A DNA stretch of 64,000 nt, from the NCBI GenBank assembly GCA_050916095.1, contig CP050901.1:1655474-1719473 (forward strand). The letters are read 5' to 3'. How positions within the stretch are numbered: the stretch's first letter is position 1; each line of letters starts with the position of its first letter. Source of the stretch: Rhizobacter sp. (GTDB taxonomy: Bacteria; Pseudomonadota; Gammaproteobacteria; Burkholderiales; Burkholderiaceae_C). The notes beneath the pieces were generated by a model, which worked only from the letters and a program-made list of their open reading frames with translations, did not search any database and was not told the DNA's origin. The position numbers and the translations under genes are program-made. Of this stretch, positions 1 to 64,000 are shown piece after piece.

Positions 1-510
1 CTGCTTGTCCAAAGAGCCTGCATCGCGCACGCCCACAAGACCCATGCCGCTGTCTAAATCGGTTTCTGTGGTGAACAGCCAGTGTGGCGATGCGGCTGAG
101 CGCCTGTTGGCCACCACATGCCCGTTGAAGCTGCGCCCGGCCTCGCTCCAGGCCCACTGTGCAGAACCATTGCGGGGTTGCCAGCGCAGCAGCCAGTCGC
201 CAGGGCGCCGTGCCACGGCCAACAGAGCTCCGCCGGGCTCGGCCAACAAACCATGCGCCCGTGTGGGCACCTCCAGCGAGATGTCAATGGACAGCCTGCC
301 ACTGAGTCCCGGAAGAAGCAGACCCACCCGATGGCCTTGCGCTTCATCCCAAGCCACCGCCAGGCGTGATCGATCTCGCAAGAACAAGGACGTCTGTGCA
401 GCAAGCACAGGCGATGTAATGAGTCCTGTACTGGCCCACGTCGCGGCGCCCGCTCGCAGAAAAAAACGCCGCGAGCATCCAACGTTGTTCGGATCAATCT
501 CCATCGGCAT
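1..510 (-). CDS. DUF1513 family protein, N-terminal ~170 aa (gene continues past the window's left edge)
   Basis: I translated the third minus-strand frame myself; it is absent from the ORF track because no stop falls inside the window. It reads MPMEIDPNNVGCSRRFFLRAGAATWASTG... with a Tat-type SRRxFLR signal and no internal stop down to position 1. Its position after the imelysin / DUF1111 / imelysin genes matches the canonical iron-regulated cluster order. Confidence 0.75.
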   Translation of the reverse strand, partial: MPMEIDPNNVGCSRRFFLRAGAATWASTGLITSPVLAAQTSLFLRDRSRLAVAWDEAQGHRVGLLLPGLSGRLSIDISLEVPTRAHGLLAEPGGALLAVARRPGDWLLRWQPRNGSAQWAWSEAGRSFNGHVVANRRSAASPHWLFTTETDLDSGMGLVGVRDAGSLDKQ

Positions 511-1615
511 CCGAAAACCCAATGCTGACTTCGAGCGCTGACGCCACCTGTGCTTCGGCCAGCCGCTTGGTCTGTGCCAATGCTCGGGCTGCTGCGAGTC
601 CCGGCTCAAAGCCAGCAGGTGGAGCTGGCAGGTAACCGGTCCGGTGCAGTTTTTTCATCGAAACGTCGCTGCGTTCGATCTGCATCACCCAGGCATCGGC
701 CAGCGGATTGAGTCCACGCCCACGCAAATAACTCTCGAGGCTGACCACCCCCTGACCGGGAGCAGGGCCCTGCTCACCGGGGAATACCGCCAGCTCGCGC
801 AGCACGCGCCACTGTCTCCACCAACTGTCGTAGGTGGCCCCGCTGAATGCGCGCGCAAAGGCCGGGGAGCCTGATACGTGATCCTTGGCCGAACGCCTTG
901 TTTGTTGCTCGCGCCAGGGCTTTTCCATTTGCGTCCAGCGCAGCCGCTCGAGGGCACCGATCCACTGGTTGATGAACGCAGAAAAAGCGGCATCGCCATC
1001 GGTCTCATCCCACTCTCGTTCAGCCTGTGCGCGAAACGCGGACTGCAAGGCCTTGGCGTCCCGCTCCAGTTCGGCTGCCACTTCCACAGCATATGCCGTT
1101 GCTTTGCTGCCGGGTTGCACCGGCTGGGCCCATAACAACCACTCCAATGCAGGAAAGCCCTTGGCCGGTGTGCCAATGCGCGCCATTTCTGAAGCGCCCG
1201 AGGGCGTACCTTCAATGGCGCGTTGGATCAGCAGTGGCCGTGTGGGGGTGAAGTCCATTTGCCGCAGTGAACGACGTTCGATGAGAGGGGCCAAAGGCAC
1301 TGTCGCCAAATTCTCCCAGGCTGCCAAGGTCGTCAACCAGCGCTCACGGGCATGGGCTAAGGGGGCTCGCGCAGCAGTTGCCTGGGTGCCATGAAGGGTT
1401 ATCAAGGCATCATGCAGCTGCCCGGTAGCGTCCACGAGGGCCTGCACGCGGCCGGGGGCCCAATGCCGATACAGTCCCACGGCCACATCGGTGGGGCGGT
1501 AAAACGGCACGGCCACGCTGGCGTACCCACTTTGAGCCCGGAGGTGGGAGCCAGTGGCCGCCCATGCCATGGCGATGGTGGCCCGCAAGACAAGACGGCG
1601 GCTCTCTTTGATCAC
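494..1615 (-). CDS. imelysin-like protein (peptidase M75 family, second copy in the cluster)
   Basis: 373 aa. Carries an ALEWLLW motif analogous to the HAIEFLLWG motif of the upstream imelysin. Cluster context. Confidence 0.7.
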   Translation of the reverse strand: MIKESRRLVLRATIAMAWAATGSHLRAQSGYASVAVPFYRPTDVAVGLYRHWAPGRVQALVDATGQLHDALITLHGTQATAARAPLAHARERWLTTLAAWENLATVPLAPLIERRSLRQMDFTPTRPLLIQRAIEGTPSGASEMARIGTPAKGFPALEWLLWAQPVQPGSKATAYAVEVAAELERDAKALQSAFRAQAEREWDETDGDAAFSAFINQWIGALERLRWTQMEKPWREQQTRRSAKDHVSGSPAFARAFSGATYDSWWRQWRVLRELAVFPGEQGPAPGQGVVSLESYLRGRGLNPLADAWVMQIERSDVSMKKLHRTGYLPAPPAGFEPGLAAARALAQTKRLAEAQVASALEVSIGFSDADGD

Positions 1616-3099
1616 AGCGACTCCACAAATTTCACCAACGCTTCGCGTTCGGCACGGTTCATCTTCAACACCTGCTGTTTGCTTTCTTCGGCTTCACCGC
1701 CATGCCACAGGATGGCCTCCAGCACACCGTTGGCCCGTCCATCGTGCAACAAGCGGGTGTGACCGTTGACGTCTTGGATTAGCCCAATGCCCCACAGCGG
1801 CGGTGTTTTCCACTGCTGGCCGTTGGCACGGAAGTCGGGGCGTCCATCGGCCAAAGCGGGGCCCATGTCATGCAACAACAAGTCGGTGTACGGCCAAATG
1901 GTTTGTCCTGAAAGCGCTGAGCTGGTCAGTCGCGGAAATGGCCCGCCCTCGGTTTTGTAGGAGGGACGGTGGCAAGCGGCACATTGGGCTTGCGAAAACA
2001 AAACCTGTCCGCGCAAAACCTGCGGGTCGTTCACATTTCGGCGTGCCGGTGGCGCGAGCACGGCTTGGTAGAACACCACGTCATCCAATGTCTTGTCGTC
2101 AATTTCCACACCCGTTGGCTTGGCCCCACCAGGCGCAGCCAAACAATCTCTTTGGGCCGGGGTACAGGCTTCTTGGCGAAAGTGACTGGAGGTGATGCCG
2201 ATATCTCCCAAAAACGCCCCCGCAGTTTGGTGCGCCAGCGTGGCCACATTGGCTTTCCAGCCAAAGCGGCCGATCATTTCCTTTGCTGCAAATGCGTCCC
2301 ACACCCTATTCGGTTGACCTTTGATGGGGCCGGGTGTGGCGGCCTGTGCCTGCGCGTTGGCAAGGATGTCTCTCTCGGCAATCGCCTCCAGCAAACCCAC
2401 GCCGATGACCTGCGGCGCGATGCGCGGACTGATCATGGTCTGCCTGCCCAAGGGGCCGTAGCCCAGTTGATCCAATTCATAAATGGGCTGCTGCAAGGTG
2501 TAGCGTGTGCCGTCGGCAAAACGCCCGTGCACAGCCTGCCAGCGCAGGCGCACCCTTGCCTCAGGTTTCACGCCCTGAACGGCTGCGGTGTTGAGCTGGT
2601 CACCATAAACTGGATGGGGGTTGGGGCCACCGTGTGCATCAAGCCCCGGCACTGACAGGCGCAGCAACAAGGACAACGGTTCTTGTGGCGACAGTCCATT
2701 CGTCCAAGGCGGCGGCTCACCGCGCCCATCGTGCAAATGGCAGGCGGCGCAGGAGCGCGCCAAAAAATGCGGTCCCAAACCATCCCGAGCCGTGGTGCTG
2801 GCCGGTGACTCCACCCAGTTGCGTTTGAAAAACGAGTTGCCGATGACAAAACGCGTACGCTCTTCATTGCTCAGGTTGGCTGCGGGAAAAGAAAATGCAT
2901 TGCGTCCCGTGGCCCACACAGTGGTCTCGCCGCCCACTTTTTCTCCGAAAGCATCGACCACGTTGCTGTCAGCACGGGTCGATGGCATCAGCCACAAGGT
3001 TGCGCTGGTGGCTGCCACGGCCCAAAAGATGAACTCGCGCTTGATCACAGTCCGGTCCTGATGATTACGGCTGAACCAAGGTGAGTTTTTTGATGCCAA
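1612..3099 (-). CDS. DUF1111 di-haem cytochrome c peroxidase-like thiol oxidoreductase
   Basis: 495 aa with two CAACH haem-binding motifs and an N-terminal signal. Sits between two imelysin genes, as expected. Confidence 0.8.
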   Translation of the reverse strand: MASKNSPWFSRNHQDRTVIKREFIFWAVAATSATLWLMPSTRADSNVVDAFGEKVGGETTVWATGRNAFSFPAANLSNEERTRFVIGNSFFKRNWVESPASTTARDGLGPHFLARSCAACHLHDGRGEPPPWTNGLSPQEPLSLLLRLSVPGLDAHGGPNPHPVYGDQLNTAAVQGVKPEARVRLRWQAVHGRFADGTRYTLQQPIYELDQLGYGPLGRQTMISPRIAPQVIGVGLLEAIAERDILANAQAQAATPGPIKGQPNRVWDAFAAKEMIGRFGWKANVATLAHQTAGAFLGDIGITSSHFRQEACTPAQRDCLAAPGGAKPTGVEIDDKTLDDVVFYQAVLAPPARRNVNDPQVLRGQVLFSQAQCAACHRPSYKTEGGPFPRLTSSALSGQTIWPYTDLLLHDMGPALADGRPDFRANGQQWKTPPLWGIGLIQDVNGHTRLLHDGRANGVLEAILWHGGEAEESKQQVLKMNRAEREALVKFVESL

Positions 3100-4219
3100 T
3101 GGCCGATGCCGCCGACACCATCTGCTCAGACTGTGCGGTCAGGCTTTTGATGGTGGCCTCGATCTTCGCGCGGCCCGGATGGCCTTGCACGATGGCGCGG
3201 TCAAATGGCGCAGGAATGGCCTCGGCGGCCAGTACCGAGCTGCGGATTTGCTGGGTGACTTTGTCGGCCAACGCGGCGTCCTTGGCTGCCACCAGTTCAC
3301 GCAGGCTCGGACCTTGTAAGGTGCTGCCATCTGCGCGCACATACCGCCCTAACCAGACGTTTTCGATGCCTTTGGCATTGGTCACCGCATCGCGGTGGGT
3401 GTTGTCGGAGAAACAGCTGTGTTCGTCCTCTTGGTCCTGGCTGGCCAAGGCCACCTCCAAACGTTCGCCCGCCAACTCACCACGTGAGAGCGAACCCATC
3501 GCCACCAACATCTTGCGCAGCGACTCGTTGCCACCTTTTTCGAAGCGAGCGCGGTAGTTGTTTTTAGTGTCGGGTGACCAAGCCTTGACCAGGAAGGTCA
3601 GGTCGTCGATCAGCAACTCCGTGACGACGTTGAGGTACTGGCGGCGGCGGTCGGCGTTGGGTGCCTTGCCATCCACAAAGTCTTCAAAGTTGCGGTTGCC
3701 GGGGCCGGTTTCGGACAGGTCTTGGCCCCATAGCAAAAACTCAATCGCATGCCAGCCGGTGGCGATGTTCTCTTCACCACCTTTTTCATTCTGTGCAGCC
3801 AACGCTTTTTTGGTGATGGGCTTTTTGCGGTTGTTGACGAGCCCAACCGCCTTCTTACCTTCCACGTAGTCCACGTAGGACTCGTCCATGGGCCAGGCGT
3901 TGATCTGGCCTTCGGGGCCTTTGTCGTCGTCAATGGGGCCGCCGTAAAAGCGGAACGCTTCGGTCTGTCCATAGAACTCACGCGCCGCCAGCCACGCTTG
4001 GCGGGCCTTGTCCAAATCCGCCTGAGATGGCGATGCGGTGAAGGCTTGAATGGCTTGCTGCATGGTCCTGGTCGCAGCCAATGCATCGTTGTAGTTGGCA
4101 TGCACCAGGGTGGCGTAGTGCGCAGCAACCGATGCAGGCGTGGCCGGCGTTTGGGCCCAACATGGGGCAGCCAGTGCCAGCCACAGCGCGGTAGCAATCA
4201 AGAGAGGTTGAAGTTTCAT
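3065..4219 (-). CDS. imelysin (IrpA/ICMP-like iron-regulated periplasmic protein)
   Basis: Signal peptide MKLQPLLIATALWLALAAPCWAQ. Motif GWHAIEFLLWGQD. I trimmed the start to the internal Met that carries the signal peptide. Confidence 0.8.
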   Translation of the reverse strand: MKLQPLLIATALWLALAAPCWAQTPATPASVAAHYATLVHANYNDALAATRTMQQAIQAFTASPSQADLDKARQAWLAAREFYGQTEAFRFYGGPIDDDKGPEGQINAWPMDESYVDYVEGKKAVGLVNNRKKPITKKALAAQNEKGGEENIATGWHAIEFLLWGQDLSETGPGNRNFEDFVDGKAPNADRRRQYLNVVTELLIDDLTFLVKAWSPDTKNNYRARFEKGGNESLRKMLVAMGSLSRGELAGERLEVALASQDQEDEHSCFSDNTHRDAVTNAKGIENVWLGRYVRADGSTLQGPSLRELVAAKDAALADKVTQQIRSSVLAAEAIPAPFDRAIVQGHPGRAKIEATIKSLTAQSEQMVSAASAIGIKKLTLVQP

Positions 4220-4259
4220 GGGGGTATTTCTTCCTGAAGTGGTTGAAGTAGGGGGTGTG

Positions 4260-6374
4260 TCAGAAGCGGTAGCGCACATTCAGGGCAGCGTTCAAACGCT
4301 CGCCATAACCGCAGTCTTGGTTTGCTCCTCGACACCAGGAGACATACTCTTTGTCAGCCACGTTTTTCACGTCCAGGCGTACATCCCATGGGCCGTTTGA
4401 ATAACCCACCATGGCATCCATCAGCGACACCGAGGGCAGCACCGGTGTGCCCGCATTGCCTGTCACATCACCGATGTACCTTGCCCCCAAGCCCACACGC
4501 CAGCCGCTGGCAAACTTGTATTGCGTCCAGGCCGATGCGGTTTTCTCGGCAATAGAACTCAAGCGTTTGCCGGTGACAGCATTCACTGCATCAAGTTGCG
4601 TGTAGTTGCCCAGCAGTTCCAGTCCCCCGGCGCGGTGCCTGGCCTCCAGCTCCCAGCCTTTGGTGGTGGAGCCAATTTGCTCCCTGCCGCCAGGCGTTGC
4701 GCCATCCACCACACGGTTCTTTTGTTCAATGTCGAACCATGCGATAGCCGCCGAAGTGTTGCCGCTGGCGGAAAGGTACTTGGCACCCACCTCGGTTTGC
4801 TGGCCGGTGGTGGGCTTGAGATAACCCGCGCCGGGCGTGCCATCGGTGCCCAGGTTGGGTGAGAACGCATCGGAGATGCTGGCGTAGGGCGATAAGCCAT
4901 TGTCAAACCGGTACATCAAACCCAAACGCCCCGTGGTGGCCGAGTTGCGCACCACGGTGTTCGGTGTGGTGGGGTTGAGCACCTCGTTGCGCGCCTGGTC
5001 GTGCCGCACTGCCAGCGACACCACCGCCGGCCCCCAACTGATGTGGTCGGTGACGTAGAGGCCCGTCTGCACAATTTTGTTGTCGGGCCTGTCGGTGGTG
5101 GGCAGCGCATTCAGGTTGAGTGTTCCGACATTGCCGTATACCGGCTGGTACAAATTGAGGTTGCCCACCCCTGACTGACTGAGGGAGTTGTACTCCTCCC
5201 AAAACGCATCCTGGTAGTCCAGTCCCACAGCCAACTCGTGTTGGGTGGGACCCAGCTTGACTTGGCCCTGCAAGCGCAGGTCGGCAGCGAGCACATCGGT
5301 CTTGCGGTCTGCCGAGTGAACGGTGCGAGTGATGTTGCCCGCGTCCGTGGGGATGGCGCCCACGGTGGCCCAAATTTCTCGCGTGACGCTGCTGGACTTG
5401 GTTTGGCGCGCGGTGGCGGCCAGCTTCCAGTTCTGACTGATGCGTTGATCCAAAAACAGGCTGAACTCGTTCTTGCGCATCTCGTACCGATCCCAGCCCG
5501 GCTCCCCCGCAAAACGGCTGCTGGGAATGCGCCCCAGTGGCGCATCACCCAGCGTGCCTTTGTACGGCAGGAACTGCGAAGACACCTTGGTGTCGTTTTG
5601 TTGATGGATGAACAGCGCCGTCAAGCGTGTGTCCGCATTGGGCTGCCAACTGAGCGATGGCATCAAAAGCTGCGCATCGTCATTCACATAGTCCACCTGT
5701 GTATTGCTGTCGCGTTTGAGCGCCACCAAGCGGTAGAGCCACGATTTACTCTGGTTCAGTGGCCCGGTCACGTCCGCCGCGAGTTGCTTGCGTTCGTAGC
5801 TGCCCAGTTGTAAGTCCACTTCACGCGCGGCGACCTTTTGAGGCTTTTTGGTCACCACGTTCACGATGCCCCCCAAGTCGGCCTGACCATAGTGAGCAGA
5901 GGAAGGCCCCTTCAGCACTTCAACACTTTCCAGCGTGTAAATCTCTGGCCGCACGTTGTTATAAAAGCCGAACAAGCCACGCAAGCCGTCGATGTAATTC
6001 GAGGGTGACAGGCCGCGTACAGCCGCCCAGTCGACCCGGGTGTCGAAACCAAAACGACCGGTGTAAACGCCCGCGCTGTATTGGAGCGACTCCTGGATGT
6101 TTTTGGCGCCGGTTTCGCGGATTTGTTCCACATCAATCACAGTCACTGACGACGGAGTGTCTTGTACGCTGGCTGCCGATTTGCCAACCGAAGCCGGCCT
6201 TTGCTGGGTGATGAGCCGGTCGCTTGCGGGGGTTTTGGCTTTGATGTTGACCTCGGGCAAGGTGCTTGCGCCTTGAGGTGCAGCTTGTGCCCAAGCCAAG
6301 GAATGTCCCAGTGCGAGTGCAGCACAGAGCGGAAGTTTTTTGAAGCGCAGCGAACGGTTTGATGTTGTTTTCAT
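4260..6374 (-). CDS. TonB-dependent outer-membrane receptor
   Basis: 704 aa. Signal peptide, plug/barrel features, C-terminal ...NVRYRF aromatic terminus. Confidence 0.85.
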   Translation of the reverse strand: MKTTSNRSLRFKKLPLCAALALGHSLAWAQAAPQGASTLPEVNIKAKTPASDRLITQQRPASVGKSAASVQDTPSSVTVIDVEQIRETGAKNIQESLQYSAGVYTGRFGFDTRVDWAAVRGLSPSNYIDGLRGLFGFYNNVRPEIYTLESVEVLKGPSSAHYGQADLGGIVNVVTKKPQKVAAREVDLQLGSYERKQLAADVTGPLNQSKSWLYRLVALKRDSNTQVDYVNDDAQLLMPSLSWQPNADTRLTALFIHQQNDTKVSSQFLPYKGTLGDAPLGRIPSSRFAGEPGWDRYEMRKNEFSLFLDQRISQNWKLAATARQTKSSSVTREIWATVGAIPTDAGNITRTVHSADRKTDVLAADLRLQGQVKLGPTQHELAVGLDYQDAFWEEYNSLSQSGVGNLNLYQPVYGNVGTLNLNALPTTDRPDNKIVQTGLYVTDHISWGPAVVSLAVRHDQARNEVLNPTTPNTVVRNSATTGRLGLMYRFDNGLSPYASISDAFSPNLGTDGTPGAGYLKPTTGQQTEVGAKYLSASGNTSAAIAWFDIEQKNRVVDGATPGGREQIGSTTKGWELEARHRAGGLELLGNYTQLDAVNAVTGKRLSSIAEKTASAWTQYKFASGWRVGLGARYIGDVTGNAGTPVLPSVSLMDAMVGYSNGPWDVRLDVKNVADKEYVSWCRGANQDCGYGERLNAALNVRYRF

Positions 6375-6455
6375 AGGGTTAAAAAGAAGAGTGGAAGAAA
6401 AACATGTGGTGCTCCACGGGTCAGTTCAATGCGTGGTTGCCCAAGACGAAACGCC

Positions 6456-7046
6456 TCAGCAAGCGCTTGAACAAGCCGAGTCACACAGCAACTCAGACAC
6501 CATGCGCCGCCAAGTCCGGGTGCAGCGTGCCTCTTCCTCCTGGTCTGGACAGGTGTGTGACGGCAAAGCGCAGCACTCCCCGGAGAGCACGAGCAAGGGG
6601 TCTTCTTGCTCATCGAATAATTCGAGTGCACAACTCAAACCCAGGGCTGTGGGGTGACGAACGATCCAGGCCCGCGATAGATGATCCGAGCACAGGTGCA
6701 ACAAGCGCCCAGCCTGGTGGATGCGCAGGCCCTGCGCGGTGGACTGCACCAATTCAATGCAGCCGCGCGACTCAAATGCATTCGGCTGCTCAAGCCACTG
6801 CATTTGCAGTGGAACGTTGGATTGAGCGGCCGCTTGTAGAAGGCGCTCGACGTCGTCGGCCTCAATGGGCACGGCAAATCCCGGCTCTGCCGCACGCAAG
6901 GCTTGCAGGCGTGAGAGACCTTGCCGCGAAATAAGGGCCTCCAGCTCGCTTCGGCTGCGAATGCAAGACCAGTCCCATTGAATGGGGCTGGGTGGTGATG
7001 TGCCCAGGTGTGCAGCGTGAAACATTGACATAGCAAAGTCCTCCAA
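6456..7046 (-). CDS. hypothetical Cys-rich protein between the receptor and exbD
   Basis: 196-aa ORF on the same strand as the operon. I recognise no family. Confidence 0.35.
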   Translation of the reverse strand: MEDFAMSMFHAAHLGTSPPSPIQWDWSCIRSRSELEALISRQGLSRLQALRAAEPGFAVPIEADDVERLLQAAAQSNVPLQMQWLEQPNAFESRGCIELVQSTAQGLRIHQAGRLLHLCSDHLSRAWIVRHPTALGLSCALELFDEQEDPLLVLSGECCALPSHTCPDQEEEARCTRTWRRMVSELLCDSACSSAC

Positions 7047-7162
7047 AAAAGTTCAGAAAAACAGTGCTGGCGGATGGCTGGCAGGAGCGTCGTTGCAAAA
7101 CGCATGTGAAGTGATGAGGCTGCGGCCTGCCGATAAAGGGGAGGGCGGCAGGTCGTGGTTAT

Positions 7163-7585
7163 TCAGTTTCCTGGCTCGGTCACAAACCCCAGCTTGAGCA
7201 GACCCGAACGCCGCACGGCAGCCATGGTTTTGGCCACGTGTTCGTATTCCACTTTGCGGTCACCGCGAATGAAGATCTCGGGTTGAGGCGCGCTTTTGGC
7301 CGCTATTTCCAGGCGCTGCGCAAGCGCTTGCTCGTCCAGCCTGTCGTTGTTCCAGAACACCGCCCCATCCGTCGCAATCGACAGGTTGATGGATTCGGGT
7401 TTCACCACCTGAGACGTGTTTTCTGCCCGGGGTAAATCCAGCTTCACCGTGTGGGTGAGCACCGGCACGGTGATGATGAAGATGATCAGTAGCACCATCA
7501 TCACGTCGATCAGCGGCACCATGTTGATGTCGCTGACCACGTCGTCGCTGCTGCTGTCCAGTCCACTGCCGAAGGCCATGGTCAC
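7163..7585 (-). CDS. exbD: biopolymer transport protein ExbD/TolR
   Basis: 140 aa with the typical NMVPLIDVMMVLLIIF transmembrane segment. Confidence 0.85.
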   Translation of the reverse strand: MTMAFGSGLDSSSDDVVSDINMVPLIDVMMVLLIIFIITVPVLTHTVKLDLPRAENTSQVVKPESINLSIATDGAVFWNNDRLDEQALAQRLEIAAKSAPQPEIFIRGDRKVEYEHVAKTMAAVRRSGLLKLGFVTEPGN

Positions 7586-8337
7586 GCTCCCTTCTTCACC
7601 AAAGCAGTGCGCATGGCCGTGACGTTGGCCGTCTCTTTGCTGACTGGCGAGCCAGTCAGAAAGTACGCGTGCAACTGACGCGCGAAACGATTGAGTTTGT
7701 TGGTGACGCCTTTGTTGCTGCGGATGAATGCGTTGTAGCCCAGCACCGCAGGTATCGCTACCGCCAAACCAAAGGCCGTCATGATGAGGGCCTCGCCCAC
7801 AGGGCCCGCCACCTTGTCAATGCTGGCTTGGCCACTGGCACCAATGCCCACCAGCGCGTGGTAGATGCCCCAAACGGTGCCGAAGAGACCGACAAACGGC
7901 GCGGTGGAGCCCACCGAAGCCAGCACGGCCAAGCCTGCGTTCATCCGTTCAGTGCTGTCGTCAATGGCCCCGCGCAGGCTTTCGCTCAGCCACTCGGCCA
8001 AACTGAGCTGGCCGTGCAAGTCGTCCTTGTTGCTGCTGTGGTGGTCTACTGCTGCCTGGCCTTCCAGCGCGATGAAACGAAAAGGGTTGTTCGCGCCTTG
8101 CTGGTCCAACAGAGCCATTCCTTCGGCAAAGCTGTGGGTGTGCCAAAAGTCCGCCACCGCACGTCCCGCACGGCGTAGCCGCATGGTGCGCCAGGTGCGG
8201 GTGGCGATGACGTACCAAGACACGATGGACATCAGCAGCAGCAACATGGCCACGCTTTTAATGATGGCGTCGCCTTGCGCCCAAAGCGCGGCCAGGCCGT
8301 AGGGGTTGTCGGTCATTGAAGAATCTCCATAGAACAA
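7582..8337 (-). CDS. exbB: MotA/TolQ/ExbB proton channel
   Basis: 251 aa, three-TM ExbB pattern. 4-bp overlap with exbD. Confidence 0.85.
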   Translation of the reverse strand: MFYGDSSMTDNPYGLAALWAQGDAIIKSVAMLLLLMSIVSWYVIATRTWRTMRLRRAGRAVADFWHTHSFAEGMALLDQQGANNPFRFIALEGQAAVDHHSSNKDDLHGQLSLAEWLSESLRGAIDDSTERMNAGLAVLASVGSTAPFVGLFGTVWGIYHALVGIGASGQASIDKVAGPVGEALIMTAFGLAVAIPAVLGYNAFIRSNKGVTNKLNRFARQLHAYFLTGSPVSKETANVTAMRTALVKKGA

Positions 8338-8370
8338 GGAATCACAAGGGATGAGGGAGGACTGAACAAC

Positions 8371-9156
8371 TCAACCCTCCAGTGAAAAGGTCAAAGGCTG
8401 CACATACCAAAAGGGGATGGCCTCGCTGCCGCGCCGGGCGGGCTGGTAACGCCATTGCCGCACCGCCTCCAGCGCGGCTTGATCCAGCCGGGGATAGCCG
8501 CTGCTGCGTTTGAGTTTGATGTCGCCCACCGAGCCATCGGCCAGGATATAAACATCCAACTGAACGCGGCCTTGTTCACCCAAACGCCGGGAGACGGGCG
8601 GATAGGCGGGGGCGGGGTTGTTGAGGTGGGCGGCATCCGAACGCGGTGGCACCACGGGCGCGGGGACGGCCACTGGTGCAGGCGCGGGCGGTGCAGGGGA
8701 AGGAAGTGCCTCGACCGCAGCAGCCTCTGCCACGGCGGGGGGGGCGGGCACAGGTGGCGCTGCCGTGACTGCCCGCTCGGAAGGTGCTGCCACAGGTGCG
8801 GGGGGCACGGGCTGGCGTCGCACCACGGGCCGAGGTGGCGGCTGCGGTTGCGGTTGTGCCACTGCCGGCAAGGGCACCGGTTCGACCACCGGTGGGGCCG
8901 TGACCAGCATGCCCACCACAGCAGGTGGTGCGACAGGCAGGTTGTGTTGGTTGAAGTATTGAATCAGCACCACCGCCAGCAGCAAGTGAAGCAAAGCCAC
9001 GGCCATCAAGGCCCAGGGGTTTTCAGAACTGCCCTGAGTCGCTGCAACAACCAGTGTGTGCAGAGGTGGTGCAGGCGGCGGTGTGTCGGAACGGGTATCC
9101 GCCGGATTGCCGGTCAAACCCGTTGCAATCGGTATTGATTGAGAAAATGCAGACAT
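8371..9156 (-). CDS. tonB: energy transducer TonB
   Basis: N-terminal TM segment, long Pro/Ala-rich linker, C-terminal TonB domain (...YPRLDQAALEAVRQWRYQP...). Confidence 0.85.
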   Translation of the reverse strand: MSAFSQSIPIATGLTGNPADTRSDTPPPAPPLHTLVVAATQGSSENPWALMAVALLHLLLAVVLIQYFNQHNLPVAPPAVVGMLVTAPPVVEPVPLPAVAQPQPQPPPRPVVRRQPVPPAPVAAPSERAVTAAPPVPAPPAVAEAAAVEALPSPAPPAPAPVAVPAPVVPPRSDAAHLNNPAPAYPPVSRRLGEQGRVQLDVYILADGSVGDIKLKRSSGYPRLDQAALEAVRQWRYQPARRGSEAIPFWYVQPLTFSLEG

Positions 9157-9210
9157 GGTGAAGCCTCAGACAAACACAGGGCTGGCTTCACCGGAGGTGT
9201 GGCTGGCGCG
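9157..9210 (-). ncRNA. conserved 5' leader hairpin element (copy 1, tonB leader)
   Basis: RNA-sense GGUGAAGCC ... 18 nt ... GGCUUCACC-AUG. Includes a GGCUGGC direct repeat and a CACC-GGA-GGUG mini-hairpin. Nearly identical in sequence and spacing to 12561-12613. Confidence 0.4.
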
Positions 9211-9230
9211 AGGGCTGATTGTAGCTCGCA

Positions 9231-9251
9231 AATGAGAATGATTCTTATTAC
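9231..9251. promoter_or_regulatory. candidate Fur box upstream of tonB-exbBD
   Basis: AATGAGAATGATTCTTATTAC resembles the 19-bp Fur consensus GATAATGATAATCATTATC. Lies about 75 nt upstream of the tonB ATG. Confidence 0.45.
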
Positions 9252-9269
9252 TGAATGGGTTTCAAATCA

Positions 9270-9602
9270 TCACTTCGAACTGCTGTCGTGCTGAAGCTGA
9301 CGCGCCAGGGGTGCGAGCCACCGAGGCTTCCATGTCAGCACGAAAGCCACGGTCATGGCATTGAACGTCAGCATCACGGTCCACAACAAGCTGCCAAAAC
9401 CGGGGCCCTGGCTGTGCAGGAGGCCCATGAGGGCGCAGGCCTGCATCAGCAAACCCACGGCTGCCAGCCCACGTCCACCGAGGCGCTGTGCCAGGGGCAA
9501 ACCCGAGACATGGCTCCAATGCCGCTCTTGTGAGAGCGCCAGCGCGACAAACCCCAGCCAACTGCCGACAAAGGCCAGCCCGGTCAGCACTGTTTCAAAC
9601 AT
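9270..9602 (-). CDS. DUF3325 domain membrane protein
   Basis: 110-aa hydrophobic protein directly downstream of the PepSY-TM gene, the typical partner arrangement. Confidence 0.7.
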   Translation of the reverse strand: MFETVLTGLAFVGSWLGFVALALSQERHWSHVSGLPLAQRLGGRGLAAVGLLMQACALMGLLHSQGPGFGSLLWTVMLTFNAMTVAFVLTWKPRWLAPLARQLQHDSSSK

Positions 9603-11238
9603 GGTGAGTCCTGGTGTTGGCGGTGACGGCTTGAGTCACCAAATGTTCTGTGTGCGTCGCTGTTCGATTCGCCTGCGGCTGGGCGCCGCCTAAACGCTGA
9701 AAACACCAGCTTGCTAGCCCGGCAACCGCCAGCAGCATCACATCCATGCCGGCCACTGGCCAGTAGCCGCGTGCCAAGGTAGCGGCCACGTGGTCGCCGG
9801 TGGTGACGCCGTTGAGCACGACGGCCAAGATCGCCAGCGCCGCAATCGCCAGGCACTGCTCGCGCCAGGCCCGCCGTGCCGGTTGGGTCGCCGGGTCGGC
9901 GCGCCGCCAGGCGGCGTGGGCGAATGTGGCCAGCCACACCAAATAAAAGGCCCACATTTCCAGTGCGGCACGGTCTTGTGCAGCGAATTGAGCATCCAAG
10001 GGCAGCAGGCGGTTTGTCACGAAAAACGCCAGCGTGGCGATGACGATGCCGGTGATGCTGCCAATGGCGAGCGCTTCCACCAGGCGCACTCCAGCGAGCC
10101 CTTTTTGGGCATGGCTGGCGCGGCGAGACTCCAGCCAAAAGATAAAGCCGGTGGCGATCATCACGCAGCCCGCCAACCCCGCAGCAAAGTACAACCACCG
10201 CAAGGTCCAGTGCCGAAACTGGATGAAGTGCAAGCCGCTGATGAAACGCTGCACCGTCATCACGGGCGCGGAGTTGAAGCTGTAGAGCACGCGGCCCGAC
10301 ACGCCGTCTAGGTACAACTGGTCCAGGTTCATCGTCACACTGTCTTCATAGCTGCGGCGCAGTTCCACGTAGCTGGCTTTGTCTCCAGGGTGCCAAACGC
10401 GGATGAAATTCGCCTCACCGCCTTGCCACTGGGTGCGCGCCTGGGCACGCATGGCGTCCAGCGAGGCGAGGTTGGACGCGGGTTCACCCTCGGTGGCGCG
10501 GCGGTACTGGCCATAGCCGTCCTTGTTGAAAGCTTGGCGCGCCGCTGGCACGTCCTTGGCTTCAGGGTAGGCCGCGCTGTAGCTGCTGGGCCAGTAAATG
10601 CCCATGAAAATCACCAGACCCGACAGCGCCATCACAAAATGAAATGGCATGGCCAGAACGCCCGTGAGGTTGTGTAAGTCCAGGCTGGCGCGCTGGATGT
10701 GTTTTTTGGGACGGAACAAAAAGAAGTCGGCAAAAATTTTGCGATGAATCACCACGCCGCTGACCACCATCACCAGCATGGCCATGCCCGCCATGCCCAC
10801 CAGCCAGTAGCCCAGGTCTTTCCACTTCAGGTGCAGATTGAAGTGGAAGGGAAAAATAAAACCCGTGCCCGCCAACGTTTCTGTGTGTGCCAGCACCGCG
10901 CCGGTTTGCGGGTGCAGGTAGCGGCGCTCGGTGGTTTTGGTGGCCTCGTTGCGCCAGCGCAGCTCCACCGCAGGCACCCGCTCGCTGGGCAGTCGCAAAA
11001 ACCATTGCGAAGCGCCCTGCGCAAGCTGCTGTGCTTGCGCGGTGATGGGCCCGTCCAGCTGCACTGCTTCTGTGTCCAGCTTGGGCGACAAGCGTGTGCC
11101 GGGCGACATCCAGCGGTCAATCTCGCGGTCAAACACACTGAGCGTGCCCATCCAAAAAATCGCCAACAGCAAGCTGCCAATCACCACCCCCGCCCATGTA
11201 TGCAACCAGGCCATTGATTTGCGGAAAGTTGCTTCCAT
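9595..11238 (-). CDS. PepSY-associated TM helix protein (PiuB-like iron-uptake membrane protein)
   Basis: Start trimmed to MEATFRKSMAWLHTWAGVV.... Multiple TM segments and periplasmic loops. Confidence 0.8.
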   Translation of the reverse strand: MEATFRKSMAWLHTWAGVVIGSLLLAIFWMGTLSVFDREIDRWMSPGTRLSPKLDTEAVQLDGPITAQAQQLAQGASQWFLRLPSERVPAVELRWRNEATKTTERRYLHPQTGAVLAHTETLAGTGFIFPFHFNLHLKWKDLGYWLVGMAGMAMLVMVVSGVVIHRKIFADFFLFRPKKHIQRASLDLHNLTGVLAMPFHFVMALSGLVIFMGIYWPSSYSAAYPEAKDVPAARQAFNKDGYGQYRRATEGEPASNLASLDAMRAQARTQWQGGEANFIRVWHPGDKASYVELRRSYEDSVTMNLDQLYLDGVSGRVLYSFNSAPVMTVQRFISGLHFIQFRHWTLRWLYFAAGLAGCVMIATGFIFWLESRRASHAQKGLAGVRLVEALAIGSITGIVIATLAFFVTNRLLPLDAQFAAQDRAALEMWAFYLVWLATFAHAAWRRADPATQPARRAWREQCLAIAALAILAVVLNGVTTGDHVAATLARGYWPVAGMDVMLLAVAGLASWCFQRLGGAQPQANRTATHTEHLVTQAVTANTRTHHV

Positions 11239-11248
11239 GCCCTTGCTC

Positions 11249-11542
11249 CTAAATGAACTGCAATACACCCCAGGCCAGCGCCGCGCCGCCCAGCACACCC
11301 AGACTCAAGCGAGAAGTACTGCGCACACTGAAGGCCCACAGCAGCACCACCAGGTAAATCACAAAACCCAGCATCGCCGCCGACACCGTGGCTTCGCTGC
11401 GTGGCAGCCCTGCCAGCACCAAACCCTGGGTGAGCAAAGCCACCAGTGCGGCAGTGAGGGCGTAACCACCCGCCACCGCCAGGGTGACCCGCAGCAGCAT
11501 TCGTGATGCCAGGCGGAAACCAGAGGGTGAATTTGTTGTCAT
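11249..11542 (-). CDS. DUF3649 domain membrane protein
   Basis: Start trimmed to MTTNSPSGFRLASRMLLRVTLAVAGGYALT.... Canonical upstream partner of PepSY-TM and DUF3325. Confidence 0.7.
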   Translation of the reverse strand: MTTNSPSGFRLASRMLLRVTLAVAGGYALTAALVALLTQGLVLAGLPRSEATVSAAMLGFVIYLVVLLWAFSVRSTSRLSLGVLGGAALAWGVLQFI

Positions 11543-11780
11543 GTCATTCCCCGCTGGAAGGGTTTTGCAGATAGGTTCACGACCCATTGAAAACGCAGAA
11601 ACTCAAAACGGCACCCCCAGCCAGGCCCCGGGTAGAGGTTGGTGGGCCCGGCGGCGTTGCCGCTGATCGACATAGAAAGGTTCGCGCCGAAACCCAGCGC
11701 GCGAACCGAAGGGCCGCGTGGCAAGGCAGCTTGCAATGAAAGTAGCCTCAGTAAGAGGGGGGCGACTGGAACCGTCATGC

Positions 11781-12560
11781 TCACTTCATGACATTGGGCG
11801 GTGCAGCGGGCAATGTCGGCAGCGGGGCCAAGCCTTTGGCTTGTACCAAGGTGAGCGTGGTGACGAAACTGCTGCGGTCGTAAGCCTCCGGGCCGCTTGC
11901 GCCTTGGCGCTCGCCTGGGCCAGTGCTGTGTTTGACCTCGGCGGTGTAGGTGCCGCGCCAGGGCATGGCCACCTTGAGCTTGCCTTGGTTGTCGGCTTCG
12001 TGCTCACGCAACCAGCCTGAGCTGGTCACGAACACCACCTTGGCTTTGGGCAGGGGCTGGCCGTCGTAGAAGGCCTGTAGCTCCACACCGTCCGCACCGC
12101 TTTTGCCGGTGGGCACCAGGTCGAGTTTGAGTTGCGGCGCTTGTGGCGAAAGGTCTGTCACCAGGCGTGCGGCGGGGTGGTAAACGCTGCGCACGGTTTT
12201 GTCGCCGTCCTTGCGCTCACTCATGGGGTAGGTGGGCTCCTCCGCCACCAGGGATTCGCCGCGTGCGGCACGGCCAGAAAGCACAAAACCGGCGGCGGTT
12301 TTGTGCAAAGTCAAGGGTCGCACCCCTTGTGCTGAAACCTGGCGCGCAACCGGTTTGACGAACTTGTCGAGCAGCCCCGGCGAGGCTTCGCGCAGGTTGC
12401 CTCCGAACTCGCCAAAGTAAAGCACGGCGTTTCGGTTGTTCTGTTCGATCCAAATTTGGTGGGCTTGGGCCGAGCCGAGCGTTGTAGCCAGCATGGCAGA
12501 TAAAGCAAGGGCGCGCAGCGATGCCGTTAGCCGTGATTGCGAGGCGGTAGAGGTCAACAT
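11781..12560 (-). CDS. DUF4198 domain periplasmic protein
   Basis: Signal peptide (MLTSTASQSRLTASLRALALSAMLATTLGSAQA). Commonly encoded with TonB-dependent and PepSY iron systems. Confidence 0.7.
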   Translation of the reverse strand: MLTSTASQSRLTASLRALALSAMLATTLGSAQAHQIWIEQNNRNAVLYFGEFGGNLREASPGLLDKFVKPVARQVSAQGVRPLTLHKTAAGFVLSGRAARGESLVAEEPTYPMSERKDGDKTVRSVYHPAARLVTDLSPQAPQLKLDLVPTGKSGADGVELQAFYDGQPLPKAKVVFVTSSGWLREHEADNQGKLKVAMPWRGTYTAEVKHSTGPGERQGASGPEAYDRSSFVTTLTLVQAKGLAPLPTLPAAPPNVMK

Positions 12561-12613
12561 GGTGAAACCTTTGAATAAAGAAAAGGCTGGCTTCACGCGG
12601 GGTGTGGCTGGCG
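12561..12613 (-). ncRNA. conserved 5' leader hairpin element (copy 2, DUF4198 operon leader)
   Basis: Same architecture as 9157-9210: GUGAAGCC paired with GGUUUCAC immediately 5' of the AUG, with a compensatory G-U wobble. Confidence 0.4.
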
Positions 12614-12633
12614 GATGGAAAATTATATATACA

Positions 12634-12652
12634 AATGCGAATCATTCGCATT
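12634..12652. promoter_or_regulatory. candidate Fur box (near-palindrome) upstream of the DUF4198 operon
   Basis: AATGCGAATCATTCGCATT, a near-perfect palindrome close to the Fur consensus. Adjacent AT-rich stretch AAAATTATATATAC. Confidence 0.5.
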
Positions 12653-12706
12653 AAAATGATTGTCTCCTGTCAGCACAGACCAACTGACCGGTGTTGATGA
12701 ACCTGC

Positions 12707-12769
12707 CACCCCGCACCCCGCACCCCGCACCCCGCACCCCGCACCCCGCACCCCGCACCCCGCACCCCG
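12707..12769. repeat. heptanucleotide tandem repeat (CACCCCG)x9
   Basis: Nine perfect tandem copies counted directly, followed by a degenerate tenth. Lies in the divergent intergenic region between the DUF4198 operon and the DUF2325 gene. Confidence 0.9.
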
Positions 12770-12927
12770 CCAGCCCGCGCCAGCCAGTGCTCCTCGAAAA
12801 GGAATGCTGCCCATGCCGCGTCAGTGCCCCATCGCCCGAAACACCCGCTTTCCTTGCGCTACGCCACCACAGAATATGCGGTTGCGCTGTATTGAGTTTG
12901 CGCCCAAGCGACTTGCCGGAATGTCCC

Positions 12928-14241
12928 ATGAATGCTGGTGAAGAGGCTTCGCCAGACCGCCTCGGCGAGGTGTCGCTGCAAAGTGTGGTGAGCGCATTGC
13001 AAGCGCGTGGTGACCGCTGCTGTGCGCCCGTGGTCTCACTGCTTCCTGCCAGTCGGGCGGGTTCCCGTCGCCGTCGCCTGTGGGAGTTGAACGGTCATGC
13101 CCACTGCCCGGTGGTCGGCCTGTGCCTGCCTGTGAGTCTGGTTCGACGCTTGGTGACCAAAGCTCTGGGCCTCGCGGACGAAGACGACTATGTGTTGCAC
13201 TGTGACGCTGTCGCGGCGGCGCAGCACCGCACCTTGATCGCCGAGGCCTTGCAGCGTGAACTGGAACGGCGCCATGCGCCCCAGGTGCGATCCGTCGCCG
13301 CCCTCAAAACCCAGGATGACTTGCGGTTGTGGTGGCAAACCCAGCGCTACGAACCCGGCATTGCGGGGGCGTTGTGGGCAATTCTTACCCACCCCCGCTG
13401 CACCCCTGGCCTGGAGCGCCGCGTGCTGGCAGATGTTCACATGCAGCAACACGAGCTGGGACAAAACCTGCGCGCCCAGGGTGATCGGTTGATTGGCCTG
13501 CAAAAGGCCAATGTGGAACTGGTGCAAGAAAAAACCCAACTACAAAACCGGGTTGACGTAACCATGCGCCAACTCACCCAACAGCGTGAGACCCTGACTG
13601 CTGAACTCATGCGCCTGCGCGGCCAGTTGCTCGTCAAAGACGCCACCATCACCGGCCTGCAGGACGAATTGCGCGAGTTGCGCCGCGCGCAACCCGGCTT
13701 GCCCCAGCGCAAAGCACTGGCCGAGCAGGTGGCCAACCAGAATGAACAACTGCGTGATTTGCAGCGTGAATTACACCTGACCAAGCAAAAGATACCGGCC
13801 GCGCCCCGCTCCGCGACGGCTGCTGCCCCGGCAGCGCCGGTCGGTGAAACTGTCGCCGTACCCTTGCGATTTTTTGAGAACCGACCAGCAACGCCGACCG
13901 CGCTTGCAGCCCAAGCGGTGCTCTGCGTGGGCGGGCGTACCGGGGCAGTGCCTGCTTACAAACGCCTCGTGGAAAACATTGGCGCGCGTTTTCTGCACCA
14001 CGACGGCGGCGACGAGGACAACCCGCAGCGCCTCGCCGCCACGCTGGCTGCCGCCGACTTGGTGATCTGCCAAACCGGCTGCGTCAGTCACGATGCCTAC
14101 TGGCGCGTGAAAGACCATTGCAAACGAACCGGAACCCGCTGCGTCTTTGTGAACAACCCCAGTGCCAGCAGCTTGTTGCGTGCGCTGAAACAAGTGGCTT
14201 CAGGCAAGCACACAGAGTTTGCTCATGAACAGTCCAATTAA
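12928..14241 (+). CDS. DUF2325 domain protein with central coiled-coil
   Basis: The C-terminal region (LCVGGRTGAVPAYKRLVENIGARFLHHDGG...ICQTGCVSHDAYWRVKDHCKRTG) matches DUF2325. I trimmed the start to MNAGEEASP.... The upstream PRTPHPA translation is simply the heptamer DNA repeat read in frame. Confidence 0.7.
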   Translation: MNAGEEASPDRLGEVSLQSVVSALQARGDRCCAPVVSLLPASRAGSRRRRLWELNGHAHCPVVGLCLPVSLVRRLVTKALGLADEDDYVLHCDAVAAAQHRTLIAEALQRELERRHAPQVRSVAALKTQDDLRLWWQTQRYEPGIAGALWAILTHPRCTPGLERRVLADVHMQQHELGQNLRAQGDRLIGLQKANVELVQEKTQLQNRVDVTMRQLTQQRETLTAELMRLRGQLLVKDATITGLQDELRELRRAQPGLPQRKALAEQVANQNEQLRDLQRELHLTKQKIPAAPRSATAAAPAAPVGETVAVPLRFFENRPATPTALAAQAVLCVGGRTGAVPAYKRLVENIGARFLHHDGGDEDNPQRLAATLAAADLVICQTGCVSHDAYWRVKDHCKRTGTRCVFVNNPSASSLLRALKQVASGKHTEFAHEQSN

Positions 14242-14623
14242 AACCCCATCCCAGGAAATGCTGGCGCGTTGGGATCGTTTGGGGTTGAGCGTGCGCTGCG
14301 CCTATTGCCCGGCCTATGGCAACCTCATACGCTGTTACCTGGCCTTGGGGGGTCTGCTGGTTCACCGAGGCGTTCTCACAGAACTGGCCGCCAACCAGCG
14401 CATGCTCACACTGCTGCTGCAAACGGCAGGTGACGAGGCTTTGCCGTGGTTTTGGCGTTCCGTGTGCATTGAACACACCGCCCTGCCGCAGGCACGGCTG
14501 GTGTCGCAACTCAAACTGCACGATCCCCTGGCCGTGGAGGGTGTACTGGCGGCAGTGCAACAAGCACGCGACGCACTGCCATGCCAGCCCGGCCACTTTC
14601 CCGCAGCATGCGCTCCTCGATGA
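14225..14623 (+). CDS. hypothetical protein
   Basis: 133-aa ORF overlapping the DUF2325 stop. No recognisable family. Confidence 0.35.
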   Translation: MNSPIKTPSQEMLARWDRLGLSVRCAYCPAYGNLIRCYLALGGLLVHRGVLTELAANQRMLTLLLQTAGDEALPWFWRSVCIEHTALPQARLVSQLKLHDPLAVEGVLAAVQQARDALPCQPGHFPAACAPR

Positions 14624-14975
14624 GGCGAGCCATCGTGAAGTCCAGACCTTCGCGCCGGGGCCGAAACAAGCGCCAAGCCGAGCGAAGTGCCGCAGAACAC
14701 CGGCGCCTGGCTTGGCGGCGTGAGCGTTGGCGAGATGGGTTCACCGGTGCCGTGGTTGCCGGTGTTGTGGGGGCGATATTTTGGATTTTCCCGCCCTCAA
14801 TACCGGGTGGCGGTTGGGACGCTGGGCCTCTGGTGTCGTTTGTGTGGTGATGTGAGGGCCGCCAACGCCCGGGGCACAATCAATGGCTGCAAACTCATCC
14901 AGGAGCCCCCACCATGCAAGGCGACCCCCAAGTCATTACTGACCTTGCCTCTGTAATCCGTATCCCATAACCGAG

Positions 14976-15872
14976 TCACGAATTGGCTTGCATGGCCTGG
15001 GCCGCAAACCAGCTTTGCTCGAACTGCATCGGACTGACATAGGCCAGAGTCGAGTGCAGCCGGGCTTGGTTGTACCAAAGCAGCCAGGCCATGACCTCGT
15101 CTTTGGCTTGCCTCCTGGTTTCAAAGCGCTGCCCATGTAGGCGTTCTACCTTCAGTGACCCGAACAAGGTCTCGCTGCACGCATTGTCCCAACAGTTGCC
15201 CCGCCTGCTCATGGACGCCTGAATTCCGTACTCACTGAGCACGTCCCTGAAGTCTTGGCTTGCGTATTGACTGCCTCTGTCGCTGTGGAAGATCAGCCCT
15301 GCGCCTTTGTCTGGATGTCGCTTGAACCATGCCATGCGCAGCGCATCAATGACGATGTCGCGTGTCATGTCTTGCCGCAAGCTCCAGCCCACCACTTGAC
15401 GGCTGAAGAGGTCAATCACCACTGCCAGGTACAGCCAGCCCTCTTGGGTGTCGATGTAGGTGATGTCCCCCGCCCACACCTTGTCAGGCTCTTGAACGTT
15501 GAATTGCCGCTCCAGCAGGTTGGGTGCAATCGGCAAATCATGTTTGCTGTCGGTGGTGATCTTGAATCTGCGTTTGCCTTTGGCGCGAATGCCGTGCAAT
15601 TGCATGAGCTTTTGCACCCGGTCTTTGCCCACCCGGATGCCGCGTGCCAGCAGTTCTTTCCACATGCGAGGCCAGCCGTAGCTGGCCCTGACCTGGGCGT
15701 GAATTGCTTTGATGTGTACCAGCAAGGCGTCATCACTGAGGTGGCGTCGTTGCGCCGCACTGGCCCGCCGCAGGAAGTGCTCGTGATACCCGGCCACGCT
15801 GACACGCAGAACCCGGCACTGCACAGAGATTGGCCACACCCGCCGGTGGCTTTGTATGAAGGCGTACTTCAC
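14976..15872 (-). CDS. IS3-family transposase OrfB (DDE integrase core)
   Basis: 298 aa, rve/DDE domain. Overlaps OrfA by 4 bp, probably expressed as an OrfAB fusion by -1 frameshifting. Confidence 0.9.
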   Translation of the reverse strand: MKYAFIQSHRRVWPISVQCRVLRVSVAGYHEHFLRRASAAQRRHLSDDALLVHIKAIHAQVRASYGWPRMWKELLARGIRVGKDRVQKLMQLHGIRAKGKRRFKITTDSKHDLPIAPNLLERQFNVQEPDKVWAGDITYIDTQEGWLYLAVVIDLFSRQVVGWSLRQDMTRDIVIDALRMAWFKRHPDKGAGLIFHSDRGSQYASQDFRDVLSEYGIQASMSRRGNCWDNACSETLFGSLKVERLHGQRFETRRQAKDEVMAWLLWYNQARLHSTLAYVSPMQFEQSWFAAQAMQANS

Positions 15873-16168
15873 GTCGATCCCTTTGCAAAGTACGCCGTGG
15901 CCTTTTCCAGGATGTCGCGCTCCATCTTGACCCGCGCCAGCTCTGCCCTCAAGCGGCTGATCTCCATTTGTTCGCTGCTTACCTTGACCCGGCTGTCAGC
16001 GCCCTTGAGTTTGCCTTCGCGGTGCGCTTTGATCCAGTTGAACAGCGTCTGCTCAACCACCCCAAGCGTCCTGGCCGCTGCCGCCATGCTTTGGCCGCCT
16101 TCCACCAGCCGCACCGCCTCGAACTTGAACTCCTGCGTGTACCTCGCCCTTTTGGCTCTCTTCGTCAT
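15869..16168 (-). CDS. IS3-family transposase OrfA (HTH)
   Basis: 99 aa, MTKRAKRARYTQEFKFEAVRLV...ILEKATAYFAK, typical of IS3 OrfA. Confidence 0.9.
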   Translation of the reverse strand: MTKRAKRARYTQEFKFEAVRLVEGGQSMAAAARTLGVVEQTLFNWIKAHREGKLKGADSRVKVSSEQMEISRLRAELARVKMERDILEKATAYFAKGST

Positions 16169-17112
16169 TTCCGCTCTCCTTTGCTTGCGATTGAATCACT
16201 CAGCAAGGGATACGGTTTTCGGGGGCAAGGTCATTACCGCGCTGCAAGCGCAACTCAGAAACGAACTCACGGCCATCAACCAGTATTTCGTCCACTACCG
16301 CATGTTCAAACACTGGGGTTTTGAGAAGATTGCCAAGAAGGAGTACGAGGAGTCCATTGGCGAGATGAAACACGCCGATGCGTTGATGGAGCGCATCTTT
16401 GCGCTCGACGGTCTGCCCAATTTGCAAGACCTGGGCAAGTTGTTCATCGGTGAAACTCTGGTGGAAGCACTGCGTTGCGACCTCACCTCTGAGCAAGGGG
16501 CACAGCAAACCATCAAAGACGGTATTCATACCTGCGAGGCCGCCCGAGACTATGTGTCACGCGACCTGCTGCAAGGCATTTTGGAAGACACCGAAGAACA
16601 CATCGACTTCCTGGAAACCCAGCTCGATCTGGTAGCCAAGGTGGGTGAGCAGAACTACCTTCAGTCGCAGATGGGTTGACTTTTGATGGGTGGACTCAGT
16701 CGTCGAACGTCAGCTGAGGCACCTCCGATACCGTGACTTGCTCGCAGTGCTCGCCAGGGCTGCGATAGCTGTCACGGGGCCAGCACCCCGATGGTGTCCA
16801 GATCTTCAATGCTCTGCTCACGGCAGGAGTCTCCGGCCGACATTCAAAACAGTGAGTGCTCCGACGCGAAGCGTTGTCGAGCGACCATGTGTGGACCCGC
16901 CGCCATCACCCGGCGAGTCGCTTGGCCCAACGGCAACGCCGGAGAACATCAGGCCAAAAAGCCGCTTGTCCACAGTCCGGCCAAGGGTAAGCGTGGAAGC
17001 CGCAGGTGTAAGCGCGGCGCGCTCTTGTGCATCGCTTTGCCCTCGTGTGTCTTATAGAAGCAGTTTCTGCCGTGACAGGCGGGTTAACGATGGCCGTCAG
17101 CTTGGGCGCGGA

Positions 17113-17131
17113 ACGTGTTGTAATGCGAATC
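17113..17131. promoter_or_regulatory. candidate Fur box upstream of bfd-hemP
   Basis: AATGCGAATCGTTCTCATT is the same variant as the box at 12634. It is about 440 bp upstream of bfd, so the regulatory link is uncertain. Confidence 0.35.
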
Positions 17132-17568
17132 GTTCTCATTTATAGTATCCGAACTGGTCTGTTATGCCAAAACCAATTCACGACAGAACCCACCCGCGAA
17201 GGGCTGTGGCCGGTTTAACAGATCGTTCAGCCACATCGCCCGCTAGGGCGCTATCTCCGTACTCTGGAGGAGTCGATCTTGAAACATCTCCTGCCTAATT
17301 GCCGAGCCGCGACGCTCACGCGAGTTGTTGCGCTGCCGAGGAATTCACAGCTGTCTTGGCTCTCTACGGCCATCAGTCGGTTGAAGGCTGAGGCTCGAGG
17401 CTCGATTTTGGGTACCGCCCATCTGCTCATTCAGTGCGATCAAGGCAGTGCCTGCGGGCATGAATCCAGAAAAGACGGGCTCACTCGCTTATGTTTTATC
17501 CATGCATCGCAAAACAACGGCCCGTTCCTGGGCGGTTCTGGGGGGCGGAGCGCCGAAGGAGCACAAGC

Positions 17569-17820
17569 ATGATCGTGTGCATTTGCCACCGCGTCTCCGA
17601 CCGGGACATTCACCGCGCTGTTCACGAAGGCTGCCGCAGTTTTGAAGACCTGCAAGATGAATTGCGCGTGGCCACAGGCTGTGGGGCGTGCACGCGCTGC
17701 GCAGCCCATCTTTTCGAGGCACAAGTGCAGGCCTGCTCGAAGGTTTGTTCTGCGGAAACGTCAGCCACTTGCTCGGCTGGTTTGCAATCGTCGGTGAACT
17801 TTTTGCAGGTGGCCGCATGA
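17569..17820 (+). CDS. bfd: BFD-like [2Fe-2S]-binding protein (bacterioferritin-associated ferredoxin)
   Basis: MIVCICHRVSDRDIHRAVHEGCRSFEDLQDELRVATGCGACTRCA with CxC...CxxC. RBS AAGGAG. Confidence 0.8.
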   Translation: MIVCICHRVSDRDIHRAVHEGCRSFEDLQDELRVATGCGACTRCAAHLFEAQVQACSKVCSAETSATCSAGLQSSVNFLQVAA

Positions 17821-18038
17821 ACGAAAACTCCTCGGGCGCGCCCCTGCCACAGCCCGTCCAACCGGACCAGCAGGGTGACTTTGTTTTCACCCATTCCCAC
17901 CGTAACGCAGGCCAACCCGTGCGGCGAATCACCAGCGCCCAGCTTTTTGGTACCAACCAGGAAATTGAAATCGAACACGGCGGCAGTTGTTATCGACTGC
18001 GGCAAACCGCCTTGGGAAAACTCATCATGACCAAGTAG
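17817..18038 (+). CDS. hemP: hemin uptake protein HemP
   Basis: 73 aa, ...RITSAQLFGTNQEIEIEHGGSCYRLRQTALGKLIMTK. ATGA overlap with bfd. Confidence 0.75.
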   Translation: MNENSSGAPLPQPVQPDQQGDFVFTHSHRNAGQPVRRITSAQLFGTNQEIEIEHGGSCYRLRQTALGKLIMTK

Positions 18039-19080
18039 CGCATCGTTTACTAAGCGATCACGTTTTTAAAATTTTTGGGTCTGGGCTCCCACTCGAATCG
18101 TGCTCTGGTACTGCTGTGCTGAATTCACAGCAGTGTCCATTCGCGGCGTTGTCGCAGCTTTTTCGAGCAGCGCAGATAGCACGCTGGGTTTTGACCGTCC
18201 AAGTCTCACCTCAGTGGCAAGGTGCTTCGACTTCGATGGCACGACTCGTTTTGTTGATCTCACAAGCGCTGCAGTGGCAAACGCAAACGACGTGTATCAG
18301 CGAGGTTTTTGGGTGGCCTGTATCAGCCGTGCTTTTGGCGATTTTTAGTGGCCATTTGGCGCGCCCAAATCACGCTACCGAAAAGGGTTCTAACCCGCAG
18401 AGCTTTCGGTTGGCGAGCACGGTTACCACATTGACGGGTATAGCGACCCATTGCAAACTGAAGACTCTTGCCGGACCACTGTTCCGGTCCCATCGAGGGA
18501 GAAACAGGCCGGGTTCCTGCTTCCGGTCCCAAGAAGGAAAAACAGGCGTCGCAGTCGTTACCTGCCTCAGAGAACTTTTTTAGTCTCTCCCGTGCATAGG
18601 CGCAAGCCTCTGCACCCGTTCAAAAGACGCGCTGCTGTGCACCGGCTGAGCAGCGACAGTCTCGTGCCCCCGTGGCCTCTATGCACTGCGCTTGTGCGCC
18701 GCCCGGTAAAGAAGGCCACCGTTTTTTTTTAAGCGCACCCAGCCACCGCTGCTTGCGCCGCGAATTGCAAGAGCCAGCGTCGTCACTGGCGGCTAGCTGA
18801 CAGTGACGACGCTCTAACATGGCTTTCTCCCCTGTCAAGGGCCCAATTTTTGCCCCGTGACGGGGTGAAGTGACGAGCAAATGGAAGGCCCAAGCCATCG
18901 TTGGCAACGGACGCAAAATGCCGTTGTCAAGGCTGCTGATGAGCGCCGCACAGAGCCTCGAGGTCGCAGATTATTTTGACCCCTCCCCCCACTGCGGGAA
19001 TTTTTACGCCCACCCCCAACGTCAGTGGGCCAGAGGACTCAGGCCCTGGGCTTTCAGTTTGCCTAAGAATTTTTTTAGTG

Positions 19081-19620
19081 GATGAGGACTTGCTGCCCTT
19101 GTCCCATGGCGCGGTTGAATCTGCGCCCGATTGACTTGCGTGGTGACAGCCCTGCTGTCACCACGCCGCCGAGTCCCCCGTCAGAGGACGCTCGAAGGTC
19201 AAGCCTTCGATTCGCAAGGGGTTGCCCCCTTCACACTGGAGTGCGGTGTCGAACCGCCCCCGCTTTGAGTTGCCACGGCTTGACCGTGGCTGTCTCCGCC
19301 AGATTCCCGTCAGAGGATCAGCGAAGGTTAGTTTTTTGCCTTTGCAGTGGATGAGGTTCTGATGACCTTCATCCAGCGGCGCGGTTCGCCCCGCGCCCAA
19401 AGTCTCCGCATGGCCACAGCTCCGCTGTCGCCATGCCGCCAGGTTCCCCGTCAGAGAACTTCAGAAGGTCAAGCCTTCGGATTGCAAGGGTTTGCGCCCT
19501 TCACCTTTGGTTGCGGCTTGTCCCGCACCGCCCTTGAGTTGCCACGGCTTGACTGTGGTGGCCCACGTCAGATCCCCCGTCAGAGGATCAACCACTGAAC
19601 GTGTGCGAAGCACACCCCTT
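19081..19620. repeat. two tandem ~270-bp repeat units (~75-80% identical) with conserved hairpins
   Basis: Both units begin GATGAGG..., contain CCCGTCAGAGGA sub-repeats (4 copies), and have hairpins TGGTGACAG/CTGTCACCA and GCCACGG/CCGTGGC that keep pairing through partly compensatory changes. Confidence 0.6.
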
Positions 19621-19862
19621 GGACCCTGGGTCAATGGTCTGCTGTGTGAGCTGTACCCACAGGTACGACACACAGTGCCACATGCGCGTGCAACGCAGGC
19701 AAGTTGTACCCCTTTGCACAAACGGGATTGGTGTCCCGTGTCCCTTGTGATTCCTACTCGCTGCGGCGTTTGGGATGGACAGAAACACTTACCGATTTTT
19801 TGGCACCACGTTTTCATTTTTGGTTTTCTTGTTTTTGCTCCGCTGTTTTCAAGAGGTACCCC

Positions 19863-20729
19863 ATGCGCAACCTGAACCACGATTTCAAGAACCTTGCCCG
19901 TCGCAACCGAGATGGGTCGTTTGCGACCCAGCATGACCGAGAGGTCATGCTGACCTTGGTCGCGAATCAATTGCACGAAGGGGGCTTCCGGCATCTACGG
20001 GCCACGGGGGTGCGCTCCAAGCATGTGGAGCATTTGGTGAACCGCTGGCATGAAGAAGGCATCAGCCCCGGCACCTTCAAGAACCGGATGAGCGCTTTGC
20101 GTTGGTTGGCCGAGAAGATCGGCAAACAAAACATCGTGGCCCGTGAGAATGCGGCCTATGGCATTGCGGATCGGCGCCACGTGACGAATGAATCCAAGGC
20201 CCAGTTGTTGGAAATCGCACGCCTTGATGTGGTGACCGATCCGTACACGGTGTTGTCGCTGAGGCTGCAAGAAGCCTTTGGTCTGCGGCGGGAGGAAAGC
20301 ATCAAGCTGCAGCCCGTTTGGGCCGATCGTGGCGATGTGTTGCGACTCAAGGCCAGTTGGACCAAAGGCGGCAAGGAGCGGGAAGTTCCGATCGTCACTG
20401 ATGTACAGCGCCTAGCGTTGAACGATGCCAAACAGTTGGCGGGTTCAGCGTCCTTGATCCCTGAAGGCATGTCCTACCGCGACCAACTCAACCGCTTCAA
20501 GGCGCAAGCGGCCAAGGCGGGCATCAACCGGGTGCATGGGCTGCGGCATCAATACGCGCAGCGGCGGTATCAACAGCTCACCGGATGGAAGGCTCCCGCA
20601 GCGGGTGGGCCAACTTCAAAGCAACTCAGTGCGGAGCAGAAGGCGTTGGACCGGCAAGCACGCCTTGTTGTCTCGCGTGAGCTGGGTCATGAGCGCGAGC
20701 AAATAACTTCGGTTTATTTAGGCCGCTGA
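19863..20729 (+). CDS. tyrosine recombinase / phage-type integrase family protein
   Basis: C-terminal HGLRHQYAQRR ... LGHEREQITSVYLGR (H-x-x-R and catalytic Tyr). Start trimmed to MRNLNHDFKNLA. Confidence 0.7.
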   Translation: MRNLNHDFKNLARRNRDGSFATQHDREVMLTLVANQLHEGGFRHLRATGVRSKHVEHLVNRWHEEGISPGTFKNRMSALRWLAEKIGKQNIVARENAAYGIADRRHVTNESKAQLLEIARLDVVTDPYTVLSLRLQEAFGLRREESIKLQPVWADRGDVLRLKASWTKGGKEREVPIVTDVQRLALNDAKQLAGSASLIPEGMSYRDQLNRFKAQAAKAGINRVHGLRHQYAQRRYQQLTGWKAPAAGGPTSKQLSAEQKALDRQARLVVSRELGHEREQITSVYLGR

Positions 20730-20763
20730 ACCAGAACCGCAATGCATGACTGGTCAGACCGCC

Positions 20764-21135
20764 ATGAACACGCTGGACCTGGTTCAAGCCGCACACCTGC
20801 TAAAGGTGCATCCAAAGACCTTGGAGCGTCTGGCACGCAGTGGTGCGGTTCCGGCCTGCAAGGTGGGACGCGCCTGGGTCTTTGTCGACGACTTGCTTCT
20901 TGAAATGCTGGTGTCAAAATCGACCTCGCGTGTGTCCGTGGTCGACTTACAGGAGAACTCTGAATGTCGCTCTACAGACGCAAGGACTCACCATTTTGGT
21001 GGGTCAAACTCCCGCTCATTCGCGGCGAGTCGAAGCCTTTACAGCAAAGCACTGGGACTGCCGATAAGCGGCAGGCGCAGCAGGTCCATGACCAGCTCGC
21101 CGCCGCCCGATGGGAGCAAGAACGGCTTGGTGTGA
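20764..21135 (+). CDS. AlpA/Xis-like helix-turn-helix excisionase-family protein (3' extent uncertain)
   Basis: MNTLDLVQAAHLLKVHPKTLERLARSGAVPACKVGRAWVFVDDLLLEML is a classic phage regulatory HTH. The ORF as drawn overlaps the int start by about 170 bp. Confidence 0.5.
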   Translation: MNTLDLVQAAHLLKVHPKTLERLARSGAVPACKVGRAWVFVDDLLLEMLVSKSTSRVSVVDLQENSECRSTDARTHHFGGSNSRSFAASRSLYSKALGLPISGRRSRSMTSSPPPDGSKNGLV

Positions 21136-21998
21136 AGGCCCGGCACACCTGGGAAGAGGCGGTACTGCGCTGGCTCTTGGAAACGAAGCACAAGGCCACG
21201 CACGAAGATGACAAGGCAAAGCTTCGCTGGCTGGATTCTTACCTTGGAGGAAAGTACCTCGACGAGATCGACCGAACGCTGATTGACCGGATCAAGTTTG
21301 ACCGCGAAAACGTCTCTTCGCACTCAACAACAAACCGCTACTTGGCTTTGGTGAGAGCGATTCTCAAACGTGCTTGCAACGAGTGGGAATGGCTGGAACG
21401 GGTGCCCAAGTTCAAGTTGTTCAAGGAAACCGAAGGCCGGGTTCGTTCATTGACACCGCAGGAATTTCAGACGCTGTTGAATGAACTGCCGGAGCACTTG
21501 TTCGACATGGCGGTGTTCGCAGTGGCAACCGGGCTCAGGCAAGCCAACGTGAAGGGCTTGCAGTGGTCACAGGTGGACTTGGAACGACAACATGCCTGGA
21601 TTCCTGGAAGCCAGCACAAGAATGGCAAGCCGCATTCGGTGCCTTTGAACGACATGGCCTTAACTGTGTTGGGCAGGCAACTGGGCAAGCACCCGAGTTG
21701 TGTGTTCACTTACCAGGGTCAAGCCATCGAGCAAGTCTCCACGCGGGCTTGGCGGCGGGCGCTGGAGCGGGCAGGGATTGCGGACTTTCGGTGGCACGAT
21801 TTGCGGCACACGTTTGCGACATGGCACCGGCAGGCCGGAACACCCACCCATGAGCTACAGCGGCTCGGTGGTTGGAAAACCGGCGTGATGGTGGAACGTT
21901 ACGCCCATGTCGCACCCGAGGCGTTGCAAAGTGCGGCCAGCCGGTTGGATGGGTTTGGTGGCTACGATTTGGCTACGCCACAAAGGACAACGGCTTAG
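20964..21998 (+). CDS. int: tyrosine-type site-specific integrase (phage/island integrase adjacent to tRNA)
   Basis: 344 aa with R...HDLRHTF...Y catalytic signature (WHDLRHTFATWHRQAGT ... VERYAHV). Ends 29 bp from the 3' end of tRNA-Asn. Confidence 0.85.
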   Translation: MSLYRRKDSPFWWVKLPLIRGESKPLQQSTGTADKRQAQQVHDQLAAARWEQERLGVKARHTWEEAVLRWLLETKHKATHEDDKAKLRWLDSYLGGKYLDEIDRTLIDRIKFDRENVSSHSTTNRYLALVRAILKRACNEWEWLERVPKFKLFKETEGRVRSLTPQEFQTLLNELPEHLFDMAVFAVATGLRQANVKGLQWSQVDLERQHAWIPGSQHKNGKPHSVPLNDMALTVLGRQLGKHPSCVFTYQGQAIEQVSTRAWRRALERAGIADFRWHDLRHTFATWHRQAGTPTHELQRLGGWKTGVMVERYAHVAPEALQSAASRLDGFGGYDLATPQRTTA

Positions 21999-22026
21999 AC
22001 ATTTCTGTCTAAGCCGTTGATTTTCT

Positions 22027-22102
22027 TGGCTCCTCGACCTGGGCTCGAACCAGGGACCTACGGATTAACAGTCCGGCGCTCTACCGACTGAGCTATCGAG
22101 GA
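22027..22102 (-). tRNA. tRNA-Asn (GTT), 76 nt with encoded CCA
   Basis: Reverse complement reads TCCTCGATAGCTCAGTCGGTAGAGCGCCGGACTGTTAATCCGTAGGTCCCTGGTTCGAGCCCAGGTCGAGGAGCCA. Anticodon loop CU-GUU-AA, T-loop GGTTCGAGCCC, 7-bp acceptor stem TCCTCGA/TCGAGGA. Confidence 0.9.
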
Positions 22103-22151
22103 ATTGAGCCATAGATTATAGCCTTAATTTTTTGGTCTTGACTACTGCCGA

Positions 22152-24356
22152 TCAAAGATCAGTTTGCACTGACAAGCGGAAGGTTCGCGGTGCCATGGGG
22201 TAGAGGTAGACGTGGTCGAACTGGTAAGGCGACTCGCGCCAGCGGCGTTGGTCGAACACGTTGCTCACACCGGCCCGCCAAATCCACTGGCTGGTGGATT
22301 TGTTCCCTGCACCGCCAGTGCGGTAACGCAAGCCCAAATCCACCTGCTGGGTGCTGGGAATGCTGACGCTGTTGTCGGGCAGCACTTGTCGGCGGCTTTC
22401 AGAAACAACATCGGCCAACAATGCCAAACCCTGCAGCGCAGCCACGTCGTAGCGCGCTTGCAGCTTCACCGTCGTGGTCGGCACGTTCACCGGCGTTTTG
22501 CCGTTGATGTTTGGGTCTTGGCTGTTTTGCCGCTTTGCGTGCAGCCACTGCAAGCCGCCCTGCAGTGACCACGGACCGCTGCGCAGGTTGGTGGTCAGCT
22601 CGATGCCTTGGTGGCGAGCTTGTCCATCCGTCTGGCGCGTGCAGGTGCCGCCTGGGGTGTCGCTGAAACAATCTGGCCCGACGCTGGTTGAAACGGGGCG
22701 ACTGATGTCAAACCACGCGACCGACCAGGCCAGGGGTCGGCCGCTCTTTTTCAGGCCAATCTCGGTTTGTCGGCTACGCAGTGCAGGCAAGGCCTGACCT
22801 GCATTGGTGAAGCGCGCGCGGTTGGGGGCTACATCGCTTTCAACGCCTTGGCCCCAACTGGCGTAGGCCGTGGTGTCGTCGTTCAGGGCAACGCTTGCCG
22901 CTAACCACGGGGTGGTGAACGATTGCTGGTAGCTCGTTGCACGCGAGCCATTGGTGCGAATGCTGTCGCGCTCCAATCGGCTGTGACGCAGGCCCAGCCA
23001 CGCGGTGAGGTGGGGCGTGAATTTGACCGCGTCGCGTACAAAAAATTCGGTGCTGCGCTCATCGCGGTTGGTGTTTTGATCGGTCAAGGCCGGGTCGGCC
23101 GGTGTGATGGCCGTGCCGATCACATTGCCGCTACCCACGTAGTTGTAGGCCTGCATCTGAAAACGTTGGATCAGCTTGTTCTGCTGCACGCCCCAGGAAA
23201 GCCGGTGTTCCAAATTGCCGGTTTGAAATTGGCCATGCGCGGCCACCTCCAAGCTATGCAAACGGCGGCGCTCGTTTTCGCTGCGGAAGTCGTACATGTC
23301 AAAGCTGCCATCCGAACAGTAACGGTCGTAGCGCTCTTCTGCACTGCAGCCATAGGCGTAAGCGAGGCGGTCCTGGGTTCGCAGGCGTTGGCTAGCAGCA
23401 TGGGCTGTCCAGCGCCACTGCGAATTCAGACGCTGGGTGTAACGCAGTGAGTAGGTGTCTGCGTCCATCACCACAGGCAAGGACCATGGCTGGTTGTTCA
23501 GGTTAATACGCGCATCGTTCACTGCGGGCAGCGTATTGCCCAGCAAACTGAAGCCGGGTTGGCTGCGCTGGCTGCGGTGGCTGGTTTCAAACTCCGCTTC
23601 CAAAAGAACGTCGGGGTTGATGCGCCAATCACCGGCCACGGCCAACAAATTGCGGTGGCCTTGCAACTGACGTACGAAAGAATCCAAACGTTCATAAGCC
23701 GCATTCACCCGCAGGCCGAATGTTTGATCCTTGCCAAATCGCTGGCTGATGTCCACCGCGCCCAAGAGTGCGCCGTTGTCTCGCCATTCCACGAAGGCGT
23801 TGCGCAGCGGCTCGGCCAAAGGGCGCTTCACCACCAAGTTGACCAAACCGCCTGGGCTGCTGACGCCAGTTTGCACGCCACTGGTGCCTTTGAGGATTTC
23901 GATGCGTTCTTTGTTGTCCAGTGGCAGCGAGGTTTCTGCGCTGATGGGCAAGCCATCACGTCGGAAGTTTCTGCGGTGGTCCACCACATACCCACGAATC
24001 GTCAGGTAGTCCCAATACCCTTCGCTGTTGTAGGCGTCGCTCACAGCGGGGTCGAGTTTGGTGGTGTTGGACAAACGCGAGAAGCTGCGGTCGCGCTGCG
24101 CCTCCAGGTTGATGGTGCTGGCTTGGAACGGGGCCTTTGCGGCAGGGACGTCACCCCAACCGCTCACGTCAGCAGGTGGGTTGGCGCGGCCTGTCACCGT
24201 GACGGGTTCAAGTGTTGGGGTGTTCTGGTTGGTGGTCTGCGCCCAAAGGCTGCTGCTGATGCAAAGCAAAAGAGCGGCATGTGCAATGGGCTTCAGCGCT
24301 GAATGACGCTGATACTTGGTCGAGCGGGTCGTGTGTGATGCGAAGAAATTTGCCAT
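22152..24356 (-). CDS. TonB-dependent siderophore receptor
   Basis: Signal peptide ...LLLCISSSLWAQT, plug and barrel regions. Start trimmed to MANFFASHTTR. Confidence 0.8.
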   Translation of the reverse strand: MANFFASHTTRSTKYQRHSALKPIAHAALLLCISSSLWAQTTNQNTPTLEPVTVTGRANPPADVSGWGDVPAAKAPFQASTINLEAQRDRSFSRLSNTTKLDPAVSDAYNSEGYWDYLTIRGYVVDHRRNFRRDGLPISAETSLPLDNKERIEILKGTSGVQTGVSSPGGLVNLVVKRPLAEPLRNAFVEWRDNGALLGAVDISQRFGKDQTFGLRVNAAYERLDSFVRQLQGHRNLLAVAGDWRINPDVLLEAEFETSHRSQRSQPGFSLLGNTLPAVNDARINLNNQPWSLPVVMDADTYSLRYTQRLNSQWRWTAHAASQRLRTQDRLAYAYGCSAEERYDRYCSDGSFDMYDFRSENERRRLHSLEVAAHGQFQTGNLEHRLSWGVQQNKLIQRFQMQAYNYVGSGNVIGTAITPADPALTDQNTNRDERSTEFFVRDAVKFTPHLTAWLGLRHSRLERDSIRTNGSRATSYQQSFTTPWLAASVALNDDTTAYASWGQGVESDVAPNRARFTNAGQALPALRSRQTEIGLKKSGRPLAWSVAWFDISRPVSTSVGPDCFSDTPGGTCTRQTDGQARHQGIELTTNLRSGPWSLQGGLQWLHAKRQNSQDPNINGKTPVNVPTTTVKLQARYDVAALQGLALLADVVSESRRQVLPDNSVSIPSTQQVDLGLRYRTGGAGNKSTSQWIWRAGVSNVFDQRRWRESPYQFDHVYLYPMAPRTFRLSVQTDL

Positions 24357-24617
24357 CGTGGTTCCGTGTTGCGATGGCAGGTCGGCGGCCCCAACAAAGC
24401 GTTGCCACGTCAAGTGGCGGCGATGCTTGGAGCATGCTTCCCTGCGCGAGGATTACCTCAATCAGGTTCAAAGGGACTTTCTCAGTCGAGCCGTGGCGAA
24501 CACGGCCCAACACCCCTAGCGAATGCGGCAACAGTTTGTTGCCGCAAGGGAGATTATCGCTTCAGTTGAAAGCCCATGGCCAGGGCAGGCCGAAGGGGCA
24601 CCGCTCACACGCGGTGT

Positions 24618-25337
24618 TCACGCCGTGGACAGCGTCACCCACAAGGATTCAAACGCGGCATGAAACTGCCTGAGCAAGCCTGGGTCGTTGCTGAGTACCA
24701 GGTTCTCTTCGTTGTGTTCGCAGGCGCTGCGCGTCCAGTTGTAGCTGCCGTTGAGCAGCCAGCGGCGGTCGAAGAGGGCGTATTTGTGGTGCATGTGGGC
24801 GGGCGTGAAGTCAACCCGAACGTTGATGCCCGCAGCGCGCAGCCTGTCAATGTCGCTGCCAGTATCAAAAGCCTTGTCATTGTCGGTGATCAAACGCACC
24901 ACCACGCCGCGGCGGTGGGCTGCCAGAACCTCCTGGCTGATGCGGTCGTCCGAGAGCGTGAAAACACAAATGTCCACGCACTCACGGCTGCTGCGTAATT
25001 GGCCCAGGATGGCGTTGAGGCAATCGGCTCCAGGACTGAAATAGGCCTGCGCACGGTGGCTGCCGCCAGCCGTGCGAGAGACATCCAGCGCGCGCATCAC
25101 GCCCTCCAGCCAGCGCACCAGGGCTTGGGGTTCGGCTGATTCCAGCGTGCCAAGTTGTTGGCGCACCAACTCAAACGCCCCGTTGCGCAGTTGGCGCAGC
25201 CCTTCTTCTGGCAGCTGGGCATCACGCAGCGTTTGGGTGAGTTGGCGTTTTTCTTCGTCGCTGAGGCGGGCGTCTTGCAAGCTGTCTTGCAATTGCCGGC
25301 GCAAACTATGTAGCACCTCTTGGGCGGGGGCGGACAT
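24618..25337 (-). CDS. phospholipase D-family (Nuc-like HKD) nuclease
   Basis: HMHHKYALFDRRWLLNGSYNWTRSA is an HxK(x4)D(x6)GSxN motif. Start ATG lies 1 nt after the TGA stop of the upstream giant gene, indicating translational coupling. Confidence 0.75.
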   Translation of the reverse strand: MSAPAQEVLHSLRRQLQDSLQDARLSDEEKRQLTQTLRDAQLPEEGLRQLRNGAFELVRQQLGTLESAEPQALVRWLEGVMRALDVSRTAGGSHRAQAYFSPGADCLNAILGQLRSSRECVDICVFTLSDDRISQEVLAAHRRGVVVRLITDNDKAFDTGSDIDRLRAAGINVRVDFTPAHMHHKYALFDRRWLLNGSYNWTRSACEHNEENLVLSNDPGLLRQFHAAFESLWVTLSTA

Positions 25338-25338
25338 A

Positions 25339-28300
25339 TCAGCTTCCTTTGCCTTTGGGTGCGGTTTGGCGGGACCGTACGTCTTCCAGTTGTTTGGCCA
25401 CACGCTCCACTTCGTTGTGAATGGAATGGTCGAGGTTGAGGCGGTTTTCTGTGGCCGCAATCAAAGGCATCAGGATTTTTCGGTAGGTGACTGCTATCTC
25501 CAGCATCGCCTCGGCCAGGCGCACGCCTTCTGACTCTGTTGGTTTGGGCACTGCGGTCTGCGGCGGTTTGAGGCCATCCACCGCACGTGCCACGTCGAGC
25601 AAGGTGGTGGCGATGCGGGTGCTGCCGTCGGTGTCGCTGCCGCCGAGTTTGCGTTGGCGCACGAACTCTTCGCAAATGGCCTGCCAGCGCTGGGCTTCAT
25701 CGGGCGTGGGTGTGCCCAGCAACTGCGCCAGCTTGAGCAGGTTTTCTTCTGCGCCGGTGGTAAGGGTTTGCGCCTCGCCCCGGTAGTGGTCGCGCAGCAG
25801 CGCGTCCAACTCGTCGTCGCGCATCTGCGGGTTGATCTGCGCTGCGAGTTTGGTCATGTTGCGGTAGCTGCCTTGCAGCTTGAACGGCGGCTCGGTGCGG
25901 TAGTCGTCTTTTTGAGCGGCGGACTCGATGTAATTCAGATTGACCTTGAGCAGCAGGTCCCGGGCGCGGAACAGGCGCTTGAAGAGTTGTGTGAGTTCTT
26001 CGAGCTCAGCAGCGCCGTAGGGATGAGTGAACTGGCTGTCTGCCACCTCCTGGCCTTGCGCACGTTGCACGAGCAGGTGCACGTCTTTCGGGTCGCGTGA
26101 CGACAGCGGCAGCAGCACAGGGTTGGCGGTGAGGCTGTTCTCCAGGTAGGACAGCGCGAAAAGCGCTTCGCGGCCCGACAGCACATCGCCGAGGTTGTAG
26201 ATGTCGGCCCGGTTGGCCAGCATGTCGGGAATCTTGAACACATCACCCGACTCGGTGTAGGGGTTGCCCGCCATCACCACCGCAAAACGTTTGCCGCGCA
26301 GGTCGTAGCTGCGCGGCTCGCCATTCCACACGCCTTCTATGCGGCGTGTGCCGTCAGCCAAGGCGATGAACTTTTGCAAGAACTCGGGGTGGGTGTGCTG
26401 AATGTCGTCCAGGTAGAGCATCACATTGCTGCCCATGGCCAGGCCGAGGTTGAGTTTTTCCAGCTCTTGTTTGGCCGCACTGTGTTCGGCCGACGCCGGA
26501 TCAATCGAGACCACATCGTGGCCCAGCGCCGGGCAGTTGATGCGTACAAAAACCATGCCCAAACGGTCGGCCACATACTCCATCAAGGTGGTTTTGCCAT
26601 AGCCGGGCGGGGAGATCAGCAGCAGCAGCCCCATGCGGTCAGTGCGGGATGCATCACCTGCCGCACCCATTTGTTTGGCCAGGTTGTCGCCGATCAGGGG
26701 CAGGTAGACCTCGTCGATCAAGCGGTTGCGGACAAAGGTGGACAGCGGCTTGGCCTGGAACTGGTGCAGGCGCAATCGTTTCTTTTCTTGGCTGATGAGC
26801 TCGTGGCGCAGACGCTGTAGCGACTCGAAGGCCGGCAATACCTGGTTCTGATGGTGCAAAAAGCGCTGCCAAAAATCATTGAGATTGAGCCTGAGCTGGC
26901 CTTGCTGTAGACGCGGATGTTCGCTCAACAAACCGTCAACCTGTATTTCGAGTGTGGCGTTGATGCGTTGCCTCGGCGTTTGCAGACATAGCACTGTGGC
27001 GGCTTCGTCCGCCCAGCGCCGGTTGTCATGGTCTTGCGTGTGGCTGGCCGCATAGGCTCGCGTCCAGTCGCGCGCCAAACGCCAGCGCTCGGCGGGGCTA
27101 CTTGCGGCGAGGTCCCGTTGCCAATCGGCCCAGCGGCCCCGTTGCTCCAGCTCGCGCCGCAAGCTGCTGGCCAAATCGTCGGCGGGGCCAGACACCACCC
27201 AGCTCGCGGTCGAGCCATCCATGCTGGCCAATTGCCGCACCAGGTAGGCGGCCGCCTGGGCGGCGCGGGTGTCGTTCAGCGCCTTGTCGCGTTCATTCGG
27301 TGCTTCATCCCCGTGCATGAACTCGCTGGCAAAACGTTGCAAAGCCAGGGCGGTGTCGCCTTCCAGAGTGATCAGCGCTTGCTGCGATGAAAACAGTTGC
27401 TGCATTTGCAGCGCGGCGCGGGCGCGGCGTTGCAATGCCTCGCAGGCATCGGCCTTCAAGCCTTGAGTCGCGTAGAGCATGGCCCAGGCCCGCTCCACCG
27501 GACCGAAGGCCAGCAAACCCGCACCGTCTTGCATGCGCACCAGGGCAGTCAGGATGCGCGTCGCATCTTCGTCGTGCACACCTTTTTGATAGCCCTCTTG
27601 GTAGCGCGGAGCCGCCAGGGTACGCACCAACTCGATGACAGGTGTGGCTCCGGTGCTGACTTCATCGGCCCTGCCCACCGCCGCAACCAGATCGGCCCAG
27701 GGCAAGGTATGTTGGCCTTGCAGAACCGCTTGCATCAGGCAACCGGCAAGGTATTCGGCGCGGCTGATATCGGCGGTCTCAGAGGCCAGGCTTTGTTCCC
27801 AATAAGCCTTCAGTGCGTCCAGGCGCGCATCGTTGACTGGCGCCATGTAGTCGGTGCCCGTGATCTGAAACACCGGGCCTTGTTGGCTGGGCAACAGGCT
27901 CAGGTCCAGGGCCTGGCGCTGGATGGTGAAAGCATGGCGCCCGAAACGCAGGGTGTTGCCGTCGGCAGCGACCAGATCGCCTTTGTCGCGGACCATGCGC
28001 AAGGCCTGGTCGCGGGCCGTCTTCAATCGGGTGGAAATGTCATCGGCCTGGACCGCCGCGCCCAGGCTGCGCAGGTCGTCCATCAGCTGGCGCAGCTTGG
28101 CCAGCAACGGGTCGCCTGCGAAGTAGCCGTGGATCTGGCCCACCTCTGCGAAGCCCGAGACCCGGCGCGGGATGCCGTCCAGAATGCGGCCTGCTGCCTC
28201 GGCCACGGCCTGCGCGCGACGCTGCCGCGCTTCCACCAGGCTTTGCCGGCGTGCTGACAGCGCATCCACCACGGCTTCGCGTTTGTTGGCTACATCGGTG

Positions 28301-30564
28301 ATGAACACATCGTGTTCGGCGAAGCGGCCTTCGAGTTCTTCTAGCTGGGCCAACAAACGAGTCAGGGCCTCGTCGCATTTTTCCGGGGTGTCGGCAAACT
28401 CCAGCGCGTTTTCCACCGCCTGGCCGAAGAGTTTGAACTGCGCGCCGAACTCAGCGGCAGACTCAGAAGCGCCCAAGTTTTTGCGCCGACCCCGTGCTTC
28501 GGCACGTTGCCGGTTGATCTCGCCGTAGAGCGTGGAAATGCGGTCGAGGATGGCGGTGCGCACCACCGCATCACCTCCGGGCAGGGTGCCGAGCTGTTCG
28601 GTCAGCAGGTCCAGTCCCAGGGCTTGTGCGTCCAGTTGGGTGAGCAGTTGCGTCAGGGCTGGACTGGTTTGGGCTTGCGCCAGGTCAGCGGCGCTTTTGA
28701 TCAAGGCCTGCTGGTGGCCGTCAAAGGCGTGTGGGTCGGCCAGAAAGGCCATGGCGCGGCCGCCCACTTGTTGCTGCTGGTCTTGCAGCACATCATCCAT
28801 GGCCTCAATGGCGGCGAGGTCGGCATAACGCAGTTCTTTGAGCGGCTGCAAGCGACCGCGCTGCTGCCGCAGCCTGCCCAGTGCCGCGACGAAGTCATCG
28901 GGTTTGCGCCACAAGGTGCTGGCAATGTCGGTCAGCAGGGTATGTTGCTCGCCCTCAAACTGCTGCAAGGCGCGGGCCGTGTCGCGGCGAATGCTGTCGA
29001 CTTTTTCAAACTCGGTCAGGGTCTGGCGTGCACCCTCCACGATGCCATTCAAGTCATCGGCCAAGCCCTGTGTTTCAGGGGCATCCAACCAGAAATAGGC
29101 GTCGCTGATGCGTGTGCACTGGCGAATCAAGTCTTCGTAAGCGGTGCGGGTGGGCACTTGTTCGCGCACCGCGCGGGTGATGCCCATCAGGTCGGACACG
29201 CCGCGCACCAGTTCGGCATTGCCGACTTTGGCGAAAAAACCGGTGCCGCGTGGCAGCGCGGCGGCATGGTCTTCACTGGCGAAGGGCGTTTGCCACAACT
29301 GCATCTGGTGCACGCGGGTGGGCTCGTTGCCATCAGAGAGGAAAACCAAAATGCGCCCGTCGGGAAACCGCGCGTAACCATGGGCCACGATGGGCGCAGC
29401 CAGGGTTTTGTTGATCAGGTTGTAGGCAAAGAGCACATAGTGGCCGCCACCGGGTTGGTAGAAGACATAGAGCACCTCTTCGCCGTGTGGTGAGCGAATC
29501 AACCGCTTGAAACGCAAGCCGCTGCTCAAGTCTGCTGGCAGGTCAAATCGTTTGTAGTCGCCAGATTGCAAGTACATGCCGCCCGGAAAAATAATGCCGT
29601 GGTCTTCGGGCAGCTGCACGCAGGACACGCCTATGGCATCGATGCGCTCAACCTTTTGCGTTCGGGTGTTGAACACCAGGTAGCGGACGGTGCTTTCGCG
29701 GTAGGGCTTGATGCGCAGCAGAATCAGCAGGCCCAAGCGTGCCCAGGAGAACTCTGCATCCACCAGGGCCTGGTGTTTGTCTTCCACCGGTTCGCTGTAA
29801 ATGCCCAGTCCAGTTTCGGTGTTGTTCTCAATTTTGACGGTGAGGTCGCCGCCCATGGTTTCCACAAACACGGTGTCGAGCACATTGATGTGCGGGTGTT
29901 TGCCGCCAACGTGGTCCTCCCGTGTGGCTACTGTCCACTCGAAATCGTGGGTGGCGGGCAGGGCGATGTCGCGCTCACCACGGTTGTCCAGGTAACGGAT
30001 GCTGCCGTCGCGTTCAATGCTCCATCGGAACACCCTGACATCGTGCAACTGTTGGCCAATCTGGAAGGCCGCCAACAGTTTGTCTTGCGTGACGCGCAAC
30101 TGGATCAATGAGGCTTGTTTGTAATAGGCGTAGAGCTCGCGGAAATCGGCCACAAAACGCGTGTCGTCCAGGAAGGTGCCGGCTGTGGCAACCGCTTCCA
30201 GTTCGTCCGCCCCGTCGTGCACAGCCAATCGGTAAAGCGCAAACACGTCAGCAATGGCGGTTTCTTTGCGCAGGCCGATGAACACGTTGTAGCCCAGCAG
30301 TACCAGGTCACCGATGCGCACCATGTCGCGGGCCACACAATTGTTTTCGGTGCGTGCGCGCGTGCGCAGCAGCAGACTTTGTTCTGAGCGCCCAAACTCA
30401 GTGAGCCGCGCCTCATTGAGTTGCTGGATTTTGGCCAGCAGGCTGTCACCTTGGGTTTGCAGGCGTTTTTTCAGCAGCTCGTAGCTGCCACCTTCGGACA
30501 CCAAGCGCTCCACCGCGTCTTGTGCGGGTGCCGTGGCCGAGGTAGATGATGGGGCGTCAGACAT
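25339..30564 (-). CDS. giant (1741-aa) AAA+ ATPase-domain protein of unknown function
   Basis: Uninterrupted 5.2-kb ORF. C-terminal P-loop NTPase: Walker A ISPPGYGKTTLMEY, Walker B VMLYLDDIQ, AGNP sensor-like motif (AAA_5/MoxR/McrB-like). The N-terminal ~1150 aa has long helical/coiled-coil stretches and no family I can name. Confidence 0.8.
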   Translation of the reverse strand: MSDAPSSTSATAPAQDAVERLVSEGGSYELLKKRLQTQGDSLLAKIQQLNEARLTEFGRSEQSLLLRTRARTENNCVARDMVRIGDLVLLGYNVFIGLRKETAIADVFALYRLAVHDGADELEAVATAGTFLDDTRFVADFRELYAYYKQASLIQLRVTQDKLLAAFQIGQQLHDVRVFRWSIERDGSIRYLDNRGERDIALPATHDFEWTVATREDHVGGKHPHINVLDTVFVETMGGDLTVKIENNTETGLGIYSEPVEDKHQALVDAEFSWARLGLLILLRIKPYRESTVRYLVFNTRTQKVERIDAIGVSCVQLPEDHGIIFPGGMYLQSGDYKRFDLPADLSSGLRFKRLIRSPHGEEVLYVFYQPGGGHYVLFAYNLINKTLAAPIVAHGYARFPDGRILVFLSDGNEPTRVHQMQLWQTPFASEDHAAALPRGTGFFAKVGNAELVRGVSDLMGITRAVREQVPTRTAYEDLIRQCTRISDAYFWLDAPETQGLADDLNGIVEGARQTLTEFEKVDSIRRDTARALQQFEGEQHTLLTDIASTLWRKPDDFVAALGRLRQQRGRLQPLKELRYADLAAIEAMDDVLQDQQQQVGGRAMAFLADPHAFDGHQQALIKSAADLAQAQTSPALTQLLTQLDAQALGLDLLTEQLGTLPGGDAVVRTAILDRISTLYGEINRQRAEARGRRKNLGASESAAEFGAQFKLFGQAVENALEFADTPEKCDEALTRLLAQLEELEGRFAEHDVFITDVANKREAVVDALSARRQSLVEARQRRAQAVAEAAGRILDGIPRRVSGFAEVGQIHGYFAGDPLLAKLRQLMDDLRSLGAAVQADDISTRLKTARDQALRMVRDKGDLVAADGNTLRFGRHAFTIQRQALDLSLLPSQQGPVFQITGTDYMAPVNDARLDALKAYWEQSLASETADISRAEYLAGCLMQAVLQGQHTLPWADLVAAVGRADEVSTGATPVIELVRTLAAPRYQEGYQKGVHDEDATRILTALVRMQDGAGLLAFGPVERAWAMLYATQGLKADACEALQRRARAALQMQQLFSSQQALITLEGDTALALQRFASEFMHGDEAPNERDKALNDTRAAQAAAYLVRQLASMDGSTASWVVSGPADDLASSLRRELEQRGRWADWQRDLAASSPAERWRLARDWTRAYAASHTQDHDNRRWADEAATVLCLQTPRQRINATLEIQVDGLLSEHPRLQQGQLRLNLNDFWQRFLHHQNQVLPAFESLQRLRHELISQEKKRLRLHQFQAKPLSTFVRNRLIDEVYLPLIGDNLAKQMGAAGDASRTDRMGLLLLISPPGYGKTTLMEYVADRLGMVFVRINCPALGHDVVSIDPASAEHSAAKQELEKLNLGLAMGSNVMLYLDDIQHTHPEFLQKFIALADGTRRIEGVWNGEPRSYDLRGKRFAVVMAGNPYTESGDVFKIPDMLANRADIYNLGDVLSGREALFALSYLENSLTANPVLLPLSSRDPKDVHLLVQRAQGQEVADSQFTHPYGAAELEELTQLFKRLFRARDLLLKVNLNYIESAAQKDDYRTEPPFKLQGSYRNMTKLAAQINPQMRDDELDALLRDHYRGEAQTLTTGAEENLLKLAQLLGTPTPDEAQRWQAICEEFVRQRKLGGSDTDGSTRIATTLLDVARAVDGLKPPQTAVPKPTESEGVRLAEAMLEIAVTYRKILMPLIAATENRLNLDHSIHNEVERVAKQLEDVRSRQTAPKGKGS

Positions 30565-30645
30565 GAGGAATCAGTGGAGTCCGGTTGGAGGGCCGAGGTG
30601 GTTGGTGCCGCGCTTCAAAACGCGCACACGGCCTTTAGAGGGCCT

Positions 30646-30894
30646 TTAAAGGCTGTGTTGTGCACGCAAATCGGCCACCGCCTTGCGCATGTCATCGCTC
30701 AAATCAGACGGCGTCAGTTTGGCGATGATGCTGCGCAGGATGCGCTTTTCGTTGTCGTCCACCGCGCCGTCTCGCTGGGCAATGGCGACAATTTTCTTCA
30801 GCTCTGCCACCTCCAGCACACCGTCGTTGGAAAAACACTGGATGGAACGGAAGGCCATCTCTAAGTAGTCGCGGGATTCAGCCATGTTGAACAT
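30646..30894 (-). CDS. small TerB-like (tellurite-resistance TerB / DjlA-N-like) domain protein
   Basis: 82 aa with duplicated DG(x5)E pattern (SNDGVLEVAELKKIVAIAQRDGAVDDNEKRIL). Sits between the flotillin and the giant ATPase gene. Confidence 0.5.
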   Translation of the reverse strand: MFNMAESRDYLEMAFRSIQCFSNDGVLEVAELKKIVAIAQRDGAVDDNEKRILRSIIAKLTPSDLSDDMRKAVADLRAQHSL

Positions 30895-30929
30895 TCCTTA
30901 TCGTTGAAAATTGGAAGTGAGCTGAGCCT

Positions 30930-33071
30930 TCAAGACTTACCCAAACTCTTGAGCAGGTTTTGCAACGCTGTCTTCTGAGACTCATCACCGTCGCGCATGA
31001 CCTTGCTCAGCAGCGAGGCCACGCTCAGGTTCTGAATTTCGCTGGCTGAACTGCCCAAAGCGCCAAGCAGCTCGCGCAGGTCTGGGATCACATCGCGCTC
31101 ACCGGCCAATTGGTCTTTGAAGGCCACTTGCAAGGTTTTGCTTTTGTTCACCACACCGTCGATGCCTTTGCCCACGGACAAGGCATTGACGAAGCGGTCG
31201 AAGTAGTCGCCTTCGCCACCCACGATGTCGATCTTGGCATTGGTCAAAGCGGTACCCAAAACATCCGCTTGCTCGCGGGCGATGGAGGTTTGCGCCTCAA
31301 TGCCTTTGACGGTTTCAATGTGGGCCTTCTCCAATTGCATGCGGAATTCTTCGTGGGCCCGGGTCTCGGGGCTCATGGCGCTCATGGCTTCGAACTTGTC
31401 ACGCAGGCCCTTGGCCTCAGCCTGGAAGCGGACTTCAATGGTGTTCGCATCGGCTTGGCCCGACTTCACCACCGCGTCGGCGTCGGCCAGGCGCACCTGC
31501 ACGTCGGCCAAACCGAGTTTTTCTTTGCCTGTGGCTTCGGCTTCGAGTTTGGCTTGCAGGCCCGCCGCTTCGGCTTGGGAGCGCAGTTCAATCACCTTGG
31601 CTTCGGATTGGCCTTCTTTCAAAGTGGCCTCGGCGCCGGCAGTGCGCACATGGACATCGGCCATGCCTTGTTTCTCGATGGCATCGGCTTGCACCATGGT
31701 GACCTTGGCCGCGGCCAAACCAGGTGCGGCGCTGAGGGCCTCAACGCCTTCTGCTTCGCGTTTTTTGGCTTCCGCGTCTTTCTCAGCCACTTTCAATCGC
31801 GCGTCGGCCAGGGTGGTTTCTTCCACTGCTTTGTGGCGGGCACGGCGTTCTTGGGCTTCGGCGGCTTTGACTTCGGTGATGAGTTTTTCCTCGGCTTGGC
31901 CTTCCGCCAGGATCACCGTTGATTGTTTGGTGCGGCTGGCGTCGGCCACCACACGCAGCTCTTTGATGGCTTCTTCTTGTTCGGCCACGGTGCGCTCGAC
32001 CACGATGCGCTCGCGGATGACGTCGGCGATGGCTTTCTTTTGCACCTCGACGGCTTTGTCTTTCTCGATTTTCTGCAGCGTCACTTCTTTCTCGCGGTCC
32101 ACCACCTCCAGCTCGCGGGCACGAATGACTTTTTCCTCTTCAATCGCCACGGCACGCTTGCGGTTGTTCTCGGCCACTTCTTTTTCACGCAGCACGTTTT
32201 CTTGCTGCACGGACACCGACTGTTCGGCCTGCAAGCGAGCCATCTCAGACTTCGTTTTTTCTTCGGACTGAACTTTTGATGTTTCGGCCTCTTCGCGGGC
32301 CTTCACCGTGGCCACCTCACGCGACTGGCGGGCCTGCGCATCGGCCGCTTGGCGCTCCAGCTCCAGCAGGGCTTCTTGGGTTTCGACGTTTTTCTTTTTG
32401 ATCTGCATCTCTTCGTTGCGACGCAGCTCGTTGGTGCGCACATGCTCCACCGCCGTCAATTCGGTGATTTTTTTGATGCCCTGCGCATCCAGGATGTTGT
32501 TGGAATCGAGTTTTTCCAGGGGTGTTTGTTCGAGGTAGTCGATGGCTGCATCGTCCAGCACATAGCCCGAGAGGTCGTCGCCAATCTGGCTGATGATCTC
32601 GTCTCGGAAGCGGTCACGCGCCTGGTACAGGTCGACGAAATCCATGGCTTTGCCAACAGTTTTCAAAGCCTCTGAGAACTTGGCGGAGAACAGCTCCTCC
32701 AGCGTCTCTTGGCTGGACGCTCTTGCGCAGCCTATGGCCTGCGCTACCTTCAAGACGTCGTCGGCGGTTTTGTTAACGCGCACGAAAAATTTCACTTTGA
32801 TGTCGGCGCGAATGTTGTCGCGGCAAATCAGGCCCTCGAGGCCCGAGCGGTCAATTTCAATGGTTTTGACCGAAATCTCCATCAACTCAGCCTTGTGGAT
32901 GATGGGGTAGACCATGCGGCCAGTGAACGTCACTTCCGGTTCGGCGCGTAAGGTGTTGATGATGAGCGCATGGCCTTGTTCTATCTTGCGATAGAACTTG
33001 GCAAACATGGCGACGAAACACAGCAGAAAGAAAGCCGCTAAACCCGCGGCGACGATGACGGTGAACTCCAT
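30930..33071 (-). CDS. yqiK: flotillin/SPFH (band 7) family inner-membrane protein, YqiK-like
   Basis: N-terminal TM segment, SPFH domain, then a very long Ala/Glu-rich coiled-coil repeat region. Start trimmed to MEFTVIVAAGL. Confidence 0.8.
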   Translation of the reverse strand: MEFTVIVAAGLAAFFLLCFVAMFAKFYRKIEQGHALIINTLRAEPEVTFTGRMVYPIIHKAELMEISVKTIEIDRSGLEGLICRDNIRADIKVKFFVRVNKTADDVLKVAQAIGCARASSQETLEELFSAKFSEALKTVGKAMDFVDLYQARDRFRDEIISQIGDDLSGYVLDDAAIDYLEQTPLEKLDSNNILDAQGIKKITELTAVEHVRTNELRRNEEMQIKKKNVETQEALLELERQAADAQARQSREVATVKAREEAETSKVQSEEKTKSEMARLQAEQSVSVQQENVLREKEVAENNRKRAVAIEEEKVIRARELEVVDREKEVTLQKIEKDKAVEVQKKAIADVIRERIVVERTVAEQEEAIKELRVVADASRTKQSTVILAEGQAEEKLITEVKAAEAQERRARHKAVEETTLADARLKVAEKDAEAKKREAEGVEALSAAPGLAAAKVTMVQADAIEKQGMADVHVRTAGAEATLKEGQSEAKVIELRSQAEAAGLQAKLEAEATGKEKLGLADVQVRLADADAVVKSGQADANTIEVRFQAEAKGLRDKFEAMSAMSPETRAHEEFRMQLEKAHIETVKGIEAQTSIAREQADVLGTALTNAKIDIVGGEGDYFDRFVNALSVGKGIDGVVNKSKTLQVAFKDQLAGERDVIPDLRELLGALGSSASEIQNLSVASLLSKVMRDGDESQKTALQNLLKSLGKS

Positions 33072-33126
33072 ATGATTCCTTTTTTTGTAGCGTGAAGTGT
33101 TGAGTGGAATGCTGGTGGCTGTCAGT

Positions 33127-33774
33127 TCAAAGCAATGCATCCGGTGACGGTCGAACCAAATAATGACGAGTGGTTTCGTTGTAGGCCACGATTTGCGCTT
33201 TGTCGCCCTTGACCAGGGTTTGAGGCGCTTGTGTCCAGACCCGGATGTGAACGTTGGTGCCCTGCTGTATCACCGCAGCGCGGCCAAAACGATCATCCAC
33301 ACGCTGGCTCAATACGACGCAGGTTTGTCCCACCAGGCCGGCATTGCCAACGGCGTGGTGGACGAAGAAGAGCCCTCGCATGGGACGAATCAACAGGGCC
33401 GTCAGTGGAATCGATGCCGCCAGGCTTAGCAGCAAGATGACGGTGCCGCTGACCCAAAAAATGAAGCCGCTGCCAAGGCTGGCCAAGACCCATTGGCCCG
33501 CCAGGCAACACAAGGTCCACGACAGCAGCACCAAGATGCTGACCACGATGGAAAACGGCACACCGTGCAAGCCCATGGCCACCGCGTAACCGGCGAGGGT
33601 GGACAGCTCGCCGGGGTCGCCGTCGGCCTGCAACTCCACTTCCAGGTCGAGACCGGTGGATTCGAAATCCACAAACCCCACCAAGGCCAGCAGCCAGTAC
33701 ACCAGCACCACCAGCAGCAGTGCGGTGAAGATGGCAGTGGGGTAACTCAATGCGGCACCGATAAAACGGTCCAT
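33127..33774 (-). CDS. yqiJ: NfeD-like membrane protein (YqiJ/DUF1449) with C-terminal OB-fold
   Basis: 215 aa, multi-TM N-terminus and soluble C-terminus. Canonical upstream partner of flotillin. Confidence 0.7.
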   Translation of the reverse strand: MDRFIGAALSYPTAIFTALLLVVLVYWLLALVGFVDFESTGLDLEVELQADGDPGELSTLAGYAVAMGLHGVPFSIVVSILVLLSWTLCCLAGQWVLASLGSGFIFWVSGTVILLLSLAASIPLTALLIRPMRGLFFVHHAVGNAGLVGQTCVVLSQRVDDRFGRAAVIQQGTNVHIRVWTQAPQTLVKGDKAQIVAYNETTRHYLVRPSPDALL

Positions 33775-33829
33775 GCTTTCCTCCCTCGATGCGTGATGGG
33801 CTTTTAGACCACCGTTTTTTGTGAGTGAA

Positions 33830-34165
33830 TTATCGGTGTGTGATGCTTTGCTGCGCGAAGCGGATCAGTTCCTGGGTCACGCGTTCTTTGATGGTTAGTT
33901 TGTCGTCTGGCGGTAACCCGTAACGTTGGGCGAGGACCTCATAGTCAGCCGTGGTCAACGATACGGTGAGCCTGGGGCGCTTGGGCCGGGTGGGCGCAGA
34001 CAACTGCAGCAGCGCCCGGATTTGGTCTGAAGTGGACAGGTTGTTGTGAAACGCAGCCGTGCGCACCGCTTGCAGCACGGTTTCTTCCACATCAAAGGCC
34101 ACCTGGACTGCACGCAGCGCGTCGTCTGACCCACTCCAGCGCGCCGGCTTGCGTTGCATGGTCAT
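33830..34165 (-). CDS. hypothetical protein
   Basis: 111-aa ORF with 4-bp overlap to the upstream PspA-family gene. Confidence 0.4.
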   Translation of the reverse strand: MTMQRKPARWSGSDDALRAVQVAFDVEETVLQAVRTAAFHNNLSTSDQIRALLQLSAPTRPKRPRLTVSLTTADYEVLAQRYGLPPDDKLTIKERVTQELIRFAQQSITHR

Positions 34166-34872
34166 GTGGGATTCTGCGACTCGTTTTGACGTCTCGCACG
34201 AATGCGATCCATCACGGCTTGCTGGCGCTGTGCGTTGTCGCCTATGCCCGCCTTCGCGAGTTTTTCGGTGAGCGCTGCATCACCGAGGTCTTTGTTCAGT
34301 TGCTCGGCGGCTGTCATGCGGTCGGCCAGGGTTTCATGGCGCTGCTTGATGCGTTCCAACGATTCGCGGGCACTCACCAAACGTGAGCCGCCGTGGTCGA
34401 TGTTGTCCGAGATGGAGCGCGTCGCCCGGTAGACGCTCTCGGTGGTTTTGGCGATGCCCAGTTCTCGTTCGTGTTCGCGGATGCGTGCCTCGGCGGTTTT
34501 GATCAGGTCTTTCAAACGCGACACCTGCAGCGAGCAGGCCGCGTGCGCGCGGCTTTGCGCTTGCAGTGCCAAATCCAGCGCGCCCACTTTGCTGGCCACT
34601 TCTTCGGCCAGTTGGTCTTCATGTTTGTTCAGCGCCTCGACAGCCAGGGTTTCATAGCGCTGGATCTCGTTCTGTAATTTTTCGATTTCACGGGCGCTTT
34701 GCATTTCGTGCGCCATGACACCAGCGAGTTCATGCTTGGCATCGGAGACGGATCTTTTGGCATCCAGAATTTCTTGCTCGTAAATCGCGCTGGCGTTGGC
34801 GTCGACCACGCTCTCGCCGATGTCGCGCATGCTGCTGCGCATAAGGGTGATGACTTTTTTTATCACGGACAT
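34162..34872 (-). CDS. PspA/IM30 family protein (YjfJ-like)
   Basis: Coiled-coil PspA pattern. Start trimmed to MSVIKKVITLMRSSMRDIGESVVDANASAIYEQEILDAKR. Confidence 0.75.
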   Translation of the reverse strand: MSVIKKVITLMRSSMRDIGESVVDANASAIYEQEILDAKRSVSDAKHELAGVMAHEMQSAREIEKLQNEIQRYETLAVEALNKHEDQLAEEVASKVGALDLALQAQSRAHAACSLQVSRLKDLIKTAEARIREHERELGIAKTTESVYRATRSISDNIDHGGSRLVSARESLERIKQRHETLADRMTAAEQLNKDLGDAALTEKLAKAGIGDNAQRQQAVMDRIRARRQNESQNPT

Positions 34873-34900
34873 GGGGGTCTCCCGGGCGTTGCGGGGTGCG

Positions 34901-35317
34901 TCATTGCAAAAACTCCGACAGCGCGTCCAACGCATCCAGCGCGTTGTCGCTGAGTATGGACACGTCATGGGCGACGTCCTGAACCTTGGCATCACGCGCC
35001 AGCGCACCAAACAAGACGAAGCGCTTGCCGACGCGGCCAAAGGAGGACAGCGGCACCGAGGGATTCAGGTCGAGCAAAGTTTCCAGTAATTCGCCTCGGC
35101 GTTCAGGCAGTACTTCATCGTCCGACCAGAGGTAACACAGGCACAGAATTTGGGCCTCAGAACTGGTGAGGTAAATGGGCAACTCTTGCCGCCCCTCAAT
35201 GCTGATCTGCACCACAGGGACGTCGCCCGGTATCGGCTGCAGATCGACAGCGACGCCGCCCATGGCCTCGCCTATCAGCACGTCCAAACCCTCCAGCAAC
35301 TCGTGCAGTGTTTTCAT
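34901..35317 (-). CDS. DUF2170 (YjfI-like) protein
   Basis: Start trimmed to the Met preceded by the strong RBS GGGAGG (MKTLHELLEGLDVLIGEA...). YjfI/YjfJ pairing as in E. coli. Confidence 0.6.
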   Translation of the reverse strand: MKTLHELLEGLDVLIGEAMGGVAVDLQPIPGDVPVVQISIEGRQELPIYLTSSEAQILCLCYLWSDDEVLPERRGELLETLLDLNPSVPLSSFGRVGKRFVLFGALARDAKVQDVAHDVSILSDNALDALDALSEFLQ

Positions 35318-35374
35318 ATCCTCCCTTGATCGGACTCTCGTTGGCGGAGCCCATGGGCGGCAGAATACGTGTTC

Positions 35375-35389
35375 TGACATAACATGTCA
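35375..35389. promoter_or_regulatory. palindrome TGACATAACATGTCA upstream of the DUF2170-...-PLD operon (candidate operator)
   Basis: 6-bp arms (TGACAT/ATGTCA) with a 3-bp spacer, about 60 bp upstream of the first gene's start. Confidence 0.3.
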
Positions 35390-35465
35390 ACCGCTTTTTA
35401 TTGGGCGGCTTCAGGCCACGGGTGTCGAGGGATAAATGACTGTTGGCTCCTCTAGCTGTGTCGAT

Positions 35466-36035
35466 TCAGCGTGGCGACACGCCGATCAGCCACAGGTGCA
35501 GGCCACTGATGAAAGCGCCATAGAGCACGAGTCCCAAGAAGATCGCCAGCAGGTCGTTGAAACGCCCGGCGGGCACGCCTGGCACAGCCCTGGCAGGCCG
35601 ACGTTTAAGCGACACACGGTCGGCCACCGCCCAGAGCAACAAGCTGCCAAACAGCAGCACATCGGCCACGTTGCCATTGGCCAGCAAATGCGCCAGTGCC
35701 CAGAGTTTGGTGGCCAAGAGCATGGGGTGTTTGGCCGCGCGTTGGATACGACCCGGCAAGTAGGCGGCCAGCAGCAGCACAAAGACGGGCGCCATCAAAA
35801 GCAGGGCGATATGACGAAGGGCCGTGGGCACCTGGTACAGCACCACAGGATGCAGTCGCGCCTGGCCGTAGCCCGCCACGATCAAAACCAAGCCCAGCAC
35901 GGCCACCAGCGAGTACACCCCTTTCCACAACGTTTCTCCCCGCAGCGCCACCTGCCGGTCGCGCCAGGCAGGCGCAACGATGGACAGGCTGTGGATGCCG
36001 ATGAAAAGAATCAGTCCAATGATGAGCAGGGTCAT
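35466..36035 (-). CDS. NnrU family membrane protein
   Basis: Start trimmed to MTLLIIGLILFIGIHSLSIV. Multi-TM NnrU pattern. Confidence 0.65.
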   Translation of the reverse strand: MTLLIIGLILFIGIHSLSIVAPAWRDRQVALRGETLWKGVYSLVAVLGLVLIVAGYGQARLHPVVLYQVPTALRHIALLLMAPVFVLLLAAYLPGRIQRAAKHPMLLATKLWALAHLLANGNVADVLLFGSLLLWAVADRVSLKRRPARAVPGVPAGRFNDLLAIFLGLVLYGAFISGLHLWLIGVSPR

Positions 36036-36091
36036 GCGGGGCTCCGTGGGTCGGCCATGGAGTGTAGGGGGTGAGCCCGCTGCGCCGTGTG

Positions 36092-37165
36092 TCAGCGCTC
36101 TGGCGTATCGACCCCGAGCCGCTGCTGCAGTTTGGAACTGCTGGTGGTGTATTCCAAGCGGACCGGTTGATCGGGAAACACTATTGCAGCGGCCGCAAAC
36201 GCGGCCAGCGTAGCCTCGTGAAAGCCGCACAGGATGAGTTTGCGTTTGCCGGGGTAGGTGTTGACGTCACCCACCGCGAAGATGCCCGGCACGCTGGTTT
36301 GGAATTTCTCGGTGTCCACCACCACCTGTTTGCGCTCCAGGTCCAAGCCCCATTGCGCGATCGGGCCGAGCCTGGGCGACAGGCCCAGGAAAACCAGCAG
36401 CGCATCCAGCGGCAGGGTTCGTGTGTTGACATCTGTGTCCGTGATGTGCACGCCTCGGAGGCGTCCACTGTCGATCTCCAAGCCGGTGATCTGCCCCACA
36501 TGGAATTGAATCTGCTGCGCCTCGCACAAGGCCTGTACCTTGGCCACGCGGGCGGGTTCGGCCTGGAAACCATCACGGCGGTGCACCAGGGTGACGCTGG
36601 CGGCTTGGTGCGGGCCCGGTTGCGCAAAGTAGGCGGCCCAGTCGAGGGCCGTGTCGCCGCCGCCATTGATAGTGATGTGTTGGCCTTGGAACAAGGCCGG
36701 GTCTTTGACGCCGTAAAAAATCTGCGTGCCGACCAAGGGCTCGACGCCATCCACCTTCAGCGAACGCGGTTGAAACGAGCCCACGCCGCCTGCGACAAAA
36801 ATGGTTTTGGTGATGAAACCCTGGCCCTGGACGGTGGCCACATCAAACCGCCCATCCTCGCGCCGCTGCACCAGGCTGACTTCCTGGCCCATGTGAAAGC
36901 GGGCACCCAGGGGTTTGATTTGGTCCAGCAGCCTGTCGACCAGTTCTCGGCCTGTGCAGGCGGGCAGTGCGGGAATGTCGTAGATGGGTTTGTCAGGGTA
37001 CAACTCGGCGCATTGGCCGCCAGGGTGGTCCAGCGTGTCCACTACATGAGCTTGAATGCCGAGCAAGCCCAGCTCGAACACCTGGAACAAACCCACAGGA
37101 CCGGCGCCGATGATGAGGGCGTCGGTTTCTATTGGCGCCAATGTGGAGTCGAGCAGTTTCGACAT
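36092..37165 (-). CDS. ferredoxin-NADP+ reductase (thioredoxin-reductase-like FNR type 2)
   Basis: 357 aa with two dinucleotide-binding motifs (IIGAGPVGL and [12 protein letters not shown]). Confidence 0.8.
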
Positions 37166-38093
37166 CAGCCACTAACCAATGAACAGGCTCGGTCGACATT
37201 TCGTAGACATCATGGTTCTGCCTCCGTGGCTTTGAACACCCCTGGCCATTGAAGCTCTATCGAGACTCCATCTGTTCCGAATATCGTTGGGTGGTCCAAA
37301 TGTCTATATCCCAGAAGTCTTTAACGATCAGCGCGTGATTGGCGTCGAAATCAATTGCCCAATGGTAGTTCTTGACAGGCTGTTCGGGGCCGCTGAACCC
37401 GATCCGAACACAGCGTCCAACTACCTTCCATTCGTTGCATCCACGCCAGAACGTTGCGGCGTTGGTAGCATCTGGTAGCGGCAAGGACTCGTTGAACAGC
37501 CGATTGAACGTATCGACAAACTGCCGAGCTCTTGACTCGACAACTTGATCGACTGTCCAGATGTATTCGGGGGTGCCGTTCATCGCGCTACCAGCAACCG
37601 CCGCTGCATAAAGCACGACTGACTCTCGCAGTGCTGTCAATACGACCGGATCACGCGATAAAGCGGCGAGGGTCACCAAAGAGAAATCGTTGGAGTTGAC
37701 AGCACACAGGTAAGCGGCGTCCGTTATTTTTGGGATGTTCCACGCGGGAATCGTCTTCTGAAGGGCGAGTGACAACGAATCTTCCCCCCCGCTTAACAAA
37801 CAGTCCCCATCGGATGACGGTCCAAAGATGCCTGACTCGATGATTTGTTTGAGGCGCTTGTAGCCCTCTACGGCAAAAACATTTGGTTCCAGGTGCCTCG
37901 GAACGCGTTGAAGCGCTCGCATAAGACGGAAGTACTCTGTCAGCTGCTCGTCCTCAGCGTAATAGCCCTCAATGGGAACATTTGCCGGGGCAATTGCCAA
38001 CGCAGAAGCGGTCTCTTTGGCGCAGCAATGACCTTGCCCCCGAAAACCGTATCCCTTGCTGAGTGATTCAATCGCAAGCAAAGGAGAGCGGAA

Positions 38094-38393
38094 ATGACGA
38101 AGAGAGCCAAAAGGGCGAGGTACACGCAGGAGTTCAAGTTCGAGGCGGTGCGGCTGGTGGAAGGCGGGCAAAGCATGGCGGCAGCGGCCAGGACGCTTGG
38201 GGTGGTTGAGCAGACGCTGTTCAACTGGATCAAAGCGCACCGCGAAGGCAAACTCAAGGGCGCTGACAGCCGGGTCAAGGTAAGCAGCGAACAAATGGAG
38301 ATCAGCCGCTTGAGGGCAGAGCTGGCGCGGGTCAAGATGGAGCGCGACATCCTGGAAAAGGCCACGGCGTACTTTGCAAAGGGATCGACGTGA
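38094..38393 (+). CDS. IS3-family transposase OrfA
   Basis: 99 aa, identical to 15869-16168. Confidence 0.9.
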   Translation: MTKRAKRARYTQEFKFEAVRLVEGGQSMAAAARTLGVVEQTLFNWIKAHREGKLKGADSRVKVSSEQMEISRLRAELARVKMERDILEKATAYFAKGST

Positions 38394-39286
38394 AGTACGC
38401 CTTCATACAAAGCCACCGGCGGGTGTGGCCAATCTCTGTGCAGTGCCGGGTTCTGCGTGTCAGCGTGGCCGGGTATCACGAGCACTTCCTGCGGCGGGCC
38501 AGTGCGGCGCAACGACGCCACCTCAGTGATGACGCCTTGCTGGTACACATCAAAGCAATTCACGCCCAGGTCAGGGCCAGCTACGGCTGGCCTCGCATGT
38601 GGAAAGAACTGCTGGCACGCGGCATCCGGGTGGGCAAAGACCGGGTGCAAAAGCTCATGCAATTGCACGGCATTCGCGCCAAAGGCAAACGCAGATTCAA
38701 GATCACCACCGACAGCAAACATGATTTGCCGATTGCACCCAACCTGCTGGAGCGGCAATTCAACGTTCAAGAGCCTGACAAGGTGTGGGCGGGGGACATC
38801 ACCTACATCGACACCCAAGAGGGCTGGCTGTACCTGGCAGTGGTGATTGACCTCTTCAGCCGTCAAGTGGTGGGCTGGAGCTTGCGGCAAGACATGACAC
38901 GCGACATCGTCATTGATGCGCTGCGCATGGCATGGTTCAAGCGACATCCAGACAAAGGCGCAGGGCTGATCTTCCACAGCGACAGAGGCAGTCAATACGC
39001 AAGCCAAGACTTCAGGGACGTGCTCAGTGAGTACGGAATTCAGGCGTCCATGAGCAGGCGGGGCAACTGTTGGGACAATGCGTGCAGCGAGACCTTGTTC
39101 GGGTCACTGAAGGTAGAACGCCTACATGGGCAGCGCTTTGAAACCAGGCGGCAAGCCAAAGACGAGGTCATGGCCTGGCTGCTTTGGTACAACCAAGCCC
39201 GGCTGCACTCGACTCTGGCCTATGTCAGTCCGATGCAGTTCGAGCAAAGCTGGTTTGCGGCCCAGGCCATGCAAGCCAATTCGTGA
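38390..39286 (+). CDS. IS3-family transposase OrfB (DDE)
   Basis: 298 aa, identical to 14976-15872. Confidence 0.9.
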   Translation: MKYAFIQSHRRVWPISVQCRVLRVSVAGYHEHFLRRASAAQRRHLSDDALLVHIKAIHAQVRASYGWPRMWKELLARGIRVGKDRVQKLMQLHGIRAKGKRRFKITTDSKHDLPIAPNLLERQFNVQEPDKVWAGDITYIDTQEGWLYLAVVIDLFSRQVVGWSLRQDMTRDIVIDALRMAWFKRHPDKGAGLIFHSDRGSQYASQDFRDVLSEYGIQASMSRRGNCWDNACSETLFGSLKVERLHGQRFETRRQAKDEVMAWLLWYNQARLHSTLAYVSPMQFEQSWFAAQAMQANS

Positions 39287-39428
39287 CTCGGTTATGGGAT
39301 ACGGATTACAGAGGCAAGGTCACAAAGTAGCTCGTCCCGTTCGTGGTGTTTCATCGCTTCGCGATAAAACTCGTCGAGAGCAAGTAGCAGGACTCGGTTA
39401 TCTACGATTCGAGCGTGAGTGGTCATGA

Positions 39429-39752
39429 CTACTTAATCAACTCACCCAATTTCCCAGTCTTGTCCTTCCACTCATCCGCATCCGGCAACGGCGCTTTGCG
39501 TTTGGTGATGCTGGGCCATTTTTTGGACAGGTCGAGGTTGATTTTGATCATGTGCTGCTGATCGCTGGGCACATCTTCTTCAGGAACGATGGCATTGACC
39601 GGGCACTCGGGAATGCACACGGCGCAGTCGATGCATTCATCGGGGTCGATGGTGAGGAAGTTGGGGCCTTCGCGGAAACAGTCGACAGGGCACACGTCCA
39701 CACAGTCGGTGTATTTGCAGCGGATACAGGCTTCGGTGACAACGTGGGTCAT
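39429..39752 (-). CDS. fdxA: 7Fe ferredoxin
   Basis: 107 aa with CxxCxxCxxxCP and CxxCxxxCP cysteine motifs. Confidence 0.85.
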
Positions 39753-39838
39753 GACTCAGGTTCGGAAGTTAAAACAAAGTGGGGAAGCAGCAGTGAGCAC
39801 TTGGACGGGCGGCTGCAGCTGGGTATGAAGAAGTGATT

Positions 39839-40621
39839 TTAAGGGCTCGGGGTTTTCACCAGGATTTGTGGCGGTACAAAACCCTTGGATTCGATGTTCG
39901 TTGGGGTTGCGCTGGTGAGTGCGACTGCACCGGCCCCCACGGTGACCACGGTGGGCCGGCCGGCGTGCAACAAGCTGGCGCGGGCCAGGGTGGCGACAGA
40001 ATGATCGCTGTGCAATTGGTCGGGCCAACCGGCACGGGAGACCACGCTGACCGGCGTGCTGCTTTCCCAGCCGGCATCAATCAGTTGGCGGGCCAACGCG
40101 GCCAGTTGTTTGCCCGCCATGTAAAAAACTTCGGTGTCGGCACTGCGCTGGGCCTGCAATTCCCCACTGCGCGTCATGGCCGTGGTGAGGCTGACGCTGC
40201 GGCCCGTGCCGCGCCGGGTCAGCGGCCGCTGCGTGGCGGCGGCTGCGGCGATGGCGGCGGTGACGCCAGGGATGACTTCGCTGCTGATGCCCGCTTGCGC
40301 CAAGGCCAAGAGTTCTTCTTCCAAACGACCAAAGATGCTGGGGTCGCCCCCTTTGAGGCGCACCACGCACTGGCCAGCTTGTGCGTGTTGCACCAGGAGG
40401 GCGTTGATTTTGGTTTGCGCCACGCTGTCGCAAAACCCGCGTTTACCGACGTGGATCCAATTCGCTTTGGGTGCGAACTCGCGCAGCGCGGGGTCGGTGA
40501 GGGCGTCGAACAGCACCACGTCGGCCTGCGCCAAGGCGCGTGCACCACGCAGCGTGATCAGGTCAGCCGCGCCAGGGCCGGCGCCGATGAAGATCACATG
40601 GCCGAGTTTGCTCATGTCCAA
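39839..40621 (-). CDS. cobA: uroporphyrinogen-III C-methyltransferase
   Basis: 260 aa, VIFIGAGPGAADLITLRG... SUMT fold. Next to the sulfur-assimilation genes, consistent with sirohaem synthesis. Confidence 0.8.
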   Translation of the reverse strand: MDMSKLGHVIFIGAGPGAADLITLRGARALAQADVVLFDALTDPALREFAPKANWIHVGKRGFCDSVAQTKINALLVQHAQAGQCVVRLKGGDPSIFGRLEEELLALAQAGISSEVIPGVTAAIAAAAATQRPLTRRGTGRSVSLTTAMTRSGELQAQRSADTEVFYMAGKQLAALARQLIDAGWESSTPVSVVSRAGWPDQLHSDHSVATLARASLLHAGRPTVVTVGAGAVALTSATPTNIESKGFVPPQILVKTPSP

Positions 40622-40630
40622 CGCCTGGGT

Positions 40631-41917
40631 TTACGCCGCCGCCTTCACCAACAACGCACCACTGGTGCGGTTGCTGGTGGGGTCCACGATGATGAGCGAG
40701 CCACCCACGCGGTTGTCGGCGTAGGCTTCCACCGGCAAGGCTTGTTGGGTTTCGATGGTGACGTGACCAATGTCGTTCACCGCCAGTTCATGCGCATCCA
40801 TGCTTTGCAGGTTGTGGATGTCGAGGCGGCTTTCAATGCTGCTGATGCGGGCCTGCACCCAGCGGTTGCCATGGCGCACCCAGTACTTGCGGCCAACCAC
40901 GGCGGGCTCGATGTCCAGCCAAGCCAAGGTGGCGGTGAAACGCTGGGCTTCGTGGATGGTTTGCGGTGTGCTGATCCAGTCACCACGCGACACATCGAGT
41001 TGGCGGTCCAGCACCACACCGGCGCTTTGGCCGGCTTCGACCACGTCCACCACCTCGGCGGCCAGTCGCACTTCAGCGACCACCGCTGTTTGACCGCTGG
41101 GGAAAATCTGCACCGCATCACCGGCTTTCACGCGGCCATGGGCAATGCGGCCATACAGGGTGCGTGGCTGGTTGCCCGTGCCTTCGCCTTCGCGGCTCAC
41201 ATACTGCACGGGAATCAGCAGGTCGCCGTCTTTGCGCTCTTGCAAGGCGGGCAGGCTCTCCAGCAGTTGCAACAGCGACGGGCCGTTGTACCAATCGGCA
41301 TCCAAAGGTTGGGTCACGTTGTCGCCACGCAAGGCGGATACAGGAATGATGCCGGCCACTGCAATGCCCGCTTGCTGGGCGAATGCTTCCAGAGCTGTTT
41401 TCACCGTGTTGTAGGCCGCGCCGGGGTTCTCAATCGCGTCGAGCTTGTTGATGGCAAACACAATGCTGGGCACGCGCAGCAAATGCGCCAGCAAAGCGTG
41501 GCGGCGGGTTTGCGGCAACAGTACGGGCGCTTTGACGTCGAGTTTGGTGATGTCCACCAGCACCACGGCGGCATCGCTGCCTGCGGCGGCGGTCACCATG
41601 TTGCGGGTGTACTGCTCGTGGCCGGGCGCGTCGGCAATGATGAATTTGCGCGACTTGGTGGCGAAGTAGCGGTAGGCCACGTCAATCGTGATGCCTTGTT
41701 CGCGTTCGGCCTCCAGGCCGTCGGTCAGCAGGGACAAATCGATCGGCGCACCAGCGGCTTTTTTCTCGAGCGTGTCGAGCTGGTCAGCCAGGATGGCGCG
41801 GCTGTCATACAGCAAGCGGCCAATCAAGGTGCTCTTGCCATCGTCGACCGAACCTGCGGTGAGAAAACGCAGGGCGCGGTGGTCGGCAGGGGCGGATTTT
41901 GGGTTGTCGGTTGTCAT
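40631..41917 (-). CDS. cysN: sulfate adenylyltransferase subunit 1 (GTPase)
   Basis: 428 aa, G-domain motifs GSVDDGKST and DAPGH. Confidence 0.85.
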   Translation of the reverse strand: MTTDNPKSAPADHRALRFLTAGSVDDGKSTLIGRLLYDSRAILADQLDTLEKKAAGAPIDLSLLTDGLEAEREQGITIDVAYRYFATKSRKFIIADAPGHEQYTRNMVTAAAGSDAAVVLVDITKLDVKAPVLLPQTRRHALLAHLLRVPSIVFAINKLDAIENPGAAYNTVKTALEAFAQQAGIAVAGIIPVSALRGDNVTQPLDADWYNGPSLLQLLESLPALQERKDGDLLIPVQYVSREGEGTGNQPRTLYGRIAHGRVKAGDAVQIFPSGQTAVVAEVRLAAEVVDVVEAGQSAGVVLDRQLDVSRGDWISTPQTIHEAQRFTATLAWLDIEPAVVGRKYWVRHGNRWVQARISSIESRLDIHNLQSMDAHELAVNDIGHVTIETQQALPVEAYADNRVGGSLIIVDPTSNRTSGALLVKAAA

Positions 41918-42876
41918 CAGAAATAGCCTTCTTTTTTTCTACGCTCCATGGAGGCGTCGGAGGTACGGTCATCCATTCGTGTGGCACCACGTTCGCTCAC
42001 CGTCACCTTCAGCGTCTCGGCGACGATCTCCGTGGCATTGGCGGCGGGGCTTTCTACGGGGCAGGTGCAGGTCATGTCGCCCACGGTGCGAAAGCGCACT
42101 TGCGCGGTCTCGACCACCTCACCCGCTTCAGGGGGGGTGACCTCGGTCAAGGGCACCAACAAACCTTTGCGGCGAATCACCTGGCGGTCGTGTTTGTAGT
42201 AGAGGCTGGGCAGCGGAATGTTTTCGCGGGCGATGTAGAGCCACACGTCCAGTTCCGTCCAGTTGCTGATCGGGAAGGCGCGCATGTGCTCGCCCGGTTT
42301 GATGCGCGTGTTGAAGAGCGTCCAGAGTTCGGGGCGCTGCTCTTTGGGTTGCCACTGGCCAAAGCTGTCGCGGTGGCTGAAGATGCGTTCTTTGGCGCGG
42401 GCTTTTTCCTCGTCGCGGCGGGCGCCGCCCATGAGCACATCAAAGCGGTGTTCTTCAATGGCTTCGAGTAGCGCCACGGTTTGGTGGCCGTTGCGGGATT
42501 CAAGCGGGTGCGACAGGCGCACCGTGCCACGCTTGATGGAGTCCTCCAGATAGCCCACCACCAAACGTTCACCCATCTCCGCCACACGGCGGTCGCGGAA
42601 TTCGATCACTTCAGGGAAGTTGTGGCCGGTGTCCACATGCAGCAGCGGGAAGGGCAGTCGGCCTTTGAATTCACCATCCTTACCTTTAGTCTTGAACGCC
42701 TTTTCGGCCAAACGCAGAACGACACAAGAGTCTTTGCCGCCCGAGAACAAGAGGGCAGGGCGCTCAAACGCAGCCACGGTTTCACGCAAGATGAAGATGG
42801 CTTCTTCTTCCAGCCAATCCAGGTGGCTGTGGTCGAGCTGGGGCAGCAGTTGCTCGATGGTCAAGGGGGCGTTCAT
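41917..42876 (-). CDS. cysD: sulfate adenylyltransferase subunit 2
   Basis: PAPS-reductase-like fold with SGGKDS P-loop. Start trimmed to MNAPLTIEQL. Confidence 0.85.
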   Translation of the reverse strand: MNAPLTIEQLLPQLDHSHLDWLEEEAIFILRETVAAFERPALLFSGGKDSCVVLRLAEKAFKTKGKDGEFKGRLPFPLLHVDTGHNFPEVIEFRDRRVAEMGERLVVGYLEDSIKRGTVRLSHPLESRNGHQTVALLEAIEEHRFDVLMGGARRDEEKARAKERIFSHRDSFGQWQPKEQRPELWTLFNTRIKPGEHMRAFPISNWTELDVWLYIARENIPLPSLYYKHDRQVIRRKGLLVPLTEVTPPEAGEVVETAQVRFRTVGDMTCTCPVESPAANATEIVAETLKVTVSERGATRMDDRTSDASMERRKKEGYF

Positions 42877-43781
42877 TTCCGATCTCCAATCATTGATACC
42901 GCGGCTTCTTCTGCGCCATGCACATGCAAGCCGCACTCCTTCGCTTTTTCATCTTGGCTGCGGCCGGGCTCATTCGAGCCCTTAACTTCGGACATACCGA
43001 AGTTAGCCTGCGCCGAAACGAGGTCGCCAGACGCCTCGCTGCGCAAGGCGCTCGACGCTGGCGCGTCGAGGTGCGTCTTGTGCAAGCCGCACTCTTTGGC
43101 GTCCTCGTTTTCCCACCACCAACGGCCTGCGCGGAAGTCTTCGCCAACAGCAATTGCCCTTGTGCATGGCGCGCAGCCAATGCTGGGCATGAATTCGTCG
43201 TGCAGTGGGTTGTAGGGCACCTTGTGGGTGGCGATGTAGTGCCAGACGTCGGCCCAGCTCCAATCGGCCAGCGGGCTCCATTTGGTGCGACCTTTGTCGT
43301 CCAGCTCACTGAAGGGTACGTCGCCCCGGTTGTTGGATTGCTCGCGGCGCAGGCCCGTGATCCAGGCGGTGCGGCCGTCCAACATACGTGACAGCGGCTC
43401 CAACTTGCGAATGCCGCAGCAGGCTTTGCGCAGGTCAATGCTGTCGTACATGGCGCGTTCGCCGTTCGTTTTGACGAAATGAATCACGGCCTCGGCTTGG
43501 GGGCGGTAAACCTCGACCGACAGGCCGTAGTGGGCCTCAATGCGTGAAATTAACGCCACCGTTTGTTCGTGCAGTGCACCTGTCTCCAAGGTGCCAATGG
43601 CCACGGGGATTTGATGGCGTGCGATCAAGTCGGTGATCACCATGTCTTCGGCACCCAGACTGGTGGCTTGCACCACTTGGCCGGCGTGTTCGGTTGCCGC
43701 TTGGCGCAGCACTGTCAGCGCATTCGCCACGCGTTGATCGAAACCGGCGGTGGCGCGTGCATACAGGGTGATGGCAGTCAT
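42873..43781 (-). CDS. cysH: phosphoadenosine phosphosulfate (PAPS/APS) reductase with unusual C-terminal extension
   Basis: Core CysH domain followed by a roughly 60-aa tail that repeats the terminal KECGLH motif. Confidence 0.8.
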   Translation of the reverse strand: MTAITLYARATAGFDQRVANALTVLRQAATEHAGQVVQATSLGAEDMVITDLIARHQIPVAIGTLETGALHEQTVALISRIEAHYGLSVEVYRPQAEAVIHFVKTNGERAMYDSIDLRKACCGIRKLEPLSRMLDGRTAWITGLRREQSNNRGDVPFSELDDKGRTKWSPLADWSWADVWHYIATHKVPYNPLHDEFMPSIGCAPCTRAIAVGEDFRAGRWWWENEDAKECGLHKTHLDAPASSALRSEASGDLVSAQANFGMSEVKGSNEPGRSQDEKAKECGLHVHGAEEAAVSMIGDRK

Positions 43782-44311
43782 ATCGATGAGCCCGCCTGGT
43801 TGAACTCTGGTGCAGCTGCTTTGCCGCTTTCTGGCCGAGCAAATACCGGGCGATGCTCACTGACATCGGCCTGGTAGTAAGCGGGGAAAAAGGTCAGGGC
43901 ACGTTCGGCGGCTTCACGCGACTGATCGGCACGCAGCTGTACTGCATCAAAACCGGTCCGCTGCAGCAGTTGCAGCATGTCCACCAGCACCTGGCCGGTG
44001 GCGCGCACTTCGCCTTGGAAGCGAAAGCGGTTGCGCAGCAGGCGTGCCTGGCTGTAGGCGCGGCCATCGACCCACTTGGGAAACTCCAAGGCGATCAGGG
44101 ACAGGCGGGGCAGGTCGGCTTCCAGCTCTTCAATGTCGGCGTCGTTGGGGAAGATCACCCCGACCTTCATGTCTTGCGGCCAAAGGGCGCGCACGCCGTG
44201 CCACTGCGCCAGGGTGAGCAGGCTGTGGTCCTTGGGGGTGAGGTTGACGATGGGGCCGTCTTCACCGATGACGCTGTGCCAGGGGTCGCGTTGGGGGTCT
44301 ATGAATTTCAT
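43778..44311 (-). CDS. DUF934 domain protein (sulfite-reductase-associated)
   Basis: 177 aa. Conserved position between the sulfite reductase and cysH genes. Confidence 0.7.
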   Translation of the reverse strand: MKFIDPQRDPWHSVIGEDGPIVNLTPKDHSLLTLAQWHGVRALWPQDMKVGVIFPNDADIEELEADLPRLSLIALEFPKWVDGRAYSQARLLRNRFRFQGEVRATGQVLVDMLQLLQRTGFDAVQLRADQSREAAERALTFFPAYYQADVSEHRPVFARPESGKAAAPEFNQAGSSI

Positions 44312-44478
44312 GGTTTCGTGTTATCGAGCTTTTAAATAAATGGCGACACCACACTCCGTTCGGGCTGAGCTTGTCGAAGCCAGCGCGGGCCTCGGTGCAG
44401 GCCCTTCGACAGGCTCAGGGCGAACGGGCTAGAGATTGTCGTGAATAAAGTGCGGACTAACAGGTCAAACGGCGCGTT

Positions 44479-46185
44479 TTAGGCTGCCTTGGCCGTTGAA
44501 CGGCGGATCGCGTTGGCGGCTGATTTGAAGGGGTCCAGGCCGACACGTTTGACGGTGTCGATGAAACGCTCATTCGCCGCTCTGGTTTCGCGGTAGGTGT
44601 CGATCACGGCTTCAATGGCATCGGCGACTTCATCGGCGGCGAACGACGGGCCAATCACCTTGCCCGGCACAGGTTCACCGCTTTGCGTGGAACCGTCGGA
44701 GCCTGCAAGCGTCACCTGGTACCACTCGGTGCCGTCCTTGTCCACGCCGAGCACACCAATGTGGCCGCTGTGGTGGTGGCCGCAGGAGTTGATGCAACCG
44801 CTGATGTGCAGGTCGATGTCACCAATGTCGTAAAGCTCGTCCAGGTCTTGGTAACGCGTGGTGAGTTCTTCGGCCAGCGGCAAGGAGCGTGCGTTGGCGA
44901 GCGAGCAGAAGTCGCCACCCGGGCAAGCAATCATGTCGGTGAGCAAGCCGATGTTGGGTGTGGCAAAACTCGCATCGCGCGCGGCTTGCCACAGGGCGTA
45001 GAGCTCAGACTCACGCACCCACGGCAGCACCAGGTTCTGGTCGTGCGACACGCGCAACTCGCCTTGGCTGTAGAGGTCGGCCAGGTCGGCAGCCAAGTCC
45101 ATTTGCACGTCGGTCGCGTCGCCTGGCGCTTGACCCAGACGTTTGAGCGACAAAGTCACGGCGCGGTAGCCACTGACTTGGTGCGGATGCACATTACGCT
45201 CCAACCAGCGCTTGAAAGCCACCGGCGCGTTGTCGTCCACATGGTGGGTGCTGGCATGGTGTTGCACCCCAGCGGGGCGCACGAAGCAGGCGTTGACGCG
45301 GTCAAACTCGGCTTGCGGAATCAGGTGGGCGCTGCCTTCGATGTCGCGGGTCAGGATGTTGTGGAACTCCTTGTTCACATCATCAAAAAATGCCTGGCCT
45401 TCGGCTTTGACCAAAATTTTGATGCGCGCCTTGTACATGTTGTCGCGCCGGCCGTAGCGGTTGTAGACCCGCACGATGGCTTCGATGTAAACCAGGATCT
45501 GTTGCCACGGCAAGAACTCGTTGATGACCGAACCAATCACCGGCGTGCGGCCCATGCCGCCACCGACCAGCACCTTGAAGCCCACTTCACCGGCGGCGTT
45601 TTTCAGCAACTGCAGGCCGATGTCGTGCCAGGCGATGGCGGCGCGGTCTTCTTTCGCGCCGCTGACGGCGATCTTGAATTTGCGTGGCAAATGGGCGAAC
45701 TCTGGGTGCAAGGTGCTCCACTGGCGCAAGATTTCGCAATAAGGCCGAGGGTCAACAATTTCATCTGCCGCCACGCCAGCGAAGCAGTCGCTGGTGATGT
45801 TGCGGATGCAATTGCCGCTGGTTTGAATGCCGTGCATGTTCACTGCCGCCAGCGCATCCATCACGTCGGCGCTTTGGGTCAGCGGAATCCAGTTGTATTG
45901 CAGGTTCTGGCGGGTGGTGAAGTGGCCATAACCTTTGTCGAATTCGCGGGCAATGCGGGCCAGGGCGCGCAACTGCAGGCTGCTCAGTTCACCGTAAGGC
46001 ACGGCCACACGCAGCATGGGCGCATGGCGCTGGATGTACCAGCCGTTTTGCAGGCGCAAGGCGCGAAACTCTTCGTCGCTGAGTTGGCCCTTCAAGTTGC
46101 GCTGCAACTGGTCGCGGTATTGCGCGGCGCGTTGGCGCACGAACTGGGCATCGAATTCGGTGTAGGTGTACATGGGTTTCTGCAA
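44479..46185 (-). CDS. sulfite reductase hemoprotein (nitrite/sulfite reductase family)
   Basis: 568 aa with sirohaem/4Fe-4S cysteine clusters. Confidence 0.85.
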   Translation of the reverse strand: MQKPMYTYTEFDAQFVRQRAAQYRDQLQRNLKGQLSDEEFRALRLQNGWYIQRHAPMLRVAVPYGELSSLQLRALARIAREFDKGYGHFTTRQNLQYNWIPLTQSADVMDALAAVNMHGIQTSGNCIRNITSDCFAGVAADEIVDPRPYCEILRQWSTLHPEFAHLPRKFKIAVSGAKEDRAAIAWHDIGLQLLKNAAGEVGFKVLVGGGMGRTPVIGSVINEFLPWQQILVYIEAIVRVYNRYGRRDNMYKARIKILVKAEGQAFFDDVNKEFHNILTRDIEGSAHLIPQAEFDRVNACFVRPAGVQHHASTHHVDDNAPVAFKRWLERNVHPHQVSGYRAVTLSLKRLGQAPGDATDVQMDLAADLADLYSQGELRVSHDQNLVLPWVRESELYALWQAARDASFATPNIGLLTDMIACPGGDFCSLANARSLPLAEELTTRYQDLDELYDIGDIDLHISGCINSCGHHHSGHIGVLGVDKDGTEWYQVTLAGSDGSTQSGEPVPGKVIGPSFAADEVADAIEAVIDTYRETRAANERFIDTVKRVGLDPFKSAANAIRRSTAKAA

Positions 46186-46428
46186 AAAAATCGGTGAATG
46201 AGTTTGAGGCCTGCCGTGACCGGCGACATACAGAACAACAAATCAGTTTTTCAGGCCTGCGTCATTTCAGCCAACAACAGCGTCGCGGCGTCATCGTGCG
46301 ACCCAGGCCCGGCCCACTCAAAATCGGCATCTGGTCCATGTTGGTTCACGATGGTGCTTTTCAGTGCTGAAACTCGAGGTGGCGACTGTAAATGGACTCT
46401 ATATATTTAAGAACTACATATTTGTATT

Positions 46429-47352
46429 GTGATTATGCTAATGAGGAATATGAAACTGCTTTTGGCGCTGTTATCGCTTTGTCTGGGCTTGGTGGGCTGC
46501 CAAACTACCTCCAAGGCGGTTGAACCCCTTCCTGTTCCTGCCACCCCGGCCGTGGTCGTGCCCAAACCCACACCCAAACTGCCACGTTGGGGTTTGGCGC
46601 TGGGCGGTGGCGCGGCGCGTGGCTTTGCTCACATAGGCGTGATTCAGGTTCTGGAAGAAGCGGGTATTGCACCAGATTTGGTGGTCGGAACATCGGCGGG
46701 GAGTTTGGTTGCCGCGTTGTATGCGTCCGGCAAGTCAGGTTCGGTCTTGGGACAGTTGGCCGGTGACATGGACGAGGCTGCCATTACCGACTGGGGCTTT
46801 CCAGGACGCGGCTTGATTCGCGGTGAAGCGTTGGCGAAGTACGTTCGTGATCAAGTGGGTGGCCGCAACATGGAACAAATGCGGCTGCCACTGGGGATTG
46901 TCGCCACCGATTTGGACTCTGGACAGCCCATCCTCTTTGTGCGTGGCGACACTGGCATGGCGGTGCGGGCATCCAGCAGCGTACCGGCAGTGTTTCAGCC
47001 TGTGAAGATCGCTGGGCGTGAGTATGTGGACGGCGGTTTGGTGTCGCCCGTACCGGTTCGTTTTGCAAGGCAAATGGGGGCGGAGATGGTAGTGGCAGTA
47101 GACATTTCTGCGCCGCCCGAAGGCGGCCCGACGGGCGACCCGTTTCGAATGCTGCTGCAAACCTTCGCCATCATGGGGCGCAGCATCAATTATTTTGAGC
47201 TGCGTGATGCCGACGTGGTGGTGCGGCCGCTGCTGCCCGGCGTGTCGGCCACGGCGTTCGCCGCACGTAAGCAGTCCATTCAAGCAGGCCGTGACGCCAT
47301 GTTGGCGCTGCTACCCACCCTGCGCGCCAAGTTGGCGGAGAAAATGCATTGA
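46429..47352 (+). CDS. patatin-like phospholipase, probable lipoprotein
   Basis: GGGAARGFAHIGV and GTSAGS (GxSxG) motifs. Lipobox-like ...LGLVGC. AT-rich promoter just upstream. Confidence 0.8.
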   Translation: MIMLMRNMKLLLALLSLCLGLVGCQTTSKAVEPLPVPATPAVVVPKPTPKLPRWGLALGGGAARGFAHIGVIQVLEEAGIAPDLVVGTSAGSLVAALYASGKSGSVLGQLAGDMDEAAITDWGFPGRGLIRGEALAKYVRDQVGGRNMEQMRLPLGIVATDLDSGQPILFVRGDTGMAVRASSSVPAVFQPVKIAGREYVDGGLVSPVPVRFARQMGAEMVVAVDISAPPEGGPTGDPFRMLLQTFAIMGRSINYFELRDADVVVRPLLPGVSATAFAARKQSIQAGRDAMLALLPTLRAKLAEKMH

Positions 47353-47387
47353 CGAAAAAAATCCCGGTGGATCACCGGGATTTTTGA
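47353..47387. terminator. bidirectional rho-independent terminator between convergent patatin and phasin genes
   Basis: AAAAAAATCCCGGTG-GAT-CACCGGGATTTTT: a perfect 9-bp stem flanked by A- and T-runs. Confidence 0.65.
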
Positions 47388-47424
47388 ATCACACGACCAA
47401 GCCCAAAGGCCCGGTTCGCGGTAA

Positions 47425-47970
47425 TCAACGCTTCTTAGAAGCGGTTTGTGCGGTCTTCAGCGCGGTGCTTGTCACAGCCGTGAAGTTGGCTTCGGCCACG
47501 TCGGCAGCTTGTTTGGCAGCCTTGCTCACGCTCTCGTAAGCGTTGTTGGCAGCTGCCACAGCCGATTTCACCAAAGCGACGGCGTTCTCGGAACCAGCAG
47601 GTGCGTTCTTCACAGCAGCATCAACGGCTGCGGTGAACTTCTTTTGTGCTTCGGTAGCCGTGGCTTCAGCAACCTTGCCAACTTCGGCGTTGGTTGCCGC
47701 AGCGATGTCATACAGGTGACGGCTGTAGGCGGCGGCTTTTTCAGCGGCCGGTTGCAGCAACGCAGCTTGCAGGGCCATCAGTTCTTGTGCGTCTTTGGCC
47801 GACAGGGCGGCTTTGGTGGTTTCAGCGGCTTCGCCCAGGGCGGTTTTCGCGACTTGCAGGTTCAACTCAACCAGCTTTTCGATGCCTTCGAAGGCTTTGT
47901 TCGTCAGGCCGAAGAGGGTTTCGACGTTGGCTTTGTGGGCGGCGATCAGTTGTTCAGGTGTGAAGCTCAT
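47425..47970 (-). CDS. phaP: phasin family PHA-granule protein
   Basis: 181 aa, Ala-rich helical phasin pattern. Confidence 0.8.
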
Positions 47971-48328
47971 GAGGTTCTCCTAAGAATGAAGTGGGTGAAA
48001 AAAGTACAACGATGGACAACGGGTGGGTACTGCGAGAAATTAGATCGTCTGTGCGCTCTGGCGCAGAGTTTGTTGCACTGCACCATGACCGTAAGTATAC
48101 GGCGCTTGCATGACAAATCAAGTGCTTTCGTTGTGCGGCGCAGCAAATTGGGGAGGGCTCCCCAATTCCAGCGAAGTGCCGAGCATAGGTCGTGCGGTGG
48201 TGAGCGTCCAGAAATAGAACATCTGGAGACAGTCGCATTGTTTATGACGCTCTGAACGGATCCGTGCTGCTACAAACTACCGACAGTGATGCAGAGAGTC
48301 TTCAGTGCCACCAGCGAGTACCCCATCC

Positions 48329-49273
48329 ATGAAGGCCTACTACGCCGACCATTTCGTCTTGCCCTTGCCCGACGGCCACCGGTTTCCGATGCAAAAGTAC
48401 CGCTTGCTGCGCGATCAATTGCAGGCTGTGCTTCCTGCCGTGTCCTTGCAAGAGGCCCCAGCTGCCAGCGATGGCGAACTGGCCTTGGCCCACACGCCTT
48501 CATATGTGGAGGCCGTGGTTCAGGGCACGCTCAGCGCTACAGCGCAGCGCGAAATTGGATTCCCCTGGACGCCGCGAATGGTCGAGCGTTCCAGGCGGTC
48601 GGTTGGGGCCACCATTGCCGCTGCGCGCACCGCTTTGCGTGAAGGTGTGGCGGCGAACTTGGCCGGAGGGACGCACCATGCCTACGCGGACAAGGGTGGC
48701 GGATATTGTGTTTTCAACGATGTGGCGGTTGCCGCCCGTTTGATGCAGGCGGAGTCGCATCGTCAGCACCGGAAACTGTTGCGCATCGCTGTGGTGGATT
48801 TGGATGTGCACCAAGGCAACGGCACGGCGGCCATCTTTGCGGACGACCCCACGGTCTTCACCTTGTCGATGCATGGCGAGAAAAACTTCCCCTTTCGCAA
48901 AGAGGCCAGCGACTTGGATGTTGATTTGCCCGACGGTTGTTCGGACGACGCTTACCTGTCTGCGCTAGACAAGGCCCTGATCGACATGGAGCGCCGCCAC
49001 ACCGAGGGTTCCCCCGGTTTGATCTTCTATGTTGCTGGTGCGGATCCCCATGAGGGTGATCGGCTCGGGCGGCTCAAACTCACAACGGCAGGTTTGCGCT
49101 TCAGGGATCAACGTGTGTTCGACTTTGCGCGTGAGCGCCACATTCCGCTGGCGTTTTCGATGGCCGGTGGTTACGGGCGCGTCATCGAAGACACTGTGGC
49201 AGTTCAAGTCAATACCTACCGAGTCGGCTTAGACAGTTGGGCTCGGTGGCCGAATCAAGAAAAAGCTCGGTAA
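48329..49273 (+). CDS. histone deacetylase-family protein (AcuC/HDAC-like)
   Basis: Start trimmed to MKAYYADHFVLPLPDGHRFPMQKY. HDAC-type metal-binding residues. Confidence 0.75.
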   Translation: MKAYYADHFVLPLPDGHRFPMQKYRLLRDQLQAVLPAVSLQEAPAASDGELALAHTPSYVEAVVQGTLSATAQREIGFPWTPRMVERSRRSVGATIAAARTALREGVAANLAGGTHHAYADKGGGYCVFNDVAVAARLMQAESHRQHRKLLRIAVVDLDVHQGNGTAAIFADDPTVFTLSMHGEKNFPFRKEASDLDVDLPDGCSDDAYLSALDKALIDMERRHTEGSPGLIFYVAGADPHEGDRLGRLKLTTAGLRFRDQRVFDFARERHIPLAFSMAGGYGRVIEDTVAVQVNTYRVGLDSWARWPNQEKAR

Positions 49274-49331
49274 TACACGCTGCAAAAACGCGCGGTGAAA
49301 CAATCAAACTCCTGTTCTGGAGACTCCATCC

Positions 49332-50042
49332 ATGCCTCAACGCCCCAGCTTCACCCCAGATCAAACCGCCGCCGTCGATGCGGCCATCACCTCGCGCGCT
49401 TCGATTCGCGCTTTTTTGCCAACGCCGGTGCCGCAGGAAACCATTGTGGACATCCTGCGTGTTGCGTCGCGCGCGCCGTCTGGCACCAACACCCAACCCT
49501 GGAAGGTGACCGTCTTAACAGGCAACACCTTGAAGTCGCTGGCCGCCAAAGTGTTGGCCGCTTTTGATGACCCCGCCGTCGCCGCCACCCACACCGAGGA
49601 ATATGCCTACTACCCCACCGAGTGGCGTTCACCCTACATCGACCGCAGGCGCAAGGTGGGTTGGGATTTGTATGGCTTGCTCGGCATCCAGAAAACCGAC
49701 AAAGCCCGCATGCATGCCCAGCATGGCCGCAACTACACGTTTTTTGATGCGCCCGTGGGTCTGATGTTCACCATAGACCGCGTCATGCAACAAGGCAGTT
49801 GGCTGGACTACGGCATGTTCCTGCAGAACATCATGGTCGCCGCGCGCGCACGTGGACTGGATACCTGCCCGCAAGCGGCTTTCACGCCATTTCACAAAAT
49901 CATCTTGGAGCACATTGAGGCACCTGCTACCGACATGCTGGTGTGTGGCATGTCCCTGGGCTGGGCCGATCCACAGGCGGTGGAGAACAGTTTGGTGACT
50001 GACCGAGAGCCGGTTGAGGGATTCACTCGTTTCATGAGCTGA
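49332..50042 (+). CDS. nitroreductase family protein
   Basis: 236 aa, ...SIRAFLPTPV..., NAD(P)H-flavin nitroreductase fold pattern. Confidence 0.75.
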   Translation: MPQRPSFTPDQTAAVDAAITSRASIRAFLPTPVPQETIVDILRVASRAPSGTNTQPWKVTVLTGNTLKSLAAKVLAAFDDPAVAATHTEEYAYYPTEWRSPYIDRRRKVGWDLYGLLGIQKTDKARMHAQHGRNYTFFDAPVGLMFTIDRVMQQGSWLDYGMFLQNIMVAARARGLDTCPQAAFTPFHKIILEHIEAPATDMLVCGMSLGWADPQAVENSLVTDREPVEGFTRFMS

Positions 50043-50297
50043 AGTGCAGTGCGGCCGCAGCGCGGGTGCGTGGGGACGTCCGCCTAGCACTACATGGGTT
50101 GTTACCTACGTAGGACGCAGAGCACCGCCTCACTACAATTCCTTGCCTGAAGTGGGCCTATTTGCTTGGAGTCTGGGTACATCAACAAACCTACGAACCA
50201 AGCATCCTGTGTGTCACAGATACCTGCCCAAGTTTGAAAACCAAAAATTGACCTCGGTGCGGCACCAGCACCACGGACAACTCATGTAGGAGACAAG

Positions 50298-51722
50298 ATG
50301 AACTTGAACCCCCGAACCCAGGCCGTAGCGCTGGGCGTGCTGATGTGCCTGTGGCCCAGCCTGGGCCACGCCGCTGACTTGGACGGATCGCAGTTGGCCA
50401 TTTGGTGGGGCGTGCCATTTGCCGGGGTGTTGCTCTCCATCGCCTTGATGCCTTTGATCGTTCCCGCGTTTTGGCACCACCATTTCGGCAAGGTCATGCT
50501 GGGTTGGGCGGCGGTCTTTATGTTGCCGTTTGCGTACTTGTTTGGCACTGGCGCGGCCATGACAGGTTTGTTGCATGCTTTGGTGGCCGAATACATCCCC
50601 TTCATCGTGCTGGTGGGTACGTTATTTGTGGTGGCTGGGGGCATATTCATTCGGGGCAACATCCATGGCAGTCCCGCTGTGAACGCATTCATCCTGGCCA
50701 CGGGCGCTGTCCTGGCCAGCTTCATGGGCACCACGGGCGCATCCATGCTGCTCATCCGCCCCATCATCCGCGCCAACGACAACCGCAAACATGCGGCCCA
50801 TGTGATTGTCTTTTTCATATTCATCGTGTCTAACGCGGGTGGCTCACTGACGCCCCTGGGCGACCCCCCCTTGTTCCTGGGGTTTCTGAAAGGCGTGGAC
50901 TTCTTCTGGACAGTGAAACACCTTTTTCCTGAAACCATTTTCTTGGTAGCTTCATTGCTGGCGATTTTTTATGTGATTGACAGCTACTACTACCGCAAGG
51001 AAGGCGTGTTGCCCGTCGATCCGACGCCCGACAACAAAACCACTTTCGGCTTTGAAGGCGGGGTCAACTTCTTGTTCCTCGGTGGCGTCGTGGCCTTGGT
51101 GCTCATGAGTGGTATCTGGAAGTCAGGTGTGGCGTTCAGTGTGGCCGGTGCCGATGTCAGTTGGGCTGCTTTGTTGCGTGATGTGGGTCTGGTTTGTCTG
51201 GCGCTGGCGTCGCTGCGTTTGGCCTCACAAGATGCGCGTGAGAAAAACCAATTTACTTGGGGACCGATTCTCGAAGTGGCCAAACTTTTTGCGGCTATTT
51301 TTCTCACCATCATTCCTGTGTTGGCCATGTTGCGTGCAGGGTCGCAAGGCGCGTTTGCACCTGTGGTGGCCGCAGTCACCGGGCCTGATGGTCAACCGAT
51401 AGACGCCATGTATTTCTGGGCCTCGGGTTTGTTGTCCTCGTTCTTGGACAACGCGCCGACCTACCTGGTGTTTTTCAACATGGCCGGTGGCGACCCGGCC
51501 GTGTTGATGACCACCTTGGCGACCACTTTGGCCGCCGTCTCCGCCGGGTCAGTGTTCATGGGGGCCAACACCTACATTGGCAATGCGCCTAACTTCATGG
51601 TCAAAGCCATCGCCGAAGACCGCGGTATCAAGATGCCAAGCTTCTTTGGTTACATGGCCTGGTCTTGCACCATTTTGTTGCCGCTGTTCGCCCTCATGAC
51701 CTTGATCTGGTTCCGGGGATGA
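50298..51722 (+). CDS. NhaD/ArsB-superfamily ion transporter (Na+/H+ antiporter NhaD-like)
   Basis: 474 aa, about 12 TM segments, NhaD-like motifs. Confidence 0.7.
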   Translation: MNLNPRTQAVALGVLMCLWPSLGHAADLDGSQLAIWWGVPFAGVLLSIALMPLIVPAFWHHHFGKVMLGWAAVFMLPFAYLFGTGAAMTGLLHALVAEYIPFIVLVGTLFVVAGGIFIRGNIHGSPAVNAFILATGAVLASFMGTTGASMLLIRPIIRANDNRKHAAHVIVFFIFIVSNAGGSLTPLGDPPLFLGFLKGVDFFWTVKHLFPETIFLVASLLAIFYVIDSYYYRKEGVLPVDPTPDNKTTFGFEGGVNFLFLGGVVALVLMSGIWKSGVAFSVAGADVSWAALLRDVGLVCLALASLRLASQDAREKNQFTWGPILEVAKLFAAIFLTIIPVLAMLRAGSQGAFAPVVAAVTGPDGQPIDAMYFWASGLLSSFLDNAPTYLVFFNMAGGDPAVLMTTLATTLAAVSAGSVFMGANTYIGNAPNFMVKAIAEDRGIKMPSFFGYMAWSCTILLPLFALMTLIWFRG

Positions 51723-52748
51723 AAGTCCAGCCCCGTCCTTGGATACTCGTCGCCCGAGCGGTTTTCCCCGAGGTGGTCGAGCGCCTGCGCCGCTACTTTG
51801 ACGTGCAAACCAATGAGACCGACGAGGTCTGGTCAAGCGCTCAGTTGAGTCAACATCTGCAGGGCAAACAGGGCGCTTTCATCACGGCAGGCGAAAAAAT
51901 TGATGCGGCCTTGCTGGCCGCCAACCCCCAGCTCAAAGCCATTTGCAACATGGCGGTCGGCTACAACAACATCGACATCGCTGCCTGCACAGCGGCGGGT
52001 GTGCTCTGTACCAACACGCCCGACGTATTAACAGAGAGCACCGCTGATTTCGGTTTTGCCTTGATGATGGCCACTGCACGGCGTTTGGCCGAGGGTGAAC
52101 GTTTTCTGCGCAGTGGCCAGTGGAAAAAATGGACCTACAACCTGCTCGCGGGCAGCGATGTGCATGGTGCCAACCTGGGCATCCTCGGCATGGGGCCGCA
52201 TCGGCCAAGGCATTGCAAGGCGTGGCGCTTTGGGTTTTGGCATGCAAGTGATTTACCACAACCGATCCCCACTTGACGCGTCCACTGAGGCCTCGCTGAA
52301 CGCCCGTTACGTCAGCAAAGAAGACCTGCTGCGCCAAGCTGATCATTTGGTGCTGGTGCTGCCCTATTCCAGCGCGTCACACCATGCCATCGGCGCAGCC
52401 GAACTGGCCCTGATGAAGCCCACCGCCACCCTCACCAACATTGCACGCGGTGGCATCGTGGACGACGCTGCGTTAGCCCAGGCTCTTGCGGAGCAGCGCA
52501 TCGCCGCTGCGGGTTTGGATGTATTTGAAGGCGAGCCTCAGGTGCACCCTGATTTGCTCAAGCTGCCCAATGTGGTGCTCACCCCCCACATCGCCAGCAG
52601 CACCTTGGCCACCCGGCGCGCCATGGCGGATTTGGCGGCGGACAACTTGATTGCCGCGCTGGGTTGTGGACCGCAGGCGGGGCGGCCGCCGACGCCGATC
52701 AATCCTGAGGTGTTACTCCAAGGATTGACCGAACCCGGACTTGGTTAA
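51719..52748 (+). pseudogene. D-isomer-specific 2-hydroxyacid dehydrogenase with a +1 frameshift
   Basis: Two overlapping ORFs (51665-52276 and 52095-52748) together make one full-length 2-hydroxyacid dehydrogenase. The frame breaks in the NAD-binding motif at a GGGG run (52192-52195), where GLGRIGQAIARR is expected. Confidence 0.75.
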
Positions 52749-53005
52749 AAGTTGTGCGTGTTGCAGGGGGATCGCTTAAGCGGTAGAGAAGGATCGCTTT
52801 TCTGAGGTTAAGTGTCACGGTGGCTAACTCCGCAAGTACACGTGATAAGAATGGCTCCTCTGTCGAGTGGTTGGAGCTTCATTCGGCGTACGAGTAAACC
52901 AGCAACTTATGTGAGGGCAAGAGAATAAATCCGCGATTCACCCCAGGAGAATACATTGACCCACCAAGGGTCATGGCGTCGATGATTGAGTCTTTGAGTG
53001 TTGAC

Positions 53006-53581
53006 TCAGCCTTGGAGCACCCGATCCCATTTAGCCAGCGATCCTCCTGCGCTGGGGCCGGCGGAATGCACTACGTATGGAGTTTGGTGCCACTTTGTTT
53101 CTTGCACTTTTCCATTCGGACTCGATGCTTCGTCATCGTTGAGTTGCCACACTGAAATTTCACAGGCTGCAGTAATCGTCCGAGGGAGATAAATTGCTTT
53201 TGAACTCTCAAAGCCAACTGGAAGTTGATGCTTGTGCCAGGACATCTTGCCGAACTCAATGGCAAGGATCGTGAAAATCGGAAATGCGAAGACCGCGATA
53301 GCGATATGCAAAGGTCGAGGTCGTAAAAAAGTACCGAGATTTTGACGAAGTACATGTATCGGAAGAGCTATCGCCAATGCAATCAATCCGATTGAGACGA
53401 AAAGAATCCATATGCTCGCAACTTCAGACTCATACCAAAGCACGAGGGCGGTTGTGATTCCCAAAGCAACATAGAGTAAAAATCCCTTCCAGGGAAGTAG
53501 GATGGCGGGAACCAGCATCGCACAGAGGATGGCGATGCCAAATAGCAAGAATATTCCGAATGGATTAATGCCGCCAACCAT
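53006..53581 (-). CDS. hypothetical multi-TM membrane protein in a low-GC islet
   Basis: 191 aa, four or five hydrophobic segments. The surrounding ~1.1 kb (52750-53830) is markedly AT-richer than the rest of the window. Confidence 0.5.
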   Translation of the reverse strand: MVGGINPFGIFLLFGIAILCAMLVPAILLPWKGFLLYVALGITTALVLWYESEVASIWILFVSIGLIALAIALPIHVLRQNLGTFLRPRPLHIAIAVFAFPIFTILAIEFGKMSWHKHQLPVGFESSKAIYLPRTITAACEISVWQLNDDEASSPNGKVQETKWHQTPYVVHSAGPSAGGSLAKWDRVLQG

Positions 53582-53831
53582 ATGCTGCCGAAGCCAATTG
53601 GAAATCTATCAATACAGCCGCGAGAGTGGGCCAAAATTTAAATGGAATCGTACTCTTCTGAGGCAAGTTTTCAGTGTAGTTTCTGGGCGAAATAGGCCCT
53701 CGATAGAAACTACAGTTGCAATAATTCACATGAAGTTGACTCTACCAGCTTCTATTCGATAGCCCCTGCTTGGGAGCGGATACGCTGCCCATTGAGCTGT
53801 TAACCAATTCGAGCCTGCGACAATCCACGGC

Positions 53832-55292
53832 ATGAGTTATTTGCCCTGGATCGCTGTTTTTCTAGCCGCCTTGAATTTGCTGCTCTTGTTGTGGTGGGCG
53901 CTGCGTGTTTCGCGTGGTCCTGACCCCCATCGATCCCAACAACAAGCCGAACGCCTGGAGCGTGAGCTGCGCGATGAGGTCGGTCGCAGTGCGCGGGACA
54001 CGCGGCAGGAAATTGCCAACGCCCTGGGCGTGTTTCAGCAAACCCTGCTCACCCAGCAAGGTGATGTGGCGCGCACCCAGAACGAGCAGATCGACAGCTT
54101 TCGCGTTCAGCTCGCCTCGCTGCAAACTGCGGTCAGCCAGGCCCTGCAATCGGCGGTGAGTTCGCAGGCCAACCAAGCGCAGAGCTCACGCGACGCGCAG
54201 GACAGTGCCTTCAAACGGTTTGCCGATACCTTGAATGAACAGCTGCGGCTGTTGTCTGAAGCCAATGAGCGCCGCTTGAGTGATGTGCGCGGCGCGGTGG
54301 AGCAGCGCCTGACCGCATTGCAGCAAGGCAACGAAGCCAAGCTGGAACAAATGCGCTTGACGGTGGATGAAAAACTGCACGCGACCTTGGAGCAACGTTT
54401 GGGCGAGAGCTTCAAACAAGTGGCGGACCGCCTGGAACAAGTGCACAAAGGTTTGGGCGAGATGCAGTTGCTCGCCAAGGACGTGGGCTCGCTCAACCGG
54501 GTGCTCAGCAATGTGAAAACACGCGGCATTTTTGGCGAAGTGCAACTCGCCGGTTTGTTGGAACAGGTGTTCACGCCCGAGCAGTACGCATCCAACGTGG
54601 AAACGGTGCCGGGCTCCGGTGCACGGGTGGAGTTTGCGGTGAAGTTGCCGGGCCGACGCGACGATGGTCTGCCGATGTGGTTGCCAATAGACGCGAAGTT
54701 TCCACGTGAAGACCACGAACGATTGCTGGATGCGCAAGACCGGGCTGATGTCCCAGCGGCTGAAGCGGCGGCCAAGGCTATCGAAGCCCGTTTGCGTTTG
54801 GAAGCGCGGACCATCAAAGAAAAATACATTGCGGCCCCCCACACCACAGACTTTGCGATTTTGTTTTTGCCCACGGAAGGCCTTTACGCAGAGGCACTGC
54901 GTCGCCCGGGCTTGATGGAGTCGCTGCAACGCGAATACAAGGTCATGCTGGCCGGGCCCACCACCTTGCTCGCCACGCTGAACAGCTTGCAAATGGGTTT
55001 TCGCACCCTGGCGCTGGAGCAGCGTTCGGCCGAGGTGTGGGAGGTGCTGGGTGCGGTGAAAACCGAGTTCGCCAAGTTTGGTGATGTGCTGGCCAAAACC
55101 AAGAAAAAACTGGATGAAGCCAGCAACACCATCGACCAAGCGCAAACCCGTGCCAATGTGATGAACCGCAAACTCAAATCGGTGGAGGGGTTGCCTCAAC
55201 TGCGTGCGCAAGCCTTGTTGCCTTTGACGGACCCGGACGACGTGGATGATCCCGAGGCGGACACCTCGAAATCGGAGTCAAACGCCGGGTGA
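53832..55292 (+). CDS. rmuC: DNA recombination protein RmuC
   Basis: N-terminal TM segment, long coiled coil, C-terminal RmuC domain (ILFLPTEGLYAEALRRPGLMESLQREYKVMLAGPTTLLATL). Confidence 0.85.
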   Translation: MSYLPWIAVFLAALNLLLLLWWALRVSRGPDPHRSQQQAERLERELRDEVGRSARDTRQEIANALGVFQQTLLTQQGDVARTQNEQIDSFRVQLASLQTAVSQALQSAVSSQANQAQSSRDAQDSAFKRFADTLNEQLRLLSEANERRLSDVRGAVEQRLTALQQGNEAKLEQMRLTVDEKLHATLEQRLGESFKQVADRLEQVHKGLGEMQLLAKDVGSLNRVLSNVKTRGIFGEVQLAGLLEQVFTPEQYASNVETVPGSGARVEFAVKLPGRRDDGLPMWLPIDAKFPREDHERLLDAQDRADVPAAEAAAKAIEARLRLEARTIKEKYIAAPHTTDFAILFLPTEGLYAEALRRPGLMESLQREYKVMLAGPTTLLATLNSLQMGFRTLALEQRSAEVWEVLGAVKTEFAKFGDVLAKTKKKLDEASNTIDQAQTRANVMNRKLKSVEGLPQLRAQALLPLTDPDDVDDPEADTSKSESNAG

Positions 55293-56461
55293 ACGCAGGA
55301 TTCACGCGGCCCCTGCTAGGCCTGATCCTGAGCCAAATCAGCATTCACGCTTGCATGGCGGGTGTGCGTGTCGCAGCGCCGCTTTACGCTTTGCGCAGTG
55401 GTCATGATGCCTGGGCGGTGGGTGTGCTGATGGCATTGTTTGCCTTAGGCCCGATGTTTTTTGCACTGCGTGCCGGTCGTTATGCCGACCGGGTGGGTTA
55501 CCACCGCCCCATGTGGTGGGCTTGCGGTTTGGCGGTGGTTGGCGGTTTGCTGGCTGCCGTGGGGCAGTCCTATGCCCTGCTGTGTATCGCCGCGCTGCTG
55601 ACGGGCACGGGTGCCAACATGGGCATCATTACCAGCCAACGCTGTGCTGGTTTGATGGCACACGACGCAACACAGCGCATGCAGGTTTTCAGTTGGTTGG
55701 GTTTGGCACCGGCCTTGTCGAACGTGGTGGGACCGGTGTTGGCTGGGCTGCTGATTGACGCGGCAGGTTTTGGTGCCGCGTTTGCAGTTTTGGCTGCCTT
55801 GCCGGTGGCGAGTTTGCTGGCCGCGCGTTGGGTGCCCGAGCAGGTGGGCAGCTCCCCACTGTCGTCCCATGGTGACGACAAGCCTCGAACGGCCTGGGAC
55901 CTGTTGCGCTCGATGCCGCTGCTGCGTTTGTTGATGCTGAACTGGATGTTGTCCGCCAGTTGGGACATGCACGCTTTTGCATTGCCGCTGCTGGGGCACG
56001 ATCGGGGCTTGAGTGCATCTGCCATTGGATTGATTCTGGGCCTCTTTGCTGGCGCGGTGACGGCCGTGCGTTTGGTGATTCCCTTGCTCGCCCATCGCCT
56101 GGGGCCGCCTCAGGTGTTGTCCGGTGCCATGCTGCTGACGGCTGCGGTGTTCGCGGCTTATCCCTTTGCCAGCAGTGCCGCTTTGATGGCGTTGTACGCC
56201 TTGATATTGGGTTTGGCGCTGGGCGCGGTGCAGCCCATGGTGATGTCCACGCTGCACCACATCACACCAACCGGCCGCCACGGCGAGGTGATTGCCCTGC
56301 GGTCGATGGTGGTGAACTTGTCCAGCACTGTCATGCCGTTGCTCTTTGGGTTGGTGGGATCAACCGTTGGCGCTGACCCGCTGTTTTGGGTCATGGGTGC
56401 GGTGGTGGCTGCAGGCAGCGTCAGCGCCAAAAGCATGGGCCGCTGGGCGCAGCCCCTTTGA
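55289..56461 (+). CDS. MFS transporter
   Basis: 390 aa, 12-TM pattern. ATGA overlap with rmuC. Confidence 0.75.
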   Translation: MNAGFTRPLLGLILSQISIHACMAGVRVAAPLYALRSGHDAWAVGVLMALFALGPMFFALRAGRYADRVGYHRPMWWACGLAVVGGLLAAVGQSYALLCIAALLTGTGANMGIITSQRCAGLMAHDATQRMQVFSWLGLAPALSNVVGPVLAGLLIDAAGFGAAFAVLAALPVASLLAARWVPEQVGSSPLSSHGDDKPRTAWDLLRSMPLLRLLMLNWMLSASWDMHAFALPLLGHDRGLSASAIGLILGLFAGAVTAVRLVIPLLAHRLGPPQVLSGAMLLTAAVFAAYPFASSAALMALYALILGLALGAVQPMVMSTLHHITPTGRHGEVIALRSMVVNLSSTVMPLLFGLVGSTVGADPLFWVMGAVVAAGSVSAKSMGRWAQPL

Positions 56462-56467
56462 CTGTGA

Positions 56468-57133
56468 TCAGAACTTGATGCCCGTGGGACTTGCTGGTGC
56501 GGTGGGCGTTGTTGGGGCGGTAGTTGGCGCTGGCGTTGCCACTGGGCGAGCTGCAGGTGCTTGGGTGACCGTGCGCGGTGGAACCAGCGGCGTCGCCTCG
56601 GCATGTTTGTAGCCTGATGGCAGGGCAGATGTTGGTGGGTAGCCTGCTGCGTCCAGGTACTGGGCCCATTCGCTGCCAGAGAAACCGCGCAAGACCTGTG
56701 AGCCAATGGTCAAGGCGGGCACATCGTTGGCGCCTGCAATGCGTTTGTAGGCTTCAGAGTCTTCAGGGGTCGTCACCGAGCGTTCAGCATAGGGAATGCC
56801 GCGTTGCTTCAGAAAACTGCGACCCTTGTTGCAGGGGTCACAGTCTGCGGTCGTGATGTACAGAACGACGGGAAACTTGGTTGCCACCTGGCGCAGGGAC
56901 GCAGGCAATGATGTGGCGGGGTTGTCTACTGCTGCGGTGGCGCCGTTTGGCTTCACCGTAGAAATTTTGTCGTTGCTGGCAATGGGGGGCCTGTCGGTGT
57001 AACTGACCTTACCGTCCGGCCCGACCACTTTGTAAAGGGCATGCGCCGGGCTGGCTAAGAGCATCAGGCCCATACACAGGCCAGTGAGTTGGAATGCGCG
57101 GTGAGCGGAAATAAGTTCGAGCATCGGGTGCAT
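56468..57133 (-). CDS. DUF4124 / glutaredoxin-like domain protein with Pro/Thr/Ala-rich tail
   Basis: Signal peptide. Central ...VVLYITTADCDPCNKGRSFLKQRGIPYAE thioredoxin-fold CxxC. Low-complexity C-terminus. Confidence 0.65.
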   Translation of the reverse strand: MHPMLELISAHRAFQLTGLCMGLMLLASPAHALYKVVGPDGKVSYTDRPPIASNDKISTVKPNGATAAVDNPATSLPASLRQVATKFPVVLYITTADCDPCNKGRSFLKQRGIPYAERSVTTPEDSEAYKRIAGANDVPALTIGSQVLRGFSGSEWAQYLDAAGYPPTSALPSGYKHAEATPLVPPRTVTQAPAARPVATPAPTTAPTTPTAPASPTGIKF

Positions 57134-57237
57134 CTTTCTGGGTGTAGAGGCGTCGTCGATCGTGGGCAACAAACACTTGCCGCGTGGGGGCGATTTTGCG
57201 CCAACTCAACGCCGCCCGCTACAGGGTCCGATGCGGT

Positions 57238-59373
57238 TCAGGTGGTTGAATGTTCCAGGCCATCTTTCATGCCCTGGTGGCGCAACAAAGCGTCAATGCT
57301 GGGTTCGCGGCCGCGAAAGGCTTTGAAACTTTCCATGGCGGGGCGGCTGCCGCCGACTTCCAGCACGGTTTGCATGTAGCGGCGTCCGGTGTTGACACTC
57401 AGGATGCCGTCTTGCGGTGCCGACTCTTCGAATGCACTCCACGCATCAGCGCTGAGCACTTCGGCCCACTTGTAACTGTAGTAACCGGCTGAATAGCCAC
57501 CAGAAAAAATGTGCGAGAAGGTGTGCTGGAAGCGGTTGAACTCAGGCGGAGGCAGTACGCCAACCTCGTCGCGCACTTCGGCCAGCACGGCGTTGATGCG
57601 TTTTTCGCTGCCGGGCTCGGCATGCAGGCGCATGTCGAAGAGGGAGAACTCGACCTGTCGCAAGGTTTGCAATCCACTTTGAAAGTTCTTGGCCGCCAGC
57701 ATTTTGTCGAACAGCGTGCGCGGTAGCGCCTCGCCACTGTCTACATGGCTGGTGAGGCGTTTGACCACGTCCCACTCCCAGCAAAAGTTTTCCATGAACT
57801 GGCTGGGCAACTCCACCGCATCCCACTCCACACCGCTGATGCCGGACACACCCACATCGTTGATTTGCGTGAGCATGTGATGCAGGCCGTGGCCAAACTC
57901 ATGGAACAAGGTGGTGACATCGTCGTGGGTGAGTAGCGCTGGGCGCAATTGGCCGTTGACTTCCACAGGCGGCGCGAAGTTGCACACCAGGTGAGCCACG
58001 GGGGTTTGCAGCAAGCCTTCAGGGCGTGCCCAACGCTCGCGCACCCCGTCCATCCATGCGCCAGGCCGCTTGCCTGCGCGTGCGTAAAGATCCAAATAGA
58101 ACTGGCCTACCAAGGTTGCGGGCTGGTCCTGCCCCGCTGCTCGGGGGCGTTCAATGCGGAAGAAACGAACGCTGTCGTGCCAAACGGGCGCGACATCGGG
58201 TTTGATCGACACGCCGAACAATGTTTCGATGATGCGGAACAGCCCTTCAAGCACCTTGGGTTCGGTGAAGTACTGCTTCACCTCTTGTTCACTGAAGGCG
58301 TAACGAGCTTCTTTGAGTTTTTCGCTGGCGTAGCTGATGTCCCAGGCTTGCAGGTCGGGCAGCTTGAGTTCCTCTTTGGCGAAAAGGCGTAACTCGGCCA
58401 AGTCTTTTTCCGCATAGGGGCGGGCTCTGCTGGCCAGGTCGCGCAGAAACTGCATCACTTGTTCCGGGCTGTCGGCCATTTTGGTGGCCAGCGATACCTC
58501 GGCATAGTTGGCGTAGCCGAGCAAACGTGCTTCTTCCTGGCGCTGTGTCAGGAGTTGCTGCATCACCTCGCTGTTGTCGAGTTCCGGTGCGCCTAATTCG
58601 CTGGCTCGGGTGACGTTGGCGCGGTAGATCTGTTCGCGCAAGCTGCGGTCGTGTGCATATTGCAGCACCGGGAAGTAGCTGGGAAAGTGCAGGGTGATTT
58701 TGTAGCCGTCTTTGCCGTCGGCTTGGGCCAATGCAGCCGCGGCTTGTTGTACGTCTGCTGGAACGCCCTGCATTTGTTCAGCGGTGGCATAAAGGCTGAA
58801 TTGGTCGGTGGCGTCGAGGACATGCTCGGAGAATTTTTGGCCCAACTGCGCTTGGGTTTCTTGCAGCTGCGCAAACTTCAGTTTGTCTTCGCCTTGGAGT
58901 TCAGCGCCTGAAAGAACGAAGTCGCGCAGCGCGTTGGACAAAGCTCGTTTGCGCGGGATGGTCAAGGTCGCTGCGTTGGGGTTTTGGGCGACCGCTTTGT
59001 ACTTCGCATACAAACGTTCATCTGCCCCGAGCCGGGTGTAGAACTCTGTGACGCGTGCGAGGTTGTCTGTGTAGGCACTTCTCAATTCTGGGCTGTCAGC
59101 CACCGCGTTGAGGTGGGTGACCATGCCCCAGGCGTGTCCCAGTCGGACAGTGGCCACATCAAGCACCGCGGACAGCGCGTCGTAATCGGCAGCAAAACCG
59201 GGTGCGGTGACCGTCTCCAATGCGGCTGCGGCTTGCGCGAGCAATACATCCAAGGCGGGCCCCACGTGTTCCGGTTTAACCCGAGCGAATGCTGGCAATT
59301 GATTGGCATCGCCCGTGCTGAGCAAGGGGTTGTTGATGGAATCGGATTCGGTGGTGACAGCAGAAGTAGGCAT
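57238..59373 (-). CDS. prlC: oligopeptidase A (M3 family metallopeptidase)
   Basis: 711 aa with HEFGHGLHH zinc motif. Confidence 0.85.
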   Translation of the reverse strand: MPTSAVTTESDSINNPLLSTGDANQLPAFARVKPEHVGPALDVLLAQAAAALETVTAPGFAADYDALSAVLDVATVRLGHAWGMVTHLNAVADSPELRSAYTDNLARVTEFYTRLGADERLYAKYKAVAQNPNAATLTIPRKRALSNALRDFVLSGAELQGEDKLKFAQLQETQAQLGQKFSEHVLDATDQFSLYATAEQMQGVPADVQQAAAALAQADGKDGYKITLHFPSYFPVLQYAHDRSLREQIYRANVTRASELGAPELDNSEVMQQLLTQRQEEARLLGYANYAEVSLATKMADSPEQVMQFLRDLASRARPYAEKDLAELRLFAKEELKLPDLQAWDISYASEKLKEARYAFSEQEVKQYFTEPKVLEGLFRIIETLFGVSIKPDVAPVWHDSVRFFRIERPRAAGQDQPATLVGQFYLDLYARAGKRPGAWMDGVRERWARPEGLLQTPVAHLVCNFAPPVEVNGQLRPALLTHDDVTTLFHEFGHGLHHMLTQINDVGVSGISGVEWDAVELPSQFMENFCWEWDVVKRLTSHVDSGEALPRTLFDKMLAAKNFQSGLQTLRQVEFSLFDMRLHAEPGSEKRINAVLAEVRDEVGVLPPPEFNRFQHTFSHIFSGGYSAGYYSYKWAEVLSADAWSAFEESAPQDGILSVNTGRRYMQTVLEVGGSRPAMESFKAFRGREPSIDALLRHQGMKDGLEHSTT

Positions 59374-60224
59374 CAGCTCAGGCCGCGCTCGGCAGCTTCA
59401 ATGGTGTTGACGAGCAACATCGTAATCGTCATTGGGCCCACACCACCGGGAACAGGGGTAATCGCTGAAGCGATTTGGCTGACGTTTTCAAAGTCCACGT
59501 CGCCACAGAGTTTGCCGTCTGCCTTGCGGTTGATGCCCACGTCAATCACCACAGCGCCAGGTTTGACCATGTCAGCGGTCAGGGTGTTTGGGCGTCCGAC
59601 CGCCGCGACCACCACATCGGCTTGTCGGGTATGAAAACCGATATCGGCGGTGGCGCTGTGACAAACGGTGACCGTGGCGTTGGCCTGCAGCAGCAACAAA
59701 GCCATCGGTTTACCCACGGTGTTGCTGCGGCCGATGACCACCGCATGTTTGCCGCGCAGTTCGATGCCTGTGCTTTCAATCAGTTTCATGCAGCCATAGG
59801 GGGTGCAGGGTCGAAAGCCCGGCAAACCGGTCATGAGTTCTCCTGCGCTGAGGGTGGAGTAACCATCGACGTCTTTGTGGGTGGCGATGGTTTCGATCAC
59901 CTTGTGGGGATTGATGTGTTTGGGCAAAGGCATTTGCACCAAGATGCCGTGAATGCGTGGGTCAGCGTTCAGGGCTTGAATGCGCTCCAGCAGGGCCGCT
60001 TCGCTGAGGTCAGCGTCGTATTTGTCAAATACCGAGTACAGACCGTTGTCTTCGCAGGCTTTGATTTTGTTGCGCACATAGACCTGGCTTGCGGGGTCTT
60101 CCCCGACCAGTATCACGGCCAAGCCGGGTTGGTGGCCTTTTGCAGTCAATGTGGCTGCTCGGTGGGCGATGTCAGTGCGAATCTGTTTGGACAGGGCGTT
60201 GCCGTCGATGAGTTGGGCGGTCAT
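59373..60224 (-). CDS. folD: bifunctional methylenetetrahydrofolate dehydrogenase / methenyl-THF cyclohydrolase
   Basis: Start trimmed to [20 protein letters not shown]. Canonical FolD sequence. Confidence 0.9.
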
Positions 60225-60304
60225 GCAGAATTCCTGAGGTTCAAAAGGACAAAGACTGTTTACCCCTCTGAGGGCAGCGAAAGTTAGTCTTGTCAAGGTC
60301 GATG

Positions 60305-60649
60305 TTAACGAGGGCGGCTGTTTTGAATTTTCTCGATGGCTGGATTGGTCAAACAAAGACCACGATCTTCGTACCAGCCGGGTGCGTCTGGATGTAAAGA
60401 CCGGGACTCATTGGTCGTGACGTCGAGACCCGAAACACATACGTACTGGAAACCAGTTCGGTAAACCTGAACTTTTTTTAAGTCTGCTGTGGCAGTTAGA
60501 TGCACCCAAGCATCATGCGAAAGGTATACGTCAACCAAACGCCCTTCGTACTTCATGTATCGAAAACCATTCCAAGCATAGACTGCCGCCGTGGCAATCA
60601 ATAGCCCAACGGCTATGCGCAGTGCGAGACGTCGTAGGCCGGCTTGCAT
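60305..60649 (-). CDS. small membrane-anchored protein (candidate immunity protein)
   Basis: Start trimmed to [26 protein letters not shown] (TAATG overlap with the upstream amidase gene). One N-terminal TM or signal-anchor segment. Confidence 0.45.
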
Positions 60650-61089
60650 TAATGCCCCGAGCCTTCCCAGCGTCTGAATGTTGGGGCTTGGCCTTTGCGA
60701 GAACCCCAATCGTTCACAACAACCACCGATGAAGTAGCCGATGCAGTTTTGCCGGGCGCCACAACAATGGCTGCATGCCCCGTGTAGGTGTCATGTCCTG
60801 GTGGCTCTATCGCGACAATGTCTCCTGGCAGCGCGGGTTCACCCGAGCCCAATACTCTCCAGCCCGCAATTGCCGTAGCCTTACTTGCCCATATAGATGC
60901 AGTGATAGGGCGTGCGCCCAGCGGGCCTCCATTCGTGTACGGCACTACCGCGCCCGCTGCATTGGTTACCTCAGCAAAAAACAAGTCGCACTTATTGGTG
61001 AACGGTAGTTGGTTTCCTGTTTGTTTCGAAAATCCCCAATCGGTCCGACTCTCCATCTTTATTGCGAACGTAGCGATACGAACCCGCAC
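60649..61089 (-). CDS. papain-like (Tae4/CHAP/NlpC-P60-like) amidase, candidate peptidoglycan-hydrolase toxin
   Basis: N-proximal Cys (TNKCDLFFAEV) and downstream His (PGHDTYTGHAAIVVAPG). No signal peptide. Paralogous to the next gene. Confidence 0.5.
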   Translation of the reverse strand: MRVRIATFAIKMESRTDWGFSKQTGNQLPFTNKCDLFFAEVTNAAGAVVPYTNGGPLGARPITASIWASKATAIAGWRVLGSGEPALPGDIVAIEPPGHDTYTGHAAIVVAPGKTASATSSVVVVNDWGSRKGQAPTFRRWEGSGH

Positions 61090-61092
61090 TGC

Positions 61093-61608
61093 TCATCCTC
61101 CGCCCAAGACTTTCTTGTCTTCCCTCTCCAGCTTCCAAAACGTGACTTGGCTGAATTTCGTGTCGCTGGCCCAAGGATCCCAGACCGTTTTGTCGCCTTT
61201 GCTCTTCGCACCGGGCCAGGAACCCAGTGAAGTGGACATGGCTGGAGCGTAGTTCCCGCGTGTGCGCAGATTTTCCTGTTTGCCATCTTTTGCATAGGCG
61301 TAACCACCTGCGGGTTTGTCCGGGCCGGGGTAGACCACGATGACATGTCCATGGCCGGTTTCCGTTTTTCCGCCAATGACAAGAGCACCCTCTCGTGCCA
61401 ATCGCCCAATCTCAGACAGGGGTGCTGGTTTCCAGTGCTTTTGACCCTTGACATGCGCCATCAGTGCGTTGGCATCCATCCAAGGTTGATTCGGCAGGTA
61501 CTGCTGAATGACTTGCCAAACTGCGTGACTGCAAGAGTTGGGGTGCATGTCATAGGCTTGGTCGCAAGCTTGCTTGAGCTTGTTGAAGGCGTCTTGGTTC
61601 ACGGACAT
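61093..61608 (-). CDS. Tae4-like papain-fold amidase, candidate T6SS-type effector
   Basis: HPNSCSHAVWQV and GALVIGGKTETGHGHVIVVYPG resemble the Tae4 Cys/His motifs (compare FQNACPIRMSYV / GIIVVKGHGW...GHVTLW in Salmonella Tae4). No signal peptide. Confidence 0.55.
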   Translation of the reverse strand: MSVNQDAFNKLKQACDQAYDMHPNSCSHAVWQVIQQYLPNQPWMDANALMAHVKGQKHWKPAPLSEIGRLAREGALVIGGKTETGHGHVIVVYPGPDKPAGGYAYAKDGKQENLRTRGNYAPAMSTSLGSWPGAKSKGDKTVWDPWASDTKFSQVTFWKLEREDKKVLGGG

Positions 61609-62141
61609 GGGCTCTGTGTAGGTCGGTTAGGGTTGTTGATGGGCCTGTAGCGTTTGGATGGGGCATCCCATTTCAAACTTGGCAAGCTGTAGTTGCCCCC
61701 GATGGCAGGACTCAAAACGTCCAACCGAAGCAGGGTTGGCGTGCCTTGTTTCCAGCCACCAGCGCGAACGACCAACTGATTTGGGGGATCAGAAGGGAAC
61801 AAATGCGGCAGTTGTGCCAAGCACTGGCCTGATGGATCGATGAGCATGGGCAAAGGGAATGATTCCCATGGCGCATCCTTGGGTAGTCCGGCGTAATAGT
61901 CGTCCACAAAAACGCTGAGCAGACTTACCTTGGCGATCTGATTTTGTTGGCGGGTCAACGCACAAAGTCTTGTGGAGCCTCGGTACTTGCTCCAGGACTC
62001 CGGCAAAGCTGTAGATGCATCCACCGGTGTGCACGCGGATGCCTCCAGCGTGATCCATCCCTCAGCCTGTGCAGAGCAAGCAAAGAACGCACTTGCCGCA
62101 GTGCAGATCACCCAAAGAAGACATCTGCGGTGTAATGTCAT
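61599..62141 (-). CDS. secreted/periplasmic protein (signal peptide), possible immunity protein
   Basis: MTLHRRCLLWVICTAASAFFACSAQAEG signal peptide, 180 aa. Overlaps the downstream amidase gene by 10 bp. Confidence 0.5.
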   Translation of the reverse strand: MTLHRRCLLWVICTAASAFFACSAQAEGWITLEASACTPVDASTALPESWSKYRGSTRLCALTRQQNQIAKVSLLSVFVDDYYAGLPKDAPWESFPLPMLIDPSGQCLAQLPHLFPSDPPNQLVVRAGGWKQGTPTLLRLDVLSPAIGGNYSLPSLKWDAPSKRYRPINNPNRPTQSPCP

Positions 62142-62227
62142 GACAGCGATTGTTCCGTGGGTGATGCAGTGGCCACGTGCTTCAAAACTGGCGCAACCTC
62201 GAAATCAGGCCGTCCGTGCGTTCTGCG

Positions 62228-62851
62228 TCAGGCTTTTGCTTGCGCGCCCAACGCAATTTTCAGCAAATCAGCCACCGTGTTGGCGTTGAGCTTTTCCATG
62301 ATGTTGGCGCGGTGGGCTTCAACGGTTTTGATGCTAATGCCAAGGTCGTCGGCGATTTGTTTGTTCAAACGTCCCGCGACGATGCGCTCCAGCACCTGGG
62401 CTTCACGTGTGGTTAAACGTGACAACAAGGCGTCCCGGCTCGCGGCCTCTTGTTGGTTAGAGAACGAAGAGCGAGCCTGGTCGAGCATGCGCTCCACCAA
62501 TCCCAGCAACTCGTCTTCCTTGAACGGCTTTTCAATGAAGTCCATCGCGCCTTTTTTCATGGTCGTGACGGCCATGGGGACATCGCCGTGACCGGTGATG
62601 AAAACCACGGGCAGGGGTGAACGGCGTTCCAACAATTTGTCCTGCAACTCCAGGCCGCTCATGCCATCCATGCGGATGTCCACAATCAGGCAAGCCACTT
62701 CGCGTGAGTCAAATCGCGATAGAAACGACTCGGCGGAATCAAAACACTTCACACGGTAGTCTTTCCCCTCGAGCAACCACTGCAAGGAGTCGCGCACTGC
62801 CTCGTCGTCATCGACGACATAAACAGTGCCTTTTTTCGGAATCAGGCTCAT
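62228..62851 (-). CDS. FixJ/LuxR-family two-component response regulator
   Basis: Receiver domain (VYVVDDDEAVRDSL...DIRMDGMSGLEL) plus C-terminal LuxR HTH. Confidence 0.85.
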   Translation of the reverse strand: MSLIPKKGTVYVVDDDEAVRDSLQWLLEGKDYRVKCFDSAESFLSRFDSREVACLIVDIRMDGMSGLELQDKLLERRSPLPVVFITGHGDVPMAVTTMKKGAMDFIEKPFKEDELLGLVERMLDQARSSFSNQQEAASRDALLSRLTTREAQVLERIVAGRLNKQIADDLGISIKTVEAHRANIMEKLNANTVADLLKIALGAQAKA

Positions 62852-64000
62852 GGGATCTCGGCGGGACGGTGGGCGGGTGGCGAGGGCTCTGCTGAGTCAG
62901 TGAGCTGGGCTATTTGTACAGGCAGCGTGAAACTGAAGCAGCAACCTACAACGGAGTTTGCATTGTAGAGGTTTTGCCCTCTGATACGACCGCGGTGGGA
63001 CTCGATGATCGTTCGGCACAAACTCAGACCGATGCCCAGGCCCTCAGCCTTGGTCGAGAAGAAAGCTTCGTACAGGCGACTGATGACTTCCTCTTTGATG
63101 CCAGGGCCCATGTCAGTGACGCTGAATTCCACCACGCTGCCTTCGTCGTCGCTTCGTTTGGGAACCACACGCAGCTCGATGTTGCGCCGGGCTTTGGGCA
63201 AGCGAGCCATGTCGATGGCTTCTGCCGCATTTTTGAGCAGATTGAGCAGCACCTGCTCGATCAGGATGGGGTCAACCTCCACCACCGGCAGCCGCTGCGC
63301 GACATAGGTGTGGATGGCCACGTGGCGGCGTCGCAACTCGATCCCCGCCAACTCGACCGCGTTGTCCACCATAGACCGTACCTCGGTGGGTTGGCGCTGC
63401 GGTTCGCTTCGCTTCACAAAAGCGCGAATGCGGTGAATGATTTGCCCCGCCCGCTGCGCTTGGCGCGAAGTTTTCTCCAAGGCAGCAATCAGGTCATCGG
63501 TTTCAATCGCACCCGAACGCACGCGTGACACCATCCCATTGCAGTAGTTGGTGATGGCAGTGAGCGGTTGGTTCAATTCATGCGCGACCGATGACGCCAT
63601 TTCGCCCATCGTGACCAATCGACTGGTGACCTGCGCTTTTTCCGCTTGTTGAGCTGCCAAACTTTCTGCGGAGCGGCGTGCGGTGATGTCAGTGGCGATC
63701 AACATTTGCACCAAACGGCCATCCGTCCACTGCAAATACCGAGCGCGAACATCAAACCATTTGTTCAGTGTGGCGACAAATACTTCCCTCGTGTCCGACC
63801 CCGCTTCGGTGAGTTCTTGCGTGGGCAGCCCGCCGAGGTTGTCAACTTCATCGTCGGACTCCGCGGGTAGCGCGGCCAATTTCGGGTCGTCGCCGGCCAG
63901 CATGGCGTGGCCGTTGGCATCGGCGCCGAACCACAAGCGGTAGGAGCGGTTGGCAAACAGCAACTCGCCTTGTTGAACTGCTTGTACGGAAACGGCGGCG
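62848..64000 (-). CDS. FixL-like PAS sensor histidine kinase (N-terminus lies beyond the window)
   Basis: HisKA H-box (SVAHELNQPLTAI) and HATPase_c motifs, upstream PAS segment. Probably continues past 64000. Confidence 0.8.
   Translation of the reverse strand, partial: AAVSVQAVQQGELLFANRSYRLWFGADANGHAMLAGDDPKLAALPAESDDEVDNLGGLPTQELTEAGSDTREVFVATLNKWFDVRARYLQWTDGRLVQMLIATDITARRSAESLAAQQAEKAQVTSRLVTMGEMASSVAHELNQPLTAITNYCNGMVSRVRSGAIETDDLIAALEKTSRQAQRAGQIIHRIRAFVKRSEPQRQPTEVRSMVDNAVELAGIELRRRHVAIHTYVAQRLPVVEVDPILIEQVLLNLLKNAAEAIDMARLPKARRNIELRVVPKRSDDEGSVVEFSVTDMGPGIKEEVISRLYEAFFSTKAEGLGIGLSLCRTIIESHRGRIRGQNLYNANSVVGCCFSFTLPVQIAQLTDSAEPSPPAHRPAEIP

What the first reader, a model, noticed from the sequence alone, without database searches (positions are those of the whole stretch)
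19081..19620. Tandem ~270-bp repeat units with structure-preserving substitutions next to a tyrosine recombinase gene
Two adjacent units (~19081-19350 and ~19350-19620) are about 75-80% identical. Each contains two CCCGTCAGAGGA sub-repeats and several hairpins, including TGGTGACAG-CCCTG-CTGTCACCA, GCCACGG-CTTGA-CCGTGGC and CGAAGG-TCAAG-CCTTCG.

- In unit 2 the hairpins stay paired through changes such as TG:CA to CC:CG, or through G-U wobbles.
- That pattern argues for selection on RNA or DNA secondary structure rather than on coding; no ORF spans the region.
- Candidates are small structured RNAs, recombinase arm-type or accessory binding sites for the adjacent integrases, or a repeated attachment region of the decayed island.
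Basis: seen in the sequence. Interest (0 to 1): 0.6.

Follow-up and report, generated by a model that had tools for sequence, protein, structure and literature searches.

The report
Duplicated hairpin array before relaxase gene
The two ~270-bp repeats are real and conserved: they are a duplicated array of small hairpins in the long non-coding region in front of a relaxase-like gene of a mobilizable genomic island, most likely part of a structured RNA (and perhaps the transfer origin) that the island needs in order to spread.

Summary
Two tandem units (19077-19344 and 19345-19600) are about 75-82% identical. Each carries nine hairpins and two CCCGTCAGAG motifs, which form hairpin loops.

- **Not coding.** The two ORFs on the units are in different frames and are broken in orthologues.
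- **Both copies are maintained.** Three related elements at other insertion sites keep both units at 89-95% identity, as conserved as the adjacent gene. Their hairpins are 95% paired. G·U outnumbers A·C by 42 to 2, so the + strand folds.
- **The adjacent "integrase" is a relaxase homologue.** The gene at 19863-20729 is a full-length homologue of SGI1 MpsA, a tyrosine-recombinase-like relaxase (E=7e-25). On small plasmids its homologues sit directly upstream of type IV coupling protein genes.
- **A conserved structured core follows.** The units run straight into a pseudoknotted element (19601-19793) that is absent from Rfam. About 100 of the first 120 metagenome hits contain it, usually 44-122 nt before an MpsA-like gene.

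The layout parallels SGI1 (oriT, then sgm-sRNA core, then mpsA). The best reading is a duplicated 5' hairpin domain of an sgm-sRNA-like transcript, possibly also oriT. Transcription and function are untested.

The parts
18776..18813 (+). H0: 13-bp perfect GC-rich inverted repeat (AGCGTCGTCACTG...CAGTGACGACGCT). It marks the upstream part of the conserved non-coding module.
   Evidence: Read from the sequence. Conserved in L012, L015, L018, L019, L024, L028, L038, L077, L127 and L147. The surrounding region 18700-19076 is 88% identical in L156 and L158.
18853..18878 (+). GTGAYG direct repeats (CCCCGTGACGGGG TGAAGTGACGAGC). UGACGGGG is complementary to the CCCCGUCA hairpin loops.
   Evidence: Read from the sequence. 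Two RGTGAYG repeats occupy the same place in most relatives. Pairing with the loops is inference only, because there is no covariation to test it.
19077..19344 (+). Unit 1: nine hairpins. H1 19080-19104, H2 19108-19127, Hx 19138-19166, He' 19173-19189 (loop CCCGUCAGA), Ha 19193-19209, Hb 19216-19231, Hc 19243-19257, Hd 19272-19290, He 19302-19319 (loop CCGUCAGA).
   Evidence: Orthologous copies are 89-94% identical in L156, L157 and L158.
19345..19600 (+). Unit 2: the same nine hairpins. H1 19349-19374, H2 19378-19397, Hx 19408-19436, He' 19442-19460, Ha 19464-19478, Hb 19486-19501, Hc 19513-19526, Hd 19541-19559, He 19571-19589. Its He hairpin is helix P0 of the conserved core. This copy corresponds to the single Ha-Hb-Hc-Hd-He set of more distant relatives.
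   Evidence: Orthologous copies are 90-95% identical in L156, L157 and L158.
19601..19793 (+). Conserved structured core. P1 19601-19615, P2 19621-19640, P3/P4 19642-19675, pseudoknot plus P5 19683-19719, P6 19723-19738, P7-P9 19740-19780, single-stranded tail AGAAACACUUACC 19781-19793.
   Evidence: Alignment of 61 non-redundant homologues: 82.6% of cells paired against 35-44% when partners are slid, 348 double-change cells, 0 of 500 shuffles as high. Covariance model R1 scores 189 bits, with one copy in the window. No Rfam match.
19863..20729 (+). MpsA-family (MOB_M-type) tyrosine-recombinase-like relaxase candidate, 288 aa, PF12834 plus PF12835.
   Evidence: Pfam. BLASTP to SGI1 MpsA gives E=7e-25 over the full length with the catalytic R, K, HxxR, H and Y positions aligned. 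MpsA itself hits PF12835. Homologues lie directly upstream of T4CP genes on small plasmids.
20964..21998 (+). Tyrosine integrase (PF00589) of the island, next to the tRNA.
   Evidence: In relatives this position is held by a P4-type integrase on the opposite strand.
22027..22102 (-). tRNA-Asn(GTT), the probable integration target. The other island end was not found.
   Evidence: ARAGORN. No repeat of the tRNA 3' end was found in 8000-21950.

Best explanation
The two units are an old tandem duplication inside the ~1.1-kb non-coding part of a mobilization module of an integrative mobilizable element inserted at tRNA-Asn.

The module has three parts in order: a modular array of small hairpins, then a ~190-nt pseudoknotted conserved core, then 70 nt further on an MpsA-family relaxase gene.

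**Proposed mechanism, by analogy with SGI1.** The region is transcribed in the sense direction of the relaxase gene as a long primary RNA. Its 3' core is the functional sgm-sRNA-like molecule needed for relaxosome formation or docking to a helper's coupling protein. The hairpin array (the repeats) is the 5' domain of that transcript, which guides folding or processing or binds protein. The same DNA may also hold the origin of transfer.

Hairpin modules are gained by duplication in several lineages. This lineage fixed two full sets, giving four CCCGUCAGA-loop hairpins.

**Shown:** the repeat, the structure conservation, the strand asymmetry, purifying selection on both copies, the linkage to the gene, and the protein homology to MpsA.

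**Inferred:** transcription, RNA function, and any oriT role.
For: 1. **The neighbouring gene is a relaxase homologue.** BLASTP to SGI1 MpsA gives E=7e-25 over the full length, and both proteins hit PF12835. Homologues with 43-59% identity sit immediately upstream of type IV coupling protein genes on plasmids of 5.7-35 kb.
2. **Island context.** In relatives the gene lies beside a P4-type integrase, with variable cargo (restriction-modification, toxin-antitoxin, mer) on the other side of a 1-1.4 kb gene-free region. This fits the report that MOB_M relaxases are 96% integrase-adjacent (bioRxiv 10.64898/2026.01.13.699239).
3. **The layout matches SGI1.** There the order is promoter, oriT, ~278-nt sgm-sRNA core, mpsA, all sense to mpsA, and the 5' part influences maturation (PMC9299015).
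4. **The core is conserved and structured.** About 100 of 120 metagenome hits are homologues. 81 of 118 are followed by an MpsA-like gene 44-122 nt downstream. Covariation is strong and includes a pseudoknot.
5. **The unit hairpins are conserved.** Across 8 copies, 95.4% of cells are paired against 38-51% when partners are slid. Across 14 relatives the figure is 81% against 30-54%. Unit 1 versus unit 2 keeps 67 of 79 pairs against a null of 52 +/- 2.9.
6. **The + strand folds.** G·U:A·C is 42:2 in the units and roughly 4:1 in the well-aligned core helices.
7. **Both units are under purifying selection.** They are 89-95% identical in three elements at different insertion sites, against 88-89% for the relaxase gene.
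8. **A shared tail motif.** CACUUACC lies 59 nt before mpsA, inside the essential 3' end of sgm-sRNA, and 70 nt before this gene.
Against: - No transcription data exist, and no sigma-70-like promoter or terminator was found in 18300-19900.
- Covariance model R1 does not detect the core in SGI1 or in gammaproteobacterial plasmids. Only the 8-10-nt tail motif is shared. Homology of the RNA to sgm-sRNA is therefore not shown and the parallel is positional.
- Strand asymmetry would also arise if the + DNA strand folds during transfer.
- 29 of 118 cores lack an MpsA-like gene downstream.
- There is no mpsB-like gene after the relaxase gene.
- The covariation counts in the 8-copy alignment rest on few independent events.
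Confidence: 0.6

Rival explanations
1. The hairpin array is the origin of transfer acting as DNA. The hairpins form in the displaced or transferred + strand and are bound and nicked by the MpsA-like relaxase. CCCGTCA loops or CYNGA loops would be recognition or nic motifs, and the duplication gives tandem oriTs. This is not exclusive of the RNA reading.
For: - oriT normally lies just upstream of the relaxase gene and is rich in inverted repeats. SGI1 oriT is 125 bp with three inverted repeats, about 300-430 bp before mpsA (PMC6414798; sequence).
- The essential SGI1 IR1 (CGCGCAC-GAAT-GTGCGCG) resembles P1 here (GTGTGC-GAAG-CACAC, 19601-19615).
- Conserved loops with co-varying stems fit hairpin-specific protein recognition.
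- The strand asymmetry is compatible with a single folded DNA strand.
Against: - More than 700 nt of continuous conserved structure with a pseudoknot is far larger than known minimal oriTs.
- 42 G·U (G·T) pairs are tolerated and stably retained, which is more typical of RNA.
- In canonical systems the transferred strand is antisense to the relaxase gene, whereas here the sense strand folds. This rests on established knowledge of F and RP4 and has not been tested for MOB_M.
Confidence: 0.25
2. The whole region is simply a long cis-acting 5' leader of the relaxase mRNA, a riboregulator of its translation or stability. The duplicated part would be a dispensable extension.
For: - It has the same strand as the gene and ends 44-122 nt before the start codon in 81 loci.
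- The leader 19806-19862 is 98% identical in L156 and L157.
Against: - In SGI1 the equivalent RNA acts in trans and is not needed for MpsAB expression (PMC9299015).
- 29 of 118 cores persist without the gene.
- Both units are as conserved as the gene, so they are not dispensable.
Confidence: 0.1
3. The repeats are double-stranded binding sites for the adjacent tyrosine recombinases (arm-type, accessory or res/att sites). One version has the 288-aa protein acting as a multimer resolvase.
For: - Repeated 12-mers lie next to two tyrosine-recombinase genes.
- The He hairpins look like 5-9-bp inverted arms around an 8-9-bp spacer.
Against: - The arms co-vary while the 'spacer' is conserved, which is the opposite of lox/dif-type sites.
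- G·U:A·C of 42:2 shows single-strand pairing.
- The protein is homologous to a mobilization protein and is linked to T4CP genes.
- The module travels with different integrases.
Confidence: 0.04
4. Each unit encodes a small protein (the 90-aa and 83-aa ORFs). Gene callers did call a 78-aa ORF in unit 2.
For: ORFs at 19082-19354 and 19347-19598, and called genes in L001 and L156.
Against: - The two ORFs use different frames of the repeat.
- There are stops and frameshifts in L156, L157 and L158, and the unit 2 start codon is lost.
- Substitutions by codon position are 25/13/18 and 23/28/17, with no third-position excess.
Confidence: 0.01

Closest known systems
SGI1 mobilization module: oriT_SGI1, sgm-sRNA, and mpsA/mpsB (Kiss 2019, PMC6414798; Nagy 2021, PMC9299015)
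   Same: - The protein is homologous over its full length (E=7e-25).
- It lies in an integrase-bearing integrative mobilizable island.
- A long conserved non-coding region rich in inverted repeats sits directly upstream of the gene.
- The structured core is of similar size (~190-280 nt) and ends a few tens of nt before the start codon.
- It is sense to the gene.
- A CACUUACC motif lies near the 3' end.
   Different: - There is no detectable sequence or structure homology of the core to SGI1 by covariance model.
- There is no mpsB gene.
- The host range differs (Burkholderiales and other environmental Proteobacteria).
- The hairpin array is modular and here duplicated, giving four CCCGUCAGA loops.
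- No experimental data exist.
MobK/oriT of pIGRK and TcpM/oriT of pCW3, the other tyrosine-recombinase-like (MOB_M) relaxases (PMC8152469)
   Same: An atypical relaxase of the tyrosine-recombinase fold, with oriT carrying inverted and direct repeats immediately upstream of the gene.
   Different: - Those proteins are described as lacking the core-binding domain, whereas this one has PF12834.
- No RNA partner is reported for them.
- Direct comparison was not done because their sequences were not retrieved.
Multi-hairpin RNAs with repeated protein-binding loops (CsrB/RsmZ type). This comparison is from general knowledge.
   Same: An array of similar small hairpins with a recurring loop motif, and a copy number that varies between lineages.
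   Different: The loops here are CYNGA and CCCGUCAGA, not GGA. No CsrA-type context is present. This is only a formal resemblance.

Membership tests
SGI1-type (MpsA / MOB_M) mobilization module | The relaxase is homologous to MpsA (tyrosine-recombinase fold) | tested here: met
   BLASTP of window 19863-20729 against MpsA (L155:3730-4695): E=7e-25, 29% identity, residues 5-287 against 7-321. Both hit PF12835.
SGI1-type (MpsA / MOB_M) mobilization module | Catalytic R, K, HxxR, H and Y positions are retained | tested here: met
   Aligned blocks FGLRREES/FGLRFEES, TKGGKER/TKGGRAR, HGLRHQYA/HGERHHYA and TSVYLG/TNSYLG. This was read from the alignment, not tested biochemically.
SGI1-type (MpsA / MOB_M) mobilization module | Score above the cut-off of the MOB_M HMM (CONJscan, cut_ga 84) | not testable with these tools
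   The profile (Dataset S2 of bioRxiv 10.64898/2026.01.13.699239) is not available here.
SGI1-type (MpsA / MOB_M) mobilization module | Lies in an integrative element next to an integrase | tested here: met
   An integrase at 20964-21998 and tRNA-Asn at 22027-22102. Relatives have a P4-type integrase.
SGI1-type (MpsA / MOB_M) mobilization module | A conserved cis region rich in inverted repeats upstream of the relaxase gene (oriT) | tested here: inconclusive
   Conservation and hairpins are shown. oriT activity and a nic site cannot be tested here.
SGI1-type (MpsA / MOB_M) mobilization module | An essential sRNA transcribed towards the relaxase gene, with its core directly upstream of it | tested here: inconclusive
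   A sense-strand structure with covariation and a pseudoknot and G·U:A·C of 42:2. There are no expression data and no promoter was found.
SGI1-type (MpsA / MOB_M) mobilization module | The RNA is homologous to sgm-sRNA | tested here: not met
   Model R1 with filters off finds nothing in the SGI1 fragment L155. Only the CACUUACC tail is shared.
SGI1-type (MpsA / MOB_M) mobilization module | A separate MpsB accessory gene downstream of mpsA | tested here: not met
   The next gene is an integrase, here and in relatives. The protein carries its own PF12834 N-terminal domain.
Any Rfam 15 RNA family | A match at or near the gathering score | tested here: not met
   A cmscan of 17000-22000 at E<=10 gave only four chance-level hits, none in 19077-19600. 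The c4-a1b1 hit scored 15.9 bits against a gathering score of 46.7, at 19700-19742.
Tyrosine-recombinase core, arm or att sites (double-stranded DNA) | Conserved inverted binding arms around a variable spacer, with no strand asymmetry, located at element ends | tested here: not met
   The arms co-vary and the centre is conserved. G·U:A·C is 42:2. The repeats are 2.4 kb from the tRNA junction and no att repeat was found.
Protein-coding genes | A conserved reading frame and third-position substitution bias | tested here: not met

The most novel reading that the evidence does not exclude
The hairpin array plus the pseudoknotted core would be a widespread, undescribed class of RNA cofactor. It would assemble with MpsA-type tyrosine-recombinase-like relaxases into a ribonucleoprotein that processes DNA for conjugation, for example by presenting oriT or docking to a foreign coupling protein. 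The number of CCCGUCAGA/CYNGA hairpin modules would tune protein loading.
Probability: 0.25. Interest if true: 0.85.

Novelty: new variant of a known kind. Interest (0 to 1): 0.62.

Why it matters
- **Scope of the relaxase family.** MOB_M relaxases were recently reported as the most common relaxases in chromosomes, yet only three have been studied. For one of them (SGI1) an essential small RNA of unknown mechanism was found.
- **What this locus adds.** A large environmental branch of the same protein family carries a much more strongly structured, covariation-supported non-coding partner, with a modular hairpin array that duplicates. This gives a comparative handle on how RNA takes part in conjugative mobilization: helices, a pseudoknot, invariant loops and a shared CACUUACC tail.
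- **Annotation.** Many 'integrases', and small plasmids typed 'non-mobilizable', may be mis-annotated.

Tried and rejected
- **Rfam:** nothing.
- **blastn of the repeats and of the core against phages, plasmids and E. coli genomes:** nothing.
- **Pattern CCCGTCAGAG-N105-135-CCCGTCAGAG in viral contigs:** 9 hits, all chance. The core tail pattern gave 0 hits in viral contigs, so the element is not phage-borne.
- **Coding hypothesis:** rejected.
- **att or direct repeat of the tRNA-Asn 3' end:** not found, so the island's left end is unresolved.
- **Sigma-70 promoter and terminator scan:** nothing useful.
- **Covariance model on SGI1 and gammaproteobacterial plasmids:** no structural match.
- **pOM1 (Francisella):** uninformative because the record holds a tet(C) insertion upstream of the gene.
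- **SGI1 primer search in E. coli genomes:** no match. An SGI1 fragment was found in the plasmid collection instead.
- **Origin of the two units from two different elements (tandem accretion):** rejected, because unit 1 and unit 2 are each other's closest relatives.
- **MAFFT alignment of helix P3:** poor across subfamilies (44% paired), so that helix rests on the window's own subfamily only.

Full report
**1. The observation**

The region 19077-19600 holds two head-to-tail units of 268 and 256 bp, each beginning AGTGGATGAGG.
- They align with 82% column identity and four small indels of 1, 1, 1 and 4 nt.
- Ungapped repeat families give 77-78% identity at 269-270 bp spacing.
- The self-match has E about 1e-35. 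Tandem Repeats Finder missed it.
- CCCGTCAGAG(G/A)A occurs four times, at 19177, 19306, 19447 and 19576, and nowhere else in the 64 kb. No shuffle out of 100 reached four matches.
- Both units fold far better than shuffles on either strand, z -3.9 to -5.4.

The fold is a chain of nine local hairpins per unit, named H1, H2, Hx, He', Ha, Hb, Hc, Hd and He (coordinates). The CCCGTCAGA motif is the loop of hairpins He' and He. Their stems differ between copies but stay complementary: GTCC/GGAC, GATTC/GGATC, GGTTC/GAACT and GATCC/GGATC.

**2. Structure-preserving substitution**

I took the 79 pairs predicted for unit 1 and scored them in unit 2.
- 51 are unchanged, 7 changed on both sides and still pair, 9 changed on one side and still pair, and 12 are broken.
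- That is 67 pairs kept, against 52 +/- 2.9 if the same number of stem substitutions fell at random (0 of 5000 simulations reach 67).

The caveat is that the structure was derived from one of the two copies.

**3. Not coding**

They are not genes, for three reasons.
- They read the repeat in different frames.
- They are interrupted by stops and frameshifts in orthologues, and the unit 2 start codon is lost.
- Substitutions show no third-position excess: 25/13/18 and 23/28/17 by codon position.

**4. Context in the window**

The features run in this order:
- hemP-like ORF (17688-18038)
- a conserved non-coding stretch starting around 18700, containing a 13-bp perfect hairpin H0 (18776-18813) and GTGAYG direct repeats (18853-18878)
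- units 1 and 2
- a further structured stretch (19601-19793)
- a 288-aa gene with Pfam Phage_int_SAM_2 plus Integrase_1 (19863-20729)
- a second tyrosine integrase (20964-21998)
- tRNA-Asn (22027-22102, minus strand)
- a TonB-dependent receptor gene

The source is a Rhizobacter sp. MAG. This is an island at a tRNA gene. Its far end could not be found.

**5. What the 288-aa gene is**

It has more than 6800 homologues. In related loci the layout is constant: variable cargo (restriction-modification, toxin-antitoxin, mer operon), a 1-1.4 kb gene-free region, this gene, a convergent P4-type integrase, and then housekeeping genes.

Two results identify its function class.
- **Plasmid context.** On small plasmids, homologues with 43-59% identity sit directly upstream of type IV coupling protein genes. 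Examples are the 5.7-kb Acinetobacter pAhaem5227a (RepM plus this gene plus T4CP), a Pleionea plasmid and Gallibacterium pUMN179. That is the position a relaxase normally holds.
- **Homology to MpsA.** I recovered an SGI1 fragment by searching a published knock-out primer. The window protein aligns with SGI1 MpsA over its full length (E=7e-25, 29% identity) with the catalytic positions conserved. MpsA itself hits Integrase_1.

MpsA is the atypical, tyrosine-recombinase-like relaxase of SGI1 (PMC6414798). This class, MOB_M, was recently reported to be the commonest relaxase type in chromosomes and to lie next to an integrase in 96% of cases (bioRxiv 10.64898/2026.01.13.699239).

**6. A conserved structured core**

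Alignment of the 420 nt upstream of the gene in relatives showed a highly conserved element ending in GGACAGAAACACTTACC.
- That 17-mer, with one ambiguous position (GGACAGAAACACTWACC), gave no viral hits.
- Of 118 elements, 81 are followed by an MpsA-like gene starting 44-122 nt downstream, 8 are cut by contig ends, and 29 have other genes there.
- In 61 non-redundant sequences, 82.6% of cells in my proposed structure are paired, against 35-44% with slid partners. There are 348 double-change cells against 48-88, and no shuffle out of 500 is as high.
- Helices P2, P4, P5, P8 and P9 carry many compensatory changes.
- A helix TGCG/CGCA (CG to GC in 17 sequences) encloses the 5' strand of P5, which makes a pseudoknot.
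- P3 is poorly aligned across subfamilies (44% paired).
- Nothing in Rfam 15 matches.
- A covariance model (R1) finds exactly one copy in the window at 19556-19805, scoring 189 bits.

**7. How the units relate to the core**

The He hairpin of unit 2 is helix P0 of the core, so the units are the direct 5' continuation of the core.
- Relatives in the same subfamily have a single set Ha-Hb-Hc-Hd-He upstream of the core. The loops recur as CYNGA (CTTGA, CCAGA, CCTGA, CCCGA) and the stems co-vary. 81% of cells are paired against 30-54% slid, and 0 of 500 shuffles are as high.
- Copy number varies. L078 has two sets, L018 and L130 have extra Hb-like hairpins, and most loci have 1-2 CCCGTCA motifs against 4 here. 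Module duplication is therefore recurrent in the family.
- Units 1 and 2 are each other's nearest relatives (75%, against 70% and 64% to L078). The repeat is thus a local duplication, not two elements side by side.

**8. Both copies are maintained**

Three elements whose relaxase-like protein is 92-93% identical to the window's (L156, L157, L158) carry both units. Two of them (L156, L158) sit on contigs that show a different setting: a P4-type integrase, next to serS or with Fic cargo.
- Unit 1 orthologues are 89-94% identical and unit 2 orthologues 90-95%, against 88-89% for the relaxase gene itself.
- Across these 8 unit copies the nine hairpins are 95.4% paired, against 38-51% slid.
- Nearly all one-sided changes are G·U. 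There are 42 G·U or U·G cells against 2 A·C or C·A cells.

The + strand, sense to the gene, is therefore the strand that folds. The number of stably retained wobble pairs favours RNA over DNA. In the well-aligned core helices, G·U exceeds A·C about 4 to 1.

**9. Comparison with SGI1**

In SGI1 a promoter about 700 nt upstream of mpsA drives a primary transcript that runs through oriT (125 bp, three inverted repeats) and ends just before mpsA.
- The 3' ~278 nt of that transcript are the essential sgm-sRNA core.
- The 5' part is not essential but affects maturation.
- The RNA acts in trans and is not needed for MpsAB expression.

These points come from PMC9299015 and PMC6414798.

The window has the same order and orientation: hairpin-rich region, structured core, relaxase gene. 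The only sequence shared with SGI1 is the tail. TTTCACTTACC lies 59 nt before mpsA, at the boundary that deletion mapping showed to be essential. AACACTTACC lies 70 nt before the gene here. The motif also occurs before the homologues on the Pleionea plasmid and, as a variant, on the Gallibacterium plasmid. The covariance model does not detect the core in SGI1 or those plasmids. So the RNA is an analogue in position and possibly a homologue, but homology is not shown.

**10. Mechanism and rivals**

*Best reading (0.6).* The repeats are a duplicated 5' hairpin domain of a sense transcript whose 3' core is an sgm-sRNA-like factor of an MpsA-type mobilization module. The same DNA may contain oriT.

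*Main rival (0.25, not exclusive).* The hairpins act as DNA in the origin of transfer. Points for it are the position, the inverted repeats, and the resemblance of P1 (GTGTGC-GAAG-CACAC) to the essential IR1 of oriT_SGI1 (CGCGCAC-GAAT-GTGCGCG). Points against are the size, the pseudoknot, the many G·U pairs and the folding strand.

*Minor rivals.* A pure cis leader (0.1), double-stranded recombinase sites (0.04) and coding ORFs (0.01) are disfavoured for the reasons given above.

**11. Novelty**

The kind of system is known from one experimental case: a MOB_M relaxase with an upstream oriT and an essential sRNA. What appears undescribed is this large environmental family with a covariation-supported pseudoknotted core and a modular, duplicating hairpin array. 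I found it neither in Rfam nor in the searchable literature. I therefore rate it a new variant of a known kind. No function was tested, and transcription is inferred.

Noticed in passing
window 19601-19793 (+): A ~190-nt conserved, pseudoknotted structured element lies directly downstream of the reported repeats. It is absent from Rfam, present in about 100 of the first 120 metagenome hits, and usually sits 44-122 nt before an MpsA-like gene.
   Followed up: yes
window 19781-19793; L155 3661-3671; L151 about 2938-2947; L152 about 30 nt before the ATG at 1172: The single-stranded tail motif AACACUUACC (CACUUACC in SGI1, AACACTTAGC in Gallibacterium) is conserved 30-120 nt upstream of MpsA-family genes across Beta- and Gammaproteobacteria. 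Its reverse complement GGTAAGTG also resembles the MOBQ nic-region core, which I recall from memory and did not test.
   Followed up: partly
window 18776-18841, minus strand: On the minus strand, TTGACA-N16-TAGAGC (TTGACA-N16-TACAGC in L015 and L077) sits just upstream of the H0 hairpin and is conserved in relatives. It is a possible divergent promoter reading away from the relaxase gene through H0 towards the cargo side.
   Followed up: no
window 18853-18878: Direct repeats RGTGAYG (here CCCCGTGACGGGG and AAGTGACGAGC) are conserved in relatives. UGACGGGG is complementary to the CCCCGUCA loops 300-700 nt downstream. A long-range pairing or a common protein site is possible, but there is no covariation to test it.
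   Followed up: partly
window 19193-19209 and 19464-19478, compared with L012 5546-5562: The loop of hairpin Ha is TCAAG in the window but CTTGA, CCAGA or CAAGA in relatives. GGTCAAGCC is the exact reverse complement of GGCTTGACC in hairpin Hd of the same unit. This suggests a loop inversion or an alternative 9-bp long-range helix.
   Followed up: no
L153 (pAhaem5227a), L151, L152: Small plasmids typed 'non-mobilizable' by MOB-suite carry an MpsA-like gene followed by a T4CP gene. They probably have an unrecognised MOB_M mobilization module.
   Followed up: partly
L020 and L021 (contigs start 276 nt before the gene); JGI 3300059473 contig (starts 443 nt before it): Several public assemblies break inside or at the edge of the repeat and core region. 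This is consistent with multi-copy or tandem sequence collapsing during assembly. Some genomes carry 2-3 copies of the module (Hydrogenophaga intermedia, MFD00392).
   Followed up: no
window 18470-18547: A separate 38-nt tandem repeat (2.1 copies, 78% matches), GCCGGACCACTGCTTCCGGTCCCAAGAAGGAAAAACAG. Each copy holds a small hairpin.
   Followed up: no
window 17781-17868 (-): A weak Rfam hit to KDPG-aldolase RNA (20 bits against a gathering score of 54.6, E=1.9) with a good match to the conserved CUGUGGCAGGGGCG stretch. It is probably chance.
   Followed up: no
window 14976-15872 (-): An IS3-family transposase ORF (rve, HTH_21) lies about 3 kb left of the module, overlapping the 5' part of a long ORF whose C-terminus is ferritin-like. 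This suggests rearrangement on the island's cargo side.
   Followed up: no

Follow-up and report, generated by a model that had tools for sequence, protein, structure and literature searches.

A giant ATPase encoded in the window, that is, in the whole 64,000-nt stretch of Rhizobacter sp. DNA analysed here, is by sequence comparison a member of a widespread bacterial DUF3686-DUF7902-AAA+ family that goes under the misleading name 'DNA repair ATPase'. The giant is also, on the same kind of evidence, the ortholog of Pseudomonas aeruginosa BacE/PA3728 (PA14_16190), a component of the bacABCDEF 'biofilm-associated cluster'. Most likely it works in the cytoplasm as an AAA+ protein that remodels assemblies of flotillin, of PspA or of both at the inner membrane, by a mechanism that we infer. 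Because its gene almost always stands beside a flotillin gene and often beside a PspA gene, the giant probably serves, powered by ATP, as the motor of a machine that deals with membrane stress. The full statement, that this BacE ortholog supplies the ATPase activity of a conserved inner-membrane module and remodels flotillin/PspA by means of ATP, is in our judgement evenly balanced between right and wrong.

Family and architecture of the giant ATPase

The giant open reading frame recognized in the sequence-only reading is indeed a single uninterrupted frame that starts from an ATG and codes for 1,741 aa. That reading could name no family for the N-terminal two-thirds of the protein, a claim contradicted by the Pfam matches to PF12458/DUF3686 at residues 43-491 (E = 2.6e-193, 643 bits against a cut-off of 25, covering model positions 3-448 of 448) and to PF25472/DUF7902 at residues 612-696 (E = 3e-22, 79 bits against a gathering cut-off of 26). 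The N-terminal part had thus already been catalogued, though as DUF only. The Pfam models AAA and AAA_5 also exceed their cut-offs (27.7 bits against 22 for AAA_5); AAA_3, which represents MoxR proper, stays under its own (13.5 bits against 27).

More than 4,000 full-length homologs of the giant were found at E<=1e-5, far above the chance expectation, in Proteobacteria, Bacteroidota and Planctomycetota; query coverage is 98-100% for 120 homologs. Full-length collinear homologs in Beta- and Gammaproteobacteria share 45-82% identity with the giant; for the relatives from Bacteroidota and Planctomycetota the figure is 26-35%, and those from Bacteroidota carry the same Pfam set. The N-terminal region occurs almost exclusively at the N-terminus of proteins of 1,600-2,000 aa. 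Variants of 1,040 aa lacking the AAA module also exist (P0430 and P0431), and the one examined has lost the operon neighbours. Searches of PDB sequences with the single giant sequence and with a 67-sequence profile returned matches at the P-loop level only, and a literature search for DUF3686 retrieved no paper mentioning it.

The giant is soluble, with no transmembrane (TM) segment predicted. Its AF2 models (pLDDT 84.6 and 86.1) show a divergent beta-propeller followed by a helical-bundle rod, a small beta domain and a second helical domain (Table 1). They agree with the earlier guess of a beta-rich N-terminus and long helices, since residues 63-425 are beta-rich and long helices are located at 430-861 and 935-1193. 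An N-terminal helix (residues 14-57) precedes the propeller, whose strands, about 28-29 according to DSSP, suggest about seven blades. The linker before the small beta domain (residues 862-883) is of low confidence, the region of residues ~931-1270 also holds a small beta element and a long helix running into the ATPase, and the tail of the C-terminal extension is poorly conserved. Foldseek, proposed in the sequence-only reading together with structure prediction, matched the N-domain to propeller proteins (E = 1e-7 to 1e-4), the top matches being propeller-plus-solenoid proteins: IFT-A, a nucleoporin and the clathrin heavy chain. The TM-scores of 0.06-0.13 over the query are very low, so that the similarity is at the domain level only. 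The helical bundles show a likeness to talin and spectrin rods.

The three ATPase motifs noticed from the letters alone (Walker A, Walker B, AGNP) lie where they had been placed, at residues 1319-1435. Walker A GYGKTT (1321-1326), the Walker B acidic pair (1386-1387) and sensor-1 N1434 are invariant among 67 sequences from several phyla, and the AAA core is the best-conserved part of the giant, with 71% identity even to proteins of distant phyla. In structure, the module is closest to MoxR, dynein and midasin modules, the nearest structures being those of the MoxR ATPases CbbQ and NorQ. MoxR-family proteins such as CbbQ, NorQ and RavA are about 270-500 aa long and have a VWA-domain partner, whereas the giant has 1,741 aa and no VWA domain was found by Pfam in any ORF of the operon. 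Their Walker B motif contains the usual Asp-Glu, whereas that of the giant contains Asp-Asp; consequently, ATP hydrolysis by the giant may be slow.

Table 1. Features of the giant ATPase and of its operon in the window
Feature	Position	Strand	Details
Sigma-70-like promoter candidate, TTGACA-17-TATTCT	35362..35390	-	10/12 consensus matches; upstream of operon
DUF2170/CesT-Tir-like gene, BacA/YjfI-like	34901..35317	-	Pfam PF09938, E = 3e-25
PspA/IM30 (bacterial ESCRT-III) gene	34162..34872	-	236 aa from MSVIKK; PF04012, E = 6e-27
111-aa gene, possibly ribbon-helix-helix	33830..34165	-	
YqiJ/YuaF-like membrane protein gene	33127..33774	-	215 aa; hhalign
Flotillin-like gene	30930..33071	-	713 aa from second ATG; hhalign
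Small conserved 82-aa gene between flotillin gene and giant	30646..30894	-	
Giant ATPase gene	25339..30564	-	1,741 aa plus stop
Divergent beta-propeller, DUF3686 core	29275..30384	-	residues ~61-430; AF2 DSSP, pLDDT mostly >90
Long helical-bundle rod	27970..29274	-	residues ~431-865; contains DUF7902
DUF7902	28477-28731	-	residues 612-696; Pfam
Small beta domain	27775..27969	-	residues ~866-930; AF2
Second all-helical domain	26755..27774	-	residues ~931-1270; AF2
MoxR-like AAA+ module	25885..26754	-	residues ~1271-1560; Pfam, AF2, conservation
Walker A, PPGYGKTTL	26584-26610	-	residues 1319-1327
Walker B, LYLDDIQ	26398-26418	-	residues 1383-1389
Sensor-1, AGNP	26260-26271	-	residues 1432-1435
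C-terminal helical extension	25342..25884	-	residues ~1561-1741; AF2
Single-HKD PLD-superfamily gene, BacF-like	24618..25337	-	239 aa; motifs HHKYALFD, GSYNWT

The operon and its conservation

The order of genes in the window operon is DUF2170/CesT-like, PspA, YqiJ-like 3TM, YqiK-like flotillin, giant ATPase and single-HKD PLD, the giant lying directly downstream of the YqiJ-like and flotillin-like genes. The likely start of the DUF2170 gene is the ATG at 35317, with AAGGGAGG before it; its product matches the NCBIfam BacA model at E = 2e-10, under the cut-off of the model. The PspA protein is BacB/YjfJ-like. A TM scan of the YqiJ-like protein indicates about three TM segments and a soluble C-terminal domain, and the flotillin-like protein has one TM segment, at its N-terminus. 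Alignment of profiles by hhalign relates the former to Escherichia coli YqiJ (probability 92.4%, E = 5e-7) and the latter to YqiK (probability 99.9%, E = 9e-34); judged by these alignments, the two neighbours of the giant are true YqiJ and YqiK homologs. Pfam matches of the flotillin-like protein to Flot and Band_7 are weak, Pfam scans gave only two weak matches among 26 flotillin-like orthologs and one among 22 YqiJ-like orthologs, and a profile of the flotillin-like family retrieved no match from the PDB. No family was matched by the 82-aa protein. The ATG of the PLD gene is situated 1 nt past the stop codon of the giant, and the encoded protein is nearer to Nuc-type nucleases than to cardiolipin synthases, which fits poorly with a purely lipid-centred picture.

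The sigma-70-like promoter candidate overlaps an inverted repeat, TGACATgttATGTCA. The Pseudomonas bac operon reportedly depends on sigma-54, whereas in the window the search for a sigma-54 promoter of the kind reported for P. aeruginosa bacA found none, the matches being at or under chance. Two identical IS copies bracket the operon, and tyrosine recombinase genes adjoin. The downstream gene for a TonB-dependent receptor was considered as a possible part of the system and rejected, as it is conserved in only one of 80 loci.

The operon is conserved across phyla. Among 80 loci related to that of the window, the flotillin-like gene adjoins the giant in 75 and the YqiJ-like gene is adjacent in 71, whereas PspA is present in 57, DUF2170 in 53 and the downstream PLD gene in 38. 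The 111-aa gene (28/80) belongs mainly to betaproteobacterial versions of the operon, and the 82-aa gene (21/80) is variable in position. The constant partner of the giant is the flotillin/YqiJ pair, not PspA; about 15% of the fully flanked loci lack the PspA-DUF2170 pair, and PspA is consequently not an obligatory substrate. At two loci the giant has no flotillin neighbour at all. A Flavobacterium locus with the same gene order reproduces the Bacteroidota version. The core of the module is composed of the YqiJ-like 3TM protein, the YqiK-like flotillin and the giant ATPase; it is extended by the CesT/Tir-like DUF2170 protein and a PspA paralog in most Proteobacteria and some Bacteroidota, and is followed by the single-HKD PLD enzyme in about half of the loci.

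The bac operon of P. aeruginosa has the same gene order as the window, which differs from it by the two additional small genes of 111 and 82 aa. A tblastn match to the P. paraeruginosa locus extends over residues 6-1729 of the giant with 47% identity, and the P. paraeruginosa copy is 98% identical to P. aeruginosa BacE. In P. aeruginosa, bacA-F form a single operon, and in a bacA mutant BacE and BacF are upregulated together with BacB-D, and biofilm formation, rhamnolipid secretion and virulence are all impaired (PMC10948618); the same defects are attributed, in a citation given there, to an earlier pa3731 (bacB) deletion mutant. PA3728-PA3732 are upregulated together (PMC13637947), and PA14_16190 is under RsmA repression (PMC8855297).

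An operon class uniting CesT/Tir-PspA, band-7/flotillin, YqiJ/YuaF, a 'beta-propeller + coiled-coil + AAA+ ATPase' and PLD was described by Ravi et al. (2024, mSystems; PMC11237479), and the window shares both the architecture and the class, optional PLD included. Their description is one of comparative genomics only. New here are the AF2 models, which also add the small beta and helical domains to the architecture, the assignment of the AAA+ module to the MoxR clade, and the counts naming the flotillin/YqiJ pair as the constant partner.

Proposed function and competing explanations

In the mechanism that we propose, the N-terminal beta-propeller and the helical-bundle rod would attach the giant to the cytoplasmic assembly of flotillin, to the PspA polymer, or to both. 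The MoxR-type AAA+ module at the C-terminus, for which we presume a ring-shaped oligomer, would then hydrolyse ATP to remodel the flotillin/PspA lattices, which could mean their assembly, turnover or disassembly when the envelope is under stress or a biofilm is growing. The physical contacts of the giant, the direction in which it would remodel, its oligomeric state and the part played by the PLD enzyme are likewise inferred. SPFH cages are known to work with AAA+ machines in the FtsH-HflK/C and m-AAA-prohibitin pairs, and in the window, too, an SPFH-family membrane scaffold is genetically paired with an AAA+ ATPase. The giant nevertheless differs from FtsH in having neither a protease domain nor a TM segment, and in being MoxR-like, not FtsH-like.

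Another likeness is with Vps4 and ESCRT-III of archaea and eukaryotes, where the AAA+ ATPase gene also stands beside an ESCRT-III-superfamily gene; such a linkage, in this case to PspA, is present in the window and in 57 of the 80 loci. By analogy, the giant may do a comparable job of ATP-driven polymer turnover. According to a 2025 review, a Vps4-like ATPase is apparently absent from bacterial PspA systems (PMC7619361). The bolder suggestion that the giant family is this missing functional counterpart, which would dock on flotillin cages and PspA polymers and recycle both in membrane repair, seems to us rather doubtful. Of the hallmarks of Vps4, neither the classical-clade AAA module nor the N-terminal MIT domain was found in the giant. 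It also counts against remodelling that the ATPases of the MoxR family are known less for taking polymers apart than for acting as chaperones in maturation or cofactor insertion, usually with a VWA partner, and that the operon encodes no VWA protein.

The same relatives raise the alternative that the giant is an assembly or maturation chaperone of the MoxR type, which would build the flotillin-YqiJ-PspA complex, or activate or load the PLD enzyme, and would disassemble no polymer. CbbQ and NorQ, its closest structural relatives, serve client proteins, as does RavA; the PLD gene is translationally coupled to that of the giant; and Ravi et al. read the AAA+, CesT/Tir and band-7 partners as factors that assist assembly in the manner of chaperones (PMC11237479). 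We nonetheless consider this explanation unlikely, as the PLD gene is found in fewer than half of the loci, among the operon products Pfam detects neither a VWA domain nor any other adaptor typical of MoxR proteins, and the propeller-rod extension of ~1,270 aa is unlike anything in characterised MoxR proteins. It could also be imagined that the propeller and the alpha-helical array form a membrane-associated lattice or coat of their own, the AAA+ module merely regulating its self-assembly. The resemblance to IFT-A, nucleoporin and clathrin, the talin- and spectrin-like bundles and the existence of the AAA-less variants are in favour of such a scaffold, to which we attach only a small probability: the Foldseek TM-scores are very low, the AAA-less variant examined stands outside the operon context, and the conservation of the AAA core, the highest in the protein, would argue for a central ATPase activity.

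Large NTPases with a sensor-like N-terminus are a frequent architecture of defence systems, and the window operon could belong to a conflict or anti-phage system in which PspA or flotillin senses membrane perturbation and the NTPase couples it to a nuclease effector of the PLD family. The PLD protein is indeed most like single-HKD enzymes of the NucT, DpdK and DrmC type, and the position of the operon between the IS copies and beside the recombinase genes points in the same direction. However, PADLOC-DB v2 has no model that specifically fits the proteins of the operon that were tested, the giant and the flotillin included: the giant gave P-loop-level matches only (E>=0.005), PspA scattered ones only (E>=0.007), the PLD protein generic superfamily-level matches to DrmC, DpdK and MkoB PLD domains only, and the flotillin, YqiJ-like, DUF2170, 111-aa and 82-aa proteins none. 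Moreover, in contrast to patchy defence islands, the gene order is stable across the 80 loci and the operon is widely represented among assemblies of P. aeruginosa, where one cluster contains 3,222 sequences; the PLD effector is missing from half of the loci, and the published phenotypes concern biofilm, rhamnolipid and osmotic stress. An anti-phage role is thus quite improbable. Of the defense or stress machine suggested in the sequence-only reading, the stress part is supported by the context, an operon with PspA/IM30, flotillin and a YqiJ-type protein, and the defense part is not supported.

Finally, the name under which most of the homologs appear at NCBI, 'DNA repair ATPase', could be taken literally, as could the Pfam description, and the neighbouring PLD protein could be a nuclease. 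Pfam, NCBIfam and the PDB profile search reveal, however, no DNA-binding, nuclease, SMC, Rad50, RecN or helicase domain in the giant, the matches to RuvB concern the P-loop only (17 bits against cut-offs of 282-299), and the conserved neighbours are all membrane or envelope-stress proteins. The ATPase is AAA+/MoxR-like and not of the ABC/SMC type. With SbcC/Rad50/SMC-type ATPases the giant shares only the inherited name and long helical regions; the ABC-type head, any SMC/Rad50/RecN match and DNA-related neighbours are lacking. The name itself probably goes back to coiled coils that resemble those of SbcC/SMC-type COGs. A full-length match to an established family of DNA-repair ATPases, which the sequence-only reading regarded as decisive against its proposal, exists in name only: no repair domain, genomic context or publication was found in support, and we reject a literal role in DNA repair as hardly credible.

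Implications for bacterial membrane biology

Thousands of genomes, those of essentially all P. aeruginosa among them, carry a giant of 1,600-1,800 aa under the name 'DNA repair ATPase', which our analysis contradicts, and its correction would be useful regardless of which function is eventually established. As a remodeller, the giant would address the questions of the energy source and turnover of bacterial flotillin/YqiJ/PspA scaffolds, and would also be relevant to what the bac operon of P. aeruginosa does in biofilm formation and virulence. If it remodels flotillin/YqiJ/PspA assemblies, it would offer direct access to the study of membrane repair and of microdomain dynamics in bacteria. Should the family prove to be the counterpart of Vps4, many bacterial ESCRT-III-type polymers would gain a dedicated energy source, and this source would come from the MoxR clade, not from the classical AAA clade.

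Family assignment and operon context

The giant ATPase is encoded by a single open reading frame. The sequence-only reading had confined its recognisable P-loop ATPase to the C-terminal end, and the positions of the motifs, within approximately the last 460 residues, bear this out. That reading could name no family in the N-terminal part and was mistaken here, as the region matches Pfam DUF3686, described there as 'ATPase involved in DNA repair', and DUF7902; the observation is partly confirmed. The Pfam AAA and AAA_5 models score barely over their cut-offs, and NCBIfam gives P-loop-level matches only (e.g. RuvB, 17 bits versus a cut-off of ~290). No membrane segments are predicted. The assignment to family and operon is near certain.

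Features of the operon, the giant ATPase and their surroundings (window coordinates, or residues of the giant ATPase where stated)
Feature	Position	Strand	Remark
Sigma-70-type promoter candidate	35362-35394	-	TTGACA-17-TATTCT, near consensus
DUF2170 protein	34901-35317	-	first (upstream) gene
PspA/IM30 protein	34162-34872	-	second gene; Pfam E 6e-27
111-aa protein	33830-34165	-	third gene; faint ribbon-helix-helix similarity (FitA-like, E 0.07)
215-aa YqiJ-like protein		-	fourth gene; ~3 TM segments
713-aa flotillin-like protein		-	fifth gene; one N-terminal TM segment
82-aa protein	30646-30894	-	between flotillin gene and giant; no family match
Giant ATPase	25339-30564	-	ATG start, 1,741 codons
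239-aa single-HKD PLD		-	after giant; last gene
IS3-family copies	14940-16242; 38020-39322		1,303 nt, inverted, 100% identical
Tyrosine recombinase genes	19704-20729; 20964-21998	+	adjacent phage-integrase-family pair
PF12458 (DUF3686)	residues 43-491		E 2.6e-193
PF25472 (DUF7902)	residues 612-696		E 3e-22
Walker A	residues 1319-1327		PPGYGKTTL
Walker B	residues 1383-1389		LYLDDIQ
AGNP	residues 1432-1435		
N-terminal helix	residues 14-57		AlphaFold2
Beta-rich domain	residues 63-425		AlphaFold2; ~28-29 strands, mostly pLDDT >90
Run of long helices	residues 430-861		AlphaFold2
Small beta domain	residues 871-909		AlphaFold2
Second helical domain	residues 935-1193		AlphaFold2

All genes of the operon lie on the strand of the giant ATPase. 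By profile-profile comparison, the 713-aa family has a homologue in YqiK, a flotillin of E. coli (probability 99.9%, E 9e-34), and the 215-aa family has one in E. coli YqiJ (92.4%, E 5e-7). The 111-aa protein may be a local regulator. The -35 element of the candidate promoter ahead of the operon overlaps the inverted repeat TGACATgttATGTCA.

The giant ATPase is a new member of a family already known yet biochemically unstudied. It is not categorically new, because the operon association has been published: Ravi et al. (mSystems 2024, PMC11237479) describe the operon class, including more widely distributed, abbreviated flotillin–YqiJ–AAA+ operons. The same six genes make up the P. aeruginosa bacABCDEF operon (PA3732-PA3727), to which BacE, the counterpart of the giant ATPase, and BacF were assigned by RT-PCR and by their accumulation with BacB-D in a bacA mutant (PMC10948618). 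A bacA transposon mutant of PA14 shows defects in biofilms, in the secretion of rhamnolipid and in virulence, and an earlier pa3731 (bacB) deletion cited there caused similar defects, reduced swarming among them (PMC10948618). The window DUF2170 protein matches the NCBI BacA model at E 2e-10, under its cut-off. For bacA, the same authors proposed a sigma-54 site; none was found before the window operon, which has the sigma-70-type candidate instead. Elsewhere, PA3728 (BacE) appears as a plain 'ATPase' recurrently mutated among cystic-fibrosis isolates (PMC8190622), PA3728-PA3732 as a co-upregulated cluster without assigned function (PMC13637947), and PA14_16190 as one of the proteins most strongly repressed by RsmA (PMC8855297). 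According to a 2025 review, bacterial PspA systems apparently lack a Vps4-like ATPase (PMC7619361). Our literature search found no paper mentioning DUF3686 and no experiment on BacE-type ATPases themselves.

The two IS3-family copies, with rve/HTH_21 transposase, enclose 21.8 kb carrying the whole operon, a TonB-dependent receptor gene, the two tyrosine recombinase genes near the operon and an NnrU gene, a layout resembling a composite transposon.

Distribution and conserved neighbourhood

A search of 5.8 billion proteins returned >4,000 homologues. The best 120, from Hydrogenophaga, Variovorax, Ideonella and relatives, share 67-82% identity with the giant ATPase across 98-100% of its length, which points to a Comamonadaceae-like betaproteobacterium as the source of the window; the Pseudomonas branch is ~47% identical, one P. 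aeruginosa cluster comprising 3,222 sequences. When residues 1-720 were searched exhaustively with HMMER, 883 clusters (50% identity level) emerged, with full-length members of 1,590-2,036 aa. The query region is nearly always N-terminal, and the architecture is therefore essentially single and fixed. Starting from a 26%-identical member, a further search extended the family to proteins of Flavobacterium, Sphingobacterium and Planctomycetota that carry an identical Pfam set, and to two AAA-less variants of 1,040-1,048 aa with DUF3686 and DUF7902 only. One of these, P0430 (locus L083, 8001-11123), lies away from any flotillin context, adjoining an integrase, with neighbours bearing Por_Secre_tail domains.

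Neighbours were located by tblastn in 80 related loci from reference genomes. The flotillin-like gene is directly upstream in 75 loci, and the YqiJ-like gene is found in 71, PspA in 57, DUF2170 in 53 and the 111-aa gene in 28 (mainly Betaproteobacteria). Of the five loci with no flotillin match, three are truncated by contig ends and two (L026, L061) genuinely lack the gene. A Flavobacterium locus (L081) has the order CesT_Tir, PspA, 212-aa, 686-aa and 586-aa genes, giant; the distant locus L082 has 212-aa and 647-aa genes, giant, then TelA. These counts and distant loci define YqiJ-like protein, flotillin and giant ATPase as the constant core, often extended by the CesT-like/PspA pair and by the PLD.

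Several loci show further particularities. L026 and L061 also lack the upstream YqiJ-like gene, and their upstream ORFs match no operon protein. The 82-aa gene is kept in 21 of the 80 loci (47-78% identity), upstream or downstream of the giant ATPase or before the YqiJ-like gene. The additional 586-aa protein between flotillin and giant (L081, 6228-7988) is coiled-coil, and the TelA (toxic-anion resistance) gene of L082 (13001-14221) directly follows the giant.

Predicted structure and proposed function

Two overlapping AlphaFold2 models were built from a 67-sequence alignment across Proteobacteria and distant phyla (mean pLDDT 84.6 for residues 1-1200, 86.1 for 1101-1741). In the second, a small beta element and a long helix precede an alpha/beta AAA+ core, which carries its lid and is followed by a helical extension at the C-terminus. 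Sequence search found no solved relatives for any part.

In the best-supported reading, the giant would act in the cytoplasm as the ATPase subunit of an inner-membrane module made up of flotillin and YqiJ, with or without PspA. Docking and adaptor functions would most plausibly fall to the propeller and helical rod, and the MoxR-type AAA+ module would be the motor that remodels the flotillin assembly, the PspA polymer or both. SPFH scaffolds cooperate with AAA+ machines (FtsH-HflK/C, m-AAA-prohibitin), and in archaea and eukaryotes ESCRT-III polymer turnover requires an AAA+ ATPase. We infer by analogy that these precedents may extend to the giant ATPase, and consider the chances of such a remodelling mechanism evenly balanced.

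Alternatively, the ATPase could assist assembly or maturation as a MoxR-style chaperone, perhaps with the PLD as client; we consider this unlikely. The giant's stop codon is followed one base on by the PLD ATG (25335-25341), which suggests translational coupling; the PLD is present in 38 of the 80 loci. It carries a helical N-terminal extension of ~100 residues ahead of its HKD domain. A conflict system with a PLD nuclease as effector appears improbable. Of the sequence-only interpretation we retain the MoxR-like ATPase and the stress machine and set aside defence. We would give equally little credence to a self-assembling, coat-like scaffold. Across all 67 sequences, the residues of Walker A (GYGKTT), Walker B (DD) and sensor-1 (Asn) vary little or not at all, as do several arginines. 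Identity to distant phyla peaks in the AAA core at 71%, against 42% in the propeller, 41% in the helical segment 701-865 and 15% in the C-terminal tail, so an active ATPase is the most constrained part. Homologues are named 'DNA repair ATPase' at NCBI and, for some, 'MoxR-like ATPase' at JGI; a literal DNA-repair function is very improbable, however, as domains, structure and context give it no support, and the label was probably inherited from SbcC/SMC-type COG categories on the strength of similar coiled coils.

The database name 'DNA repair ATPase' is misleading for this protein, which is a concrete, testable candidate for what powers membrane remodelling by flotillin and PspA in bacteria.
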